Assembly: GCA_041740355.1 (NCBI GenBank) | Contig: JBGSMD010000005.1 | Coordinates: forward strand, 1 to 64,000 | Origin: Bdellovibrionota bacterium | GTDB taxonomy: Bacteria; Bdellovibrionota_C; UBA2361; CALJRW01 | DNA length: 64,000 bases | Reading direction: 5' to 3' | In this document: piece by piece, positions 1 to 64,000 of the stretch | Position numbering within the stretch: the stretch's first letter is position 1 | Layout of the letters: each line of letters begins with the position of its first letter | Position numbers and translations under genes: made by a program | Notes under the pieces: model-generated | What the model was told of the DNA's origin: nothing | The model's input: the letters and a program-made list of their open reading frames with translations, nothing else | Databases searched by the model: none

Positions 1-140
1 GTCCAAAAAATAAATTACGTAAGTAAATTACTTTTTGGAGCTATCTATCCCCCGGAGGGATAATAAAATTATATAGTTATGACAAAAAACAAGTAACTTT
101 ATTTTAACTATACGTAATTTATTTTTTGTCATAACTATAT
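1..140 (+). repeat. Palindromic repeat family A, copy 1 (two hairpins joined by CCCCCGGAGGGATAATAAAA); truncated by window edge
   Basis: Reverse complement aligns along its length to 42031-42171; direct copy at 61783-61921; internal IR ATAGTTATGACAAAAA...TTTTTGTCATAACTAT. Confidence 0.9.
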
Positions 141-159
141 ACAAAAGTGTATTGGGAAT

Positions 160-522
160 TATAGTTATGAACCTGAATTCGACCTAAGGATTCTACTACG
201 ATAAGCAAATTGGCTGAATTTGCCTGAAAAAAGCAAAATAATTGATGCTCGCTGTAATACTATTACAGCTGCGCTTCAATTTTTTGTTTTTTCTAGTCAA
301 ATTACAATGATTAAAAATAAATTTTCAATCATTTCAACCACTTTGCATATCTCGTTACGAATCTTATGTCGAACTCAGGTTATGACAAAAACTAATTTCC
401 GAATATTCAAAAATTAGTTTTGTGATTTTTGTCATAACCGTATCATTTTATAACGCTTGCGGGGGATAGAAAGCCCCAGAAAGTAGCTTCCTTAGGTCAA
501 ATACTTTTTGGGGCTTTCTATC
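160..522 (-). repeat. Family A copy 2 (inverted relative to copy 1), interrupted by MITE H
   Basis: ATAGTTATGA at 161-170 continues as TATGACAAAAACTAATTTCC...TTTTTGTCATAAC...GGGGGATAGAAAGCCCCAGAAAGTA...TACTTTTTGGGGCTTTCTATC at 381-522. Confidence 0.85.
171..380. mobile_element. MITE-like element H, 210 bp, with terminal inverted repeats and target-site duplication
   Basis: Left end ACCTGAATTCGACCTAAGGATTC vs right end GAATCTTATGTCGAACTCAGGT; TATGA duplicated at 166-170 and 381-385; internal hairpins such as GCTGTAATA-C-TATTACAGC. Confidence 0.85.
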
Positions 523-606
523 TTTAATTTTATTAAAATTTCGGAAACACAATAAATATTAGTTTCCTCACAGTGTTTAGCGAACACTTCAGATGCTTTA
601 ATCAGG

Positions 607-2610
607 TTAGCGATTAATTTTTTTCCAGATATCTAAGACCTCTGCTACGGACCAAGCTTGAGCCGGACAGCCGCGAGCTTTGTGAGGAAAATCTCCATCA
701 AAAATTTCGGAAAGACTACCAACTCCGACAGTCTCTAAACTACCTGAAAACTCTTCTATAATGGAACGAACTTCAGTCTTGCTTGCTTCACCATAAGTCT
801 TAAGGATCGCACGACAGTATGAACCAATAAGCCAAGCCCAGACAGTTCCCTGATGATAACTAGCATCGCGACCAACTACATCACCAAAATATGCACCACG
901 GTAATTTATATCTTCTGGAGCTAAGGTGCGCAGTCCGTAAGGGGTTAAGAGCTTGTTTTTTACAATCGTCAGAATTTTTTTTGATTGTTCAGAATTTATT
1001 GCCGAAAAATCAAGACTAATTGCTATCACCTGATTAGGACGAACACTGGCGTCTTTAAAATCTCCTCGCACTACATCAAATAAATATTTACCCTGATCGT
1101 ACCAGAAAGTGGAGGCAAAGTTTTTCAGAAACAACTCAGATTGCTGTTGATATTTTTTTGCTAGTTTCGAATCCCCAAAGTTCTGTTCAAATAGTTCAGC
1201 TATTTTTAGGGCATTGAACCATAGAGCATTAATTTCGACCGCCTTACCATTTCGTGGTGTAACTACCCATTCGCCAACTTTGGCATCCATCCAAGTTAGT
1301 TGAGTACTAGGATTTCCAGAGTTAACTAAACCATCACTATCCAACTTGATATCATTAATAGTACCAAGGGTGAAGGCTTCCAGAATTTGGCGAATCACTG
1401 GCAATGTTTCTTGTTTAGTCCATTTTTTATCTTTGGTAGCTTTGTAATATTGATAGACAGCATTAATATACCAAAGAGAAGCATCAACCGAATTATATTC
1501 AACCTCTTGGTTTTCTTTAATTCTATTGGGAATTAATCCATACTTTAATTTACCAGCAAAAAAATTTAGGACAAGTTTAGCCTCGTTGAATTTTCCTGTG
1601 GCAAGACAAATACCTGGTAGGGAAATCATGGCGTCTCTTCCCCAATCGGTAAACCAGGGGTAGCCAGCGATCATTGTCTGATGAGAAAGTTTTGATTCGG
1701 AACGAGGATGAACTAAAAATTGATCGGCTGCTAATACTAGTTTGGCACCAAGTGAATCTGATACTTTAGATTTTTGAATAAGACTTTTTCGGCGATCTTT
1801 TTCTTCTTGTATCAGAACGGCAGTATTAGTCTCTAATTTATTAGTTGTATCGGAGTATATAATTGATGCTGTGTCGTCTTGAAATTCGATATTCCAATAA
1901 CCGAAGGAAAAAAGATCTTCTAAGAAATCATAACCACGATTGTCTTCATGATAATATTTAAGATTTTCTATCCAACGAGGGTGGTACTGATATTGTCCAG
2001 CTGAGACCTTCGTTATGATTTCCGAAAAATTTGCCTTCGGCCTAACCTTTATTGTTTGACTCTCAAGTTGATAATCAAAATTTACCTGATCATTCTTACG
2101 CTCCAATTTATGATAGGAACGAACTGCCATTAGTGGCTCAATCTGAAGTTTAATTATATCTTTTGAGTTAGTACTGATTAATTGATAGGCGATTAATGTT
2201 GTATTCTGATCCTGAATCATCAAAACGGTTTTACTAAGTTTTATTTGATGATGGTCATTATTAATTTCATAAATAAAAGTCGAGCAGGGGCTCTTTTGGT
2301 ATTCTTTCAGGTACTGAAAGCCATGGGGTGCAACTGTATCATTAAAGTTAAGTGTTGAAAGATTGTAGCTAGAATTACCAACAAAAAGAATTTCTAGTTG
2401 ATTGGCAACTAAGACTGTGCGATCTTCTATGGCATTACCAGCAGCAACAAGCAGTCCATGATAACGTCTGGTGCTAGTTCCCAGAACTGTCGAGCCAGCC
2501 CAACCACCAATACCATTTGTTTCCAGCCATTCTAGTTGAATACTTTTTTGGTAATCTTTTAGATTGGAAATTTTGTAATTTACTTCAGGTAATTTTTTCT
2601 TGAAAAACAC
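607..2610 (-). CDS. Glycogen debranching enzyme-like amylo-alpha-1,6-glucosidase (GDE_N + GDE_C)
   Basis: EWLETNGIGG, RRYHGLLVA, AGYPWFTDWGRD, TWMDAK, YHQGTVWAW, QAWSVAE motifs. GTG at 2610, 5 bp after the upstream stop, is preferred over the track start at 2661. Confidence 0.9.
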   Translation of the reverse strand: MFFKKKLPEVNYKISNLKDYQKSIQLEWLETNGIGGWAGSTVLGTSTRRYHGLLVAAGNAIEDRTVLVANQLEILFVGNSSYNLSTLNFNDTVAPHGFQYLKEYQKSPCSTFIYEINNDHHQIKLSKTVLMIQDQNTTLIAYQLISTNSKDIIKLQIEPLMAVRSYHKLERKNDQVNFDYQLESQTIKVRPKANFSEIITKVSAGQYQYHPRWIENLKYYHEDNRGYDFLEDLFSFGYWNIEFQDDTASIIYSDTTNKLETNTAVLIQEEKDRRKSLIQKSKVSDSLGAKLVLAADQFLVHPRSESKLSHQTMIAGYPWFTDWGRDAMISLPGICLATGKFNEAKLVLNFFAGKLKYGLIPNRIKENQEVEYNSVDASLWYINAVYQYYKATKDKKWTKQETLPVIRQILEAFTLGTINDIKLDSDGLVNSGNPSTQLTWMDAKVGEWVVTPRNGKAVEINALWFNALKIAELFEQNFGDSKLAKKYQQQSELFLKNFASTFWYDQGKYLFDVVRGDFKDASVRPNQVIAISLDFSAINSEQSKKILTIVKNKLLTPYGLRTLAPEDINYRGAYFGDVVGRDASYHQGTVWAWLIGSYCRAILKTYGEASKTEVRSIIEEFSGSLETVGVGSLSEIFDGDFPHKARGCPAQAWSVAEVLDIWKKINR

Positions 2611-2615
2611 TTTCT

Positions 2616-5246
2616 TTATTTTATAGGGTTTTGAATTAAATCTGCGATTAGACTTGTCCATCCAGTTTGATGGCTAGCACCTAATCCTTTGCCACATTCT
2701 CCATGAAAATATTCAAAGAACAAGAGCTGATCATTAAAATCAGGATTATTTTGAATTTTCTCATGTAAGTTATAAATCGGACGATGATTATTTTGATCAT
2801 TTTTAAAAAGTTTAATCAGTCGCTCGCTCAGGAACTGGGCAATTTCTTTCAGGGTCATGAATTGTCCTGATCCAGTTGGGCATTCAATTAGAAAATCATC
2901 CGAATAATATGAATGGAATCGTTGGAGCGATTCAATAATTAAATAGTTCATTGGAAGCCAGATTGGCCCACGCCAGTTAGAGTTTCCACCAAACATTTGA
3001 TTTTCAGATTCACCAGGTTGGTAGTTTAAGTTAAACTCCTGTCCAGCTATATTCATCTTGAAAGGATTTGCTTCGTGAAACTTGGACATTGCCCTAATGC
3101 CATATTCCGATAAAAATTCCTTTGGATCCAACATGCGACTTAAAAGTTTTTTCATTCGATGACCACGCAGTAGCGATAATAATTTACTGGAACCTCGACC
3201 AGGTTCATTCCAGCGAGAAACAAGATTTGCTAGTTCTGGTCGATTTTCAAAAAACCAGTTCATCTCCAGGCGAAATTTAGGTACTAAATCTAATAATTCT
3301 TGATCTAAGACCTCCACTGCAAATAGTGGAATCAGTCCGACAATCGAGCGAACTTTCAGGGGTTTAATTTCACCATTTGGAAGGTTTAGGGCGTCATAAT
3401 AGAATTTATCTTCTTCATCCCAAAGGCCAATTTTTTTACCAGCCATATTGGTCATTGCTTCCGAAATTAATAAGAAATGATGAAAGAATTTTCCGGCGAC
3501 CTCTTCGTAGTTATTGTTATGGCTTGCTAACTCTATGGCAATCCTCATCATGTTTAAGGAATACATCGCCATCCAGCTAGTAGCATCTGCTTGACTTAAA
3601 GTTCCACCGGCGGGAAGAGGGGCACTGCGATCAAACACAGCGATATTATCTAATCCTAAGAATCCACCATCAAAAAGGTTATGCCCAGCCGAATCTCGGC
3701 GGTTAACCCACCACATAAAATTAATAACTAAACGATGAAATATTTTTTCTAAGAAATTTAAGTCACCTTTTTTAAGATGATTCAAACGCTGATCGTTCTG
3801 ATAAATTTTCCAGGCAGCCCAAGCATGGACTGGTGGATTGACATCATTAAAACTCCACTCATAGGCCGGAAGTTGACCATTAGGATGCATATAGAAATCA
3901 TTGGTGATTAATAACATCTGCTTTTTAGCAAAGTCCGGATCAACTAAACTAAGGGGAACGGCATGAAAGGCTAAGTCCCAAGCGGCATACCAGGGATACT
4001 CCCATTTATCAGGCATGGAAATAATATCTTCGTTTACTAGGTGCTGCCACTCGTGATTTCGCCGATTAATTCTTGCTGGACTTGCTGTCGGGCCGGTGAC
4101 GTCACCATCAAGCCATTCTTTAACATCATAATAGTAAAATTGTTTGTTCCAAAGTAGTCCGGCTAAAGCTTCTCGGTGAATACGTTTATTTTCCTCATCC
4201 GCCATCTTGGTCTGTAATGAGTCATAAAACTTTTGGTTTTCCTCCCGGCGTTCCTCAAAATGTTTGGAAAAATCATCAAAAGAAATATTTTCTGATTCTT
4301 TTGTTAAAATTAGCCGAAAAGTTTTAATTGCTTTTCCGCTTACTTCAGAATGAAAGCGAAAGGCTGCTTTTGTTCCAGTGCCAGAATTGATCAAGCAACT
4401 GGCAGCTTTATTTACAACATAATCATTGATTCCATCTTTAAAGTAAGCAACGTTAGCAGCAGCCTCAGGAACTTTTTTAGGATTTGATTCGTTATTACAG
4501 ATTAATACTTCTTGCGGATTTTCAGCCTTGAGAAAATAGACGCCTAGCTCTGGATGCTCAATTTTAAGACAGTCCTTGGAAATGACGGAAATCTGGGGTA
4601 ATAGTTCTGGAAAACTCCAAGACCAAGTATTACGAAACCAGGCTTGAGGTAAAATATCTAAGATAGCTTTCTCCGTAGAGAAATTCTCAGCTGAGAGCTG
4701 AATTAGGGTCGTGTATGGAGAGACTTTGGCATATTCCAGAGTTAGATTGAAATATTTCCCTAGGTCAAAGATTCCAGTATCAATTAGTTCATATTCCGGA
4801 TCTTTCTTTCCTAGTTGTCTAGTTTTAGAAGTAATTTCTTCATATGGGAAGGCCTGTTGGGGATATTTATAAAGCATCTTTTGATAAGAATGCACAGGAT
4901 TATTATCAAGATAATAGTAGTATTCCTTAACATCTTCACCATGATTTCCTTGATTCCCAGTTAAGCCAAATAGGCGTTCTTTTATAATGGGATCTTTCTG
5001 ATTCCAGAAAGCAAAACTTAAACACAGTAATTGCTGCTGATCACTGATTCCACCTATACCATCTTCCCCCCAACGATAAGCATAGCTCCTAGCAAGATCG
5101 TGTGAGATATGCTCCCAAGCGGAGCCATCAGTGCTGTAGTCTTCGCGAACAGTGCCCCATTGGCGATCTGATAAATAAGGGCCCCAATTTTTCCAGCTTG
5201 CGTATTCGCCATCTGATTTCATTAAGGGGTTTCGGATAAAACTCAT
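2616..5246 (-). CDS. Glycoside hydrolase family 63 (MGH1-like glucosidase)
   Basis: WGPYLSDRQWGTVREDYS, MPDKWEYPWYAAWDLAFH, GGNSNWRGPIW, GASHQTGWT motifs. Confidence 0.9.
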   Translation of the reverse strand: MSFIRNPLMKSDGEYASWKNWGPYLSDRQWGTVREDYSTDGSAWEHISHDLARSYAYRWGEDGIGGISDQQQLLCLSFAFWNQKDPIIKERLFGLTGNQGNHGEDVKEYYYYLDNNPVHSYQKMLYKYPQQAFPYEEITSKTRQLGKKDPEYELIDTGIFDLGKYFNLTLEYAKVSPYTTLIQLSAENFSTEKAILDILPQAWFRNTWSWSFPELLPQISVISKDCLKIEHPELGVYFLKAENPQEVLICNNESNPKKVPEAAANVAYFKDGINDYVVNKAASCLINSGTGTKAAFRFHSEVSGKAIKTFRLILTKESENISFDDFSKHFEERREENQKFYDSLQTKMADEENKRIHREALAGLLWNKQFYYYDVKEWLDGDVTGPTASPARINRRNHEWQHLVNEDIISMPDKWEYPWYAAWDLAFHAVPLSLVDPDFAKKQMLLITNDFYMHPNGQLPAYEWSFNDVNPPVHAWAAWKIYQNDQRLNHLKKGDLNFLEKIFHRLVINFMWWVNRRDSAGHNLFDGGFLGLDNIAVFDRSAPLPAGGTLSQADATSWMAMYSLNMMRIAIELASHNNNYEEVAGKFFHHFLLISEAMTNMAGKKIGLWDEEDKFYYDALNLPNGEIKPLKVRSIVGLIPLFAVEVLDQELLDLVPKFRLEMNWFFENRPELANLVSRWNEPGRGSSKLLSLLRGHRMKKLLSRMLDPKEFLSEYGIRAMSKFHEANPFKMNIAGQEFNLNYQPGESENQMFGGNSNWRGPIWLPMNYLIIESLQRFHSYYSDDFLIECPTGSGQFMTLKEIAQFLSERLIKLFKNDQNNHRPIYNLHEKIQNNPDFNDQLLFFEYFHGECGKGLGASHQTGWTSLIADLIQNPIK

Positions 5247-5771
5247 GATACTTTTTGCATAAATCGAATCTCAATCATTTTTAAAAAAAGACTGACGATG
5301 GCTGAGCATAATAATGTCTTGGGCATTTTTTGCTTTAAATACAATAAAACTAGACTTGTCATAAAAAAAATGGCAAGCGATAGGTTTAACTAATTGACTA
5401 TTTTTAACTCATACCATACATTTACAACAGTTCTTACTTTAAAAAACTTAAGAATATTTTCTAGTTTAATTCATTAGAAAAGCTAGCTAACTTTCTCTTG
5501 TAAAATAGATTTACTAGCCAAGTTAACATTTCTAGTTCGGTACTAACATAGACGCAACTACTCAGTAATCTCTACTATTTGTTTTCGGAGATTTCTTAGT
5601 ATCAGTACAGTTTTTTGACTGATGCCCACGCAGTTATTAGAAAGTCGTCGTCGCATTTCAAGTCTGTTTCAAAATGCCAGTATGTTTATTTTCTAAATGC
5701 TTGTTGTGGATACAATAAAAACATAGCGAATTAGATTTTCTAATTCTTCAATCTTAATTTCAAGTATTATC

Positions 5772-7055
5772 ATGAAAGTATTAATGTTAGGTTGGGAGTA
5801 TCCACCCCAGATCGCGGGAGGTCTAGGAATGGCATGCGAAGGATTAACTAGAGCATTAGCTGGAAAGGATCTGGATATTACGTTTGTGGTTCCACAACTC
5901 TATGGCCAGGAGCAGGCTACCCACATGAATCTTGTAGATAGCTACACGCTACCTGCTTCTCAAGAAAGAATAGTTGGACAAAAATTAGAACGAGTGTATG
6001 TCCCTGCAAACCTAAAGCCTTACTGGAGTAATCATGATTATTTAACTAGCTTATCTGCATTCGATTCAATTCAGGAATACAATCTTAGTATCCCAGTTGC
6101 ACCAGCAGCATTAAATCGTCCTCCAGGAAAAGTTCATTATGGATGGAATTTAATGGAAGAAGTTCGTTTTTATGCTGACCGCGTAATACATGCTTTTGCA
6201 GAAAAGGAATTTGATATAATTCACGCCCATGATTGGATGACTTTTCCCGCAGCAGTTGCTTTAGCAAAGTTAACTGGCCGACCATTAATTGTTCACGTTC
6301 ACAGCTTAGAATCTGACCGTAGTGGCTTTGGTAGTAATCAAGAAATCGAAGCGGTGGAAAGATTAGGATTTAATTGGGCCAGTAAAATTATTGCCGTTAG
6401 TCATTATACAAAAAATAAAATTAAGAAATTTTTTGGAATTCAAGATGATAAGATTGGCGTTGTTCATAATGGTATTTATGGTCGCAGAACCAAAGAACAC
6501 TATATTAGTCAAAAAACCAATGATCAAAAAATTGTTTTATTTTTAGGCCGTGTAACTTATCAAAAGGGACCTGAATATTTTGTCCGTGCTGCTCAAAAAG
6601 TTATTACCGAATATCATAATGTTCGCTTTGTTTTAGCAGGAAGTGGAGATCAGTTAGATTCTGTAAAACAACTTGCAAATGATTTAGGAGTTAAAGATTA
6701 TTTCAATTTCCCAGGATTTATTCGAGGTGAACAAATTGAAGCAAATTATAATAATGCAGATTTGTATGTGATGCCATCTGTCTCCGAACCTTTTGGATTA
6801 ACGGCACTGGAAGCTGCTAATTTTTCCACTCCAATTTTAATCTCAAAGCAATCAGGTGTCTCAGAGGTAATTAATAATTCTTTGAAGTTTGATTACTGGG
6901 ACATTGATCGCCTAGCTGATTTAATTGTTAATGCTCTCAAACATGATGAACTTAGACAAGAACTAGTAACTATGGCAGGGCAAGAATTAAAATCAGTCCG
7001 TTGGGATGTGGCTGCTAAGAAAACTAGAGAGATTTATCAAGAGTTAGGAAAATAA
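5772..7055 (+). CDS. Glycosyltransferase family 4 (glycogen-synthase-like, GT-B)
   Basis: MLGWEYPP..GGLG, HAHDW, PSVSEPFGLTALEA. Confidence 0.9.
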   Translation: MKVLMLGWEYPPQIAGGLGMACEGLTRALAGKDLDITFVVPQLYGQEQATHMNLVDSYTLPASQERIVGQKLERVYVPANLKPYWSNHDYLTSLSAFDSIQEYNLSIPVAPAALNRPPGKVHYGWNLMEEVRFYADRVIHAFAEKEFDIIHAHDWMTFPAAVALAKLTGRPLIVHVHSLESDRSGFGSNQEIEAVERLGFNWASKIIAVSHYTKNKIKKFFGIQDDKIGVVHNGIYGRRTKEHYISQKTNDQKIVLFLGRVTYQKGPEYFVRAAQKVITEYHNVRFVLAGSGDQLDSVKQLANDLGVKDYFNFPGFIRGEQIEANYNNADLYVMPSVSEPFGLTALEAANFSTPILISKQSGVSEVINNSLKFDYWDIDRLADLIVNALKHDELRQELVTMAGQELKSVRWDVAAKKTREIYQELGK

Positions 7056-7058
7056 AAG

Positions 7059-8258
7059 ATGTCATCAGTTTGTTTTTACTTTCAAGTTCACCAACCATTT
7101 CGATTAAAAAAATTTTCAGTCTTTAATCAACAAAATGATTTAGATTATTTTTCACCCGAAAATGAGGTGATTCTAAAAAAAGTTGCGGAGAAATGTTATC
7201 TTCCGACAAATCAGGTTCTTTATGATTTAATACAAAAGTATCCTGATAAATTTAGAGTCAGCTTTTCATTAAGTGGTGTGGCTTTAGAACAATTTGAAAA
7301 GTATTCCCCACAAACATTAGATAGTTTTAAACGTTTAGTTGCTACAGGAAATGTAGAGATTTTAGGGGAAACATATTACCACTCACTAGCAGCGGTTTAC
7401 GATAAGGATGAATTCTATGCACAAGTTAAAAAGCATAGTGATTGTGTAAAAAAACACTTCGGAGTTACACCACAAGTCTTTCGTAATACTGAGCTCATTT
7501 ATCAAGATTACATTGGTCAAATGGTTAGTGACTTGGGTTTTAAGGCAATTGTCGCAGAAGGTGCTGATGATATTTTGGATTGGAGAAGCCCTAATTTCAT
7601 TTATCAAGTTCCTGGGCGAGACTGTTCCTTGATGTTAAAAAATTATCGATTATCTGATGATATTGCTTTTCGTTTTTCTAACCAAGGTTGGAAAGAGTTT
7701 CCCCTTACAGCTGAGAAATTTGCTTCATGGGTACATCAAATTAGCGGTGGTGGAGATGTTCTTAATCTGTTTATGGACTATGAGACTTTCGGTGAGCACC
7801 AATGGTCGAACACCGGTATTTTTGATTTCTTATGGCATTTGCCTGAGTTTGTCCTTCGTCATCCTGATTGGGAGTTTGCCACACTTTCTGAGGCAATTGC
7901 CAAATATCCCCGAGTTTCAGAAATGCACTTTAATCGTTTAACTTCTTGGGCCGATTTAGAGCGTGATTTAACAGCTTGGAATGGTAATCAAATTCAACAG
8001 AAAAGTATTCGGCAAATTTATGAAATTAAGGATTTAGTTTTAAAATCAGAAAGTAATAGTTTGATTGATACTTGGAGAAAAATTCAAACTTCCGATCACT
8101 ACTATTACATGTGCACCAAGTGGTTTGCCGATGGGGACGTACACGCTTATTTTAGTCCTTACGAAAGTCCTTATGATGCTTTTATTAATTTTCAGAATGT
8201 ACTGGCCAACTTTAGCCAAGTTTTAGCTAAACAACTTAAAGAGGAATATCGGATTTAA
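7059..8258 (+). CDS. Glycoside hydrolase family 57 (alpha-amylase-type)
   Basis: FQVHQP, ETYYHSL, FRNTE, MDYETFGEH, QTSDH motifs. Confidence 0.92.
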   Translation: MSSVCFYFQVHQPFRLKKFSVFNQQNDLDYFSPENEVILKKVAEKCYLPTNQVLYDLIQKYPDKFRVSFSLSGVALEQFEKYSPQTLDSFKRLVATGNVEILGETYYHSLAAVYDKDEFYAQVKKHSDCVKKHFGVTPQVFRNTELIYQDYIGQMVSDLGFKAIVAEGADDILDWRSPNFIYQVPGRDCSLMLKNYRLSDDIAFRFSNQGWKEFPLTAEKFASWVHQISGGGDVLNLFMDYETFGEHQWSNTGIFDFLWHLPEFVLRHPDWEFATLSEAIAKYPRVSEMHFNRLTSWADLERDLTAWNGNQIQQKSIRQIYEIKDLVLKSESNSLIDTWRKIQTSDHYYYMCTKWFADGDVHAYFSPYESPYDAFINFQNVLANFSQVLAKQLKEEYRI

Positions 8259-8349
8259 TAGGAGAGCCAGCTTCCTTTACGCCTTCAGGATTGTTCTTTG
8301 ACCTGATAGTGTCGCTCCGCTTGGCTTTAATTTTTTTGTTGAAATAATA

Positions 8350-8574
8350 CTAGTGAATATGTTCAGAGTATTTTCCAACCTCCACAGTTTTTTCCATTTC
8401 TTCAACAAGAGCATAGATTTTTTCTCTAATTTCATCAGCGAGAACAGCCATGAGTGTTCCAGTTTGGGAAATAGCATTATCTGTGTGTACGGTTTCTTTT
8501 GCTACCCATTCAGCAGAATTCATTAAGTGATCAATCTTACTGGAGATCTCTTGTAGTTTGTTAACCGATTTCAT
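8350..8574 (-). CDS. Small hypothetical helical protein (74 aa)
   Basis: ATG preceded by AAGGAG Shine-Dalgarno (GGAAAAGGAGTTTACT-ATG); protein-like amphipathic composition. Confidence 0.7.
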   Translation of the reverse strand: MKSVNKLQEISSKIDHLMNSAEWVAKETVHTDNAISQTGTLMAVLADEIREKIYALVEEMEKTVEVGKYSEHIH

Positions 8575-8965
8575 AGTAAACTCCTTTTCCTGTTATTATT
8601 TAAAACCTTTGTCGCTTAAACCAAAACTTAAAATTCACGTATAAAACTAAGGTTATAACTTTAAGATGCAGATTGCCGCGGATTCTGCGCATCACAAAAA
8701 TCAAAAATTTAATGTTGACATATTTACAGCACCCATTAAAAGTCTGCTAATAAATGGAACTAGTTGATTTTTAAAGGAATATTAAGAAATTAAAGCCACC
8801 AAATCTGAGCTAATATTTAAAACTTATGAGTATCTTAAGCTAATAATTTTACATTATTTTACAGTTTATTAGTCAGAGTCTGTATTTCTAAAGTTAAAAT
8901 ATATAATTTACAATTGCATCTTCCAGTGTTAAAAACTTAGGAAACATTCAATAATTAACAATCAA

Positions 8966-9019
8966 GTGAAAACATCCCAATATTCTTTCTCAGAACACTC
9001 AGCACGTTGGTGGCTTTAA
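8966..9019 (+). CDS. trpL: trp operon leader peptide MKTSQYSFSEHSARWWL
   Basis: GTG start, tandem TGG TGG at 9008-9013, TAA at 9017-9019, 172 bp upstream of trpE. Confidence 0.8.
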   Translation: MKTSQYSFSEHSARWWL

Positions 9020-9025
9020 GCCATA

Positions 9026-9094
9026 TAATGAGTCTAAATATAATTCATGTTAAAAAAAAACGCTTTTGCCAAGACTCATTAAGATGTCTTTTTT
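9026..9094 (+). promoter_or_regulatory. Putative trp attenuator (antiterminator/terminator alternatives)
   Basis: TAATGAGTCT (9026-9035) pairs perfectly with AGACTCATTA (9072-9081); alternative weak stem AAGAC...GTCTT (9071-9090) runs into a T tract. Confidence 0.6.
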
Positions 9095-9130
9095 AACAAC
9101 GCAAACTTGGATAAATCCAAGAGTTGCATT
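9050..9130 (+). repeat. Palindromic repeat family F, copy 1 (empty loop CTTGGA-TAAA-TCCAAG)
   Basis: TTTTGCCAAGACTCATTA...GCAAACTTGGATAAATCCAAGAGTTGCATT aligns by eye to 42202-42316. Confidence 0.6.
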
Positions 9131-9191
9131 TTCAGTACAATACCCACTTAATTTCATAATCTAGTTTTATACCAATATTTATTGATTTTAT

Positions 9192-10622
9192 ATGTCCGCT
9201 TTAACGCAATTTAAAATTACTCCTGAAGTTCAGCCGCTTAAATTTGATTTTGGTTCAGTAGTAAATCTTTATGATCAAGTCCGAGAGCTATATCCACATT
9301 CATTTTTGTTGGAAGCAACTGATTACCTACCAGATCAAAACTGTTTTAGTTATATCGGTTTAAACCCAATTGCAACTTTTAAGGTAGATGGCGAAAGCTG
9401 TTTGATACAAGATCCTGCGGGTCAAATTGCTATTCACACGTTTTCGGATAAGTCAGAATTAGTTAATCGTTTTATCGCATTTCAAAAGATTTTTAATTAT
9501 CAGGATAATAGTGGCCTAGGAATTGCAAATGGATTCTTCGGATATTTAGCTTATGATGCAGTTCAATATTTCGATTCCTTGCGTTTTAAAACTTCTAAAA
9601 CAGCTACCATTCCGGAAGCTTATTACCATCTTTATGAATTTATCATTGCGGTAAATCATTATCGACAAGAAGCCTATATCTTAAAAAACAAGATTGCTGG
9701 TCAAGTATTTAGTAGGTTAGAAATTTCTGATTTAATTCAATTAATTTCAAAGCAAGCACAACAGAAAAATAATTACTTTAAGACTAATGGTGAAGTCAGG
9801 TCGAATCTGACAGACGAAGAACATCAAAATATAATCTTAAACTGCCAGAAGCATATTCAACGAGGTGATATTTTTCAAGTTGTACCATCACGAAGTTTCT
9901 CGCAAGACTATCTAGGTGACGATTATTTGGTCTATCGCTCGCTGCGTCAAATTAATCCTTCTCCCTATTTGTTTTACTTTGACTTTGGAGTATTTCGAAT
10001 TTTTGGATCTTCCCCTGAGGCAGATTTAATAGTGAAAGACGGACAAGCATTAATTAATCCGATAGCAGGAACATGCCCTAATTTTGAAAATTTAGAAGAA
10101 CGGGAAAATGCCATTATCAAGCTTGTAAATGATCCAAAAGAAAATTCTGAGCATGTCATGTTAGTAGATTTAGCTAGAAATGATTTAAATAAAAATTGTG
10201 ACCAAGTTAAGGTTGATAAGTATAAGGAAGTGCAGGTTTTCTCTCATGTAATTCACTTAGTTTCTGAAGTTAGTGGTACCCTAAAACCTGAGGTCAATAC
10301 CTTTCAGTTATTAGCAGACACTTTTCCGCCAGGGACTTTAACTGGAGCTCCTAAATTTAGAGCAATGCAAATTATTGACGAGCAGGAACCTGATGCCAGA
10401 GAGTTTTATGGTGGAGCTATCGGGTACTTGGGCTTTAATGGTGATTGTGTCCACGCCATTATGATTAGATCTTTTTTAAGTCGAAATTTTACTTTGACCC
10501 GTAGGGCTGGGGGAGGTGTAGTTAGTGAATCAAACGTTGCAGCAGAAATGGAAGAAGTTCGTAATAAACTTGGAGCCTTAGCTAAGGCAATTAAGTTAGC
10601 AGGAGGTGATAGTGTTTATTAA
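9192..10622 (+). CDS. trpE: Anthranilate synthase component I
   Basis: GDIFQVV, NPSPY, GSSPE, PIAGT, EHVMLVDLARND, GAPK; heads the trp cluster. Confidence 0.95.
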   Translation: MSALTQFKITPEVQPLKFDFGSVVNLYDQVRELYPHSFLLEATDYLPDQNCFSYIGLNPIATFKVDGESCLIQDPAGQIAIHTFSDKSELVNRFIAFQKIFNYQDNSGLGIANGFFGYLAYDAVQYFDSLRFKTSKTATIPEAYYHLYEFIIAVNHYRQEAYILKNKIAGQVFSRLEISDLIQLISKQAQQKNNYFKTNGEVRSNLTDEEHQNIILNCQKHIQRGDIFQVVPSRSFSQDYLGDDYLVYRSLRQINPSPYLFYFDFGVFRIFGSSPEADLIVKDGQALINPIAGTCPNFENLEERENAIIKLVNDPKENSEHVMLVDLARNDLNKNCDQVKVDKYKEVQVFSHVIHLVSEVSGTLKPEVNTFQLLADTFPPGTLTGAPKFRAMQIIDEQEPDAREFYGGAIGYLGFNGDCVHAIMIRSFLSRNFTLTRRAGGGVVSESNVAAEMEEVRNKLGALAKAIKLAGGDSVY

Positions 10623-10648
10623 AGCGAGTCTCCATACTAAAGTCTGTA

Positions 10649-10753
10649 TGAAACAATATTTTTTTGCTTATCGCGGTGTGAAATTGGATATCTACAATAT
10701 CCACACTCGCCGTAAACTGCCATAATTTAATTAATATTTTTGAAGTTTACCTT
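10649..10753 (+). repeat. Palindromic repeat family E, copy 1
   Basis: GCGGTGTGAAATTGGATATCTACAATATCCACACTCGCCGTAAA homologous to 37109-37212. Confidence 0.75.
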
Positions 10754-11326
10754 ATGAAAATCCTAATTATCGATAATTATGATTCCTTTACCTATAATTT
10801 AGTTCAATTAGTTAGGGAAAATTCTAATCATGAAATCAGAGTCATTCGTAACGATGCTTTTGAGATAAATCAGATTGCAGAGTTTGATAAAATTATCTTA
10901 TCACCAGGCCCTGGATTACCACTTGAGGCCGGACTAATGCCGGAAGTTGTCAGTGCTTACGCTTCAACTAAACCGATCTTAGGAGTTTGTTTAGGTCATC
11001 AATGTATCGGAGAGATTTTTGGAGCTAAACTAAAAAACTTAACTAAGGTTGTTCATGGTAAAGGTGTGGAAACAAAGATTCTAAATCCTGATAGCTATCT
11101 TTTTAAAAATTTGCCCAGCACTATTGTGACAGGTCGATATCATTCCTGGGTTGTAGATCAAATTGATTTTCCCGATTGTTTGGAAGTAACTGCGGTTGAT
11201 GCCGAGAATGTTATTATGGCATTAAGACACAAAGTTTATGATGTTCAAGGTGTGCAATTTCATCCAGAGTCCGTCTTAACTCCGGATGGAAAAACAATTA
11301 TTAAAAATTGGTTGGAACATGCATAG
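10754..11326 (+). CDS. trpG: Anthranilate synthase component II (glutamine amidotransferase)
   Basis: IDNYDSFTYN, SPGPG, GVCLGHQ, RYHS, QFHPES. Confidence 0.95.
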   Translation: MKILIIDNYDSFTYNLVQLVRENSNHEIRVIRNDAFEINQIAEFDKIILSPGPGLPLEAGLMPEVVSAYASTKPILGVCLGHQCIGEIFGAKLKNLTKVVHGKGVETKILNPDSYLFKNLPSTIVTGRYHSWVVDQIDFPDCLEVTAVDAENVIMALRHKVYDVQGVQFHPESVLTPDGKTIIKNWLEHA

Positions 11327-12311
11327 TAAACTACTAAATCAAGAAGTATTAACTGAAGAGGAAGCCTTGGATTTAATGCGCTTAATTGCCAGTGGAGAAC
11401 TTCCAGAGTCTGAGCTAGCAGCAATTCTAACTGCTTATCGATTACGAGCGATATCAGTGCCAGAATTATTGGGATTTCGTACTGGAATTTTAGAACTTGC
11501 TGTAAGGCCAGAAATTACAACTAAGGATTTAATTGATGTTTGCGGAACGGGGGGTGATGGCAAAGATACCTTTAATATTTCCACACTTACGGCATTGGTT
11601 TTGGCTTCTTTAGACGTTCCGGTTGCAAAACATGGTAATAATGCTTTCTCCTCTAAATGTGGCTCTTCCAATGTTCTAGAAGCGCTTGGTATTCGGTTAA
11701 CTTCAGATTCAAAAATATTAGAAAAATGTTTAGCAAAAACTAACATTTGTTTTTTACACGCACCATTGTTTCATCCGTCACTAAAAAATGTTGCCGCAGT
11801 TCGCAAACAGTTAGGGTTTAGGACTATCTTTAATTTACTTGGACCATTGGTCAATCCTTTAGAGACAAAGTATCAACTTACAGGTGTAGCCAATATTGCA
11901 ACTTTAAATTTATATCAACAAGCTCTTGCGGAAATTAATAATGACTATGCCATAGTTCATAGCTATGACGGTTACGATGAAATTTCCCTAACAGGAAAGT
12001 TTATTGTGATTAGTAAAAATTTTACGATGGAAGTATTTCCGGAAGAACTTGGAGTTAAAAGTGTTACTGCAGATTCCTTGGTTGGGGGACAAAGTATTGC
12101 TGATTCTACTGGGATTTTTAAAGAGATAATTAGAGGCAATGCTACACTTTCGCAGAAATCTGCTATTTCTGCTAATGTGGCAACAGCTCTGAAGCTAAAG
12201 AATACTGGCATCCGTTGGGAAGATGCTTACCAGCAAGCAACAGGGATCTTAAATTCTAATAAATTGGAATACCTAGTTAATGATTTAGTGAAGATTACCA
12301 ATGGCAATTAA
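11319..12311 (+). CDS. trpD: Anthranilate phosphoribosyltransferase
   Basis: DVCGTGGDG..TFNIST, KHGN, RTIFNLLGPL, DGYDE; start taken at ATG 11319 overlapping the trpG end. Confidence 0.95.
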   Translation: MHSKLLNQEVLTEEEALDLMRLIASGELPESELAAILTAYRLRAISVPELLGFRTGILELAVRPEITTKDLIDVCGTGGDGKDTFNISTLTALVLASLDVPVAKHGNNAFSSKCGSSNVLEALGIRLTSDSKILEKCLAKTNICFLHAPLFHPSLKNVAAVRKQLGFRTIFNLLGPLVNPLETKYQLTGVANIATLNLYQQALAEINNDYAIVHSYDGYDEISLTGKFIVISKNFTMEVFPEELGVKSVTADSLVGGQSIADSTGIFKEIIRGNATLSQKSAISANVATALKLKNTGIRWEDAYQQATGILNSNKLEYLVNDLVKITNGN

Positions 12312-13107
12312 TACCAAGTTAGCAGATATAATTCGTACAAAATTAAAAGTAATCGAGTCTTGTAAGCTCAATTGGCGTTTGGCTGAAATTGAAGGATCTG
12401 ATTTGTATGCTCGTCCAACAATTTCACTGCAAAAAGGTATTACTGATGGGATGCCATTTATCATAGCTGAATTTAAACGTGAGAGCCCTGCTAAAGGTCC
12501 CTTAAAAGTTGAGGCAAGTGTAACGGAAATTGTTAGTGCTTATGAAACTGCAGGTGCTAAAGCAATCTCTGTTTTAACCGAGGAAGATTTTTTCAAAGGA
12601 AGTCCCTTAGATTTGCTTGCCGCACGCAAAGCAACGAAATTACCATTACTTCGCAAAGATTTCATTTTAGACCAATATCAAATTTCCGAAAGTAAGGCAT
12701 TAGGAGCGGATTTGATATTACTGATTGCTGCCATTCTAAAACCAGATCAACTAAATGCTTATTCACGTTTTGCTCAGAGTTTAGGCTTGGAAGTACTTCT
12801 TGAGATTCACGAACCTGATGAGTTAGATGAAATTGATTTAACGACAATCAATTTTTTAGGGGTTAATAATCGTAACCTGGAAACTTTTCACACTGATTTT
12901 CAACATTCGATCAAGATTATTAATCAATTACCAACAGGACTTGTTAGGATTTCCGAATCGGGGATTAGTGAGCCGGAGATTGTTTCGCAGCTTTTTCAAC
13001 AATCCTATCAAGGTTTTCTAATTGGCGAACATTTTATGAGGCATAGTTCGCCTGGAAAAGCCTTGCAGGAGCTAAGAACTAAGGTTCTCGGATTAATTCA
13101 GAACTAA
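12301..13107 (+). CDS. trpC: Indole-3-glycerol phosphate synthase
   Basis: IAEFKRESP, SVLTEEDFFKG, LRKDFI, GVNNRNL, SESGI. Confidence 0.95.
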   Translation: MAINTKLADIIRTKLKVIESCKLNWRLAEIEGSDLYARPTISLQKGITDGMPFIIAEFKRESPAKGPLKVEASVTEIVSAYETAGAKAISVLTEEDFFKGSPLDLLAARKATKLPLLRKDFILDQYQISESKALGADLILLIAAILKPDQLNAYSRFAQSLGLEVLLEIHEPDELDEIDLTTINFLGVNNRNLETFHTDFQHSIKIINQLPTGLVRISESGISEPEIVSQLFQQSYQGFLIGEHFMRHSSPGKALQELRTKVLGLIQN

Positions 13108-13245
13108 TTGTTATAGGAGACATTGAAAATTAGCGTAATAAAAACTAGTTGTCTAATATTTCAAGTCCAAATTGCTTGATGCGCCCCAAGGAGTCACTCA
13201 CAGGTTTTAACCTTAAAAATAATCTTAAATGCTGGCAAAAAGAAA

Positions 13246-13305
13246 TATACTAAAATCCAAAAGCTGGGATTTGAAACTTAGATAATACTTAATTGTTTTA
13301 GTATA
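13246..13305. repeat. Small inverted-repeat element (TATACTAAAA...TTTTAGTATA), possible relative at 58895-58968
   Basis: 10-bp terminal IR; right arm resembles that of 58895-58968. Confidence 0.35.
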
Positions 13306-13489
13306 GAACTGTAATGAATTCTTAATTCCGAACTCAAAGATTTATAATCCTTGTCCTACATTCCAAAACTGTTAGTCCGCATAGGGAATAGACTCTGAGG
13401 CAAATTGCTGAAAAATGGATTTTTAGCTATAAACTATAAGGTTAGCTTTTATCCCTAAATTCTAACTTAATTTCTAGCTAGTTATTCCC

Positions 13490-16400
13490 ATGTCCGCTGA
13501 TCATCATATTTTTCACGACCCCAGTGGTCGTCGCCATAAGATTGTTAAGTTTATCTTATTTATCATACTGATAGCATTTATCGCTAGTGCTTGGTATGCC
13601 CATCATCTTTTTCACCGAATTCCTGAATTGCCTATAATCGGTCAGTTACAGGAAACTGACTATCAGTTAGAGACTGAAAAAATAAAAAAAATTAGTTCGG
13701 TCTTATTAAAAAAAGAGCGAACAGAATTAGCTAATGACATTAATAAAACAGAACTTTTAGCTAAAACATTCAAAAATAATTCAGGCAATCATCAGGTTTG
13801 GTCAATTTATGAACCTGGTAACGAAAGTGCTTTTTTCTCATTTCGTAAAAATTTTGAAGCTGTAAATCACTTAATATTACCAGTATTTAATTTAGGACCT
13901 GATGCGTCAACTTTCGAAAGTCCACCAATTAATGCAATTGCCAAAGGACAAGAAAAGGAAACCTTAGACTTAGCTAAGAGCAAAGGTCTAAAAATATATG
14001 GGCGATTAACAAATGATTCGATAGAAGGCTATCTTTCTACTCCTGTAATTCAATTGATTGCTGCTCCTGAAAAACAAATACAAATTATTGAACAACTAAT
14101 TTCTACAATTAAAAAACAAAAATTAGCGGGTCTGATAGTTGATTTTCGCGAGTTAGATAAGGAACATTATTTTCAGTTACAGCCGTTTTTTACAGAATTA
14201 AGAAAAGCTTGGACCGCAGCAGAACTAACTGGCCATTTAGGGATAAGTTACCAGGCAACAGTTGATCAATTACCTCTTTGGAAATTTGGCCAAACCTTTG
14301 ATGTTGTTTTAATGCAAGCTTTTGGCGAAAGATCTCCCCAAGCAACTTCAGGTCCAGTTGCTTCGGCCTCTTGGTTTAACGATTCTTTGCAGTTTGCCTT
14401 GAATAATATTCCAGCAAATAAACTCGTCGTGATGTTTGATAATTCCGCCTTTGATTGGAATTCTACAACTCCCAAAGCTAGGGCGCGTACCTATCTTTCT
14501 GTAATTTCCCAAGCAAAAGAAATTAGTGAAAGCAATAAACCGTATTCAAACCATTCGATTTCACTTGATCCAAAATCCTTTAATATTAACTACGGATACT
14601 TAGATGAGCAGGGTGGGGAGCATCAAGTGTGGTTTAGTGATGCGATTAATTCTTTTAATCAATATTCTATAGCTCACCGTGCTGGAATAAAACAAGTTGG
14701 TATTTGGTCATTAGGTACGGAAGATCCTGGTGTTTGGTCTTTCGTCACGAAAAATCCAGAATATTCTGAAACCAGATCCGGGCTTAAATCAATAGTATTC
14801 CCTTATGATATTCAATTTGAAGGTCGGGGAGATCTATTGAGTCCTCAGGCAGAGCCCCAAACAGGAGAACGAAGCATTGAGTATGATTCGGAAACACAGA
14901 TGATTGTGGGCAGTTCTTATCTTAAATATCCATCAGCAGTTGTTGTTGAACATCGTGGATATCGACCTAAGACTTTAGCTTTAACATTTGATGATGCCCC
15001 AAGTGATTTCACAAACGAATTGCTTGATGTCTTAGCCAAAGAAAATGTTAAGGCAACTTTTTTTGTGATTGGTGAGCAAGTACAAGAACATCCTGAGGTT
15101 TTAAGAAGAATATATAAAGAAGGACATGACCTTGGAAATCATACTTTTACTCACCCTGAGTTAGCACTAGTTTCTGAGCAAAGGGAAATTTTAGAGCTTA
15201 ATAGTACTCAACGTCTAGTTCAAAGTGTATTAGGGAAATCTCTAGTATTATTTCGTCCGCCTTACATTAGCGAAGGCTCTCCATTTTCATTAGATGAAGT
15301 GCGAGTTATTAAGACAGCTTCTAAGTTAAATTATATAACTGTTGGTGTTTCAGCAGATATTCAAGATTGGGACTTATATAAAACTGATCTAGATGGAAAT
15401 GAGGTACTACGAACTGGTCAAAATTTAGCTGATGATTTACTAGCAAAATTAAATAGTATTCAAGGTAACGTAATCTTACTTCATGATGGCTTAGATGATC
15501 GAGAAGCTACAATTGAAGCTGTTCGGATTTTAATTCCAGAACTTCGAGCACGGGGCTATGATTTGGTAAGTATCTCGGAATTATTAGGAGTCGAACGTAG
15601 TGTACTACTGCCAACTGTAAGTAAAAGTGAGTTGATTTTAGGAGGACTTAGTCGAGCATATATTGAAGTTTTATATTTTGTTAGAACATCATTGGAAGTA
15701 ATTTTTATTTTAGTCGCAGTTTTTGGAGTTCTTCGGTTAGCAAGTTTTATTATTTTATCTAAATTGTCTTTACGTCGCGAGAAGCCATACATTGCCGATA
15801 ATGAGACATTTAAAGAACCCGTTTCTATTATTATCGCTGCATATAATGAAGAAAAGGTGATTGTTCGAACAATTAAAAGTCTATTAGCTTCAAATTATCC
15901 AGAATTTGAGATTATTGTTGTTGATGATGGTTCCAAGGACAGAACAAGTGAACTAGTAAATCAAGAATTTTTTAATGAACCAAAAGTTAAGTTAATCACT
16001 AAGGAAAATGGTGGCAAATCCAGTGCACTTAATGTCGGTTTAAATCTGGCAAAGTATGAGATCATGATTGGACTCGATGCGGATACACAGTATTCTGCCG
16101 ATGCTATCGGAGCAATGGCACGTCATTTTGCCGATCCGGAAGTTGGAGCTGTAGCTGGAAATGTAAAAGTAGGAAACAGAGATAGTTGGTTACTACAATG
16201 TCAGTCAATTGAGTACATAACAAATCAAAACTTTGGTCGACGAGCATTCTCCTATGCTGATGCCATAACTATTGTTCCCGGAGCAGCCGGTGCTTGGAGA
16301 AAAAGCGCTGTAATGGAAGTGGGAATGTATCTTTCTGATACTCTTGGAGAGGATATGGAGCTAACTTGGCGTATTCGTAAAGCCGGTTACCGAATTGTAT

Positions 16401-16960
16401 TTGAACCTTTGGCTTACGGTTATACTGAAGCACCACACACTCTAGGTGGGGTTTTCAAACAGCGATTTCGCTGGATTTATGGTCAATTACAGATCTTAGT
16501 TAAACACCGAGATGTTTTCTTTAATTCTGATCACAAATGGTTCGGTTGGTTTGGAGCGCCCTTAATATTAGTTGATGATATATTCTTGTTTTTATCGCCA
16601 CTCGCAGATCTACAAGCCTTAATTGCACTCAGTACATTTATATTTTTCCTAACAAATAGCTCGGAGATGAGTATGGAGGCATTAACAGCAGCTGGTCCTT
16701 GGGCACTCTTCTTAAAAACAATGGTAGTTTATTTGATTTTTTTTGCTTCGGAAGTACTTTGCACAATCTATGCCTTTAGAATAGATAAAGAACCACTTCG
16801 TCCGATTTGGTTATTATTTTTAAAGCAATTCTTTTATCGTCAATTGATGTACATCGTCGCTTACAAGGCAATCTGGAGAGCAATGACGGGCTGGAGACAA
16901 CGCTGGGGAGTCTTACAAAGAACTGGGACTGTCGGCTCAGATTCTACCACTAATTCCTAA
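13490..16960 (+). CDS. Trimodular GH18-like / polysaccharide deacetylase (CE4) / GT2 processive glycosyltransferase
   Basis: N-terminal TM; GH18-like region (WSLGTED); NodB motifs TFDD, HTFTH, FRPPY, LLHD; GT2 motifs AYNEE, DDGS, GGKS, DAD, GED, QRFRW; C-terminal TMs. Confidence 0.88.
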   Translation: MSADHHIFHDPSGRRHKIVKFILFIILIAFIASAWYAHHLFHRIPELPIIGQLQETDYQLETEKIKKISSVLLKKERTELANDINKTELLAKTFKNNSGNHQVWSIYEPGNESAFFSFRKNFEAVNHLILPVFNLGPDASTFESPPINAIAKGQEKETLDLAKSKGLKIYGRLTNDSIEGYLSTPVIQLIAAPEKQIQIIEQLISTIKKQKLAGLIVDFRELDKEHYFQLQPFFTELRKAWTAAELTGHLGISYQATVDQLPLWKFGQTFDVVLMQAFGERSPQATSGPVASASWFNDSLQFALNNIPANKLVVMFDNSAFDWNSTTPKARARTYLSVISQAKEISESNKPYSNHSISLDPKSFNINYGYLDEQGGEHQVWFSDAINSFNQYSIAHRAGIKQVGIWSLGTEDPGVWSFVTKNPEYSETRSGLKSIVFPYDIQFEGRGDLLSPQAEPQTGERSIEYDSETQMIVGSSYLKYPSAVVVEHRGYRPKTLALTFDDAPSDFTNELLDVLAKENVKATFFVIGEQVQEHPEVLRRIYKEGHDLGNHTFTHPELALVSEQREILELNSTQRLVQSVLGKSLVLFRPPYISEGSPFSLDEVRVIKTASKLNYITVGVSADIQDWDLYKTDLDGNEVLRTGQNLADDLLAKLNSIQGNVILLHDGLDDREATIEAVRILIPELRARGYDLVSISELLGVERSVLLPTVSKSELILGGLSRAYIEVLYFVRTSLEVIFILVAVFGVLRLASFIILSKLSLRREKPYIADNETFKEPVSIIIAAYNEEKVIVRTIKSLLASNYPEFEIIVVDDGSKDRTSELVNQEFFNEPKVKLITKENGGKSSALNVGLNLAKYEIMIGLDADTQYSADAIGAMARHFADPEVGAVAGNVKVGNRDSWLLQCQSIEYITNQNFGRRAFSYADAITIVPGAAGAWRKSAVMEVGMYLSDTLGEDMELTWRIRKAGYRIVFEPLAYGYTEAPHTLGGVFKQRFRWIYGQLQILVKHRDVFFNSDHKWFGWFGAPLILVDDIFLFLSPLADLQALIALSTFIFFLTNSSEMSMEALTAAGPWALFLKTMVVYLIFFASEVLCTIYAFRIDKEPLRPIWLLFLKQFFYRQLMYIVAYKAIWRAMTGWRQRWGVLQRTGTVGSDSTTNS

Positions 16961-17041
16961 CATTTTTAAGATAAATATCTTTTTTAGGCCTCTTGGTAAA
17001 TTAATAGATTTTCTTTGCGTCTACAGTTTCTAATATAGAGA

Positions 17042-17168
17042 ACCCAAAAAAGGATTTCCGTTAAGGAAATTTTTTTTTGAGGGTCGGGCTTTAGCGTTTA
17101 AATATTGATTTTGAAGAAATCAATATTTATCGGCTTTTCAAATCCTGGTTAAACCAGGTTTGAATGCC
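17042..17168. repeat. Three consecutive hairpins; the first resembles a family A hairpin
   Basis: ACCCAAAAAAGGATTTCC..GGAAATTTTTTTTTGAGGGT; TAAATATTGATTT..AAATCAATATTTA; TTCAAATCCTGGTT-AAACCAGGTTTGAA. Confidence 0.6.
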
Positions 17169-17266
17169 TAAAAACAACAACTATAGTAAACTCAACATGA
17201 ATTCCGAAAAAGTTTTTCGGAAATTCATTCTTGGGTTTACTATATTTACAATGGCAATTTTTTTTA

Positions 17267-18907
17267 ATGAAAAAACTATTCTTATCCTCGACCAATGTCT
17301 TATACCTAATTTTAGGTATCATGTTACTTTTGCGTGCTTCAACACTTGAAATTACGGAACTGATTGACCCAACGGAGACTCGATATGCAACGATTGCAGT
17401 TAATATGCTTAAGAGTAACGATTTTGTAATTCCTCGGCTATATGATGGGGATAATTTAGATACTTACTTTAGCAAACCGCCATTACATTTTTGGTTGACA
17501 AGCATTGCCTTCAAGTTATTTGGAATTGACGAGTGGACTGCGAGATTACCTAGTTTTTTATCACTGTTAGTTATTACTGTTTGTTTGATCTTATTAGGGA
17601 AGAAACTTTGGGATGAAAGAACTGGAATAGTTGCAGCAATTATTTGTATAAGTTTTCCTTTAGTATTTTTTATGTCAGGTGGAAGTCATGTTGATCTGAC
17701 ATTTTCTGCTTGTATCACAATAGCCTTAACGGCATTTATGCTGCGAGTCTTTAGACCATCGACAAATATCCAGAACGAAATTTACTCAGCACTTTTTTTT
17801 ATTGCGGCAGCGCTAAGTTTTTTAACCAAGGGGCCAGTCGGCTTAGTTTTAATCCTTTTGCCGATTGGGATTTGGATCTTGGTTACAAAATCATTCCATG
17901 TTTTTAAATTACCTTCTTGGAAAATTGGTGGTTTATTATTTTTAATAATAACAGTTCCTTGGTTTTATTATGCAGAAAAGGCCAGCCCTGGTTTTTTAAG
18001 ATATTATTTTATTAATGAAAATTATTTGCGGTATGTTACTCATGATTATGGTGGGCGTCACGGCGGTAACCATACTCGTGTTTATGGTTATATTTGGGTT
18101 CTGTTGCTTTTGGGTACGCTGCCATGGTCATTTTTGGCGGTCCAAATATTCATAAAGCACCGTAGTGCTTTATTACTAAGAAAAATTACTGATTATAAAT
18201 TTGTTATGTTTTGTATTATTTGGGGTATTTCTCCAGCAATATTTTTTACTATTTCCAGCTCAATTTTACCCGCCTATCTTCTACCAGGAATGCCGGCACT
18301 AGCCATGTGTTTGGCACTTGTAATTAAAAAAATAGATCAGAAGGATACAAATTTTAATAATAAATTATCGATCCTAGAAATTCTGACTTCTGCTCTGATC
18401 ATATCATTACCGATCGTTGGTTTAATAATGAAGATTGATAACTATCTTTTAATTGCTGAAATAATGACGGTTATTCTTTTATTTGGATTATTTGTTTTAT
18501 TTAAGGTTAGTAGATTTAAAGACACCTATGTAAGGTTGGCATTGATTTTAACGCTTTTTTTTACTTCTGTAATTTTACTTGTTACTGATCATCTTGGTGA
18601 TAACAAATCTTCTGATGGAATCTTGAATCATATTTCTAATGTAACCAAAAGTCAGACACCTCGAGTGGCAATCGTTGGTACAGCTAATCAATCTCCAATT
18701 TGGACAAGTTTAGCTTGGAAAAATGAGCTAAGTAAAAAGATAGTTGTGAGGCCAATGTCGGCTAACTCAATACTTGATTCTGACATCCAAAATATGATCA
18801 ATAGAACAAAAAGTATCGGTGAGTTGCCCTTAGAGCTAACAGCTGAATTTGAATTACGAAAAACTATCGGTGGCTGGACTTGGTATGTTAGGAAAAAAAC
18901 TGAGTAG
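17267..18907 (+). CDS. ArnT/PMT-family (GT-C) glycosyltransferase
   Basis: DPTETRYA, YFSKPPL, RLPS, LTKGPVG, multiple TM helices; ATG 17267 preferred. Confidence 0.88.
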   Translation: MKKLFLSSTNVLYLILGIMLLLRASTLEITELIDPTETRYATIAVNMLKSNDFVIPRLYDGDNLDTYFSKPPLHFWLTSIAFKLFGIDEWTARLPSFLSLLVITVCLILLGKKLWDERTGIVAAIICISFPLVFFMSGGSHVDLTFSACITIALTAFMLRVFRPSTNIQNEIYSALFFIAAALSFLTKGPVGLVLILLPIGIWILVTKSFHVFKLPSWKIGGLLFLIITVPWFYYAEKASPGFLRYYFINENYLRYVTHDYGGRHGGNHTRVYGYIWVLLLLGTLPWSFLAVQIFIKHRSALLLRKITDYKFVMFCIIWGISPAIFFTISSSILPAYLLPGMPALAMCLALVIKKIDQKDTNFNNKLSILEILTSALIISLPIVGLIMKIDNYLLIAEIMTVILLFGLFVLFKVSRFKDTYVRLALILTLFFTSVILLVTDHLGDNKSSDGILNHISNVTKSQTPRVAIVGTANQSPIWTSLAWKNELSKKIVVRPMSANSILDSDIQNMINRTKSIGELPLELTAEFELRKTIGGWTWYVRKKTE

Positions 18908-18985
18908 AAACAATCTGGAAAAATAAAGAATCTCGCTCACACATTCGCTTCCTCTTACGCTAAAACATCAGAGGACTAGGCAGCT

Positions 18986-19045
18986 TCCACCTTCGCTAAA
19001 GCTTCCACCTTCGCTAAAGCTACGGCGGACAAGTCGGCGGACAAG
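18986..19045 (+). repeat. 30-bp family B unit nested inside another B unit
   Basis: TCCACCTTCGCTAAAGCT[TCCACCTTCGCTAAAGCTACGGCGGACAAG]TCGGCGGACAAG; degenerate unit just upstream at about 18950-18978. Confidence 0.9.
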
Positions 19046-19104
19046 AGATAGATTTTTCCTAAGCCGATCTAATTAAAAATTGAACTGAATTTGCAGTCTT
19101 CCTC

Positions 19105-21045
19105 TTACTCTTTTGCGCTAATTCTTTGCATCTTAATATTAGTTAGTTGAGAAAGTATCAGCGGGTAAGTTTCTACAGTGACAGAACTGGTATCAAGTCC
19201 ATAGCCAGTAGATTCTTTTATGCCTAAGATTCGTTTAAAGTAAAAGTAGGCGCGCATGATTACTTTTTCATAACTGCTTAGTTCATTATCAGCAGATAAG
19301 AATTTTCTTAAGACCACAAAGCGAAAGTCCCCAGGTATATTATGCTGCTTTAAAGATTTATAACGACTAATAATATCGACTTCTCCTTGCTCAGACATCT
19401 CCTGAATCACATGACGAAACAAACGATTCATTCTAGGTTCTACACGGAAACCTAATTTAAAATCAATTCGAAAAGCAACACCAGGAACTAAAGTCACAAC
19501 TTGGTATTCGCGTGTATGTGGTTCATCTGTCACATCAACATGTATAAACCAATATGTGTCTGCTCTTTTAGGTCTTCTTTGAAGTAAGGAGTAAATAATT
19601 TTCTTTTCAATCTTGGCAGGATTATTTGATTCAGTTAAATAGACTAAGTGTGTTGCAAATTTAGGCACACTATTATCTAAAGCTAATTCTTTGATCGTAC
19701 TTAAGTGCTTCTTAAACTCTTCGAATTCTGTATAACGCTTCTTAATTTTAAAACCACTTAGCCAAATCCACATAATTGCAAATAAAGCCATACTGATTAA
19801 AAGTGAGACCCAGCCGCCATGCAGAAATTTCTCTAAGTTAGCGATTAGAAAACAACATTCAATAAATAAATATCCAAAGAAGAAGATATTAATCGCTAAG
19901 GAGTTAACAGATCTTTTTTTCAAGTAAAATGCTAAAAGAATCGTTGTCATGATCATATCAATATTAATTGATAAGCCATAAGCAGCTTCCATATTGGCCG
20001 ATTCCTTGAAGTATAAGACAACAAGTATGCAACCAATCCACATTGTCCAGTTGACCATCGGTACATAAATTTGACCGCGAAGTTCTGTTGGAAAAATTAC
20101 CTTCACTTTTGGAAATAAATTTAGGCGCATTGCCTCAGTAATTAAAGTGAATGTTCCTGAGATTAATGCTTGGCTAGCAATGATTGCGGCAATTGTGGCA
20201 ATTACAATTCCAAAGGGTAAGAACCAAGTTGGCATCAATTCAAAAAAAGGATTTTTGCCAGAGATTGTTTGCCCTTCAAAATTCATTAGCCAGGCAGTTT
20301 GTCCGGCATAATTAAGCAAAAGACAGGTTTTGACTAAGCCCCAGCTAATACGAATATTTGCCTTTCCACAGTGACCCAGGTCGGAGTAGAGAGCTTCAGC
20401 ACCAGTTGAGCAAAGAAAAACTGCACCCAAAACCCAAAATCCACTAGGATATGTAATTAGAAAATTAAGAGCGTACCATGGATTAAGTCCTTTGATTACT
20501 TCTGGGTGGTGAGTAAGTCCCATAAGTCCTAAGACAGCTAGCATTGTAAACCAAACTAAAATTAGAGGCCCAAAAGAACGACCCACAATTTTAGTTCCTA
20601 GTTGTTGTGCCGAGAAGAGCAAAGTAAGAATCAATAGAACTAAGGGAATTGTTGGAATATTAGGACTGATATTACGAAGACCCTCAATTGCCGAGGAGAC
20701 AGAGATACAGGGTGTTATGATTCCATCTGCTAACAGCGCCGCACCACCAATCATTGCAGGGAAAATTAACCAGCTTCTAGAGTTTCTAACCAAAGTAAAT
20801 AAAGCAAAGATTCCGCCTTCCCCACGATTATCAGCATTAAGCGCTAACCAGATATATTTAATAGTAGTTAGCAGTGTGATGGTCCAAAAGATCATCGAAA
20901 AACTACCAAGAACTAAATCCTCTGAGATGACTTTGTCCCCAACAATAGCTTTAAGCACATAGAGGGGGGATGTTCCGATGTCACCATAAACAATACCCAA
21001 TGCAACTAATAGTCCGCCGACTGTTAAATTATGTCCAGTTTTCAT
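19105..21045 (-). CDS. kup: KUP/HAK/KT potassium transporter
   Basis: GIVYGDIGTSPLY, DNRGEGG, TGAEALYSDLGH, GQIYVP, AYG. Confidence 0.95.
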   Translation of the reverse strand: MKTGHNLTVGGLLVALGIVYGDIGTSPLYVLKAIVGDKVISEDLVLGSFSMIFWTITLLTTIKYIWLALNADNRGEGGIFALFTLVRNSRSWLIFPAMIGGAALLADGIITPCISVSSAIEGLRNISPNIPTIPLVLLILTLLFSAQQLGTKIVGRSFGPLILVWFTMLAVLGLMGLTHHPEVIKGLNPWYALNFLITYPSGFWVLGAVFLCSTGAEALYSDLGHCGKANIRISWGLVKTCLLLNYAGQTAWLMNFEGQTISGKNPFFELMPTWFLPFGIVIATIAAIIASQALISGTFTLITEAMRLNLFPKVKVIFPTELRGQIYVPMVNWTMWIGCILVVLYFKESANMEAAYGLSINIDMIMTTILLAFYLKKRSVNSLAINIFFFGYLFIECCFLIANLEKFLHGGWVSLLISMALFAIMWIWLSGFKIKKRYTEFEEFKKHLSTIKELALDNSVPKFATHLVYLTESNNPAKIEKKIIYSLLQRRPKRADTYWFIHVDVTDEPHTREYQVVTLVPGVAFRIDFKLGFRVEPRMNRLFRHVIQEMSEQGEVDIISRYKSLKQHNIPGDFRFVVLRKFLSADNELSSYEKVIMRAYFYFKRILGIKESTGYGLDTSSVTVETYPLILSQLTNIKMQRISAKE

Positions 21046-21142
21046 AGAATTAGATTTTTACCTCAAGCAATATTTATTGCAAGCACTATACGATCAAGTA
21101 GTTCGATCGTCGATGGTATATCTTAGAATAGAGATCCGAATT

Positions 21143-22204
21143 CTAAAAGTCACCGGATTGATTTGGTTGGTAAGAAATACCCATCTTTAGAATCTTTTCA
21201 ATAAGTTGAAAATAGCTAATTCCCATGTGTTTTGCCGATTCTGGAAACTCTTCTCCATGGCAAAGATTTGGGTTTGGATTTGCTTCCAGTACGTAAAGTT
21301 TATTATCGGCGGTAAGGCGAAAGTCGATCCTGGCATATCCGCTAAGATTTAAAATTGTATAAATAGTTCGGGCGATTTTAAAGATTTTTTTTTCCAACTC
21401 TGGGGAAATGTTTTTGGCACGTTCTGATTTAATACCTAATTTATTTTGATATTTATTATTCCACTTGGCTTTATCCGTGGCAATATTAGCACAGCCTTCA
21501 GGAAGATTCTTAAAGGAAAGTTCCCAGATAGGTAAACACTGTAAGGTCTTATGACCCATAACGCCTACATAAAGCTCGCGACCTTCAATATATTGCTCTA
21601 CAATTACATGGGTGCGGTGACGATTGTGCATGAAGTCTACTCGTTGGATCAACTTTTCTAGATCATAAACAAGAGAAGCTTGCGAGAGACCAACGGAACC
21701 TTCTTCTACTAATGATTTAACAATCAAGGGGAATTTGAATTTAGCATTCTTGGGAACTTTATGACCTATTAAGAATACCTTAAAGTCGGGTACGTTGATT
21801 CGATGATAGGAAAGGATTTTTTTGGACAAAGCTTTGTCGTGAGCAATAGTTAATCCACGAGGATTACATCCAGTATAGGATTGCTTTAGAAGTTCTAAAT
21901 AACTAACAACGTGTTGGTCGAACAGGGGATTGCCACTAAATTCTTCCAGAAGATTGAAGGCTACATGGGGTTTAAATTCACTGATTGCATCTCGAATAAC
22001 TTTGAGGTCTGAATCTACAGGAACTACTAATACTTGGTGTCCAATATTCTTTAAGGTACTAATTACATCGTATTCGGTTTTATAGGGAAGAATTTCTTTT
22101 TCCGATAAACCTTTAATATTATTTGGAGGAACAAGGCGACTATCGATTAAGACAATTACGCGGAGTGGCTTATTAGTCTTAAAGTGCGAATTTGTAGATG
22201 GCAT
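21143..22204 (-). CDS. ATP-grasp ligase, D-Ala-D-Ala ligase-like but non-canonical
   Basis: FPLIVK..EEGSVG, VEQYIEGRE, YARIDFR, LEANPNP; lacks Ddl GGxSxE and HGxxGEDG motifs. Confidence 0.85.
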   Translation of the reverse strand: MPSTNSHFKTNKPLRVIVLIDSRLVPPNNIKGLSEKEILPYKTEYDVISTLKNIGHQVLVVPVDSDLKVIRDAISEFKPHVAFNLLEEFSGNPLFDQHVVSYLELLKQSYTGCNPRGLTIAHDKALSKKILSYHRINVPDFKVFLIGHKVPKNAKFKFPLIVKSLVEEGSVGLSQASLVYDLEKLIQRVDFMHNRHRTHVIVEQYIEGRELYVGVMGHKTLQCLPIWELSFKNLPEGCANIATDKAKWNNKYQNKLGIKSERAKNISPELEKKIFKIARTIYTILNLSGYARIDFRLTADNKLYVLEANPNPNLCHGEEFPESAKHMGISYFQLIEKILKMGISYQPNQSGDF

Positions 22205-23195
22205 GATGAATCACGTTCATTGTTTGCACGGCAATCATTAGTGTTAGTTCACGCTTACTCTTTGGTTTAGACTTCCAACGACGCAGCTTTAAGGAGCTAG
22301 CTCTTTCAATCACTTCCTGTAATATTTGATCAACACTATAAGAAGGAGCCCCCGTCCAACCTGCAACCATTTCACGAACTTCCACTCGGTACTGCCGTAT
22401 AAATTGAGCCGCTGACTGCTCTTCCGAATACTTAGAATGATCGGAAAATATCTTTCTAAGATCCAGATCGTAGTAACCAGATTGCTCAGTACTATAAAGC
22501 ACTTTTTTTCTTTGAAAGTACTTCTTGAGAGTATAGTTTAGATTTTTGTGCGCTTCTATAGTCTTTTTGCTTTGAACTATTTGCTTGGTATTTTTAATTT
22601 CCGCCATTAATTCATCCACATATTCTAGCTTTTTGAGAGCTGGCCAACCTTTGTAGACTGTCCGCCAATTTGATTTAGGATTTAACCAAACAGCAAAGGT
22701 CTCGGCAAAGTCTTCGGCCGGATGTGCTTGAGCATACCAAGAATCTAAATGTAAGACATACTTCCGACTATTAGGGCGTGGCTGATAAGTCTTTGGGTAG
22801 GGGGCAGTGTAAGAACCAAAAATCTCGCGCCATTTTTTTTTCTTGTGGAGTTTGTAAGCATTATCAATTGCGTGAGCAGCTTCATGACGAAGGATTTTTA
22901 AACAGTCACGCTGTGATTCCCCTTCGGCTTGCATCATAATCTTTTTCTCAAGCCGTAATAATTTTGGGTGAGCTAAGTAAAAGGGGATTGCAAATCCTGG
23001 AATTCCATCAGGACAAAACCATTCTGTTGAGAACCAGACGTGTGGTCTAAATTCTAAATCTTTATTTTTTAATTCTAGGTAGAGTTTTTTGACCAAAGGA
23101 TAAATTGTAGATTTTTCCAGGTTAAGAGTTAGTTTTGATATCTTAGTTTCTAAGAGTTCTGTTTGAGAAAGCCGGGAGATATTTTTTGCAGACAT
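22179..23195 (-). CDS. Putative zinc-binding metallopeptidase (zincin-like)
   Basis: HEAAH (HExxH) plus HPAEDFAETF; ATG 23195 preferred; overlaps the ATP-grasp gene by 26 bp. Confidence 0.8.
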   Translation of the reverse strand: MSAKNISRLSQTELLETKISKLTLNLEKSTIYPLVKKLYLELKNKDLEFRPHVWFSTEWFCPDGIPGFAIPFYLAHPKLLRLEKKIMMQAEGESQRDCLKILRHEAAHAIDNAYKLHKKKKWREIFGSYTAPYPKTYQPRPNSRKYVLHLDSWYAQAHPAEDFAETFAVWLNPKSNWRTVYKGWPALKKLEYVDELMAEIKNTKQIVQSKKTIEAHKNLNYTLKKYFQRKKVLYSTEQSGYYDLDLRKIFSDHSKYSEEQSAAQFIRQYRVEVREMVAGWTGAPSYSVDQILQEVIERASSLKLRRWKSKPKSKRELTLMIAVQTMNVIHHAIYKFAL

Positions 23196-23423
23196 TAAAT
23201 TAAAAAGAATAAATAGATCTTCCTTAATAGCTTTACTTTTAATCAGCAATTGAAGCTGACTTGTAACTACCTACAGTCTACTAAAGGATATTGATAATCG
23301 GCAAGTTTTGTGGAAAGTTGAATAATCAGCCTAAATTGAACACGGAAAGGGGATTTGAAGTTTCTTTACAAAGAGCGCCTTAAGGGATACTCAAAGATCG
23401 ATATAGTAAATTAGTTACAGATT

Positions 23424-25439
23424 ATGCTTAAGACTCTCTTTAAATTTACAATTCTATTTTTAGCCATAACAACGGTCTATTTAAACCATTTTGATAATGC
23501 TTTTCATTTTGATGACTCTCATGCGGTGGTTGATAATGCCTACATTCGAGACTTAAGTCATTTACCCAGTTATTTTACAGATTCTACTACCTTTAGCTCC
23601 TTACCAGCAAATCGTAGTTATCGACCACTCCTGACAGCATCTTTGGCCTTAGATTATTATTTAGGCGGGGGATATGAATTATTCTATTTCCATCTCTCTA
23701 CATTTATCTTGTTCTTAATCCAATTAATTTTTCAGTATTATCTTTACAAGTATTTATTAGAGAAGATAGGGCAGCGCACATTTTCGGCCCGACTTTCTTT
23801 CTTAGCTGTTGCAATTTATGGACTGCACCCTGTTAGCGCAGAAACAGTTAACTATATTATTCAGCGAGGAGATTTACATTCCACCTTAGGAGCTGTGGCG
23901 GGGTTAGTACTTTATTTTTATTTTCCTAAGTTACAAAAATTTCAGATTTATTTAATTCCAGTCGCACTGGGGGCACTTAGTAAGCCACCAGCAATTATGT
24001 TTGCCCCGATCTTATTTTCTTACATTTATTTAATCGAAAATTCTGCCAGTTTAAATTTTTGGACACGGCATAATTTTTCGATTTTTTGTAAATCAATCCT
24101 TAAGACATTACCTGCGATAATTGCTTGTGCTCTGCTTTATCTATTGCAAGATAGGTTAACAGCAAGTAGTTGGACACCGGGAGGTAGTTCCAGTCTAAAT
24201 TACATCATGACCCAACCATATGTTTGGCTCTATTACTTTAAGTCTTTTTTTCTACCTACGGAATTACATATTGATATAGAACTTAAAGCTTTTACTGACT
24301 GGACAAGTCTGAATGCAGTAATTGGATATTGTTTTATCGCTTTTGTTTCCTATTATACTTATCTAAAAAGTTTTTATAAAGAAGGACGTTTAGTTAGTTT
24401 TCTAATCCTTTGGTGCATTTTTACCCTAGCACCAACCTCATTTATACCTCTTGCGGAAACAGTAAATGATCACCGTATGTTTTTCCCTTATGTGGCACTT
24501 ACCTTATTAGTCTGTCTGCTCATTAAGACTTATCTTGAAGATCATCTTATTCGTACAGGGAATAATTCCTTCGAAAAATTCGCCTCTTTAGGAATCATTC
24601 TTGTCATCTTAAGTTTAGCTGCAGCAACCTATTACCGAAATGAAGTCTGGGATTCAGAGAGTACTATTTGGGAGGAAACCACAATTAAAAGTCCGGAGAA
24701 TGGCCGAGGCTTAATGAATTACGGATTAACCAAGATGGCTGTCGGTGATTATCAGACCGCACGGTATTATTTTATGCGGGCAAAACATTATACTCCAAAT
24801 TATTATACCTTAGAAATAAATTTAGGAATCGTAGAAAATGCTCTCGGCAATAAGCTTGAGGCTGAAAAACATTTCCTAAGAGCTATTGAACTAAATCCTA
24901 GGGATACCAGTCCGCAATCATTTTTTGCCAATTGGCTTTTAGAACAAGGCCAAACTAGGAGAGCCATTAGTATTCTAAAATCAGGATTGCAACTTGATGT
25001 CAGTAATCTTCAACTTCGACATTTACTAATGCAAGCTTATGATACAGATGGAGATATTCCCAAATTAAAAGATCTGCTGGAAGAAACATTAATGTTGTAT
25101 CCAGCGGATCCAGTTACTTTAGCCTATAAAAGCGCTGAAAATTCTACGGAATATTACCAAAGGAAAGCTGAGCAATTACTAGCTAATTCATTAAGAGCTT
25201 ATCTTGATGGAAGATTTGAAGAGACAATTAGTTTTGCTAAGAAAGCTTTAGATATTAGGCCTGAGTATGCCGAAGCTTATAATAATCTTTCGGCTGGCTA
25301 TGCCAAACTTCAAAAATGGGATCTAGCGATCTCCAATGCTGAGCAAGCACTGCGAATTAAGCCTGATTTTCAGCTAGCAAAAAATAATTTGGAATTAGCA
25401 GTTTCTAAAAAGCAATTAGCTTTGCAAGAAAAGAGATAG
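23424..25439 (+). CDS. TMTC-like GT-C membrane protein with C-terminal TPR repeats
   Basis: FHFDD, YRPL, LHP..AETV, multiple TMs, then TPRs (AYNNLSAGYAKLQKWDLA...ALRIKPD). Confidence 0.8.
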   Translation: MLKTLFKFTILFLAITTVYLNHFDNAFHFDDSHAVVDNAYIRDLSHLPSYFTDSTTFSSLPANRSYRPLLTASLALDYYLGGGYELFYFHLSTFILFLIQLIFQYYLYKYLLEKIGQRTFSARLSFLAVAIYGLHPVSAETVNYIIQRGDLHSTLGAVAGLVLYFYFPKLQKFQIYLIPVALGALSKPPAIMFAPILFSYIYLIENSASLNFWTRHNFSIFCKSILKTLPAIIACALLYLLQDRLTASSWTPGGSSSLNYIMTQPYVWLYYFKSFFLPTELHIDIELKAFTDWTSLNAVIGYCFIAFVSYYTYLKSFYKEGRLVSFLILWCIFTLAPTSFIPLAETVNDHRMFFPYVALTLLVCLLIKTYLEDHLIRTGNNSFEKFASLGIILVILSLAAATYYRNEVWDSESTIWEETTIKSPENGRGLMNYGLTKMAVGDYQTARYYFMRAKHYTPNYYTLEINLGIVENALGNKLEAEKHFLRAIELNPRDTSPQSFFANWLLEQGQTRRAISILKSGLQLDVSNLQLRHLLMQAYDTDGDIPKLKDLLEETLMLYPADPVTLAYKSAENSTEYYQRKAEQLLANSLRAYLDGRFEETISFAKKALDIRPEYAEAYNNLSAGYAKLQKWDLAISNAEQALRIKPDFQLAKNNLELAVSKKQLALQEKR

Positions 25440-25453
25440 CTTATATTACCTTA

Positions 25454-25576
25454 TAACCGTTTAGAATTTGAGTGGAGGTCAAATTAAAAAATTAGTAAAA
25501 ACGCAGGTGTACTAATCGTACAGCGAGTATTTTGCTAATTTTTTTCTTTTGAGATCCGCCAAAGGCTAGACGGTTA
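25454..25576 (+). repeat. Palindromic element family C, copy 1 (123 bp)
   Basis: Terminal IR TAACCGTTTAG/CTAGACGGTTA; core GCAGGTGTACTAATCGTACAGCGAGTATTTTGC; second copy at 32846-32969. Confidence 0.9.
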
Positions 25577-25619
25577 CTTTAATTGAATTTTTTCCTAGAA
25601 CCGTATACAAATACCCGCT

Positions 25620-27356
25620 ATGCTTCAAGTATCTAATATCTGTAAATCGTATGGTGGCCAAACTCTTTTTGATGAGGGCAACTTTGTTGTTAACCCTGGA
25701 GAGCGTATTGGCCTAGTAGGTCGAAATGGTTCAGGAAAATCTACGCTTTTCAAATTAATTCTAGAAGAAGATCCCTTAGATTCTGGAGAGATTACTACGA
25801 CTCGTGGCTATAAAATTGGCAGGTTGGCTCAGCACCTCAAATTCACTGAAAAAACAGTTTTAGCTGAAGCTTGCCTAGGATTACCTGAAGATCGTTTGCA
25901 TGAAGAATATCGGGCGGAGATTATTTTAGAAGGTTTGGGATTTTCTGAAGAGGATCGTGGAAGAAGCCCCGCAGAATTTTCAGGTGGATTTCAAATTCGA
26001 ATTAACTTAGCTCGCTTACTTCTTTCTGAGCCAAACTTACTATTACTAGATGAACCGACCAACTATCTTGATATTGTCTCTGCTCGTTGGTTAGCAGGTA
26101 TGCTTCAAGACTGGCCAAATGAATTAATGATTGTAACGCATGACAGGGCCTTTATGGATAGCGTAACTACTCACACGATGCTGATCTATCGTGGTAATTT
26201 TAAAAAAATTAGTGGTAGCTCAATAAAACTATTTGAAACAATTGCGATTGAGGAAGAAGTCTACGAAAAAACTCGCCAAAATGATGAGAAGAAACGAAAG
26301 GACATGGAGAAGTTTATTAATCGCTTTAGAGCACAAGCGGGACGTGCTTCCATGGTGCAATCTAGAATTAAAGCTCTTGGTCGCATGGAACAGAAGGATC
26401 AGCTGACAACTGAAGATACACTTGATTTCTATTTTACTACCAAGCCATTTAATGGAAAGTTTTTACTAGAAGCGGAAGATATATCCTTTGGCTATGATCC
26501 AAGTCTACAGCTGATTAAAGATCTGACATTTAGTGTTGGTAAGAATGATCGCATTGGAATCATAGGAAAGAATGGTCGAGGTAAATCTACATTACTTAAA
26601 ATTCTAGCAGGTGAATTAAAGCCAAACACCGGGACATGTAACTTTAGTACAAATACATCGATTGCCTATTTTGGTCAGACTAATATTGATCGCTTATCAG
26701 AAAACCTAACTGTGGAAGAAGAGATTGCCCAAGCAAATCCTGATGCTAATTATACTCGGGTTAGAGGAATCTGTGGAACGATGATGTTTAGCGGCAGCGA
26801 TGCACTAAAGAAAGTCAAAGTTCTCTCTGGGGGTGAGCGGAGCCGAGTTCTACTAGGTAAGATTAGTACCGTACCTTCTAATTTATTATTATTAGATGAA
26901 CCGACCAATCACTTAGATATGGACTCGGTTGATGCGCTCAAAGATGCTTTGTTAGACTATGATGGCGGAGTTATCGTTGTCACACACGAAGAGAGTATGC
27001 TACGCGCACTTTGTACTCGTTTAATTGTTTTTCAAGGTGATAAGCCTTTTGTTTTTGAAGGTGATTATGATGATTTCTTAAGTCGGGTTGGTTGGGAAGA
27101 TGAATCATTCCAAACTGGAACTAAAAAGACTAGCAGTAAATCAATTAATACTGAGAAGCAGGCCTTTGATAAGGAAGTTAAGAATCTAGAAAAGCAGATG
27201 TCTAAATTAGAAGCTCAACAGACAACTATGGAAAAACAATTAATTGCTGCCAGTGAGCGGGGAGATTCTGCTCAAATTACTGAACTAGCAAGAAGCTTAA
27301 CTAAAATTGAAAAAGAGCTGGAAGATATTCTGGCAAGATTAGTTTCTAAATCGTAG
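25620..27356 (+). CDS. ABC-F family ATPase (ribosome-associated)
   Basis: Two NBDs (GRNGSGKS, GKNGRGKS, FSGG/LSGG, LDEPTN x2), no TM helices, C-terminal coiled coil. Confidence 0.93.
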   Translation: MLQVSNICKSYGGQTLFDEGNFVVNPGERIGLVGRNGSGKSTLFKLILEEDPLDSGEITTTRGYKIGRLAQHLKFTEKTVLAEACLGLPEDRLHEEYRAEIILEGLGFSEEDRGRSPAEFSGGFQIRINLARLLLSEPNLLLLDEPTNYLDIVSARWLAGMLQDWPNELMIVTHDRAFMDSVTTHTMLIYRGNFKKISGSSIKLFETIAIEEEVYEKTRQNDEKKRKDMEKFINRFRAQAGRASMVQSRIKALGRMEQKDQLTTEDTLDFYFTTKPFNGKFLLEAEDISFGYDPSLQLIKDLTFSVGKNDRIGIIGKNGRGKSTLLKILAGELKPNTGTCNFSTNTSIAYFGQTNIDRLSENLTVEEEIAQANPDANYTRVRGICGTMMFSGSDALKKVKVLSGGERSRVLLGKISTVPSNLLLLDEPTNHLDMDSVDALKDALLDYDGGVIVVTHEESMLRALCTRLIVFQGDKPFVFEGDYDDFLSRVGWEDESFQTGTKKTSSKSINTEKQAFDKEVKNLEKQMSKLEAQQTTMEKQLIAASERGDSAQITELARSLTKIEKELEDILARLVSKS

Positions 27357-27362
27357 AATTAA

Positions 27363-27989
27363 ATGCCATTAAAATATAAAATTTGTGGAATTAATAATAA
27401 GGAGAATCTTAAAGAGATTCTATTATTAAAACCTAATTTTATCGGGCATATCTTTTATCCAAAATCTCCCAGGGATACTTCAAACGAGGCTTTGACGAGT
27501 TTTCATGATGTTGATTACGGTCATAGCTCTAAGGTCGCTGTTATGGTTAACCCCACAGTGGAATACATCCATAATCTTTATGAAGATGAAAATTTTCGTT
27601 TTGTGCAACTCCATGGGGAAGAAACAGCAACTTTCTGTCAGGAACTCAAAAATAAATGTACTGAACTAAAGATACTAAAAGCTTTTGGGATTGACGAAAA
27701 TTGGAAGCAAGAAGTACTTCGGCCATTCTTAAATTGTGTGGATTATTTTGTATTTGATACTAAAACAGAGAAGTATGGAGGCAGTGGTCTTAGTTTTAAC
27801 TGGGAATTACTGAAAGATTATAAATTTGATATTCCATATTTGCTAAGTGGTGGTTTAAATCCTAACAACTTGGAGCAGGCTAGAGTTTTTGCGACAAGTC
27901 AGCCAAAATGTTATGGATTAGATCTTAATTCTGGTTATGAGCTTAGTCCTGGTCTAAAGTCAGTTGAGTTATTAAAAGAGATTTTATGA
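27363..27989 (+). CDS. trpF: Phosphoribosylanthranilate isomerase
   Basis: [32 protein letters not shown]. Confidence 0.93.
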
Positions 27990-29170
27990 GTAAATTTTTA
28001 ATCGCCGATAATGAAGGTTGCTTCGATGGATTTGGTGGAGCGTATGTTCCGGAAATGTTATTTCCAAATCTTTTAGAACTAACTAATTGCTTCCATGAAA
28101 TAATTCAGGAAGAAAGTTTTAAGAAGGAATTTGCAACACTCCTAAAAAATTATGTTGGTCGACCAACAGCTTTGTATTATGCCACAAATCTTTCTAAACA
28201 ATATAAATCTAATATTTACTTAAAGCGCGAGGATTTAAACCATACTGGGGCACACAAAATAAATAACGCCATCGGACAAGCACTCATTGCTAAAAGATTA
28301 GGGAAGACACGGATCATTGCCGAAACAGGAGCTGGCCAACATGGAGTAGCAACTGCAACAGCCTGTGCCTTATTAGGTTTAGAGTGCATAGTATATATGG
28401 GCTCGGTTGATACTAAACGACAACAGCCAAATGTAAAAAGAATGGAGATGCTCGGGGCGGAAGTTCGTCCTGTAGAATCTGGAACTAAAGTTTTAAAAGA
28501 TGCTACCAATGAAGCAATTCGAGATTGGATAGCAAATCCTGTTGATACTCATTACATCATTGGTTCAGCCGTTGGCCCACACCCTTATCCAGAAATGGTT
28601 GCTTACTTTCAGTCCGTGATTAGTGCTGAAATGCGAATTCAGTTTAAGGAAATGACAGATCGTGAAAATCCAACTCATGTAGTTGCTTGTGTTGGAGGTG
28701 GTAGTAATGCCATCGGAACTTTTTATCATTATATCGATCAAACTGATGTTAAATTAATAGGAGTTGAAGCAGCTGGGGAAGGATTAAATTCAGGTAAGAC
28801 TGCGGCTACTCTAACACTTGGAACGGTAGGAGTTTTACACGGTAGTAAAACTATTTTACTTCAAACTTCTGATGGGCAAATCGAAGAAGCTCATTCTATT
28901 TCCGCCGGTCTTGATTACCCGGGAACTGGTCCGCAACATGCCGCGCTAAAAGTTGCCGGACGAGTTAAATATGTATCAGTTACAGATCATGATGCTTTAG
29001 TCGCAGCTAAGTTACTAAGTCGTACCGAAGGGATTATTCCAGCTCTAGAATCTGCTCATGCCATTGCATATTTAGAACAAGCAGCTTTTGCTCCAGAAGA
29101 TCAAGTAATAATTAATCTCTCTGGTCGTGGGGATAAAGATCTTGATACTTATATTAAATTTTTACTATAA
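27986..29170 (+). CDS. trpB: Tryptophan synthase beta chain
   Basis: [46 protein letters not shown]. Confidence 0.97.
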
Positions 29171-29175
29171 AGTTT

Positions 29176-29943
29176 ATGAATTTTCAGACCAAATTAAAAA
29201 ATAGTAAAAATAATTTAGCAATTTATTTCACTGCTGGTTATCCTAAATTAGAGTCCACAGCCGAAATTTTAAAAGCATTGGATTGCAGTGGTGCTGACTT
29301 AGTGGAAGTTGGTTTGCCTTTTTCTGATTCTTTAGTAGATGGGCCAACAATTCAAGCCAGTAACCAAGTGGCACTTGATAATGGTCAACACCTAGCCAAT
29401 GTGTTGGAGCAGTTAAAAACTACTGTTGGTCAGGTTCAGATTCCGATTGTTTTAATGGGTAGTTACAATCCAATCTTACAATATGGAATGGATAAATTTG
29501 TGGTTGATGCCAAGCAAGCGGGAGTAACTGCGGTCATTATTCCTGATTTGCCGCCAGAAATTTACCAACAAGATCACCAAAAGTTATTTGAAGAAGTCGG
29601 TCTGGGAGTTTGTTTCTTAGTGACCAGTCATACTACAGAGGAAAGAGTTAGATTTCTAGATTCCTTAACCACCGGTTTTATTTATCTTGTATCCTCCGAC
29701 AGTATTACGGGAACCAAGCTAGCCTTAAATCCAAAACTGGAAAGTTATTTTCAACGTATTCTGAGTTATAATCTTAAGAGTCCAATCCTAGTGGGCTTTG
29801 GAATTTCTGATGCGGAGAGTTTTCAAGCAGCTTGTAAATATTCCAATGGCGCAATTATTGGAAGTCATTTCATTAAAAACCTAGCGGAATTTAATGACTA
29901 TTCTTCTCAAATTAAATCATATATTACTGAAATCAAAGCCTAA
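29176..29943 (+). CDS. trpA: Tryptophan synthase alpha chain
   Basis: YFTAGYP, EVGLPFSD..DGPTIQ, IPDLP, VGFGIS. Confidence 0.95.
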   Translation: MNFQTKLKNSKNNLAIYFTAGYPKLESTAEILKALDCSGADLVEVGLPFSDSLVDGPTIQASNQVALDNGQHLANVLEQLKTTVGQVQIPIVLMGSYNPILQYGMDKFVVDAKQAGVTAVIIPDLPPEIYQQDHQKLFEEVGLGVCFLVTSHTTEERVRFLDSLTTGFIYLVSSDSITGTKLALNPKLESYFQRILSYNLKSPILVGFGISDAESFQAACKYSNGAIIGSHFIKNLAEFNDYSSQIKSYITEIKA

Positions 29944-29989
29944 CCTAAGGCTACTAATTCTCAGCAAATTATTGCTTTAAGTAATAATC

Positions 29990-31036
29990 ATGATTAGAAA
30001 AATATTATTTTTATTGCTAGCGCTTCAACCAGTATTAATTTTTGCCGACGAACAGCTTACTTATGATGGATTTTTAGATACTTATTATGCTTACGATCCC
30101 GGACAGAATGGAACAAGGCTTAGAGATTACACTACTCAAGCATATTATAATGAAGAGCCTGCAATTAACTTATTTAGTTTGGGTGTAAAATATAATCAAG
30201 AAAATTACCGAGCGAAAATCTCGATGCAAGCTGGTAGTTCTGTTGATGCTAATTATTCCGCAGAAGAGACCGAAAATATTAAATATATTCAAGAAGCAAA
30301 TGTAGGTATTAAACTATCGGAGAAACTTTGGTTTGATACTGGAATTTACTTTTCTCATATCGGTCTAGAATCTTGGGCCTCAAAAGACAACTGGGCATAC
30401 ACTAGATCTTTAGTTAGTGAATACACTCCTTACTATCAGGCAGGTGGAAAACTAACTTATGATTTAGGAGGTAGTGATTTTATCGGATTACACTTGCTAA
30501 ATGGATGGCAAAATATAACTTCTAATCGTGAACTTGCCTTTGGTTTACAATATTACAATCAGATAAATGATTTACTTTCTTTTACCTACAGTAATTTTAT
30601 TGGAGATGAAGAAGGCGAAAGGATTTTTAATGATTTCGTATTAAAGGTAAAAACATCAGATTTCCTGGAGTTTGCAACCGTAGTTGATATCGGTCATCAA
30701 GATCAACTAGAAGGTGATTCTTGGTGGTATGGACTGTCACTTCTGTCAAAGTTTACATTTAATCAAGATTTATCTTTAACACTAAGATTGGAAAGATTTT
30801 CTGATCCCGATCAAGTTTTGGTTAGTAGTGTTTCTGATGAGAGTTTTAAAGTCTGGGGTACTTCAGCCAATATCGACTATCAAATTTATCCGAATTTATT
30901 CTGGAGAAATGAAGCCAAGTTAATGTTTGGTGGAAATTCAGTGTTTAAAGATAATGACAATTTCGATCAAAATAATCTGTTGCTAATAACGTCGCTGAGC
31001 TATTGGTTTAATGAATCACGAGACTTATGGAACTAA
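29990..31036 (+). CDS. Putative outer-membrane beta-barrel porin (BBP2/OmpL-like)
   Basis: Signal peptide, GFLDTYY, DTGIYFSHIGLE, TPYYQAG, NGWQN, alternating beta-strand pattern. Confidence 0.75.
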   Translation: MIRKILFLLLALQPVLIFADEQLTYDGFLDTYYAYDPGQNGTRLRDYTTQAYYNEEPAINLFSLGVKYNQENYRAKISMQAGSSVDANYSAEETENIKYIQEANVGIKLSEKLWFDTGIYFSHIGLESWASKDNWAYTRSLVSEYTPYYQAGGKLTYDLGGSDFIGLHLLNGWQNITSNRELAFGLQYYNQINDLLSFTYSNFIGDEEGERIFNDFVLKVKTSDFLEFATVVDIGHQDQLEGDSWWYGLSLLSKFTFNQDLSLTLRLERFSDPDQVLVSSVSDESFKVWGTSANIDYQIYPNLFWRNEAKLMFGGNSVFKDNDNFDQNNLLLITSLSYWFNESRDLWN

Positions 31037-31073
31037 AATTAAAATCACTAAATTTTATAAAATAGGTTTACTC

Positions 31074-32327
31074 CTATTTTGATATTATCTGACTCAAATT
31101 TTTATAACCAGTTTTAGTAACAAGAATATCATCTTCAATCCTTATCCCACCTGCTGGAATATTCTTAGTAGCTTTGGAAAAATAAAGTCCAGGTTCAATT
31201 GTAAAAACCATTCCAGTTTTTAAAAACAATTCTTTACCTTCACGGTGCCCTCCTGGGTCATGAGTTTCCATTCCGAGACTATGCCCAATACTGTGCACGA
31301 AGTAGGGAGCAAAGGCTCGCTTTGCCATTAACTCGGAAACTTTTCCTTTTAAGACTCCAAGTTCCTTCAGTCCAATGGTTAATTCTTTAGCGGCAGCTAA
31401 GTAAACATTTTTAATTTGAGCTTTGTCTTTTACTTTGGCGATCGCTGCTTCGTTAGCACTTAATACTATCTGATAAATCTCAGCGTAGATTCCACGATGA
31501 TCTCCACCGACTGGGTAACAGCGAGATATATCAGCGCAATAATTTTGATATTCAGCGCCACAGTCAATTAATAGGTAGTCGTCTTTTTTTAATTTACTGG
31601 AATTTTGATGATAGTGGAGGACTGCGGCATTCTTCCCACTAGCCATTATTGTATTAAAAGCTAAACCGTTTGCACCATGAATTTTAAATTGAAATTCAAG
31701 GGCTGCGGTTAAATTTGCTTCTGGCATACCTGGGGTAATTAAATGTTGAATGGCAGCTAGTGAATCACCAGTGATTTGAATTGCCTTTTGCATTAATTCA
31801 ATCTCTTCAGGATCTTTTATTAAACGTTCCGTAGCAACAAATGCTTCGGTGGAAAGAATCGATCTTGGAAAACGCATGGCTGTTAATTTATCTAAAGAGT
31901 TTAGATAAAATAAAACTTGATTCAGATGAGAGGCTTGTTGTTTAGGGCAGTACAAGTTTTCGAAACTACGAATTTTGCTAAGAATAATATTTAAGAAGGA
32001 AAGTTCTTCGGTATAAATTAAATCTGCCTTAATCTCCCGGGCTAACTTTTCAGCAGATTCTTGTGGACCATCCCAGACAACCTTTAATGGATTAGGCTTA
32101 TTGGTAATGATAATTGGTTTTTCCCAAGCATTAGAGATTAACAGAACGGCATTAAGGATTTTGCTTCCTGTTAAATAGTAGAAATCAGGATTTACGACGT
32201 AGGTGTCATTTGTTCCAGATTTAATTCTCTCTGGAGCAGATTCTAATGCTAGGCAGGAGTTTCCATTGCCTTCGGCTAATTTTTTAAGTACTCTTTTGAT
32301 TCTCTGATTAAAAATATCTTTTTTCAT
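31074..32327 (-). CDS. pepP: Xaa-Pro aminopeptidase (M24B)
   Basis: DFYYLTG, LHY, IDCGAE..Y.ADISR, HSIGH..G..HD, TIEPG, GIRIEDD. Confidence 0.88.
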   Translation of the reverse strand: MKKDIFNQRIKRVLKKLAEGNGNSCLALESAPERIKSGTNDTYVVNPDFYYLTGSKILNAVLLISNAWEKPIIITNKPNPLKVVWDGPQESAEKLAREIKADLIYTEELSFLNIILSKIRSFENLYCPKQQASHLNQVLFYLNSLDKLTAMRFPRSILSTEAFVATERLIKDPEEIELMQKAIQITGDSLAAIQHLITPGMPEANLTAALEFQFKIHGANGLAFNTIMASGKNAAVLHYHQNSSKLKKDDYLLIDCGAEYQNYCADISRCYPVGGDHRGIYAEIYQIVLSANEAAIAKVKDKAQIKNVYLAAAKELTIGLKELGVLKGKVSELMAKRAFAPYFVHSIGHSLGMETHDPGGHREGKELFLKTGMVFTIEPGLYFSKATKNIPAGGIRIEDDILVTKTGYKNLSQIISK

Positions 32328-32332
32328 AATAA

Positions 32333-32743
32333 ATGACAGATTCAGGTTTTAAAATAAACGTTTCAATCACTGAACAAGATTTAATAGCACCTTACAATCA
32401 TGTTCACCATGCACAAATCTTGCATTTTGTGGAGCGTGCTAGGACAGAGTGGATTGCCTCACTTGGGTTTCCCATGGAATATTGGTTTAGTGTGGGAATT
32501 TTTCCAGTCGTTAGAGCCATGTCGATTGAATATCTAAGAGAAGTCAAACTAGGGGAGCATCAGATTTCCTGCCATTGTTTGGAATTAGCAAGGCGAAATT
32601 TATTCATTCATCAAGAAATCCTAAATGATCAAGGCAAAGTTCTTGTAACTGCCGAGGTAAATTTGATGTTTATTGATGTTAAAACAGGTCGAGGTGCAGT
32701 ATTAGATCAGGCTTTGAGTTCTAGAATCGCACCAACTGTTTAG
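32333..32743 (+). CDS. Acyl-CoA thioesterase (hotdog fold, YbgC/FadM-like)
   Basis: D....HVHHA....FVERAR pattern, 136 aa. Confidence 0.8.
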   Translation: MTDSGFKINVSITEQDLIAPYNHVHHAQILHFVERARTEWIASLGFPMEYWFSVGIFPVVRAMSIEYLREVKLGEHQISCHCLELARRNLFIHQEILNDQGKVLVTAEVNLMFIDVKTGRGAVLDQALSSRIAPTV

Positions 32744-32759
32744 TATGTATCGCCAGTCT

Positions 32760-32788
32760 TTGACATCTGACTGATATTATTGTACATT
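32760..32788 (+). promoter_or_regulatory. Sigma70-type promoter for rpmE
   Basis: TTGACA-17 bp-TACATT. Confidence 0.65.
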
Positions 32789-32845
32789 TCCCGCCTTAAT
32801 TTTAGTAAGCGTTCAGCCATTGGCTGAAAAGCTTTCAAGACCCCC

Positions 32846-32969
32846 TAATCGTTTAGAGTTTGAGTGGAGGTCGAATTAAAAAATTTAGCAAAAATGCAGG
32901 TGTACTACTAGTACAGCGAGTATTTTGCTAAATTTTTTCTTTCGAGATCCGCCAAAGACTGAAAGGTTA
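32846..32969 (+). repeat. Palindromic element family C, copy 2 (124 bp)
   Basis: Highly similar to 25454-25576, with compensatory stem changes. Confidence 0.9.
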
Positions 32970-32992
32970 TTAATTTTATTCTAAGAAGTGCT

Positions 32993-33205
32993 ATGAAAGC
33001 AGGAATTCATCCAGAAATTTTTGAATCAGTTGTCACATGTGGTGGTTGTGGTTATTCCTTTACAGTTGGTTCAACTCTAAAGACTATTAACGCAAGCGTT
33101 TGTTCTCAATGTCATCCATTCTACACAGGTAACACAAACAATGTGGATACTGCTGGTCGCGTAGATAAGTTCAAAGAGAAGTACGCTAAATTCATGGTGA
33201 AGTAA
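32993..33205 (+). CDS. rpmE: 50S ribosomal protein L31 (Cys-containing, Zn-binding type)
   Basis: MKAGIHP, CGGC, CSQCHPFYTG, GRVDKF. Confidence 0.96.
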   Translation: MKAGIHPEIFESVVTCGGCGYSFTVGSTLKTINASVCSQCHPFYTGNTNNVDTAGRVDKFKEKYAKFMVK

Positions 33206-33213
33206 GCGTAAGG

Positions 33214-33231
33214 AAGGTTTGTTCAAACCTT
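33214..33231 (+). terminator. Hairpin just downstream of rpmE
   Basis: AAGGTTTG-TT-CAAACCTT inverted repeat; no clear U tract. Confidence 0.4.
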
Positions 33232-33232
33232 G

Positions 33233-33343
33233 TAGCCGTTCACGTTTGATGGTTGAAGTCTTCCAAAAGAACTTCCAAGAAAAATAAACAAGTTTTTTCT
33301 TGGTCAAAATCTTGATGATTTTGTCCAGTGGTGTGAACGGCTA
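33233..33343. mobile_element. MITE-like 111-bp element
   Basis: Perfect 11-bp terminal IR TAGCCGTTCAC/GTGAACGGCTA, TA ends, two internal hairpins. Confidence 0.6.
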
Positions 33344-33415
33344 TTATCTCCACCCCCAATTTACTTCGTAAATTGACCCCTTTAAGGGGATTTGAACTTT
33401 CATATATTAGACTAC

Positions 33416-33940
33416 ATGAATAGTTACAAATCTTTGTTTATAATACTTACTTTTCAAATCTTTGTTTCCTGTAACCAAAACTTCGACGAAGGTTTGGCTC
33501 CAGGTCAGTCTGCTCCAAATTTCCAACTTAAAAATCTTGCTGGTGAAACCGTTAGTCTTTCAGACTATCGTGGTAAGAACGTCTTACTTAACTTCTGGGC
33601 TAGTTGGTGCTTGCCTTGTAAGCAGGAAGTAAGCAATCTTGAAAAACTCTCCAAATTAAATCCTGAAAAATTAGTAGTCTTAGGAGTTGCCGTTGACGAT
33701 CAAGCAGCTGATGTGGCTAAGTTCATTACTGACTACCAAATGAGCTTTCCTGTGGTTTTAGATGCTGACAGTAAGGTAAAAAACAAATACGGTGTAACTG
33801 GCTTTCCCGAATCTTATTTTATTGATCGGGAAGGGAAGATTAAGTTAATCTTAGATCCTGATAAACAAACCCTTGATGCAAAAATCACTGGTCCCAGAGA
33901 ATGGGAGAAGCCAGCTTTAAGTCAACTACTACTACAATGA
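33416..33940 (+). CDS. TlpA/ResA-like thiol-disulfide oxidoreductase lipoprotein
   Basis: Lipobox-like FVSC, NFWASWCLPC, GFPESYFID..G. Confidence 0.9.
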   Translation: MNSYKSLFIILTFQIFVSCNQNFDEGLAPGQSAPNFQLKNLAGETVSLSDYRGKNVLLNFWASWCLPCKQEVSNLEKLSKLNPEKLVVLGVAVDDQAADVAKFITDYQMSFPVVLDADSKVKNKYGVTGFPESYFIDREGKIKLILDPDKQTLDAKITGPREWEKPALSQLLLQ

Positions 33941-34725
33941 TTCCAGAAATATTTAGTTTAGGACCAATTCCCGTAAATAGCTTTGGACTGATGGTTGCTT
34001 TAGCGATCTTTTCGGCATCAATTCTTTTAGCAAAAAGTTTTCAAGTAAATGGGTTGAATCCAAATCTTGCGGAGAAGTATGTTCTTACTGGTGGTATTGG
34101 TGGATTGATTGGTGCGAGACTTTGGTACGTGTTTGTTGATAATTATGATGATTTAAAAAATGATTTATTTTCAGCATTGATTTCTTCGGCTGGATTTACA
34201 TTTTATGGTGGTTTCATAATCAGTGCGCTTCTTTTATTTGTTTTAATTATAATTGATAAGATTAGAATCAGTTCTTTTGTTGATGCTTTAGGACCAGCAC
34301 TTGCGCTTGGATATGCAATTGGTCGACTTGGATGTCAGTTATCAGGCGATGGGGATTATGGAATTGAAACTACAAATATCTTTGGAATGTCATTTAGTAC
34401 GGGAGTAATTCCAACAGCTCCCGGAGTCTTAGTTTATCCAACACCACTATATGAATCTACAATCTGCATCTTAATTGTTTTCCTTTTGCTCTACGTTGAG
34501 CGATTAGTAAAATGGCAAATGGCTCCTGGGGCAAGATTTGGTTTGTATTTGAGCTTAATTGCGATGGAGCGATTTGTGGTCGAGTTTATTCGAATAAATC
34601 CAGAAGTGGTAGGCACTCTTTCGCAGGCTCAAGTGATTTCATTAGCTATCTTTTCTTTTGGTCTTGTCTTAATTGCAACTGGTTTTGTTAGGAAGCTGTT
34701 AAGAAAATCAGCAATTACCACTTAA
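33937..34725 (+). CDS. lgt: Prolipoprotein diacylglyceryl transferase
   Basis: GARL.Y, FYGG, AIGRLGC...GD, PTPLYE, RF.VEF.R; ATGA overlap with the upstream gene. Confidence 0.92.
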   Translation: MIPEIFSLGPIPVNSFGLMVALAIFSASILLAKSFQVNGLNPNLAEKYVLTGGIGGLIGARLWYVFVDNYDDLKNDLFSALISSAGFTFYGGFIISALLLFVLIIIDKIRISSFVDALGPALALGYAIGRLGCQLSGDGDYGIETTNIFGMSFSTGVIPTAPGVLVYPTPLYESTICILIVFLLLYVERLVKWQMAPGARFGLYLSLIAMERFVVEFIRINPEVVGTLSQAQVISLAIFSFGLVLIATGFVRKLLRKSAITT

Positions 34726-34841
34726 TTTGTTTTAAATTCAGTCTTTCCCAGTTACACAACTTAGCCTATTCTGATCTAGTTCTTAGTCTGTATTTGCAAG
34801 AACGGTTTTCTCCTGCACACTCAGGAACAAAAGGTTTTCAC

Positions 34842-35315
34842 ATGTTAAGACTATTAGGCGTTTCCCTATTCGTAATATTCCTTTGCTCTTGTAGCACTCA
34901 GCAGCAAGGCTCAAGCCATTCCAAAGTAGTTGATGATTTAATCAAAGATCCATTAACCGAAGATGAAACAGTCGAAGTTTTAGATCAATCTGCTCAAAAT
35001 TGGTTTTATGGAAATGGATTAGGGGATACTGCTTTCAAAATCGGAACCTCGGTGCTTTTCCCTCCTGTTGCTTTGGTCTGGTTAGCAGATGTTGGAATGC
35101 AAGCGACTGGGACTGGAAGTGTTAGTCTAAAAGCAGTTCTTCCCGAAGATACATCCGATACTATTATTGAAAATTATCAGGCAGTAGTTTCTGTTCCTGG
35201 AAAAGTTACTTCCTTAGTTGCGGGCAAAGAGTTTCGTGATCAAGAAAGAGGGGAAGCGATTATAAGGAATGTACTTAATAGCCACGAAAATCCTAAGGAT
35301 TTAAGTGATGTATAA
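34842..35315 (+). CDS. Hypothetical lipoprotein
   Basis: Hydrophobic leader ending LCSC; ATG 34842 preferred. Confidence 0.7.
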   Translation: MLRLLGVSLFVIFLCSCSTQQQGSSHSKVVDDLIKDPLTEDETVEVLDQSAQNWFYGNGLGDTAFKIGTSVLFPPVALVWLADVGMQATGTGSVSLKAVLPEDTSDTIIENYQAVVSVPGKVTSLVAGKEFRDQERGEAIIRNVLNSHENPKDLSDV

Positions 35316-35374
35316 TTTCTGCTCAAAAAGCAATTGCTTTAGAAAGTTTGTTTAGATATTCAACTGACTATAAA

Positions 35375-35858
35375 ATGAATAAATTAAAAAACATAGAACT
35401 TTCCTTACAAGAGATGTTAGAAAATGGAGTTATCAAAATTCCATATGAATGGCTTGCTAGTAGTATGGGACTTACGCTTATAGGGATTATTGGTATTGAT
35501 TTTTTTTTATTCCAATGAGCTAAATCTTGTTGTTTTAACAGTAGGAATTTTAATATTTTTTGTAGGACTTGGGATAAGAAATATTACAAAGATCAATGGA
35601 AATCAGTTCATACATCTAACGAATGCAATTGGATTCGTACTGTTTAAAAAAATAGTTAATATAACTGAAATAAAGAAGATTAGTTTACATGAAGAACAAG
35701 ACTTCATAACTGGCAAGCTAATCCCAACACTATTAATTGAAACTCCAAAAGATTCTATTAAATTAAAGAGAGGATGGAGCCTTGAAGAGCTTGAGTTTAT
35801 TAAGAAAAGAATTGAGGAAAGTTTGAATAATAAAAGTACATCTCACCCTAATCAATAA
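35375..35858 (+). pseudogene. Two-TM membrane protein gene frameshifted in a T9 tract (35500-35508)
   Basis: Frame from ATG 35375 stops at 35516-35518; removing one T fuses it to the 35490-35858 ORF giving 160 aa. Confidence 0.65.
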
Positions 35859-35888
35859 TACATGTGTTCTGACAAACAGCCTTAATGT

Positions 35889-37064
35889 TTAGTTATAATC
35901 CACATTAATATCAATATACCCCTTCGTCAGATCGCAGGACCAAAAAGTAGCCTGCTCATCCCCAACATTTAGATTTACATCAATTACAATTGTATCTTGT
36001 TCAAGTAGTAATTTAAGTTCCGCTCTAGTAACACGAGTTGGAGTTGATTTTTCAAGGACTGAAATTCCTTGAAAAGCCAAATCAAGCTTGTCAGGATCGA
36101 GTTCAACTTCTGGGTGTTTTCCTACAGCCATAATTACTCTTCCCCAATTAGGATCGGCACCGTGAACTGCCGTTTTGATTAACGGGGAATCTCCGATACT
36201 ACGGGCAACCGTCCTAGCATCTTCCTCTGATTTTGCACCAGTCACTCGAACTTCAATTAATTTAGTTGCTCCTTCACCATCACGAGCAATTTTTTTAGCT
36301 AAAGTCTGACAAGCATCGTTTAGTACTTTTTGTAAGATAAGATATTCGGATTCTTGAATTTTAATCTCACCAGTAGCAATCACAATCACTTGATCGCTGG
36401 TGGACGTGTCGGTATCAACAGAGATCATATTAAATGAATTATGAACGGCAAGCTTTAGCATTGTTTGCAAAATCGCGGATGGAAGATCAACATTTACAAC
36501 TAAAAAAGAAAGCATCGTTGCCATGTTGGGAGCAATCATACCAGAGCCTTTAGCAATTCCGGCAATCTCTAATTTTCCAGCAGAGATTTTTTCGGTCAAA
36601 TAAACTTCTTTTTTAACTAAATCTGTAGTTAGGATTGCTTCAGCAGTTAAGGCACCATTTCGTTGCAGCGGATCTTTTAAAAGCACTTCTAGTCCCGAGA
36701 CTAGTTTCTCAATTGGAAAGCGCACGCCGATAATACCGGTGGAAGCAGTCAGGACTTCTTCCGGTTTTAGATTTAAAAGTCTAGCAGCGTCTTCCGCTGA
36801 CTTGTTAGTCGATTCAATGCCTTCTGGGCCAGTCATAACATTGGCATTACCAGAATTAATAATAATCGCCTTAGTCACTGCAGAACCTAAAGCCTTCCTA
36901 TTTCTTGAGATACAGGGAGCGCAGAAGAGGTTTGTGGTAAAAACAGCCGCCGAGGCAACAGCACCTGGGACATAAATATAGGATAAATCTAGCTTATCCT
37001 TTTTGATTCCACAAGGAATTGCTGAAGTATAAACACCAATTAGATCACTTAAGGTTTTAAACAT
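35889..37064 (-). CDS. argJ: Ornithine acetyltransferase / N-acetylglutamate synthase
   Basis: NSGNAN, STGIIG, AKGSGMIAPNMATML, DTSTSD, DGEGATK, DPNWGR. Confidence 0.95.
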   Translation of the reverse strand: MFKTLSDLIGVYTSAIPCGIKKDKLDLSYIYVPGAVASAAVFTTNLFCAPCISRNRKALGSAVTKAIIINSGNANVMTGPEGIESTNKSAEDAARLLNLKPEEVLTASTGIIGVRFPIEKLVSGLEVLLKDPLQRNGALTAEAILTTDLVKKEVYLTEKISAGKLEIAGIAKGSGMIAPNMATMLSFLVVNVDLPSAILQTMLKLAVHNSFNMISVDTDTSTSDQVIVIATGEIKIQESEYLILQKVLNDACQTLAKKIARDGEGATKLIEVRVTGAKSEEDARTVARSIGDSPLIKTAVHGADPNWGRVIMAVGKHPEVELDPDKLDLAFQGISVLEKSTPTRVTRAELKLLLEQDTIVIDVNLNVGDEQATFWSCDLTKGYIDINVDYN

Positions 37065-37108
37065 AATTTAGCGTTTCATATATCTACTTGCCGTTATATT
37101 CATTGATT

Positions 37109-37212
37109 TGAAACACTCTTAAGTTGTAATTGCGGAGTAAAATTGGATAAATCCAATATTTACTCTCGCCGTAAATTACTATGTTTTGGCAAGGTTTTTT
37201 GAAATTTACTTA
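37109..37212 (+). repeat. Palindromic repeat family E, copy 2
   Basis: GCGGAGTAAAATTGGATAAATCCAATATTTACTCTCGCCGTAAA; homologous to 10649-10753. Confidence 0.75.
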
Positions 37213-37320
37213 AATCTAATTTAACTAAAAAAAATACTCAAGGAAATAGGCTATATTGGTCGAGGTTATTAATGAATTTAGTAATTGTCGTTACTGAAAT
37301 GATTATCTATAATCAACACA

Positions 37321-38196
37321 ATGTATACCCTTGGAATAGTTGCTAAATATAATCGCCCTGAAGTGCTAGCTGTAGTTAGCCAAGTTGAGTATTGGGCAGC
37401 TGCCAAATCAATCAAAGTTTTCTTTGAAGCAGAGTCAGCAGTTCTCTTAAATAAACCTAAGGGTCTTCCAATCGAAGAATTAGTCCGAGTTTGTAATCCC
37501 TTAATAACTTTAGGTGGGGATGGAACTTTGATTCGAATTGCACGCTATGCTGCGGATTTTGATCGGACGATCATCGGAGTTAACTTTGGAAATCTTGGAT
37601 TCTTAACAGAAGTAGTGCCTGAAGATCTAATCCAAACCTTAGATAATTTTCTAGTAAAAAAAGTACTGTTAGCGAATCGGGCGATGATTAAGTCGCAAGT
37701 TTTTCGAGCTGGAAAAGAAGTCTTTAGTTGCCGCGCTCTTAACGATGCCGTAATTTTAAAATCTTCCTTAACGTCTTTAATTGATTTGGATATTAGTAAA
37801 GATCAAGAGGAGATGATGAGACTAAGGGCTGATGGTTTAATTTTTGCCACTTCAACTGGTTCAACAGCATACTCTTTAGCAGCTGGTGGTTCTATCGCTT
37901 ATCCAGCACTTTCGGTATTACTTATTACGCCGATTTGTCCCCATTCCCTTACAAATCGCCCTTTAATTATGCCTTTAGAGGCTGAATACTTCGTTAGTAT
38001 TCCTGAAAATGCGGGAAGTTTAATGCTTACGATGGATGGGCAGGAATCCTTTGAGCTGATTTCCGGTGATTTGATTAAAATCACAAAGGCTAAAGCTTCT
38101 CTTCAGTTCGTCCGATCAGCTAATAAGAGTTACTTTGAGATTCTTCGAAGTAAGCTACATTGGTCTCGAGCTAATGATACGAAAAATAACCGTTAA
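37321..38196 (+). CDS. nadK: NAD kinase
   Basis: GGDGT, GNLGFL, ALND, DGLI..T.TGSTAYSLAAGG, PICPHSL. Confidence 0.95.
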   Translation: MYTLGIVAKYNRPEVLAVVSQVEYWAAAKSIKVFFEAESAVLLNKPKGLPIEELVRVCNPLITLGGDGTLIRIARYAADFDRTIIGVNFGNLGFLTEVVPEDLIQTLDNFLVKKVLLANRAMIKSQVFRAGKEVFSCRALNDAVILKSSLTSLIDLDISKDQEEMMRLRADGLIFATSTGSTAYSLAAGGSIAYPALSVLLITPICPHSLTNRPLIMPLEAEYFVSIPENAGSLMLTMDGQESFELISGDLIKITKAKASLQFVRSANKSYFEILRSKLHWSRANDTKNNR

Positions 38197-38248
38197 ATAA
38201 TGTAGTTTTAGATGCTTTAATTGAAAGCTACAGCGATCAATAGGATAA

Positions 38249-40138
38249 ATGAAATTATTTAATCCCAATGATATTTTCTCTAATCGTTACCAAATAGTCC
38301 GACCTCTTGGATCTGGAGGAATGAGTGAGGTTTATCTAGCAAAAGATTTAAATCTGAATGAAGATTTAGTAGCCATAAAATTTTTACACTTAGAGCTACA
38401 GCAATATCCCACTCAAATTAAAAGATTTCAGCAAGAAGTATTACTGACTAGAAGAGTTAATAGTCCTTATGTCGTTAAGACCTTTGATGCCGAGATCAGC
38501 AGCGATCATATCTATTTTGTAATGGAATATTTAGAAGGGATTAATTTAAATGAATTAATCGATTCTGAAAACTTACAGTTGGATCAGGTAATCCTGATAA
38601 TCTGTTCGATTATTTTGGGATTAGAAGCAGTTCATCAGGTTGGGATTATTCACCGTGATTTAAAAGCGGAAAACATTTTAGTTACTAATGATGGACAATT
38701 AAAAATTATGGACTTTGGAGTGGCTAAAGTTCAAAAAAATGATTTAACTATTGCTGGTGAAATTGTAGGAAGTTCTTGTTATATGTCTCCGGAAGTTTGG
38801 AAGGGAGATCCCGTTACAAACAAATCCGATATTTATTCCTTAGGAGTTCTAGCTTATCAAATGCTTACTAATCACTTCCCTTTTGATGGGGAGAATATGA
38901 TGCAAATTATGTATCAACATCTAGAAGGTGAAATTAAGGAGCCTAAGCAATATAATTCCTTAGTTCCAGCCGAACTTAATGAATTAATATTACGAATGTT
39001 AGAAATTGACCCAAAGCTACGCCCAGAGTTAGCAGAAATCAAAACTAAGCTTTTAGATATTGATGCGGATTTGAAAGAATCTGGAATGGAAAATTTGGAA
39101 AGTCAAAAAGCAAATCAGTTATATTTGGAACCAGCAGTGGAAGAGGTAACTAAACTTAAGTTAACTAACCTTAAATCTAATAGCTACAATGCTAAGAATT
39201 TAGCAAATATTAAAACTCAAAATCGCTCCGCAACACTAAGTCAAAATTGGCAGACTATGACTAAATTACGGTCATTAAAGAAAGTTAATTTTTCAACGTT
39301 TAAATTTTTGATTGCAGTAATATTTAGTTTAGCTACGATTTTTACGTTGATAATTATTAGCGATCCAAGTTCAGACTATTCACTTTGGCTGGTTGGTCAA
39401 GGAGGAACGTTTGATTCTAAAGCATTTGAACATAGTTATATTTTCCAATTGTTATTTTTTTCCGTTTTATTTTCACTGCCTATTTTTACAATTTTATTTA
39501 GTACCGTAAAGTTTTCGGAGTTATTTGTTAAGTTTCTATATTCTGTTGCTTGTTTTTTAATCTTGTTAATAGTTATCAATTACACTTATGTTTCTTGGTA
39601 CTCTAATGAAGCTGTGCAGCAATTACCATTAGATTCACCTGCTTTTATGTGGTATCTGGAAGTGACTCTCCCCAGAGCCATTCAGCATTTAATTGATGCA
39701 GTTTTACTGATCCCAATTGCTAGCCAAGCATTTGTAAGTTCAACTAACAGTTGGAATAATTTAATGGTGGATATCTTTAATGGTCCTCCCTTAATTTGGA
39801 TGTTTCACTATAATTCCTTAATCATCTTTGTATTTTTATTGTTAATTATTAATAAGTCGAATCTTAACTTCTTTCAAATTGCTCCGCGTAAGCGCTATCG
39901 ATTACCATTAATCTTATTCGCCTTATTTATTATAGAACCTAACCTCAAGGAGTATCTAGTGGTGAAGTCTTTATGGACTGAGGAATTAGTATTTTTTAAA
40001 ATAACTAAATTTGAGTTTGTGATCGACAATTTTTATTTACTCTGTTCATTAGTGAATTGGACTGTTTTACTTGGGTATCTTTTTTTTGCGACACGCCTTC
40101 GCCCAACTAAACAATCAAGTAGCCATCCTGCCAGTTAA
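38249..40138 (+). CDS. Hanks-type Ser/Thr protein kinase with multi-pass C-terminal membrane domain
   Basis: GSGGMSEVY, VAIK, HRDLKAEN, DFG, YMSPE, SDIYSLG; about 5-6 hydrophobic segments after residue 350. Confidence 0.92.
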   Translation: MKLFNPNDIFSNRYQIVRPLGSGGMSEVYLAKDLNLNEDLVAIKFLHLELQQYPTQIKRFQQEVLLTRRVNSPYVVKTFDAEISSDHIYFVMEYLEGINLNELIDSENLQLDQVILIICSIILGLEAVHQVGIIHRDLKAENILVTNDGQLKIMDFGVAKVQKNDLTIAGEIVGSSCYMSPEVWKGDPVTNKSDIYSLGVLAYQMLTNHFPFDGENMMQIMYQHLEGEIKEPKQYNSLVPAELNELILRMLEIDPKLRPELAEIKTKLLDIDADLKESGMENLESQKANQLYLEPAVEEVTKLKLTNLKSNSYNAKNLANIKTQNRSATLSQNWQTMTKLRSLKKVNFSTFKFLIAVIFSLATIFTLIIISDPSSDYSLWLVGQGGTFDSKAFEHSYIFQLLFFSVLFSLPIFTILFSTVKFSELFVKFLYSVACFLILLIVINYTYVSWYSNEAVQQLPLDSPAFMWYLEVTLPRAIQHLIDAVLLIPIASQAFVSSTNSWNNLMVDIFNGPPLIWMFHYNSLIIFVFLLLIINKSNLNFFQIAPRKRYRLPLILFALFIIEPNLKEYLVVKSLWTEELVFFKITKFEFVIDNFYLLCSLVNWTVLLGYLFFATRLRPTKQSSSHPAS

Positions 40139-40197
40139 TTAAAATTCACTTAAAAATGTTGCTATTTATTATAAACGCAATGTGTTAAATACGAAGT

Positions 40198-41847
40198 ATG
40201 TTAAGAGAAATTATTATCCGTAATCTAGCGACCATTGAGGAGCAATCAATCTCTTTCGGTGAAGGGCTTAATGTCATCACTGGGGAAACTGGTGCTGGCA
40301 AGTCGGTCATTTTAAAAGCGGTGGAATTAATCCTAGGACAAAAGGGTAGTGCCGAGTTAATTCGAACGGGCAAGGATAGTCTTGAAGTTCAGGCCCTGTT
40401 TGATTTACACCAACTTTCGCCGGAAGAGTTAAAACTATTTCCGGAAGACTGGCAAGATCAAGAGCTGGTTATTAAAAGATCGATTAGTTCCAATTCTAAA
40501 AATAAAATTTCGATTAATGGCAATTTAGCCACGCAACAGCAATTAGCAAAAATTGCTCCGGCATTACTCAGCATCTGTAGCCAAGGTCAAAACTTAAATT
40601 TATTAGATAAAAGTTATCATTTAGAGATTGTAGATTTTTTTGCTCAAAATGCTGAACTTCTGAAGGAATATCAAGTTGCTTTTCAAGACTGGAAATCATT
40701 GAAGCTTCGTCTGCTAAATTCCGAACAAGAATGGGGTGCCGCGGAAGAAGAACGGGAAGATTTAGAGTCTGAATTGAAGACTTTTAAATCACTTGGTTTA
40801 CATCCCGACTTAAGAACGGAATTAACTAAGCAAATTGAACAAATTAAAGGGCAAGGTAACTTGTTAGTTGTAAAGGATAACTTAGATCAATTACTAAACT
40901 CTGAAGTTGGTTTATTTGAATTAATCCCTAAGATTGGAATCGCCTTAAGAGAACTAAAAAAACTTAAAGGACCAAGTGATTCTTTAGATCAGACCTTTAA
41001 TCAGTTTTCTGATATTGCCGGAGAATTAGAAAATGAGATTCAGCACTTAGAGTTTGAAGAAAACTCCGAGTTAAATCTGGAGGAACTAGAAGATCGTTTA
41101 GCTGAATTAGCAAGGATTCAGCGTAAGTATCGAACGGATGATATCGGATTAATCGATTTATATAAAAGTAAAGAGAAGCGCTTATCTTGGTTGAATGACC
41201 TAGATGCTCCCGATAAATTAAGAGCTAACTTTGAAATTAAAAATAAAGAGTTAGATGACCTTTTATCGAAATTGACTAAGAATCGTACAAAAGCAATTCC
41301 GAAATTCGAAAAAAGTTTAGTTTCGATTTTAAAGGAATTAAATCTACCAAATGCTAGAGTAGAGGTTGTTCTGGAGTCATTAAGTGAACCTAGAAGTTTT
41401 GGAAAAGAATCCTTGGAATTCCTAATTAGTCTTAACCCCGGTGAAGTTTGTAAGCCTTTGCGTAAGGTCGCTTCTGGTGGGGAGATGTCACGTATTCTAC
41501 TTGGATTTAAAAGTATCTTTAATCAAACTCAAACTGGATGTTGTTTTATCTTTGATGAGATTGATACGGGGATTTCTGGAGCTACCGCTAGGATCGTTGG
41601 TGAGAAATTAAAATCAATTGCAAAAAACTCCCAAGTTTTGTGTATCACGCATTTAGCGCAGGTAGCATCTCTAGCTGATCATCACCTGAAGGTGGAAAAA
41701 TTTGTTACCGATCGAACCTTTACTCAGATCGAAAGCTTATCCATGGAGAAGCGAGTCGATGAGGTTGCCCGGCTCTTATCTGGTCGAGAGATTAGTGATA
41801 CTGCAAGAGCATCCGCTGTAGAGTTAATTCAGCAACAGCCGCATTAA
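40198..41847 (+). CDS. recN: DNA repair protein RecN
   Basis: TGETGAGKS, coiled coil, ASGGEMSR, FDEIDTGISG, ITHLAQVA. Confidence 0.95.
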   Translation: MLREIIIRNLATIEEQSISFGEGLNVITGETGAGKSVILKAVELILGQKGSAELIRTGKDSLEVQALFDLHQLSPEELKLFPEDWQDQELVIKRSISSNSKNKISINGNLATQQQLAKIAPALLSICSQGQNLNLLDKSYHLEIVDFFAQNAELLKEYQVAFQDWKSLKLRLLNSEQEWGAAEEEREDLESELKTFKSLGLHPDLRTELTKQIEQIKGQGNLLVVKDNLDQLLNSEVGLFELIPKIGIALRELKKLKGPSDSLDQTFNQFSDIAGELENEIQHLEFEENSELNLEELEDRLAELARIQRKYRTDDIGLIDLYKSKEKRLSWLNDLDAPDKLRANFEIKNKELDDLLSKLTKNRTKAIPKFEKSLVSILKELNLPNARVEVVLESLSEPRSFGKESLEFLISLNPGEVCKPLRKVASGGEMSRILLGFKSIFNQTQTGCCFIFDEIDTGISGATARIVGEKLKSIAKNSQVLCITHLAQVASLADHHLKVEKFVTDRTFTQIESLSMEKRVDEVARLLSGREISDTARASAVELIQQQPH

Positions 41848-42016
41848 GTTTTCTGTAATTGTATTTATTCTTTTTTTAATTTTCTATTACCATCTTTTAA
41901 GTCCTTCCGGCTATCGACTCCTAATAGTGAAAGAGAATTTTATTGTCGAGGAGGATTCTTGCTTCTTTTTTCAAGACAATTATTGCTACTCTTATAAGAA
42001 CTATATGAGTATACTG

Positions 42017-42178
42017 TCCCTCTGGGGGATATATAGTGATGACAAAAAATAAATTACGTAAAAAGTATATAGATTAATTTGCTTTTTTGTCATAACTATA
42101 TGATTTTATTATCCCTCCGGGGGATAGAACGCCCCAAAAAGTAATTTTCTTACGTAAATTACTTTTTGGACTTTCTAT
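42017..42178 (-). repeat. Family A copy 3
   Basis: Inverted copy of 1-140, plus an extra linker TCCCTCTGGGGGATA at 42017-42031. Confidence 0.9.
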
Positions 42179-42448
42179 AGTTAGTCCAAAAAATAAATTA
42201 CTTTAAAACACTAACAATTTTGCTAGGACTCACTATTTATATTGTTTTTAGATATGCAAACTTGGATATCCACCGTAGCTTTTGCTTTGGTGCGACAAGA
42301 CTCCAAGATTTTCATTAGCTGAAATGACCCTGTTAAATTTACTAACCAGCCTTCGCAGAAGCTTCGGCTAAGCAGGCAGAAAATTATTTATTGTCATTAC
42401 TATATTTAGCTCCAAAAAGTAATTCCTGATGGAAAGTACTTTTGGCCT
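42177..42448. repeat. Composite repeat: A-type hairpin arms enclosing family F copy 2 (with B-variant in its loop) and a B unit, followed by another A hairpin
   Basis: Left arm 42177-42201; F about 42202-42316; insert 42269-42299; B-like CCAGCCTTCGCAGAAGCTTCGGCTAAGCAGG 42346-42376; right arm 42379-42405; hairpin 42407-42448. Confidence 0.65.
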
Positions 42449-42676
42449 TACTAGGCCTGAATTCCAACGACACTATTTGTTACTTTATAAGCAATCAGAA
42501 GAATCTTACCCGCTATTTGAGTATTTAAGGATTTTTCCCTGATAGTTTAAGACACAAATGCAGAAACATTCTCAGCTCATCAATCGAATAACAAATAACT
42601 ATTCTTATGATTTTTTTTAATAAATTAAAAAATATTTAGAAAATGAATGATTTCAAGTGCCAATATAAATAAACAA

Positions 42677-42741
42677 TATCAAGCACTTAGCTGTTAATTC
42701 TAGTTTAGGCACTTGACAACCTAGGACAAAATACATAATTT
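42677..42741 (+). promoter_or_regulatory. IHF consensus site and sigma70-like promoter upstream of the M23 peptidase
   Basis: TATCAAGCACTTA matches WATCAANNNNTTR with an upstream A/T tract; TTGACA (42713)-17 bp-TAATTT. Confidence 0.45.
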
Positions 42742-42765
42742 CGCACTGTTCCGTAGGAACAAACT

Positions 42766-43656
42766 ATGTCAGTGAAAAATAAAGACTACTACACCATCTG
42801 GATTCATTCTTCTGGATTTAGAGGGATAAAACGTCTCAAAATACACAAAAGAGCTCTTGTTTCATTTCTTGTAAGCTCTACCGTTTCTTTGATGTTAACC
42901 GTAAGTTTTCTCGGGTCGCGTCTTCCTATTCAACAAGACTACATCTCTAATATTTCTTATAACAATTTCATGGCTAGCCATCAGGTTTACCGTGAGCTTA
43001 AATCACAGTTATCTGGGCGATTAAGCGAATTAGGTGCTGTTTTAAAGTCAGCCGGTGACTTGGGTGTTATTAGTCAACGCAAGTTAGAGGCTTTAGATTT
43101 AGGTGATATTAACTCCATTGGAGGTCTTGATTACGAATGTGAAGGTGAAGCCTGTGTACAAAAGGTTGTTCTTTCTCCCTCGGTACTTAGTACTAATCAG
43201 TTAATTGAAAAAACAAAGGCTTACGAACAGTTATTTAAAAAATTGCCGCTTAATTTCCCGCTAAAGTCTGGGCGGATGACTTCTCCTTTTGGGAACCGTA
43301 AATCACCGTTTTCTAGCGGTTGGAAGATGCACCGTGGAGTTGATATCGGTGCCAAGTATGGAACGGAGGTCTATTCGAGCTCTCATGGCAAGGTAATTAA
43401 TGTTGAGTATCATGCAACCTACGGTAAAGTTGTGGACATTCGTCACAATAAAGATGTTGTCACGCGTTATGCTCATTTGTCGCACGTTAATGTCAAAGAA
43501 GGTCAGCGAGTTACAGCGGAAACTGTGATCGGTAAGGTTGGAGCAACAGGGAGAGCCACTGGCCCACATTTACATTACGAAATTATTGTTAATAATAAGC
43601 CACTTAACCCCCAACATCTAATCAGCTTGGGTAGCCTTGCTCAGAAACTACTCTAG
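42766..43656 (+). CDS. M23 family metallopeptidase (membrane-anchored)
   Basis: N-terminal TM, HRGVD (HxxxD), YAHL, TGPHLHYE (HxH). Confidence 0.92.
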   Translation: MSVKNKDYYTIWIHSSGFRGIKRLKIHKRALVSFLVSSTVSLMLTVSFLGSRLPIQQDYISNISYNNFMASHQVYRELKSQLSGRLSELGAVLKSAGDLGVISQRKLEALDLGDINSIGGLDYECEGEACVQKVVLSPSVLSTNQLIEKTKAYEQLFKKLPLNFPLKSGRMTSPFGNRKSPFSSGWKMHRGVDIGAKYGTEVYSSSHGKVINVEYHATYGKVVDIRHNKDVVTRYAHLSHVNVKEGQRVTAETVIGKVGATGRATGPHLHYEIIVNNKPLNPQHLISLGSLAQKLL

Positions 43657-43764
43657 TAATACTTCAGGATTTGGTTGATTTTCAAAGAAAAAAATACTTA
43701 TTTTTTAAGTATTTTAGCTGGGGAAACCAAGATACTCCAATGCCTAAAAACTAAAAATGAATTT

Positions 43765-43806
43765 CTTGTTCGCCGACTTGTCCGCCGTAGCTTTAGCGAA
43801 GGTTGA
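43765..43806 (-). repeat. Family B unit plus half unit
   Basis: Reverse complement TCAACCTTCGCTAAAGCTACGGCGGACAAG-TCGGCGAACAAG, nearly identical to 19004-19045. Confidence 0.9.
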
Positions 43807-44080
43807 TGTATTCTTCCAAGCTGCTCAGTAATTCTTAATGTTATTCAGTATGCTAAGAAACTGATTCAATTTTAGTATTTATCATTGTCACCTTGTTGCG
43901 ACTAGCTTAACTAACTGTGGCACACTTACATTTTTGTCAAATTTTTTAATTTGCCCTACCTACAAACTCTTAGGGTTTATCTACTTTAGTTTTTTGATAG
44001 TGCCTTTTTGTCGTTAGATAATTGCTGATATCTCAAAAAAATGCTATCTAATTGTGCATAAATTTATACTTAATTATTTC

Positions 44081-45007
44081 ATGTCTAGAAAAAAAATTGC
44101 CTTAATTGGCGCCGGTCAAATTGGTGGTACTTTAGCGATGTTAACAGGCTTACGTAATCTGGGAGACGTCGTTCTTTATGATATAGTGGAAGGAATGCCA
44201 GCAGGGAAAGCCTTAGACATTAGCCACCTGTCTCCAGTTTTTGGATTAGATTTTAAAATCACTGGAACTAATAATATCGCTGATATTGCTGATGCTGATA
44301 TCTGTGTTGTTACATCTGGACTTCCAAGAAAACCCGGTATGTCACGTGATGACCTACTTAAGATTAATTCTGACATCGTCACAAGTGTTGCCGAGTCAAT
44401 TAAGAAGTATGCACCAAACACTTTAGTGATAGTTACCACAAACCCACTAGATGTGATGGTTTATCAGATGTTTAAAAAGACTGGATTTGCCGCTAATAAA
44501 GTAGTGGGAATGGCGGGAGTGTTAGATACAAGTCGCTATCGTGCCTTCTTAGCTGAAGAATTAAATGTTTCAGTTGATTCAGTTTCTGCTTTTGTTCTTG
44601 GTGGACATGGCGATGCTATGGTTCCTGTACGTTCATATACAAACGTAGCAGGAATCCCAATTGAAAAATTACTTGATTCCGCAACTCTTGATCGGATTGA
44701 AGCCCGAGTAAGAAATGCCGGCGGGGAAGTTGTAGCTTTACTTAAAACTGGTTCTGCCTTTGTTTCACCAGCAGCAGCTTGTATCCAAATGATGGAGAGC
44801 TATTTATTTGACCAAAAAAAATTACTTCCAGTAGCTGCTTATTGTCAGGGTGAGTATGGCATTAAAGACTTATACATTGGGGTACCTGTAATTATTGGTG
44901 CTGATGGAGTTGAAAAGATTATGGAAATTGAATTGAATGCTGCTGAAAAAGCTGAGCTTGAAAAGTCAGTAGAAGGCGTTCAGTCAATGGTTAACTTAAT
45001 ATCATAA
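44081..45007 (+). CDS. mdh: Malate dehydrogenase (LDH-like)
   Basis: [33 protein letters not shown]; ATG 44081. Confidence 0.96.
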
Positions 45008-45014
45008 AAATAAA

Positions 45015-45707
45015 GTGGATCTAATTGCTTTTTATCGTTCAACAATAGGGAAGAAGGTTATCGTAGCACTAACGGGCTTAATGCTTGTTGGCTTCGTAAT
45101 TGGACACATGGCAGGAAACTTAAAAGCCTTTGCCGGTGCTGATGTTAATGGAGTTCATAAACTCGACCATTACGCGGAATTCTTAAGAACTTTTGGTCAA
45201 GACATTTTAGGATATGGTGGCTTTCTTTGGATTGCACGGATCGGATTATTAATAGCAGTAATTATGCACATCGTTGCCATCGTTCAGCTTCGCAATTTGA
45301 ATCGACGGGCACGACCTCAGGGATATCATTCAGAAAAGAAGGATTTATCTAAGTTAGCTGTAAACCTAATGTTTGTTGGTGGCTTGTCGATTGCCGCGTT
45401 CATTGTGTTTCATTTACTTCATTTAACTTTTGGAGCAATTCACCCCAGCTTTGAAGCAGGTAAAGTTTACCGCAATATTTTGATTGCCTTCCAGAATCCT
45501 TTTATTACCTTAATATATATTGTAGTGATGTGTTTCCTTGGATTACATCTTTACCATGGGGTTTGGAGTGTTTTTCAAACTCTTGGACTCAATCGTCCAA
45601 GATATGATTCATACATTAGACTTGGAGCAAAAGTTATTGCTGGCACGGTAGCCTTTGGTTTCATGATTGTTCCTCTGGCAATTTTGTTTGGTTTTTTATC
45701 AGCGTAA
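45015..45707 (+). CDS. sdhC: Succinate dehydrogenase cytochrome b subunit
   Basis: STIGKK..ALTG, HMAGNL, conserved His residues in TMs, HG.WS.FQTLG. Confidence 0.92.
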   Translation: MDLIAFYRSTIGKKVIVALTGLMLVGFVIGHMAGNLKAFAGADVNGVHKLDHYAEFLRTFGQDILGYGGFLWIARIGLLIAVIMHIVAIVQLRNLNRRARPQGYHSEKKDLSKLAVNLMFVGGLSIAAFIVFHLLHLTFGAIHPSFEAGKVYRNILIAFQNPFITLIYIVVMCFLGLHLYHGVWSVFQTLGLNRPRYDSYIRLGAKVIAGTVAFGFMIVPLAILFGFLSA

Positions 45708-45713
45708 TTTCAA

Positions 45714-47630
45714 ATGACATTAAATTCTAATATTCCTTCTGGTAATATGGCTGATAAGTGGACGAACCATAAGTTCTCCATGAAGCTTGTTAATCCCTCT
45801 AATAAAAGAAAATATAAAGTAATTGTGGTTGGCACAGGACTTGCGGGCGCCTCGGCTGCTTCAACAATGGCTGAACTTGGTTACGATGTTCATGCCTTTA
45901 CTTTTCATGATTCACCAAGAAGAGCTCATAGTATTGCTGCTCAAGGTGGAATTAACGCTGCTAAGAATTATCAAAATGATGGTGATAGTGTTAATCGTTT
46001 ATTCTATGACACAGTTAAGGGTGGTGACTTCAGATCTCGTGAAGCTAATGTTCACCGCTTAGCTGAAGTTAGTGTTAATATTATCGATCAGTGTGTTGCT
46101 CAGGGCGTTCCATTTGCCAGAGAGTATGGTGGGTATTTAACAAACCGTTCTTTTGGTGGAGCTCAGGTTTCCAGAACTTTTTATGCTCGTGGACAAACTG
46201 GACAACAATTGTTGTTAGGAGCTTACTCCGGGCTTTCTCGTCAAATCTCCAGCGGTGGAGTTAAGATGTATAACAAAATGGAAATGCTTGATGTGGTGAT
46301 TTCTGATGGACGTGCTGTTGGTATTACTGTACGTAATTTGATTACAGGAGAAATTACTACTCATTCAGCAGATGCCGTTGTCTTGGCTACTGGTGGATAT
46401 TCCAACGTCTATTACTTATCAACTAATGCCATGTTATGTAATGTAACGGCGTCGTTTCGTGCTTATAAAAAAGGAGCCTATTTTGCTAACCCTTGTTTTA
46501 CTCAAATTCATCCTACTTGCATCCCTGTTTCTGGCGATTACCAGTCAAAGCTAACATTAATGTCCGAATCTCTTCGTAATGATGGAAGAATTTGGGTTCC
46601 AAAAAATAAAAACGATACCCGTCCTGTTGCACAGATTCCCGAATCTGAAAGAGACTATTTCTTAGAAGAACGATATCCAACATTTGGTAACTTGGTTCCA
46701 AGAGATATTGCCTCTCGTAATGCTAAGGAACGCTGCGATGCCGGCTTCGGAGTTGGTGGTAGTGGCTACGGTGTCTATCTTGATTTTGCAGAATCAATTC
46801 AAAGATTAGGAAAGGACACAATTGCCGATCGTTACGGTAACTTATTCGAAATGTACGAAAGAATTACTGGTGAAGATCCATTTAAAATTCCAATGAGAAT
46901 TTACCCAGCACCTCACTATACTATGGGTGGACTATGGGTTGATTATAATTTGATGACCAATGTTCCTGGACTTTTTGCCATTGGTGAAGCAAACTTTTCT
47001 GATCATGGAGCAAATCGCTTGGGTGCGAGTGCCTTGATGCAAGGACTTGCTGATGGTTACTTTGTACTTCCTGCAACAATCGGTAATTTTTTAGCGAATG
47101 TTAAACCGGCGGCCAAAGACTTTGCTAACTTGAATGAATTTTCAGAATCAAAATCAGAGCAGGAAAAGCAAATTGCTAAACTTTTAAGCATTAAAGGAAA
47201 TCGCACTGTTGATTCTATTCATCGTGAGTTGGGAAGGATCATGTGGGATAACTGTGGAATGGCTAGAAGCAAGGAAGGTTTGGAAGAAACCTTAGCGACG
47301 ATTCCAAAAATTCGGGAAGAGTTTTGGAATAATATTTCAATTCCCGGTGATTCTAAAGACCTAAATGCCACACTTGAAAAAGCAGGTCGTGTTGCTGACT
47401 TTATTGAATTTGCTGAAATAATGTGTCACGACGCCCATGATCGCAATGAATCTTGTGGTGGTCACTTTCGTGAAGAATACCAAACTCCAGGAGGTGAAGC
47501 TTTACGTAATGATGAAGAATATGCTTATGTTTCGGCTTGGGAACATCAAGGATTAGGTAACAGACCTAAGTTACATAAAGAAGAATTAGTTTTTGAAGAT
47601 GTGAAACCATCTCAACGAAGTTACAAATAA
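45714..47630 (+). CDS. sdhA: Succinate dehydrogenase/fumarate reductase flavoprotein
   Basis: [37 protein letters not shown]. Confidence 0.96.
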
Positions 47631-47653
47631 GAAGTTATAAATAAATCGTTAGT

Positions 47654-48433
47654 ATGAAGATTAAATTAAAGATTTGGCGACAAAAAGATAGTAAGTCTCA
47701 AGGTGAGTTCGTTAACTATGAACTTGATGAGGTGAGTGAGCATATGTCTTTCTTAGAAATGCTAGACGTACTTAATGAACAATTAGAATCCAAGAATCAA
47801 GAACCAATCGCTTTTGAACACGATTGCCGTGAAGGAATTTGTGGATCATGTGCTTTGATGATTAATGGTTGCGCTCATGGTCCAGAAGCTGCCACAACAA
47901 CTTGTCAGTTACATATGCGTTGTTTTAAAGATGGTGATTCGATTGTAATTGAACCATGGCGTGCTTCTGGTTTTCCAGTTGTTAAAGATTTGGTCGTTGA
48001 TCGTTCTGCATTTGATCGAATTATTCAAGCAGGCGGATATATCTCTGTTAGTACTGGCTCTGCTCAAGATGCTAACCTTATTCCAATTTCAAAACCTGTT
48101 GCAGATAAATCAATGGACGCCGCTGCATGTATTTCTTGTGGAGCTTGTGTTGCCGCTTGTCCAAATGGATCGGCAATGTTGTTTACAGCTGCTAAGGTTG
48201 CTCACTTAGGACTTCTTCCTCAAGGGCAACCGGAACGATACCGTCGAGTTAAAGATATGGTGGAGCAAATGGATAACGAACGTTTTGGATCTTGCACAAA
48301 CTATGGTGCCTGTCAGGACGCTTGTCCAAAATCAATCAGCATTGAATTCATTAGTCGAATGAACCAGGATTACATTAAGGCACAATTCTTAGCTCGTATT
48401 AAGAAGGATGATGCTCGGATTAAGGCACAGTAG
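47654..48433 (+). CDS. sdhB: Succinate dehydrogenase iron-sulfur subunit
   Basis: [33 protein letters not shown]. Confidence 0.96.
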
Positions 48434-48578
48434 TCTTAACCAATTTAAAAGTACCATTATCTTTATTAACTTCCTGATTGTAATAAGTAGTGTTTTTGTA
48501 ACTTACGCGAAATCTGATATTTCAACTAATTGTACATTGCTAAATTCTAATAAAGTTTGTGTGGAGTGTAGATAATTT

Positions 48579-49121
48579 TCATGGGGGACATTGTGAGCAA
48601 TCAGCACTCACACTGCCCTGTCCTTGATTCATGCTAAGGTTACCTCGGATTTTACCATAAGAATCTACATTGGAAGGATAAATAAAATAGGAAGTATTGC
48701 CTGGATATTCTGGACTAATTGTTCCACAACAGTGACTGGTATTTCCGTCATGATTACTTTGGGATCTCATCGACGAAGCAAAGAATACCTTTGGGTCAGG
48801 AACGTAACCAGGTAAAGCTTGGCTTAGAGTATAACCGGCAAAACCAGACCATGTTCCCGTAGCATTTACTACAATTTCTCTAGCCGGATTATATCCAATG
48901 CTAAATTGAGAAGTACCAAAAGGTTGAGGTATCCTACCTATGTGATCAGCTATAAATGCTTCTCGACTAGTATTAAGTGCATAAACATGAGAAATTGCTA
49001 CAGAATCATTTGCACGTCTTCTGTAGCTATCGAAAATTGCTATTGAAATTGAAGATATAATACCAACAATGGCTACAGTGACCAACAGCTCAATAAGACT
49101 AAATCCTGATACTTTTTTCAT
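48579..49121 (-). CDS. Type IV pilin-like protein
   Basis: Prepilin site G|FSLIELLVTVAIVGII with Glu5; Cys-rich C-terminus. Confidence 0.88.
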   Translation of the reverse strand: MKKVSGFSLIELLVTVAIVGIISSISIAIFDSYRRRANDSVAISHVYALNTSREAFIADHIGRIPQPFGTSQFSIGYNPAREIVVNATGTWSGFAGYTLSQALPGYVPDPKVFFASSMRSQSNHDGNTSHCCGTISPEYPGNTSYFIYPSNVDSYGKIRGNLSMNQGQGSVSADCSQCPP

Positions 49122-49236
49122 TTTTTTGCTAACATAATTATTGGCCTTCCGTTTTTAACTATTTTTTATTGCCCCATTTGTTTATTTTCTCATTAAATAG
49201 CTATGGTTTCAATACTTTTACTTTTTCTTATGGATA

Positions 49237-49503
49237 TTAATAAAGAACGCTTATTTTTAGTGACCAATAGCTCATAAATTTGAGTGTTGTAACCGATATA
49301 ATTGAAATTACTAAGCCTTGCTTACGCAAATCGTCGCAGAGTTTAATTAGATTAGATTCAAACCTCCTAATAGAAATTAGAAATTTAGTCATGTTACAAA
49401 CAAGCCTATTTAAACCTCCCAGAAACGTGAATTCTTTCGGGGACAATGCAAGCGCCGCAGTAACCAAGAGTTCGATAAGACTGAATCCAGCTGCCTTCTT
49501 CAT
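49237..49503 (-). pseudogene. Truncated pilin paralog remnant
   Basis: MKKAAGFSLIELLVT matches the neighbouring pilin start, then the hydrophobic helix breaks off. Confidence 0.65.
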
Positions 49504-49731
49504 TTGGTGTTAATTTACATTTGATGTCCTAATTCCTTGACAGAACCCTATCTCAATCCTGACTCTAACAAACTACACATTCAATAGTATTTATTTTGCT
49601 GGAGATTATCATCTACCTATCTAGATCTTAGCTGGCTTCAGAATGCCACGATTATCTTAATTTCAGTTAACCACTGGCAATAAAATGTCATTTCAGCTAA
49701 AGTAGCATCGATTTTTAACATAATTTAATTA

Positions 49732-50892
49732 ATGAATTTACACGAATATCAATCTAAACAAGTTTTAAAAAGCTTTGGATTACCAGTACTTAGAGGATAC
49801 CTTTGTTACACTCCTGGTGAAATTGAAGCGGCTGCTGATAATCTGGGTGGTGACATTTGCGTTGTCAAAGCTCAGGTTCATGCTGGTGGTCGAGGAAAAG
49901 CTGGTGGGGTTAAATTAGCTAAGACTAGTGCTGAAGCACGTGAGCTTGGATCTAAAATCTTAGGGATGAGGCTTGTCACTCCGCAAACGGGTGAAGAAGG
50001 GAAGATTGTTCGTAAGGTTTACGTGGAAGATGGTTGTCAGATCGACAAGGAATTATACTTAAGCTTGTTAGTAGATCGCGCTAAGCGTTCCATCGCAATT
50101 ATTGCCTGTGCTGATGGTGGAATGGATATTGAAGAAATTGCGGAACACACTCCAGAAAAAATTATTTCTCGTTTCATCGATCCAAGAGCAGGACTACAAA
50201 GTTTTCAATGCATGGAAATTGCCTTAGCACTGGGTATTGATATTTCTTTAACTAGAAAATTTCAGGATATCTTAACTAAACTTTACCAAGTATTTATCGC
50301 TAAAGATTTAGATCTAATCGAAATCAATCCATTGGTAATTACTAAGTCTGGTGAGTTTGTAATTCTTGACGCTAAATGCTCAGTTGATGACAATGCCTTG
50401 TTTCGTCAACCAGATCTTAAAGAGATGATGGATTATGATGAAATGAATGAGCGTGACTTAGCCGCTTCTAAATTTGATCTAGCGTATGTTGGCCTAGATG
50501 GTGATATTGCTTGCATGGTAAATGGTGCAGGCTTGGCTATGGCCACAATGGACATTATCAAGTTTTCTGGTGGGGAGCCTGCTAACTTTCTGGATGTCGG
50601 TGGTGGAGCTTCGAAAGACAAAGTTGCCGCAGCTTTTAAGATCCTGTTATCTGATAAAAAAGTTAAAGGGATTTTAATTAATATTTTTGGCGGAATTATG
50701 CAGTGTGACGTTCTTGCTAATGGAGTAGTGGAAGCTGCTAAGGAAATCGGAGTTAAGGTTCCACTTGTTGTTCGACTTCAAGGAACAAACGTTAAAGAAG
50801 GTCGGGAAATCTTAGCTAAGTCTGGATTAAATATCGTCGCAGTAGAAACAATGGAACAAGCTGCAAGTCAAATCGTAAGCCTAACTAAATAA
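49732..50892 (+). CDS. sucC: Succinyl-CoA synthetase beta subunit
   Basis: [43 protein letters not shown]. Confidence 0.97.
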
Positions 50893-50900
50893 ATAAAAAA

Positions 50901-51767
50901 ATGAGTATCTTAGTAAATAAAAATAGTCGCATTATCACTCAAGGGATTACTGGAAAATCAGGATCTTTTCATACTAAAGCTTGCCGTGATTACGGAAGTA
51001 AAATGGTAGCAGGGGTTGGCCCAGGAAAAGGGGGAAGTAACTTTGAGGGGATTCCACTTTTTAATACAGTTAAAGAAGCGAAGAAAGCAACTGATGCTGA
51101 CATCAGTGTAATTTATGTTCCACCTCCCTTCGCTGCTGATGCCATCATGGAAGCTGTTGATGCTGAATTAGATTTAGTAATTTGTATTACGGAAGGAATT
51201 CCCGTTCTTGATATGCTTAAAGTTAAAGCATTTATGGACGGTAAGAAAACTCGTTTGATTGGACCAAACTGTCCGGGAGTTATAACTCCTGATGAATGTA
51301 AAATTGGGATCATGCCAGGTCACATTCATAAAAAAGGACGAATCGGTGTTGTCTCAAGAAGTGGAACTCTTACTTATGAAGCAGTGTTTCAATTATCTGA
51401 ATTAGGTCTGGGACAATCAAGCTGTGTAGGTATTGGTGGGGATCCACTAAATGGTACAAACTTTATTGATTGTTTAAGCTTATTCAAAGACGACGAAGAA
51501 ACTGACGCCATTGTAATGATAGGTGAAATCGGTGGAAGTGCGGAAGAAGAAGCTGCTGCTTGGATTAAAGAACATCTTAAAAAACCAGTGGTAAGTTTTA
51601 TTGCTGGAGCTACTGCTCCTAAAGGTCGTAAGATGGGACATGCTGGAGCAATTATCTCTGGTTCTGGTGGAACTGCCGAAGGAAAGTATGCCGCGCTGGA
51701 AGAAGCCGGTGTAAAAATTTCTAAATCTCCAGCCGAGATTGGCAAAATTATGAAATCATTATTGTAG
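50901..51767 (+). CDS. sucD: Succinyl-CoA synthetase alpha subunit
   Basis: [31 protein letters not shown]. Confidence 0.97.
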
Positions 51768-51771
51768 TAAA

Positions 51772-52761
51772 ATGAAAAAGATTGAATTAGTTGGCTTAGG
51801 AAATGGAATAGTTGATGCCTTAGTGGAAGCAAAGGATGAATTTATTCTAGAACATAATTTAGTCAAATCATCCATGACACTCGTGGATAATGATCGACAA
51901 AGCCAACTACTTTCTGCAGTTCAAGCAGATTATCTTAAAATTGCCTGCGGTGGTTCAGTTTGTAACACAATCTTTACTTTTGCTTCCGTTGGTGGAACTG
52001 CAGGAATGTTAACTTCTATCGGTCAGGATAATTTTGCTAATTTTTATTTAGATCAGTTAAATCTGCATCAAATCTCTCATGATGAGTCAGTTTCTCAATC
52101 AACAGAACCTACTGGTACTTCTTTAATATTTATCTCTCCAGATGGCGAGAGAACAATGTGTACTTGTTTGGCAGCCAGTGCTGAATTTTCTGTCAATCAT
52201 TTATCAAATGATTTGATTGCAAGTGCTAGGTACATGCTGATTGAAGGGTACTTATTAGCAAGTGACCTCGGTTGGGAAGCTGTTAAGAAAGCGATTCAAA
52301 TAGCCAAAGCTAATGATACAAAAATAGTAATGACCCTGTCGGCTGAGTTTATCGTCGCTGTATTTAAAGAGCGACTTGATGAAATTATGCCGCAAGTCGA
52401 TCTGCTTTTTGCAAACGACGGTGAAGCTGGATTGTATTTGGGAATAGCTCAAGCTAGTCTTTGTGCCTTAAAATTTGCCGAGACAATCTCGGAAGTTGTG
52501 ATCACGGATGGTCCGAATGGTTCTTACTATGCTTCTGGAAGTGAATTAATTCATGTTCCTGCAATTTCTTGTCAGCCAGTTGACTTAACTGGAGCAGGAG
52601 ATTCTTTTGCCGCTGGTTTTATGTCTGGAATCACAAAGGGGCTTAGTCCTCAAAAATCTTTGGAATTAGGAACATATCTAGCTTACCGAGTAATAACACA
52701 AGTAGGGGCACGGCTAGACGATTTATCTATTGATGAGTTGCGTAATAAGTCCTATCTATAA
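51772..52761 (+). CDS. PfkB family (adenosine kinase-like) carbohydrate kinase
   Basis: GGSVCNT, PDGERTM, DLTGAGDSFAAG. Confidence 0.9.
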   Translation: MKKIELVGLGNGIVDALVEAKDEFILEHNLVKSSMTLVDNDRQSQLLSAVQADYLKIACGGSVCNTIFTFASVGGTAGMLTSIGQDNFANFYLDQLNLHQISHDESVSQSTEPTGTSLIFISPDGERTMCTCLAASAEFSVNHLSNDLIASARYMLIEGYLLASDLGWEAVKKAIQIAKANDTKIVMTLSAEFIVAVFKERLDEIMPQVDLLFANDGEAGLYLGIAQASLCALKFAETISEVVITDGPNGSYYASGSELIHVPAISCQPVDLTGAGDSFAAGFMSGITKGLSPQKSLELGTYLAYRVITQVGARLDDLSIDELRNKSYL

Positions 52762-52904
52762 GATAGCTCTATATTTAAGCAACTAACAAATTAATATCTA
52801 ATTAGAATTCCGGAAAGCTAAAGCTATTCAGTTTTTAATTTTTAGTCACTTTATGTCTTCTCTCTTCTTTACTGACTAGAGAAAATTTTTTGAAGTTACA
52901 AAGA

Positions 52905-54086
52905 ATGTCTTTCAATATTTTCAAAGTATCATCAAAACTATTTTTACCGATAATCGCAATAATAATTATTTTATTTTTAATTTTTCTTCCAGAGATTATT
53001 GGAATTAAGTCAATCGATAATAGTAAAGAGGAGATTGCCGAGGTTTCAGAAACTGAGCCAGACTTGGATCAAGCAGAAAAACAATTAACGGGTGAAGTCG
53101 CTGAAAACCAAGCTCCGACTCCGAACGACTCAAATGCCGGATTTGAGGGGCTCGGTCTTAAAATTGGACGTTTTTTAAGCGATCGTAGTGGAAAATCTGT
53201 TAAAAGACAGCAAAATAATTCAGCAGTAAGTCAAACTAAGTTTACTTCTACACAACTAAATTCTTGGGAGGCGATAAAAGATCCCCTTGTTCAGAACAAC
53301 TTACAAAATAATTTACAATTACTGGATAAAGTTTTGACTAATGTTAGTGTGCGTTATCAAAGTTCCCGAAAGGAACTTCTTAAGTTCAAACAGATTCTAA
53401 CTTTATTAATTCAGCCAGCAGACGAGAATTCTCCAAAGCCACAAGATTTAATTGATCAATTAGAAAAACAGGATTTACAAGTAACTACTAGCTTACTCCA
53501 AGAGTTAGTTCCTATTAATATTTTAGAACTTTGGGCCATAGTAAATTTAAGTAGTTTTTATGAAAGTAACTTGCCTCAGCGTTTAAAAATATTAACTATC
53601 TCAAGTTTTAATCCGCGACTTCAAATCCACGATGCCACATTTTATCTTGTACAGAATTCGGCAAGTAGCAAGGAATCTAAACTGCAGTCGATTGGCTTAA
53701 ACTTTGCTTTACTTAAGGAAGGGGTTCGTGAGGTTAAGCTTTTCAAGAATAATATTCTTGTTGGAAAAATGGCGCTCAAATCTGATCGGGGAAATAATGA
53801 TTGGTCTACATTTCAGCTTGATGTAACAAGTGGAAAAGATATCTATTCAATATACGCATATGGTAATAATAATCAGATATTTGTAAAGCATTATCGCTTT
53901 TCAGAAAATTTTGAAACTTTGTCGTTGAAGGCGAAAGAAGTTAAGAAGCAAGACAGATTACAGTTATTATATGCTTCAGCAGAAAATAATACTGTTGGTC
54001 AGTTAAATTTGATTGATGAACTATACTCACTAAGACCTAAGGGAAGCCAGGAGGGGATAGATTTAGCCAATATGGAGAAATTTTAG
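52905..54086 (+). CDS. Hypothetical protein with N-terminal membrane anchor
   Basis: Long ORF, single N-terminal TM, no motif recognised; ATG 52905 preferred. Confidence 0.75.
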   Translation: MSFNIFKVSSKLFLPIIAIIIILFLIFLPEIIGIKSIDNSKEEIAEVSETEPDLDQAEKQLTGEVAENQAPTPNDSNAGFEGLGLKIGRFLSDRSGKSVKRQQNNSAVSQTKFTSTQLNSWEAIKDPLVQNNLQNNLQLLDKVLTNVSVRYQSSRKELLKFKQILTLLIQPADENSPKPQDLIDQLEKQDLQVTTSLLQELVPINILELWAIVNLSSFYESNLPQRLKILTISSFNPRLQIHDATFYLVQNSASSKESKLQSIGLNFALLKEGVREVKLFKNNILVGKMALKSDRGNNDWSTFQLDVTSGKDIYSIYAYGNNNQIFVKHYRFSENFETLSLKAKEVKKQDRLQLLYASAENNTVGQLNLIDELYSLRPKGSQEGIDLANMEKF

Positions 54087-54102
54087 CTAAAGCTAAGGAC
54101 AA

Positions 54103-54855
54103 TTAACAATTCTCAGAAATCTTGTACAGTTCTAGAAACTGTTCGTACTTTAAGCTTGCTCCTCCAACAAGTGCCCCAGAAACTCCTTGAACGGCTAGAA
54201 TTTGTTGATAATTATCAGGTTTAACACTACCGCCATATAGGATTGCCGCATTGCAAAATGGCTTTGTGTTTTTAATAATTTCGTTGATTTCTAGGACGGA
54301 ATCCTTAATATCTTGAATTGTTGCCACTTTACCAGTTCCAATTGCCCAAACAGGTTCGTAGGCAAGGATTAATTGATTATGATTTTTTTCATTGATTAAC
54401 TCCATTATCGGCAGAAGTTGATCTTGTAAAACTTTACTGCGATTTCCAGCTTCTTTCTCTGCTAGCGTTTCACCGAAGCAATAAACTAATTTTAGTTGAT
54501 TATCCAAAACACCAGATGAGCGTTTCGTGATTAAATCTTGAGATTCGCCAAGTACATGACGACATTCCGAGTGTCCGGTTAGACTGAAGGCGCAACCAAT
54601 TGCTTGCAACATGGAAGCAGAAACTTCCCCAGTAAAAGCTCCGTCATTTTCTTGATGGGCATTTTGACCACCGATCCATAGATCGCTACTATTACACTCA
54701 GCTATAACAGCTGACATGGCAAGAAAAGTAGGGGCAATCCCAACTTGTGTCCGATTTGAATTCTTAGTTAAAGAAACGTACTGGGAAATTAATTTACTTG
54801 CATCTTCTGGAAGTAGGTTCATTTTCCAGTTGCCAATCAGTAAGTGTTTGCTCAT
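54103..54855 (-). CDS. tpiA: Triosephosphate isomerase
   Basis: GNWKMN, GAFTGE, GHSE, AYEPVWAIGTG, YGGSV, LVGGAS. Confidence 0.97.
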   Translation of the reverse strand: MSKHLLIGNWKMNLLPEDASKLISQYVSLTKNSNRTQVGIAPTFLAMSAVIAECNSSDLWIGGQNAHQENDGAFTGEVSASMLQAIGCAFSLTGHSECRHVLGESQDLITKRSSGVLDNQLKLVYCFGETLAEKEAGNRSKVLQDQLLPIMELINEKNHNQLILAYEPVWAIGTGKVATIQDIKDSVLEINEIIKNTKPFCNAAILYGGSVKPDNYQQILAVQGVSGALVGGASLKYEQFLELYKISENC

Positions 54856-54937
54856 GTTTAATCGATAATAAAAAATTTAATGGAGTAATTAATTCAGCTG
54901 TTACTCGCGTAAGTGCTGATGATCTGAAAATTATAAA

Positions 54938-55092
54938 GCCTCAGCAGATAAAATTTGCGGAGGGTTTGGTATTGTTCACTACCGCAAAACCTGTAGTCCT
55001 CCTCCGCTAAAGTTATGGCGGAGAAGTCAACAGGATTTTGCTCCCTCACCGCCTTTCATTTTTTATCAAAAATGAAAAGCGGTGAGCGCAAA
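54938..55092 (+). repeat. Family D copy 1 (internally deleted; B unit at 54997-55026)
   Basis: Aligns to 60551-60772 and to the reverse complement of 57246-57446. Confidence 0.85.
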
Positions 55093-56106
55093 TTAGAATT
55101 TACTAGCAACTAATTTACAAACATCAAGCATGCGGTTTGAGAACCCCATTTCATTGTCATACCAAGAAACAACCTTCAACATGTTTTTGTTAATTACAAG
55201 AGTGCAATCTGCATCAATGATCGAAGAATGAGTATTTCCGATGTAATCAACAGAAACTAAAGGTTCTTCCGAATAACCTAAAATTCCTTTTAAATTAGTC
55301 TCGGAAGCTTTCTTTAATGCTGCTTTTACTTCTTCCACCGTTGTTTCTTTTTTAACAACACAAACAAAGTCAGTTAAAGAAACATCTGGTGTTGGAACAC
55401 GAACAGAGAATCCATCTACTTTACCTTTTAACTGCGGAAGAACTAATCCTACGGCTTTAGCCGCACCAGTTGTTGTTGGGATCATCGACAAGGCCGCTGC
55501 GCGGGCACGTCTTAAATCTTTATGTGGTAAATCCAAGATACTTTGATCGTTAGTGTAAGAATGAATTGTTGTCATTGTTCCACTAACAATTCCAAAATTC
55601 TCATCTATGACTTTAGCCATTGGTGCTAAGCAATTTGTAGTACAAGAAGCACAACTAATTACATTGTGATTCGCAGGTTCATAAGCTTCACTATTTACAC
55701 CAAAAGCCATTGTCAGATCCGGATCAGCAGAGGGAGCAGAGATTAATACTTTCTTACATCCACCTTGCAAATGCTTACCAGCCAAATCTTTTGTAGTGAA
55801 GATGCCCGTACATTCCAAAACAACATCAACTTCTAGTGATTTCCAAGGTAAGTTAGCCGGATCTCTTTCTGATAAAATTTGAATTTTCTTACCATTAACA
55901 ATGATTGATTTTTCATCATGCGATACTTCGCCTTCAAACTTACCATGGACTGAATCATACTTTAGAAGGTGAGCTAGTGTTCTCGAATCTGTTAAGTCGT
56001 TGATAGCTACAAGTTCAAAGTCGAATTCTTGCTTTCGTTTTTCAAGGCTTCGGAAAACATTACGTCCAATACGTCCAAAACCGTTAATTCCAATTCTTGT
56101 TGTCAT
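55093..56106 (-). CDS. gap: Glyceraldehyde-3-phosphate dehydrogenase
   Basis: GINGFGRIGR, ASCTTNCL, WYDNE; ATG 56106. Confidence 0.97.
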   Translation of the reverse strand: MTTRIGINGFGRIGRNVFRSLEKRKQEFDFELVAINDLTDSRTLAHLLKYDSVHGKFEGEVSHDEKSIIVNGKKIQILSERDPANLPWKSLEVDVVLECTGIFTTKDLAGKHLQGGCKKVLISAPSADPDLTMAFGVNSEAYEPANHNVISCASCTTNCLAPMAKVIDENFGIVSGTMTTIHSYTNDQSILDLPHKDLRRARAAALSMIPTTTGAAKAVGLVLPQLKGKVDGFSVRVPTPDVSLTDFVCVVKKETTVEEVKAALKKASETNLKGILGYSEEPLVSVDYIGNTHSSIIDADCTLVINKNMLKVVSWYDNEMGFSNRMLDVCKLVASKF

Positions 56107-56543
56107 TTTAATTCCTGTAAAATCGTAACAGCTCCACTCCATGTAAACTTCGGGAAGACATTACTTGCTGATTTGATAGCTGCTATTTCTCTAAAGAGAT
56201 TGGCAGCTCTGCTACACCTAAAGTTAAATTTTAGTGGTAGAGATTTATGGTCTAAATAATAGGTGTTAAATGACCTGAGTGTCAATCATCCTAAGTCCTT
56301 TTTTGAAGAAATTTACTATTGAAATTTAGCTACCTAAGCTTGCAAAAAACGATTACAATTTTGAGTGTTTTCTATGCCCAAGCTATTGTGATTTTAAGTT
56401 ACTTATAGCATTATCACTTATAACTAATCCGAGATTAATGTTAAGTATTTTTAATAAATTCTTTAATTTCGGCAAACTAAATACCAATGTTTGTTTTTAT
56501 ACAAAGTAAAATTTTGGTATATTTATTCAAATGTAATTAACTC

Positions 56544-57245
56544 ATGACTACAACTTCAGGCTCTGCCAATATTATCGCGATGGTTCAATCCTCAGGATTG
56601 GTCGTACAATTAGTCTTGTTTATCTTAATTTTTCTTTCAATTTTTAGTTGGGCAATTACTATTTCTAAGATCTTACAATATACAAAAGCACGTAAGACCT
56701 CTAAAGAGTTCGCCAAGATATTTTGGGAATCCCGTAATTTTACTAAAGTTGCCGATGCCTGTGAAGATTTATCAGCGAGTCCCTTAGCGCAAGTTTTTTC
56801 TGCTGGCTACAAAGAGTTATCGAATATCTTAGAAGATGAAAAAGAGAATCAAGCGGATGCTTCACCAACTAGTAAAGAAGCAAAGCTTTCTGTACTAGCT
56901 TCTTCTATGGAAAGATCTCAGTATGAAGAAAGCCTACGTTTAGAACGTGGCTTAACATTCTTGGCAAGTGTTTCTACCGCAGCTCCGTTTATTGGACTCT
57001 TTGGAACGGTCTGGGGGATTATGAATGCTTTCCACGGTCTTAGTCAGTCAACTACAACCAGTATCCAAGCTGTTGCGCCTGGTATTTCCGAAGCCTTAAT
57101 TGCTACAGCAATCGGTTTAGCAGCGGCAATTCCTTCTGCGGTGGCATATAACTATTTCGCAGTAGGTGTAAAAAATTTCCGTGAAAATATGCATAAGTTC
57201 TCTAATGAATTTATCAGTATTGCTGAACGTTATTTTGTTAAATAG
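56544..57245 (+). CDS. tolQ: Tol-Pal system protein TolQ
   Basis: PFIGLFGTVWGIM, APGISEALIATA.GL..AIP; cluster context. Confidence 0.93.
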   Translation: MTTTSGSANIIAMVQSSGLVVQLVLFILIFLSIFSWAITISKILQYTKARKTSKEFAKIFWESRNFTKVADACEDLSASPLAQVFSAGYKELSNILEDEKENQADASPTSKEAKLSVLASSMERSQYEESLRLERGLTFLASVSTAAPFIGLFGTVWGIMNAFHGLSQSTTTSIQAVAPGISEALIATAIGLAAAIPSAVAYNYFAVGVKNFRENMHKFSNEFISIAERYFVK

Positions 57246-57446
57246 TTATACTCCCCGCTTTTCATTTTTGAGAAAAAATGAAAAGAAAGGTGAGCGAGCA
57301 AAATCCTGTCGCAGGCAGGTTTTGCCGTAGAAAATACTACCAAACCCTACGCAACTCGGCGGTGAGTATTGGTTTTGTCTTCTACTGCGCAACTTGGCTA
57401 AAGCCAAGATTACGCTCGCCCTCCACAAATTTTATTTGCGGAGGGT
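57246..57446 (-). repeat. Family D copy 2 (about 200 bp, no B insert)
   Basis: Several hairpins (CTTTTCATTTTT..AAAAATGAAAAG; GCAAAATCCTG..CAGGTTTTGC; CTTGGCT-AA-AGCCAAG; CCCTCC..GGAGGG); homologous to the two other copies. Confidence 0.85.
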
Positions 57447-57480
57447 TTTAGCAAGGTTTACTTTTATTAATTAAAATCAA

Positions 57481-57915
57481 ATGGCAGGCGGACCGACAAG
57501 TTTTGATGGACCAGTTGCAGCAATTAACGTTACTCCTTTAGTGGATGTAATGTTAGTTCTGCTCGTAATTTTCATGGTTACAACACCGATGATTCAACAA
57601 GGTGTAGATGTTAAGTTGCCAAAAGCGGCAACGGGAAATCTTAGTGGCAGTGAAGAGCAGATAGTAGTTTCAATCGATAGCGCAGGAAAAGTATATGTTG
57701 GTAGCGAGAACGAAGTTACCTTAGAAGAACTTAGTCCGAAGATTAAGAAGATCATGGAGTCTAAAAAATCGGCTGGCGATAAAGTTTATGTTAAAGCGGA
57801 CGAAGCGATTGATTATGGTCAAGTCATGAAAGTAATGTCTGCTCTTTACCAAGGTGGTATTACAGAAGTTGGTCTAGTAACTGATTTACCGGAAGGTCCA
57901 CAAGGAACTAAATAG
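57481..57915 (+). CDS. tolR: Tol-Pal system protein TolR
   Basis: INVTPLVDVMLVLLVIFMVT, KAD..YG.VM. Confidence 0.93.
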   Translation: MAGGPTSFDGPVAAINVTPLVDVMLVLLVIFMVTTPMIQQGVDVKLPKAATGNLSGSEEQIVVSIDSAGKVYVGSENEVTLEELSPKIKKIMESKKSAGDKVYVKADEAIDYGQVMKVMSALYQGGITEVGLVTDLPEGPQGTK

Positions 57916-58850
57916 TGTCCTCATATGACGTCAAAGCCAAAGCTGAATATATTAACTTGGGTTTAACTCTTTCAATTCTTCTGCATGCGCTCTTAGTTAT
58001 TCAGATTTTCTCAAAAACAAGTTTTTCAAAAGATAAACTTCCGCCAAAGGTTATTTATTCTGTAAGTGTGGAAGGTGGTAAAAATCTTGGTGGGATTGCA
58101 CAGCTGCCGGACCCAAAAAATAAAGCAGATATCGCACCACCTAAAAAGGTTGCGGAGAAAAAAGCACCACCACCCGTAACTAAAAAAGAAGAAGTTGTTA
58201 TTCCTAAAAAGGAAGAAAAAAAACCAGAAGTTAAGCCAGAAGTAAAACCCGAGCCGAAAAAGGAAGAAGTCCCAGTTATCAAGAAAGAAGAACCAAAGAT
58301 AATTGAACCAAAAAAGGAAGAAGTTAAGAAAGCTGAACCAGTAAAAAAAGAGGAAATTAAAAAAGCTGAGCCTACTAAAACAGAAGAGGTAAAAAAGACC
58401 GCCGATTCAAAGCAGGAAACTAAAACTCCTCCCAAGAAAGAAACAACAAAAGAAGAGAATTATGAAGATGCTCTTCAAAAATACTTAGGAGAATCTACTA
58501 ATGCCGGAGGCCAAGGATTTGGTTCTGCCGGAACTGGTAAAAATGGACTGGGTGGTGGTGTTGTTAAATCACCAGCATGGTTTAAGTACAAAGAAGAGTT
58601 AGAAACCCAGATCAAAAAAGGTTGGAACTGGCATGATTCGGCAAGTCCATTAATCGCAGCTGTTAGCTTCAAAATTAGCCAAACAGGTGAGATTTCTGAT
58701 GTTCGTATTGTTCAGTCATCAGGAGATGGTAAATTTGATGATTCTGCATTACGTGCTGTAACAAAAGCTAGCCCAGTGCCGGCAGCACTTCCTGAGATAT
58801 ACGAAGATTTCAAAGAAGTAATTCTTGATTTTGAACCTGGGAAGTATTAG
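57915..58850 (+). CDS. tolA: TolA/TonB-like energy transducer
   Basis: TM with S..LH motif, Lys/Glu/Pro-rich linker, C-terminal SSG..FD.SA.RAV domain; between tolR and tolB. Confidence 0.85.
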   Translation: MSSYDVKAKAEYINLGLTLSILLHALLVIQIFSKTSFSKDKLPPKVIYSVSVEGGKNLGGIAQLPDPKNKADIAPPKKVAEKKAPPPVTKKEEVVIPKKEEKKPEVKPEVKPEPKKEEVPVIKKEEPKIIEPKKEEVKKAEPVKKEEIKKAEPTKTEEVKKTADSKQETKTPPKKETTKEENYEDALQKYLGESTNAGGQGFGSAGTGKNGLGGGVVKSPAWFKYKEELETQIKKGWNWHDSASPLIAAVSFKISQTGEISDVRIVQSSGDGKFDDSALRAVTKASPVPAALPEIYEDFKEVILDFEPGKY

Positions 58851-59198
58851 TTAGCGAGAAAAAATTGCGATACCATTATTCGCATTAAAAAACAGATACT
58901 AAAACTACTTAAAGTGGAAAATGCAACATACATTGCCGTCAGGACAATTCTTATCAGTTTTTAGTATACTTTATTTGGTTTACTATATTTCCCTCTCTTT
59001 TAAATGTTGCTAATATGATTTCACCGGTGACATTAAAAATTACCTTTTTAAATTTCGTTGCTTACTATATCAAGCTCAACGAGTTTGTAGCGACCTCCAA
59101 GGGTTAATCATCCAGTCTCGGTTTTTATTCGTGGCGCTTTGCCTTAGGTTCAATTCAATATAAAAAATGAGCTAACTTAATTTTATATTTATTAAAAA

Positions 59199-60491
59199 AT
59201 GAAAGTCCAAAAATTCCTAATTCTTATTATTCTCTTTTTCGGTTTGATCCTAGACTTAGGTGCTCAAACCCGCTTATCGGTAAGTGGCTCAAGCCGTTTG
59301 TACCCTCTGGCAGTTCCACAGTTGTGCGGTAAAGGTGCCAGTAGTGAACAAACCAAAGAAGTCGCTCGCGTTATTACCAGAGACTTAACTATGTCTGGCT
59401 ATTTCGATATTCTAAATTCGGAGTCTTATATCGAGACCCCCGGAAAGTGTGGAGATACTTTTGCTTTTACTGATTGGACAGTTCTGGGAGTTGATGGATT
59501 GGTAAAGGGTGAAATTGAGCAGACTGGACAACAAATTAAAGTGCGACTTTTCCTACACGACGTTCAGATTCAAAAATTAGAGTTAGCTAAAGAGTACAGC
59601 GGTGATATTGCTCATATTAGGGACATTGCTCATAAATTTTCCAATGAAGTTTTGAAATATTTTACAGGTGAGTTTGGACCTTTTGGAACCAAAATTGCAT
59701 ATTCTCAAAGAGTTGGACGCTTTAAAGAAATCTTTGTGATGGATTTAGATGGTGCAAATGTTAGACAATTAACCAGTGATAATGGTTTAGCGCTATCAAG
59801 TTCATGGAGTCCGGATCATCAGTCTATTTTGTTTACAAACTTTCAAAATAGACAGCCAGATTTATTTTCCATTGGATATGCTACTCGTCGCCAACAAAAA
59901 ATAACAAATACGGTTCAGCAAGAATTAGGTGGGAAATTTAGTCCTGATGGCAGTAAGATCATTATTGCTCGTTCTGAAGGACAAAAATCAGACATTCTTT
60001 TGTTAGACAAGAGTGGTCGAGAATTAAGTAAACTCACTCGAAATTATGCTAGTATTGATGTTTCCCCAGACTGGTCTCCAGACGGAACTAGAATCGTATT
60101 TACCTCTAACCGATCGGGCGGACCTCAAATTTACACGATGTCAGCTGATGGTTCAGGAGCAAAAAGGGTTAGCTATGTATCTTCTAACTATTGTACTAGT
60201 CCAGTTTGGTCTCCAAAGGGAGAAAAAATTGCCTATGTCTGTCGTTCCGAAGGCAAACATAACGTTTTTGTTAGTAATGCAGATGGAACTCAGCCAAGCC
60301 AATTGACTTCAAGCGGAAGTAACGAAGATCCTTCTTGGTCTCCAGATGGGCGTTATTTAGTTTTCTCTTCCACAGCTTTTGGCAGTGTTTATCAACTTGG
60401 AATGATTCGTTTGGATGGAGCTAATTTAATCCAAGTTAATCAGAGCCAGTCAGGTAGCTTTGATCCTAGCTGGTCGAGCTGGATTAACTAG
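59199..60491 (+). CDS. tolB: Tol-Pal beta-propeller protein TolB
   Basis: Signal peptide, TolB_N (AHKFSNEV), repeated WSPDG (PD40). Confidence 0.93.
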   Translation: MKVQKFLILIILFFGLILDLGAQTRLSVSGSSRLYPLAVPQLCGKGASSEQTKEVARVITRDLTMSGYFDILNSESYIETPGKCGDTFAFTDWTVLGVDGLVKGEIEQTGQQIKVRLFLHDVQIQKLELAKEYSGDIAHIRDIAHKFSNEVLKYFTGEFGPFGTKIAYSQRVGRFKEIFVMDLDGANVRQLTSDNGLALSSSWSPDHQSILFTNFQNRQPDLFSIGYATRRQQKITNTVQQELGGKFSPDGSKIIIARSEGQKSDILLLDKSGRELSKLTRNYASIDVSPDWSPDGTRIVFTSNRSGGPQIYTMSADGSGAKRVSYVSSNYCTSPVWSPKGEKIAYVCRSEGKHNVFVSNADGTQPSQLTSSGSNEDPSWSPDGRYLVFSSTAFGSVYQLGMIRLDGANLIQVNQSQSGSFDPSWSSWIN

Positions 60492-60550
60492 CAGTTAAAA
60501 TATGATTAATGGAGGCGGAGGTCTATTTTACACCGCATTCTTTAATTTAA

Positions 60551-60772
60551 ATCCTCCGTAGATGAAAATTGCGGAGGTTGGGCGGAGTCTTAAGTCAAGT
60601 TACGCCGTAGAAGACAAAACCAATAATCAGAGCTGATTTGCCCAGGGTTTGGTATTGTTTCTAGGGCAAGATATGCCTTCCTCTCCGCTAAAGCTATGGC
60701 AGGCAAGTCAACATGATTTTGCTCACACATCTTTTTTCTTTTTTTATCAGAAATGAAAAGTAAAAAGCATAA
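60551..60772 (+). repeat. Family D copy 3 (B unit at 60679-60707)
   Basis: CAAGTTACGCCGTAGAAGACAAAACCAATA...AGGGTTTGGTATTG aligns to the reverse complement of 57246-57446. Confidence 0.85.
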
Positions 60773-60900
60773 AATCTTTACTTTTGATAGTAGAGCTAAA
60801 AATGAGTAAACTTAGTTATAACAGCTTTACTTTTGGCTTTAAGTGATAACTCAATGTTTTTCTCTGTTTACAGAATTGATTACTTAGGCTAATACTGTCG

Positions 60901-61060
60901 CAAGACCTCTGCACAACTTCAATTCATTGTGCCACTAGCGTTTTAAAATTATAATTTGTTGTATTTCGAGACTCCTGTTCTAGGGCTCAAGATATTACCA
61001 TTTTTTTTATTTAAAGTTTGCTAGGTAGCTCATTTTCGATTGAGCTGTGCAGAGGTCTTG
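60901..61060. mobile_element. MITE-like 160-bp palindromic element
   Basis: Perfect 15-bp terminal IR CAAGACCTCTGCACA/TGTGCAGAGGTCTTG, with imperfect pairing continuing inward. Confidence 0.75.
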
Positions 61061-61197
61061 TTTAATTAAGTTCAAAAAGCAAGAGAAGTAAGTAAGGCCT
61101 GTTGCCAAAGCTTTTGTCATAGCCCCATAAGATTATTTAAGTTTTTTTGATAATCTCTTCATATACTTTTGCTATTTATTTTTTGGAGATTGGTAAA

Positions 61198-61635
61198 ATG
61201 TCTTTAACTAAGATTTTTAAATTGTTGATTATTGTTTCTTTAGTTGTAACTACTGCTTGTAGTTCAAAAAAAGGTGATGCAAACGTTCCTTTCGGTAGCG
61301 AAGATGGACCTTTGTCTGATGTTAATTTTACGTACGATTCTTACTCGATTGATGCAGTTGCTAAGTCTAAGATCGATGGTAACGTTACATGGTTAAATTC
61401 TAATGAGTATTCTAAAGTTACTGTAGAAGGTCATTGTGATGAGCGTGGAACTAATGAGTATAATATGGCTCTTGGTTTGAAACGTGCTCGTGCAGCTTAT
61501 GATGAGTTAGTTGGTGCTGGTGTACCTGCTGATAAGTTAAGCATTGTTAGTTATGGCGAAGAACTTCCAAAAGATCCTTCTTCTTCAGAAGATGCTTATG
61601 CTAAAAACAGACGCGTTCATTTCAACGTTAAGTAA
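61198..61635 (+). CDS. pal: Peptidoglycan-associated lipoprotein
   Basis: Lipobox TTAC, EGHCDERGTNEYNMALG, SYGEE.P, KNRR; ATG 61198. Confidence 0.95.
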   Translation: MSLTKIFKLLIIVSLVVTTACSSKKGDANVPFGSEDGPLSDVNFTYDSYSIDAVAKSKIDGNVTWLNSNEYSKVTVEGHCDERGTNEYNMALGLKRARAAYDELVGAGVPADKLSIVSYGEELPKDPSSSEDAYAKNRRVHFNVK

Positions 61636-61648
61636 TTAGTACATTAAA

Positions 61649-61676
61649 CTAGGTGCTAGATAATTCTAGCACCTAG
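61649..61676 (+). terminator. Perfect 12-bp hairpin after pal
   Basis: CTAGGTGCTAGA-TAAT-TCTAGCACCTAG; pyrimidine-rich but not poly-U tail. Confidence 0.55.
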
Positions 61677-61782
61677 ACCTTCCTTATTCCTTCCCACATA
61701 TTGCTAGTCAAATTTTTCTCTCTTAGGTATTCAAATAAGATTGAGTTGCCAATAACTTAAAAATAATTTTATAATATAGCAT

Positions 61783-61921
61783 ATCCAAAAAGTAATTTAA
61801 GTTCGGAATTACTTTTGGGGGCTTACTCTCCCCCTCCAGGGATAATAAAAGCATATAGTTATGTTAAAAACACAATACTTACTTTTAAACATTCGTAAAT
61901 TTGTTTTTGTCATAAGTATAT
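61783..61921 (+). repeat. Family A copy 4
   Basis: TCCAAAAAGTAATT..AATTACTTTTGGGG..CAGGGATAATAAAAGCATATAGTTATG..TTTTTGTCATAAGTATA; direct copy of 1-140. Confidence 0.85.
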
Positions 61922-62007
61922 AACTTCTAGTCTGATTGGATTATTTCTTGCCAAAATTAGATTTGAGATCCTTGTCAGTTAATTTATTTTTTCTTTGACT
62001 ATAATAT

Positions 62008-62781
62008 ATGTTCTTTCGTGCACTCCCTATTTGTCTATTGCTAGTTGCTTGCACTAGTCAATCACCAAATTTAAACGATGGTCGACTTGCGACTATTAAC
62101 GATCAAGTTATGGTGCAAACAGATCGGATTGTAGAACTGGAAAGGATGATCACAGAACTAAATCAACGAGTTGAAAAAATTGAATTTATCTATCTTGAAA
62201 AAAGAGATCAAATTGTGGCAGAGAAGCAGTCAGTAGAGGCTACACCAATGATTATAAATCCTGTTATTGATACACCTCAGATGCAACAGGGAAGTGTTAC
62301 TGATTCTCCACATCTTAATACTAAAATTGCTAATCGCACCTCTGGTATCGTACCAATCACAATTATGGAAGAAGATCGTGCTAGTCTTAATACATTAGAT
62401 GTTAATAGCATTGAATCAAAAAACTTTGAATTTGCATTTGCTCACTTAGAGCAAAATCAATTTGCTAATGCTTGGCGAGCGCTAGAAGAATTATCTTCCG
62501 TTAACTTAAGCAACACTTGGAAAGCTAAATTATTATTTTGGAAAGCAATTTGTTTCGAGGCGATGAGAGAAGAGAAAAAAGCTATTAGCCTCTACAATGA
62601 ACTCCAAGCAAATTATCACAAAGAGGAAAGAGCACCAGTTGCATTGCTCCGACAAGCCTCATTATTTTTACGATTAAATGAAAAAGACCTCAGTAAGCTT
62701 ACCTTACAAAAATTGGTCAAAGAATATCCTCGTAGTAAAGAAGCTGTTCAAGCTCAAGCACGTTTAAAAGAGATGAGATAG
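62008..62781 (+). CDS. cpoB: Cell division coordinator CpoB/YbgF-like lipoprotein
   Basis: Lipobox LVAC, coiled coil, C-terminal TPR (LVKEYPRSKEA); follows pal. Confidence 0.8.
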   Translation: MFFRALPICLLLVACTSQSPNLNDGRLATINDQVMVQTDRIVELERMITELNQRVEKIEFIYLEKRDQIVAEKQSVEATPMIINPVIDTPQMQQGSVTDSPHLNTKIANRTSGIVPITIMEEDRASLNTLDVNSIESKNFEFAFAHLEQNQFANAWRALEELSSVNLSNTWKAKLLFWKAICFEAMREEKKAISLYNELQANYHKEERAPVALLRQASLFLRLNEKDLSKLTLQKLVKEYPRSKEAVQAQARLKEMR

Positions 62782-62785
62782 GCTA

Positions 62786-63712
62786 GTGACCAAGCTAATT
62801 CGGGGATTTAAGGCACTCCCAGGTTGTCCGGCAGTCGTCGCTACGATTGGAAAATTTGAGGGGCTTCATCTAGGACATCAACAAATTTTAAAGGAATTAG
62901 CTAATGCCAAGAGTAAATCTGGATGTAAGTCGTTAGTTATTTCTTTTTATTCTAATCCAGCATGTTATTTTAATCCCAATTTACCAAGAAAGAAAATCAT
63001 TAGCCTTAGAGAGCAGTTAATAATACTTCGTAAATTTTCCGTGGATTACTTATTGTTATTAAAATTTAACAATAAGTTGGTAAATATCAGTGCCGATGAA
63101 TTTGTTGAAAAATTTTTGTTTGATAAATTAAAGATCCAAGAGTTGATTGTTGGACATGATGCGGTCCTGGGAAAAGACCGTGTTGGTAATATTGATTTTC
63201 TAAAGAAAAAATTTGCTGAAAAGTCTAAAAGACTAACAGTATGTAGTTTTACAGAAGACGAAGGTGTTAAAATATCATCTAGCTTACTCAGAACTGCAAT
63301 CCTTGATGGAGATTTAGAATTATATAGAACTTTAACAGGACGAAATTATTCACTTACTGGGCTAGTCATGTCTGGTCAGAAATTAGGTAGAACCCTTGGC
63401 TTTCCAACCGCCAATTTAAAGTATTCTAAGTTACTGCTTTTGCCGACAGGGGTTTATGCCACAAGAGCTTACCTCCAGGGTAAGGAGTATTTAGCAATTA
63501 CTAATATAGGGTATCGCCCAACAGTTGTTCTGCAGGCACTTCATCCACAGATTGAAACCTATCTGATTGATTATCATGGTCCTGAGTTTTATGGAGAATC
63601 ACTGAGATTGGAATTCGATAGTTATATCCGCGCGGAACATAAGTTTGCCAACCTACAGGCCCTGACAGATCAAATTAAAGTGGATCTTGAAACTAGGCTT
63701 AAACTCAGCTAG
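62786..63712 (+). CDS. ribF: Bifunctional riboflavin kinase/FAD synthetase
   Basis: IG.FEGLHLGHQ, ISSS..R, GRTLGFPTAN, GVY, NIGYRPT, IR.E.KF. Confidence 0.94.
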   Translation: MTKLIRGFKALPGCPAVVATIGKFEGLHLGHQQILKELANAKSKSGCKSLVISFYSNPACYFNPNLPRKKIISLREQLIILRKFSVDYLLLLKFNNKLVNISADEFVEKFLFDKLKIQELIVGHDAVLGKDRVGNIDFLKKKFAEKSKRLTVCSFTEDEGVKISSSLLRTAILDGDLELYRTLTGRNYSLTGLVMSGQKLGRTLGFPTANLKYSKLLLLPTGVYATRAYLQGKEYLAITNIGYRPTVVLQALHPQIETYLIDYHGPEFYGESLRLEFDSYIRAEHKFANLQALTDQIKVDLETRLKLS

Positions 63713-63775
63713 ATTGATCGTTAGAAATTTTTTTAAGCAAATAACAGATTTGTTCCGAATTTTTAGTACATTTTC

Positions 63776-64000
63776 ATGGAAAGCAATATTATCAGTAACG
63801 AATTTGGCCCAAATCAGGGTTATATCAATGAACTGTTTACCTTGTATCAGATTGACCCAGAATTAGTTTCTGCTGAATGGCGAAAGTATTTTGCAAGATA
63901 TCAATCAATCCAAACTACGGAGATACAAGCCAGAGTAAATTTAAATCAAACCGAAGACTGGAGATTGCAAGAATCAGTTTTTCGTTACGTTGATGCCTTT
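63776..64000 (+). CDS. sucA: 2-oxoglutarate dehydrogenase E1, N-terminal fragment (runs off window)
   Basis: My translation MESNIISNEFGPNQGYINELFTLYQIDPELVSAEWRKYF...VFRYVDAF matches the SucA N-terminal pattern (N..YI..L...Y..DP..V...WR.YF). Confidence 0.8.
   Translation, partial: MESNIISNEFGPNQGYINELFTLYQIDPELVSAEWRKYFARYQSIQTTEIQARVNLNQTEDWRLQESVFRYVDAF

Follow-up and report, generated by a model that had tools for sequence, protein, structure and literature searches.

A self-nesting 30-nucleotide hairpin repeat found in many bacterial phyla and linked, outside the genome described here, to a clade of small GIY-YIG nuclease genes

Introduction

Palindromic repeats that lie in frame inside protein genes are known from Rickettsia, whose palindromic elements are about 100 to 150 bp long and belong to that one lineage. 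The small dispersed repeats (SDRs) of Nostoc punctiforme and its relatives are reportedly hairpin-forming mobile repeats of 21 to 27 nt, said to sit inside their own copies as well as within small transposon-like repeats and 7-nt tandem repeats, with no target duplication; movement as RNA is said to have been a model for them. SDRs are reported to be restricted to one cyanobacterial subgroup (PMC5861425). REP families, including those tagged with GTAG and CGTC, include some members that have inserted into palindromes and genes (Di Nocera et al. 2013, PMC3733652). Ssn proteins, which belong to cd10448, are small single-domain GIY-YIG proteins flanked by cognate hairpin repeats, a gene-between-repeats layout that resembles an insertion sequence; their binding is specific to one strand of the hairpin as single-stranded DNA, the cut falls upstream of the hairpin, and double-stranded DNA and RNA are ignored (Chenal et al. 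2025, PMC11893778). Here, we report a 30-nt hairpin unit found within a copy of itself in a 64,000-nt stretch of DNA (the window; contig C5:1-64000) from a genome of 3.27 Mb (36% G+C, 74 contigs), together with its distribution and the genes that lie beside it elsewhere.

Methods

Units in this genome were counted in a peeling census, in which units were removed and the sequence was rescanned (up to 7 mismatches). Covariation of the arms was assessed at sites anchored on the interior alone, the arms not being used in detection. An exact scan for CCNCCTTCGCTNAAGCTWCGGNGG gave at least 124 loci, and 125 instances were compared. Members of the small GIY-YIG clade were defined as full-length matches of at least 85 bits, a cut-off set after the scores were seen.

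Results

The site at 18986-19045 (+) reads TCCACCTTCGCTAAAGCT, TCCACCTTCGCTAAAGCTACGGCGGACAAG, TCGGCGGACAAG, that is, a 30-nt unit within a second copy of itself (Table 1). Self-nesting had been proposed in a sequence-only reading of the window and was borne out, since the flanks joined after excision of 19004-19033 in silico make one whole unit with 1 mismatch. When up to 3 mismatches were allowed, the window held 6 matches to the 18-nt core used in that reading, where 0.02 would be expected, and none of 100 shuffles reached 6. All further copies that it listed were recovered from the window sequence at their positions, and both of its empty sites proved to be genuine paralogs of filled ones. 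The palindromic repeat that hosts the unit-like hairpin at 42346-42376 is present in this genome in about 30 copies that have this stem; the CCAGCC/GCTAG stem type occurs 20 times.

Table 1. Units, remnants and empty sites in the window, and junctions at empty sites of host repeats
Feature	Position	Strand	Remarks
Inner 30-nt unit	19004..19033	+	0 mismatches to genome consensus; nested at offset 18 of outer unit
Outer unit, left 18 nt	18986..19003	+	TCCACCTTCGCTAAAGCT; split off by inner unit
Outer unit, right 12 nt	19034..19045	+	TCGGCGGACAAG; other side of inner unit
Unit	43777..43806	-	Core equals consensus, no differences
12-nt right-half remnant	43765..43776	-	Directly after unit 43777-43806; form with extra right half
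Diverged unit, D-family palindrome tip	54997..55026	+	Event e3; empty paralogs exist
Diverged 29-nt unit	60679..60707	+	Same tip as 54997-55026, in another D copy
Empty D-family palindrome	57283..57336	-	Tip junction between CCTGCCT and GCGACAGG, ~57312/57313; empty paralog of filled D copies, 96-98% identity
31-nt unit, F-type palindrome tip	42269..42299	+	Central 14 nt inverted relative to consensus; direct reading
Empty F-type palindrome tip	9102..9122	-	Junction between TTGGATT and TATCCAAG; empty paralog of event e45
Unit-like hairpin, other stem	42346..42376	+	Stem CAGCC/GGCT-G; fixed at tip of palindromic repeat
Host palindrome tip			Empty-site junction between TTTTCTACGGCAAAACCTGTCT and GCGACAGGATTTTGC
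Host palindrome tip			Empty-site junction between GCAAATCTTGGATT and TATCCAAGTTTGC
Host palindrome tip			Empty-site junction between CAAACCTGGTT and TAACCAGGATTTG
Host palindrome tip			Empty-site junction between TTTTGGCT and CCCGCTGGTCGC
Host hairpin			Empty-site junction between AAAAAGCT and ..AGCTTTTT
Host is sister family of the unit itself			Empty-site junction; stem CAGAC/GTCTG

Genome-wide, 67 full-length units were found at up to 6 mismatches, and over these 67 conservation falls at both unit ends, from 1.2-1.4 bits inside to 0.1-0.7 bits outside (0.2-0.7 bit to the left of position 1, 0.13 bit beyond position 30). The peeling census gave 84 units, of which 76 are top-level and 8 are outer units that become whole only after removal of the inner one; these 84 units have sharp ends, with constant length and junctions. 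In each of the 8 nestings, inner and outer units point the same way; 7 follow CGCT in the apical loop and 1 (18986-19045) follows AGCT, and two positions inside the unit accept units, both after GCT. Two nested cases with differing arm types (contigs C30 and C38) have inner arms that match as a pair and outer arms that match as a pair, which fits insertion and not two tandem or local duplications. Among the 76 top-level units, 51 stand alone, 12 are followed by an additional right part, 7 are preceded by an additional left arm and 6 show both additions; these partial forms may be products of slippage between the tandem half-copies that nesting creates.

Top-level units are intergenic in 74 of 76 cases, even though long frames cover about 85% of the genome. 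The remaining 2 fall in doubtful frames of 91-105 aa, and none of the 76 lies inside a credible gene of this genome. Units are evenly divided between the strands (39 plus, 37 minus) and between running with (17) and against (19) flanking tandem genes, and they show no bias relative to local GC skew (42 to 34); tandem, divergent and convergent spacers hold 36, 20 and 13 units, in proportion to the amount of such DNA. With 24 exact cores, this genome has the highest number in its phylum sample. No Rfam family reached its gathering score in the whole window, and a chance Qrr match (E = 2) was the only one around the site.

The unit consists of a 26-nt imperfect hairpin and a 4-nt tail, 30 nt in total, and its minus strand folds as CTTG-(TCCGCC)-GWA-GC-TTTA-GC-GAA-(GGYGGA). 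This strand folds better than the plus strand, both as RNA (-11.4 versus -6.2 kcal/mol) and as DNA (-4.5 versus -1.7 kcal/mol), and the A-C pair carried by the plus strand of the commonest local variant corresponds to G-U on the minus strand. A 16-nt interior is constant and the arms co-vary around it. The search anchored on a 15-nt interior alone gave 120 sites, with at least 4 of 5 arm pairs formed in 96 of the 120 against 32 of 360 slid controls (partner moved by 1-3 nt). The arms pair across 45 stem types, from which it follows that the hairpin is maintained by compensatory change about a constant interior.

Ungapped paralogous empty sites were identified for 28 of the 84 events; in each the difference is exactly 30 nt and nothing is duplicated. 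The hosts, filled or empty, represent at least 6 repeat families, with the tip of a palindrome as the site (Table 1). In 15 of the 76 non-nested units the junction is enclosed by a perfect stem of 6 bp or longer, compared with 2.4% of 3000 random positions, a strong enrichment at hairpin tips and not a rule. Measuring enrichment in hairpin loops had been suggested as a check and came out in favor of the idea behind it, a non-autonomous element far below the size of a MITE, which is supported by fixed length, junctions, filled and empty sites and self-nesting. The accompanying claim that most units begin with TC and are followed by TC held in its first half (62 of 84 units) and failed in its second, as TC follows only 18 of 84, and 8 of these 18 are the start of a half-unit remnant. 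A 2-bp TC duplication or crossover core is not supported, given how few units are followed by TC and empty sites that have no duplicated bases. CT stands directly before 38 of the 84 local units. A topoisomerase-type target rule (C at -4) was dropped, judging by the sequences only, as the junctions have no common C. In a genome of the same genus, about 77-80% identical, the whole 338-bp spacer bearing the 43777 copy is missing (8 bp stand there); this composite case is the only orthologous empty site found in that genome, and none was unit-precise.

One joint, 42346 to 42381, resembles the empty paralog of another palindrome in contig-level data from one study covering 42100-61000; 30-nt presence or absence was not seen in these data, because contigs end at the repeats.

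The unit belongs to a hairpin family that is spread, near letter-for-letter, over many bacterial phyla. By their record titles, the loci from the exact scan (at least 124) come from Patescibacteria, Bacteroidota, Acidobacteriota, Verrucomicrobiota, Planctomycetota, Nitrospirota and Elusimicrobia, from Omnitrophota-type candidates, and from Alpha-, Delta- and Gammaproteobacteria. Across the 125 instances listed, the left limit is again sharp, with position 1 (Y) pairing with position 26 (R), whereas the 4-nt tail is weakly conserved (0.3-0.9 bit; ACAAG 12, GCAAG 9, ATAAA 7 and others), with no conservation past it. At the central pair, G-C accounts for 56 of these 125, T-A for 24, A-T for 13 and C-G for 3, and wobble-compatible pairs (G.T 5, A.C 4, C.A 3) favor neither strand. 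No base is preferred immediately before the unit (A 37, C 18, G 38, T 32). Among the matches listed, there are nested copies outside this genome (L002, L009, L023, L041 and L087), many units embedded in 7-nt tandem repeats (L046, L061, L068, L076, L095 and L104) and units that abut the 3' ends of tRNA genes (L012, L052 and L054).

Ten genomes of other phyla carry 2, 7, 7, 12, 13, 16, 22, 51, 69 and 79 copies (up to 2 mismatches), and the reversed-pattern control gave 0 in each genome searched. The exact core was present in 26 of 124 genomes of the host's own phylum (own genome included), in 10 of the 41 nearest relatives, in 12 of 101 Patescibacteria and 4 of 101 Bacteroidota (centre genome included in each), and, patchily, in 8 of 36 species of one genus of the host's phylum. 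It also occurs on 31 viral contigs (34 stretches).

Low-G+C loci of other phyla include some in which one frame is open over the whole 264-nt locus and encodes a recognizable enzyme, the unit being translated as P/S-FAKAT/SAGK or AVALAKAG. Compared with solved structures, the Tgt fragment of L015 (Azambacteria, Patescibacteria) has an exact 10-residue insert, LPAVALAKAG, RlmN of L083 has a net 7-residue insert, and alanine racemase of L030 has 5 extra residues; the fragment of L024 had no match among solved structures. The earlier suggestion of frame-preserving readthrough is thus right in that the unit reads through and in-frame inserts exist, but these occur only in other phyla, with none in this genome. 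The family explains short near-identical inserts in unrelated phyla, such as the 10-residue inserts in conserved Patescibacteria proteins, which otherwise resemble alignment or annotation oddities.

Outside this genome, the unit is linked physically and statistically to one clade of single-domain GIY-YIG genes. The linked proteins are about 80 aa long, end in KSGSGKAFANKR (common C-terminus Y-L-K-S-G-S-G-K-A-F-A-N-K-R, alignment A1) and were confirmed as Pfam PF01541 (E 1e-11 to 3e-21); a single, weakly supported group (86/79) unites 5 of 6 of them. Among the 124 unselected loci listed, a small GIY-YIG gene starts within about 40 nt of the unit in 5 (L006, L032, L091, L096 and L100). In five unit-rich genomes plus this genome, a unit lies within 600 nt of 4 of 21 small GIY-YIG genes versus 0 of 9 large ones. 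In an evenly drawn Patescibacteria sample, the 20 best clade loci gave 19 GIY-YIG frames, 8 of them with a unit-like hairpin no farther than 400 nt away (mostly 8-68 nt upstream of the frame); the corresponding figure at 20 lower-scoring non-clade small GIY-YIG loci of Patescibacteria was 0 of 14 frames. Of 20 clade genes in the host's own phylum, 11 lie no more than 300 nt from a unit; 9 units stand downstream and run the same way as the gene, 3 stand upstream and run the other way, and 2 overlap the gene. The layout is fixed, with unit heads toward the gene and CAAG tails outward. Six regions of two other genomes were searched for enzyme genes between unit pairs, and none was found.

Clade and unit also co-occur by genome, in Patescibacteria (clade in 9 of 12 unit-bearing versus 14 of 89 other genomes; odds ratio 16, Fisher p 5.5e-5) and in the host's own phylum (12 of 26 versus 23 of 98; odds ratio 2.8, Fisher p 0.029); the p-values overstate the association, because related genomes are not independent. 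The other 14 of the 26 unit-bearing genomes of this phylum have no strong clade match. This genome is without a gene of the linked clade, despite having the most units in its phylum. Its sole small GIY-YIG gene (C15:68691-68903, 90 aa, between tRNA genes) falls outside the clade (63 bits, with another C-terminus), and no unit lies closer to it than 1.5 kb. Strong clade members are carried by genomes of the same genus and the same family, and the same-genus gene (C41:6403-6639) stands beside a unit.

Discussion

SRMs and NTS are oriented hairpin repeats of 20-50 nt, in tens to hundreds of copies and mostly intergenic, and SRMs have a wide phylogenetic spread and flank a small single-domain GIY-YIG gene, often on both sides (PMC11893778). 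The unit is alike in having 84 copies in 3.27 Mb, co-varying arms and a tail that gives orientation. TGTC at the start of the minus strand of its local consensus may be a variant of the CGTC tag. It differs in failing the published degenerate SRM pattern HGTCWY...RNCYNB on either strand: 0 of 76 units overlap a pattern match, and the genome has 3 matches versus 3-7 in shuffles. Unit strings are absent from 10 supplementary tables of PMC11893778. The stem of the unit is 5-6 bp with a GWA/GAA internal loop, the proteins linked to it make up a separate group ending in KSGSGKAFANKR, set apart by sequence within a PF01541 assignment only, and the linked gene is missing from this genome. Self-nesting, loop targeting and in-frame insertion are not known to be described for SRMs (PMC11893778).

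REPs and REPINs share with the unit an imperfect palindrome of 20-40 nt, co-varying stems, G-T pairs and, for some of them, insertion within other palindromes and genes, the last giving "REP-decorated proteins" (PMC3733652). The unit differs in occurring singly and not as doublets, in nesting frequently in itself, and in that none of 11 Y1 genes has it as a flanking repeat. As for the end tag of REPs, the GTAG of the unit appears to lie inside the stem as an internal loop and not as an unpaired end, and the minus strand starts CTTGTCC, its TGTC overlapping the stem. IS200/IS605 elements are set apart by the unit's want of fixed target bases across phyla and of replication-strand bias (GC skew 42 to 34).

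What is said of SDRs is similar in that a very small repeat nests in itself and leaves no target duplication. The unit is distinguished from them by description and not by sequence, being 30 nt long, present in many phyla and hosted here by a bacterium that is not a cyanobacterium. A Nostoc-type SDR in a reduced cyanobacterium was considered and ruled out by Tol-Pal, Kup, RecN and a Bacillus-type SdhA, which indicate a Gram-negative bacterium. Rickettsia palindromic elements are also in-frame palindromes in genes, and they differ in size and in their restriction to a single lineage. Searches of literature text found no printed SDR sequences for comparison and no fitting very small nested mobile element; 12-nt core strings matched primers by chance only (9), and six peptide readings of the unit had no match. 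The unit is best seen as a variant of the REP, SRM and SDR types of micro-repeat, and these searches did not find its family in print.

We regard it as about evenly balanced whether the unit is a non-autonomous hairpin micro-repeat of a family linked to the GIY-YIG clade and moved as an exact block by way of single-stranded hairpin tips. The small GIY-YIG clade is the likely partner; its recognition and cutting of the unit, every step of movement and what acts as partner in this genome are inferences. By analogy with Ssn, the folded unit, whose minus strand is the better folded, would be recognized as single-stranded DNA by the GIY-YIG nuclease; that nuclease would make the breaks, and host ligation or copy-repair might then finish the insertion, the loss or the conversion of empty paralogs. 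GIY-YIG nucleases hydrolyze DNA without a covalent intermediate, and a GIY-YIG nuclease alone cannot explain scarless insertion. The adjacency itself could have another origin, a small gene cassette that lands beside such hairpins or uses them as terminators. Should the link prove true, very small nested repeats, for which no mover has been known since their description in cyanobacteria, would gain a partner enzyme that can be tested, and the single-strand-specific Ssn nucleases, themselves attractive as tools, would be extended by a protein clade and a recognition motif that are both new.

A bolder form of this proposal, which we put forward tentatively and consider rather unlikely, takes the hairpin as the mobile end of an unrecognized transposable unit. 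The 80-aa GIY-YIG single-strand nuclease would serve as the "transposase" between inverted hairpins, and solitary hairpins would be its non-autonomous offspring, inserting without scars into single-stranded loops and, as 10-residue inserts, into essential genes; the family would have crossed phyla, possibly on phages, while keeping its 16-nt recognition core.

The micro-repeat might instead need no dedicated enzyme, if template switching or slippage at hairpins and gene conversion among paralogous palindromes produced the pattern, half-units being slippage products. We think this unlikely. It would suit the commonness of partial forms (12, 7 and 6 of 76, as above), the many filled sites that are copies of host repeats able to convert one another, and a genome that is rich in units and has no linked nuclease gene. 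It leaves unexplained the recurrence of the 16-nt interior and the 30-nt limits in many phyla, the fixed geometry beside one gene clade and the insertion at unrelated sites such as conserved genes; moreover, the nestings on C30 and C38, with inner and outer arm types matched, are what insertion and not two tandem duplications would be expected to leave.

Movement in trans as single-stranded DNA by an HUH Y1 enzyme (RAYT/TnpA), "peel and paste," would make the unit a REP-like or IS200/IS605-derived hairpin. The first reading named an HUH/RAYT-like transposase as a precedent for its mover, and strand-specific single-strand transposition would fit scarless sites at single-stranded hairpin tips and nesting in the same orientation only. 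The stem, 3-nt mismatch, GC and TTTA loop also resemble REPs (PMC3733652), and Y1_Tnp genes are found in this genome (5) and in 5 of 5 other unit-bearing genomes tested. The genes themselves argue the other way: none of 11 (5 local, 6 in five other unit-bearing genomes) has a unit within about 1.3-1.5 kb, the five local frames (324-341 aa) lie in an IS-like element of their own with different ends, and Y1_Tnp is present in 38 of 41 relatives irrespective of the unit, which is in 10 of 41. The units show no orientation bias either toward GC skew or toward genes (17 to 19), and no target tetranucleotide is conserved across phyla among the 125 instances listed. An HUH or RAYT partner is on this evidence very unlikely, and the suggestion was not upheld.

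An RNA route, with a transcribed hairpin joined into the loops of other RNAs and then returned to DNA, seems less probable still. The stable RNA fold, in which the A-C of the main local variant becomes G-U on the minus strand, speaks for it, and nesting and embedding in 7-nt tandem repeats agree with what is reported of SDRs. Against it, orientation relative to flanking genes is unbiased (17 to 19), the wobble-compatible pairs of the 125 instances listed favor neither strand, and the experimentally studied analogue, Ssn, ignores RNA (PMC11893778).

That the unit is an immobile functional motif, a protein-binding or terminator-like hairpin kept by selection, is the least probable account and seems extremely unlikely: its strongly conserved interior, co-varying arms and frequent position beside tRNA 3' ends in other phyla (among the matches listed) would suit it, but exact 30-nt presence and absence among paralogs, self-nesting, patchiness within one genus, in-frame copies in unrelated genes, occurrence on viral contigs and the lack of any Rfam family match do not.

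Within this genome, the unit explains many intergenic composite repeats and probably some of the contig breaks.

At window positions 42269 to 42299, one unit carries its central 14 nt in inverted order between the two arms; the arrangement looks like a loop flip produced by recombination of the inverted arms with each other. A further unit, at 43777, lies in the 338-bp spacer before the malate dehydrogenase gene, together with another repeat of about 70 nt that occurs more than 10 times in the relative; in G001, the genome from the same genus, this spacer measures only 8 bp.

At loci of Alphaproteobacteria (L007, L013, L058, L119, and L124) and Acidobacteriota (L033, L059, L067, and L106), the unit has a second hairpin as its partner. 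This hairpin shares the build of the unit (stem, GAA, GCC, TT, GGC, GTA, stem) but differs from it in letters; one example is CCCGTCGAAGCCTTGGCGTAGACGGG. These pairings suggest that hairpins with GWA/GAA internal loops form a wider superfamily.

Contig orientation is expected to be arbitrary; nonetheless, 15 of the 17 exact core matches in the Patescibacteria sample (101 genomes) were forward-strand matches, unlike those in other phyla, where the strands were balanced. In Patescibacteria, GAAAAAT/A (reading ...AGK-EK) follows each of three copies that lie in frame in different genes (L017, L018, and L070). The unit of this lineage may have 6 additional nt, or GAAAAAT/A may be a preferred target.

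The sole small GIY-YIG gene of the Bdellovibrionota genome (90 aa) is flanked by two tRNA genes, both on the opposite strand. Other GC-rich hairpins (GCCCTTCGACTCCCTTTGGTCGCTCAGGGC) lie past it and may be its own cognate repeat. The unit-adjacent GIY-YIG frame at L096 in another genome includes withheld bases, which translate as X, and was therefore left out of the alignment. Five Y1_Tnp (HUH) frames (324 to 341 aa, two subfamilies) were found in the Bdellovibrionota genome, each within an IS-like element conserved over ∼100 bp upstream and ∼180 bp downstream; the ends of this element occur 5 to 10 times in the genome, in part without the gene.

The palindromic repeat GCAAATCTTGGATT|TATCCAAGTTTGC stands at the start or end of many contigs of this genome, and its family is a probable cause of assembly breaks.

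Coordinates of features in the Bdellovibrionota genome (C, contig; C5 holds the window; the Y1_Tnp frames are loci L125 to L129)
Feature	Contig	Positions	Locus
Spacer before malate dehydrogenase gene	C5	43669-44007	
Small GIY-YIG gene	C15	68691-68903	L184
Y1_Tnp frame	C16	249549-249779	
Y1_Tnp frame	C51	22273-22503	
Y1_Tnp frame	C51	14303-14527	
Y1_Tnp frame	C26	27811-28020	
Y1_Tnp frame	C63	206275-206484	
Contig-end palindromic repeat (example)	C10, C36	32-76	
Contig-end palindromic repeat (example)	C53, C54, C56	39-98	
Contig-end palindromic repeat (example)	C63, C72	18-73
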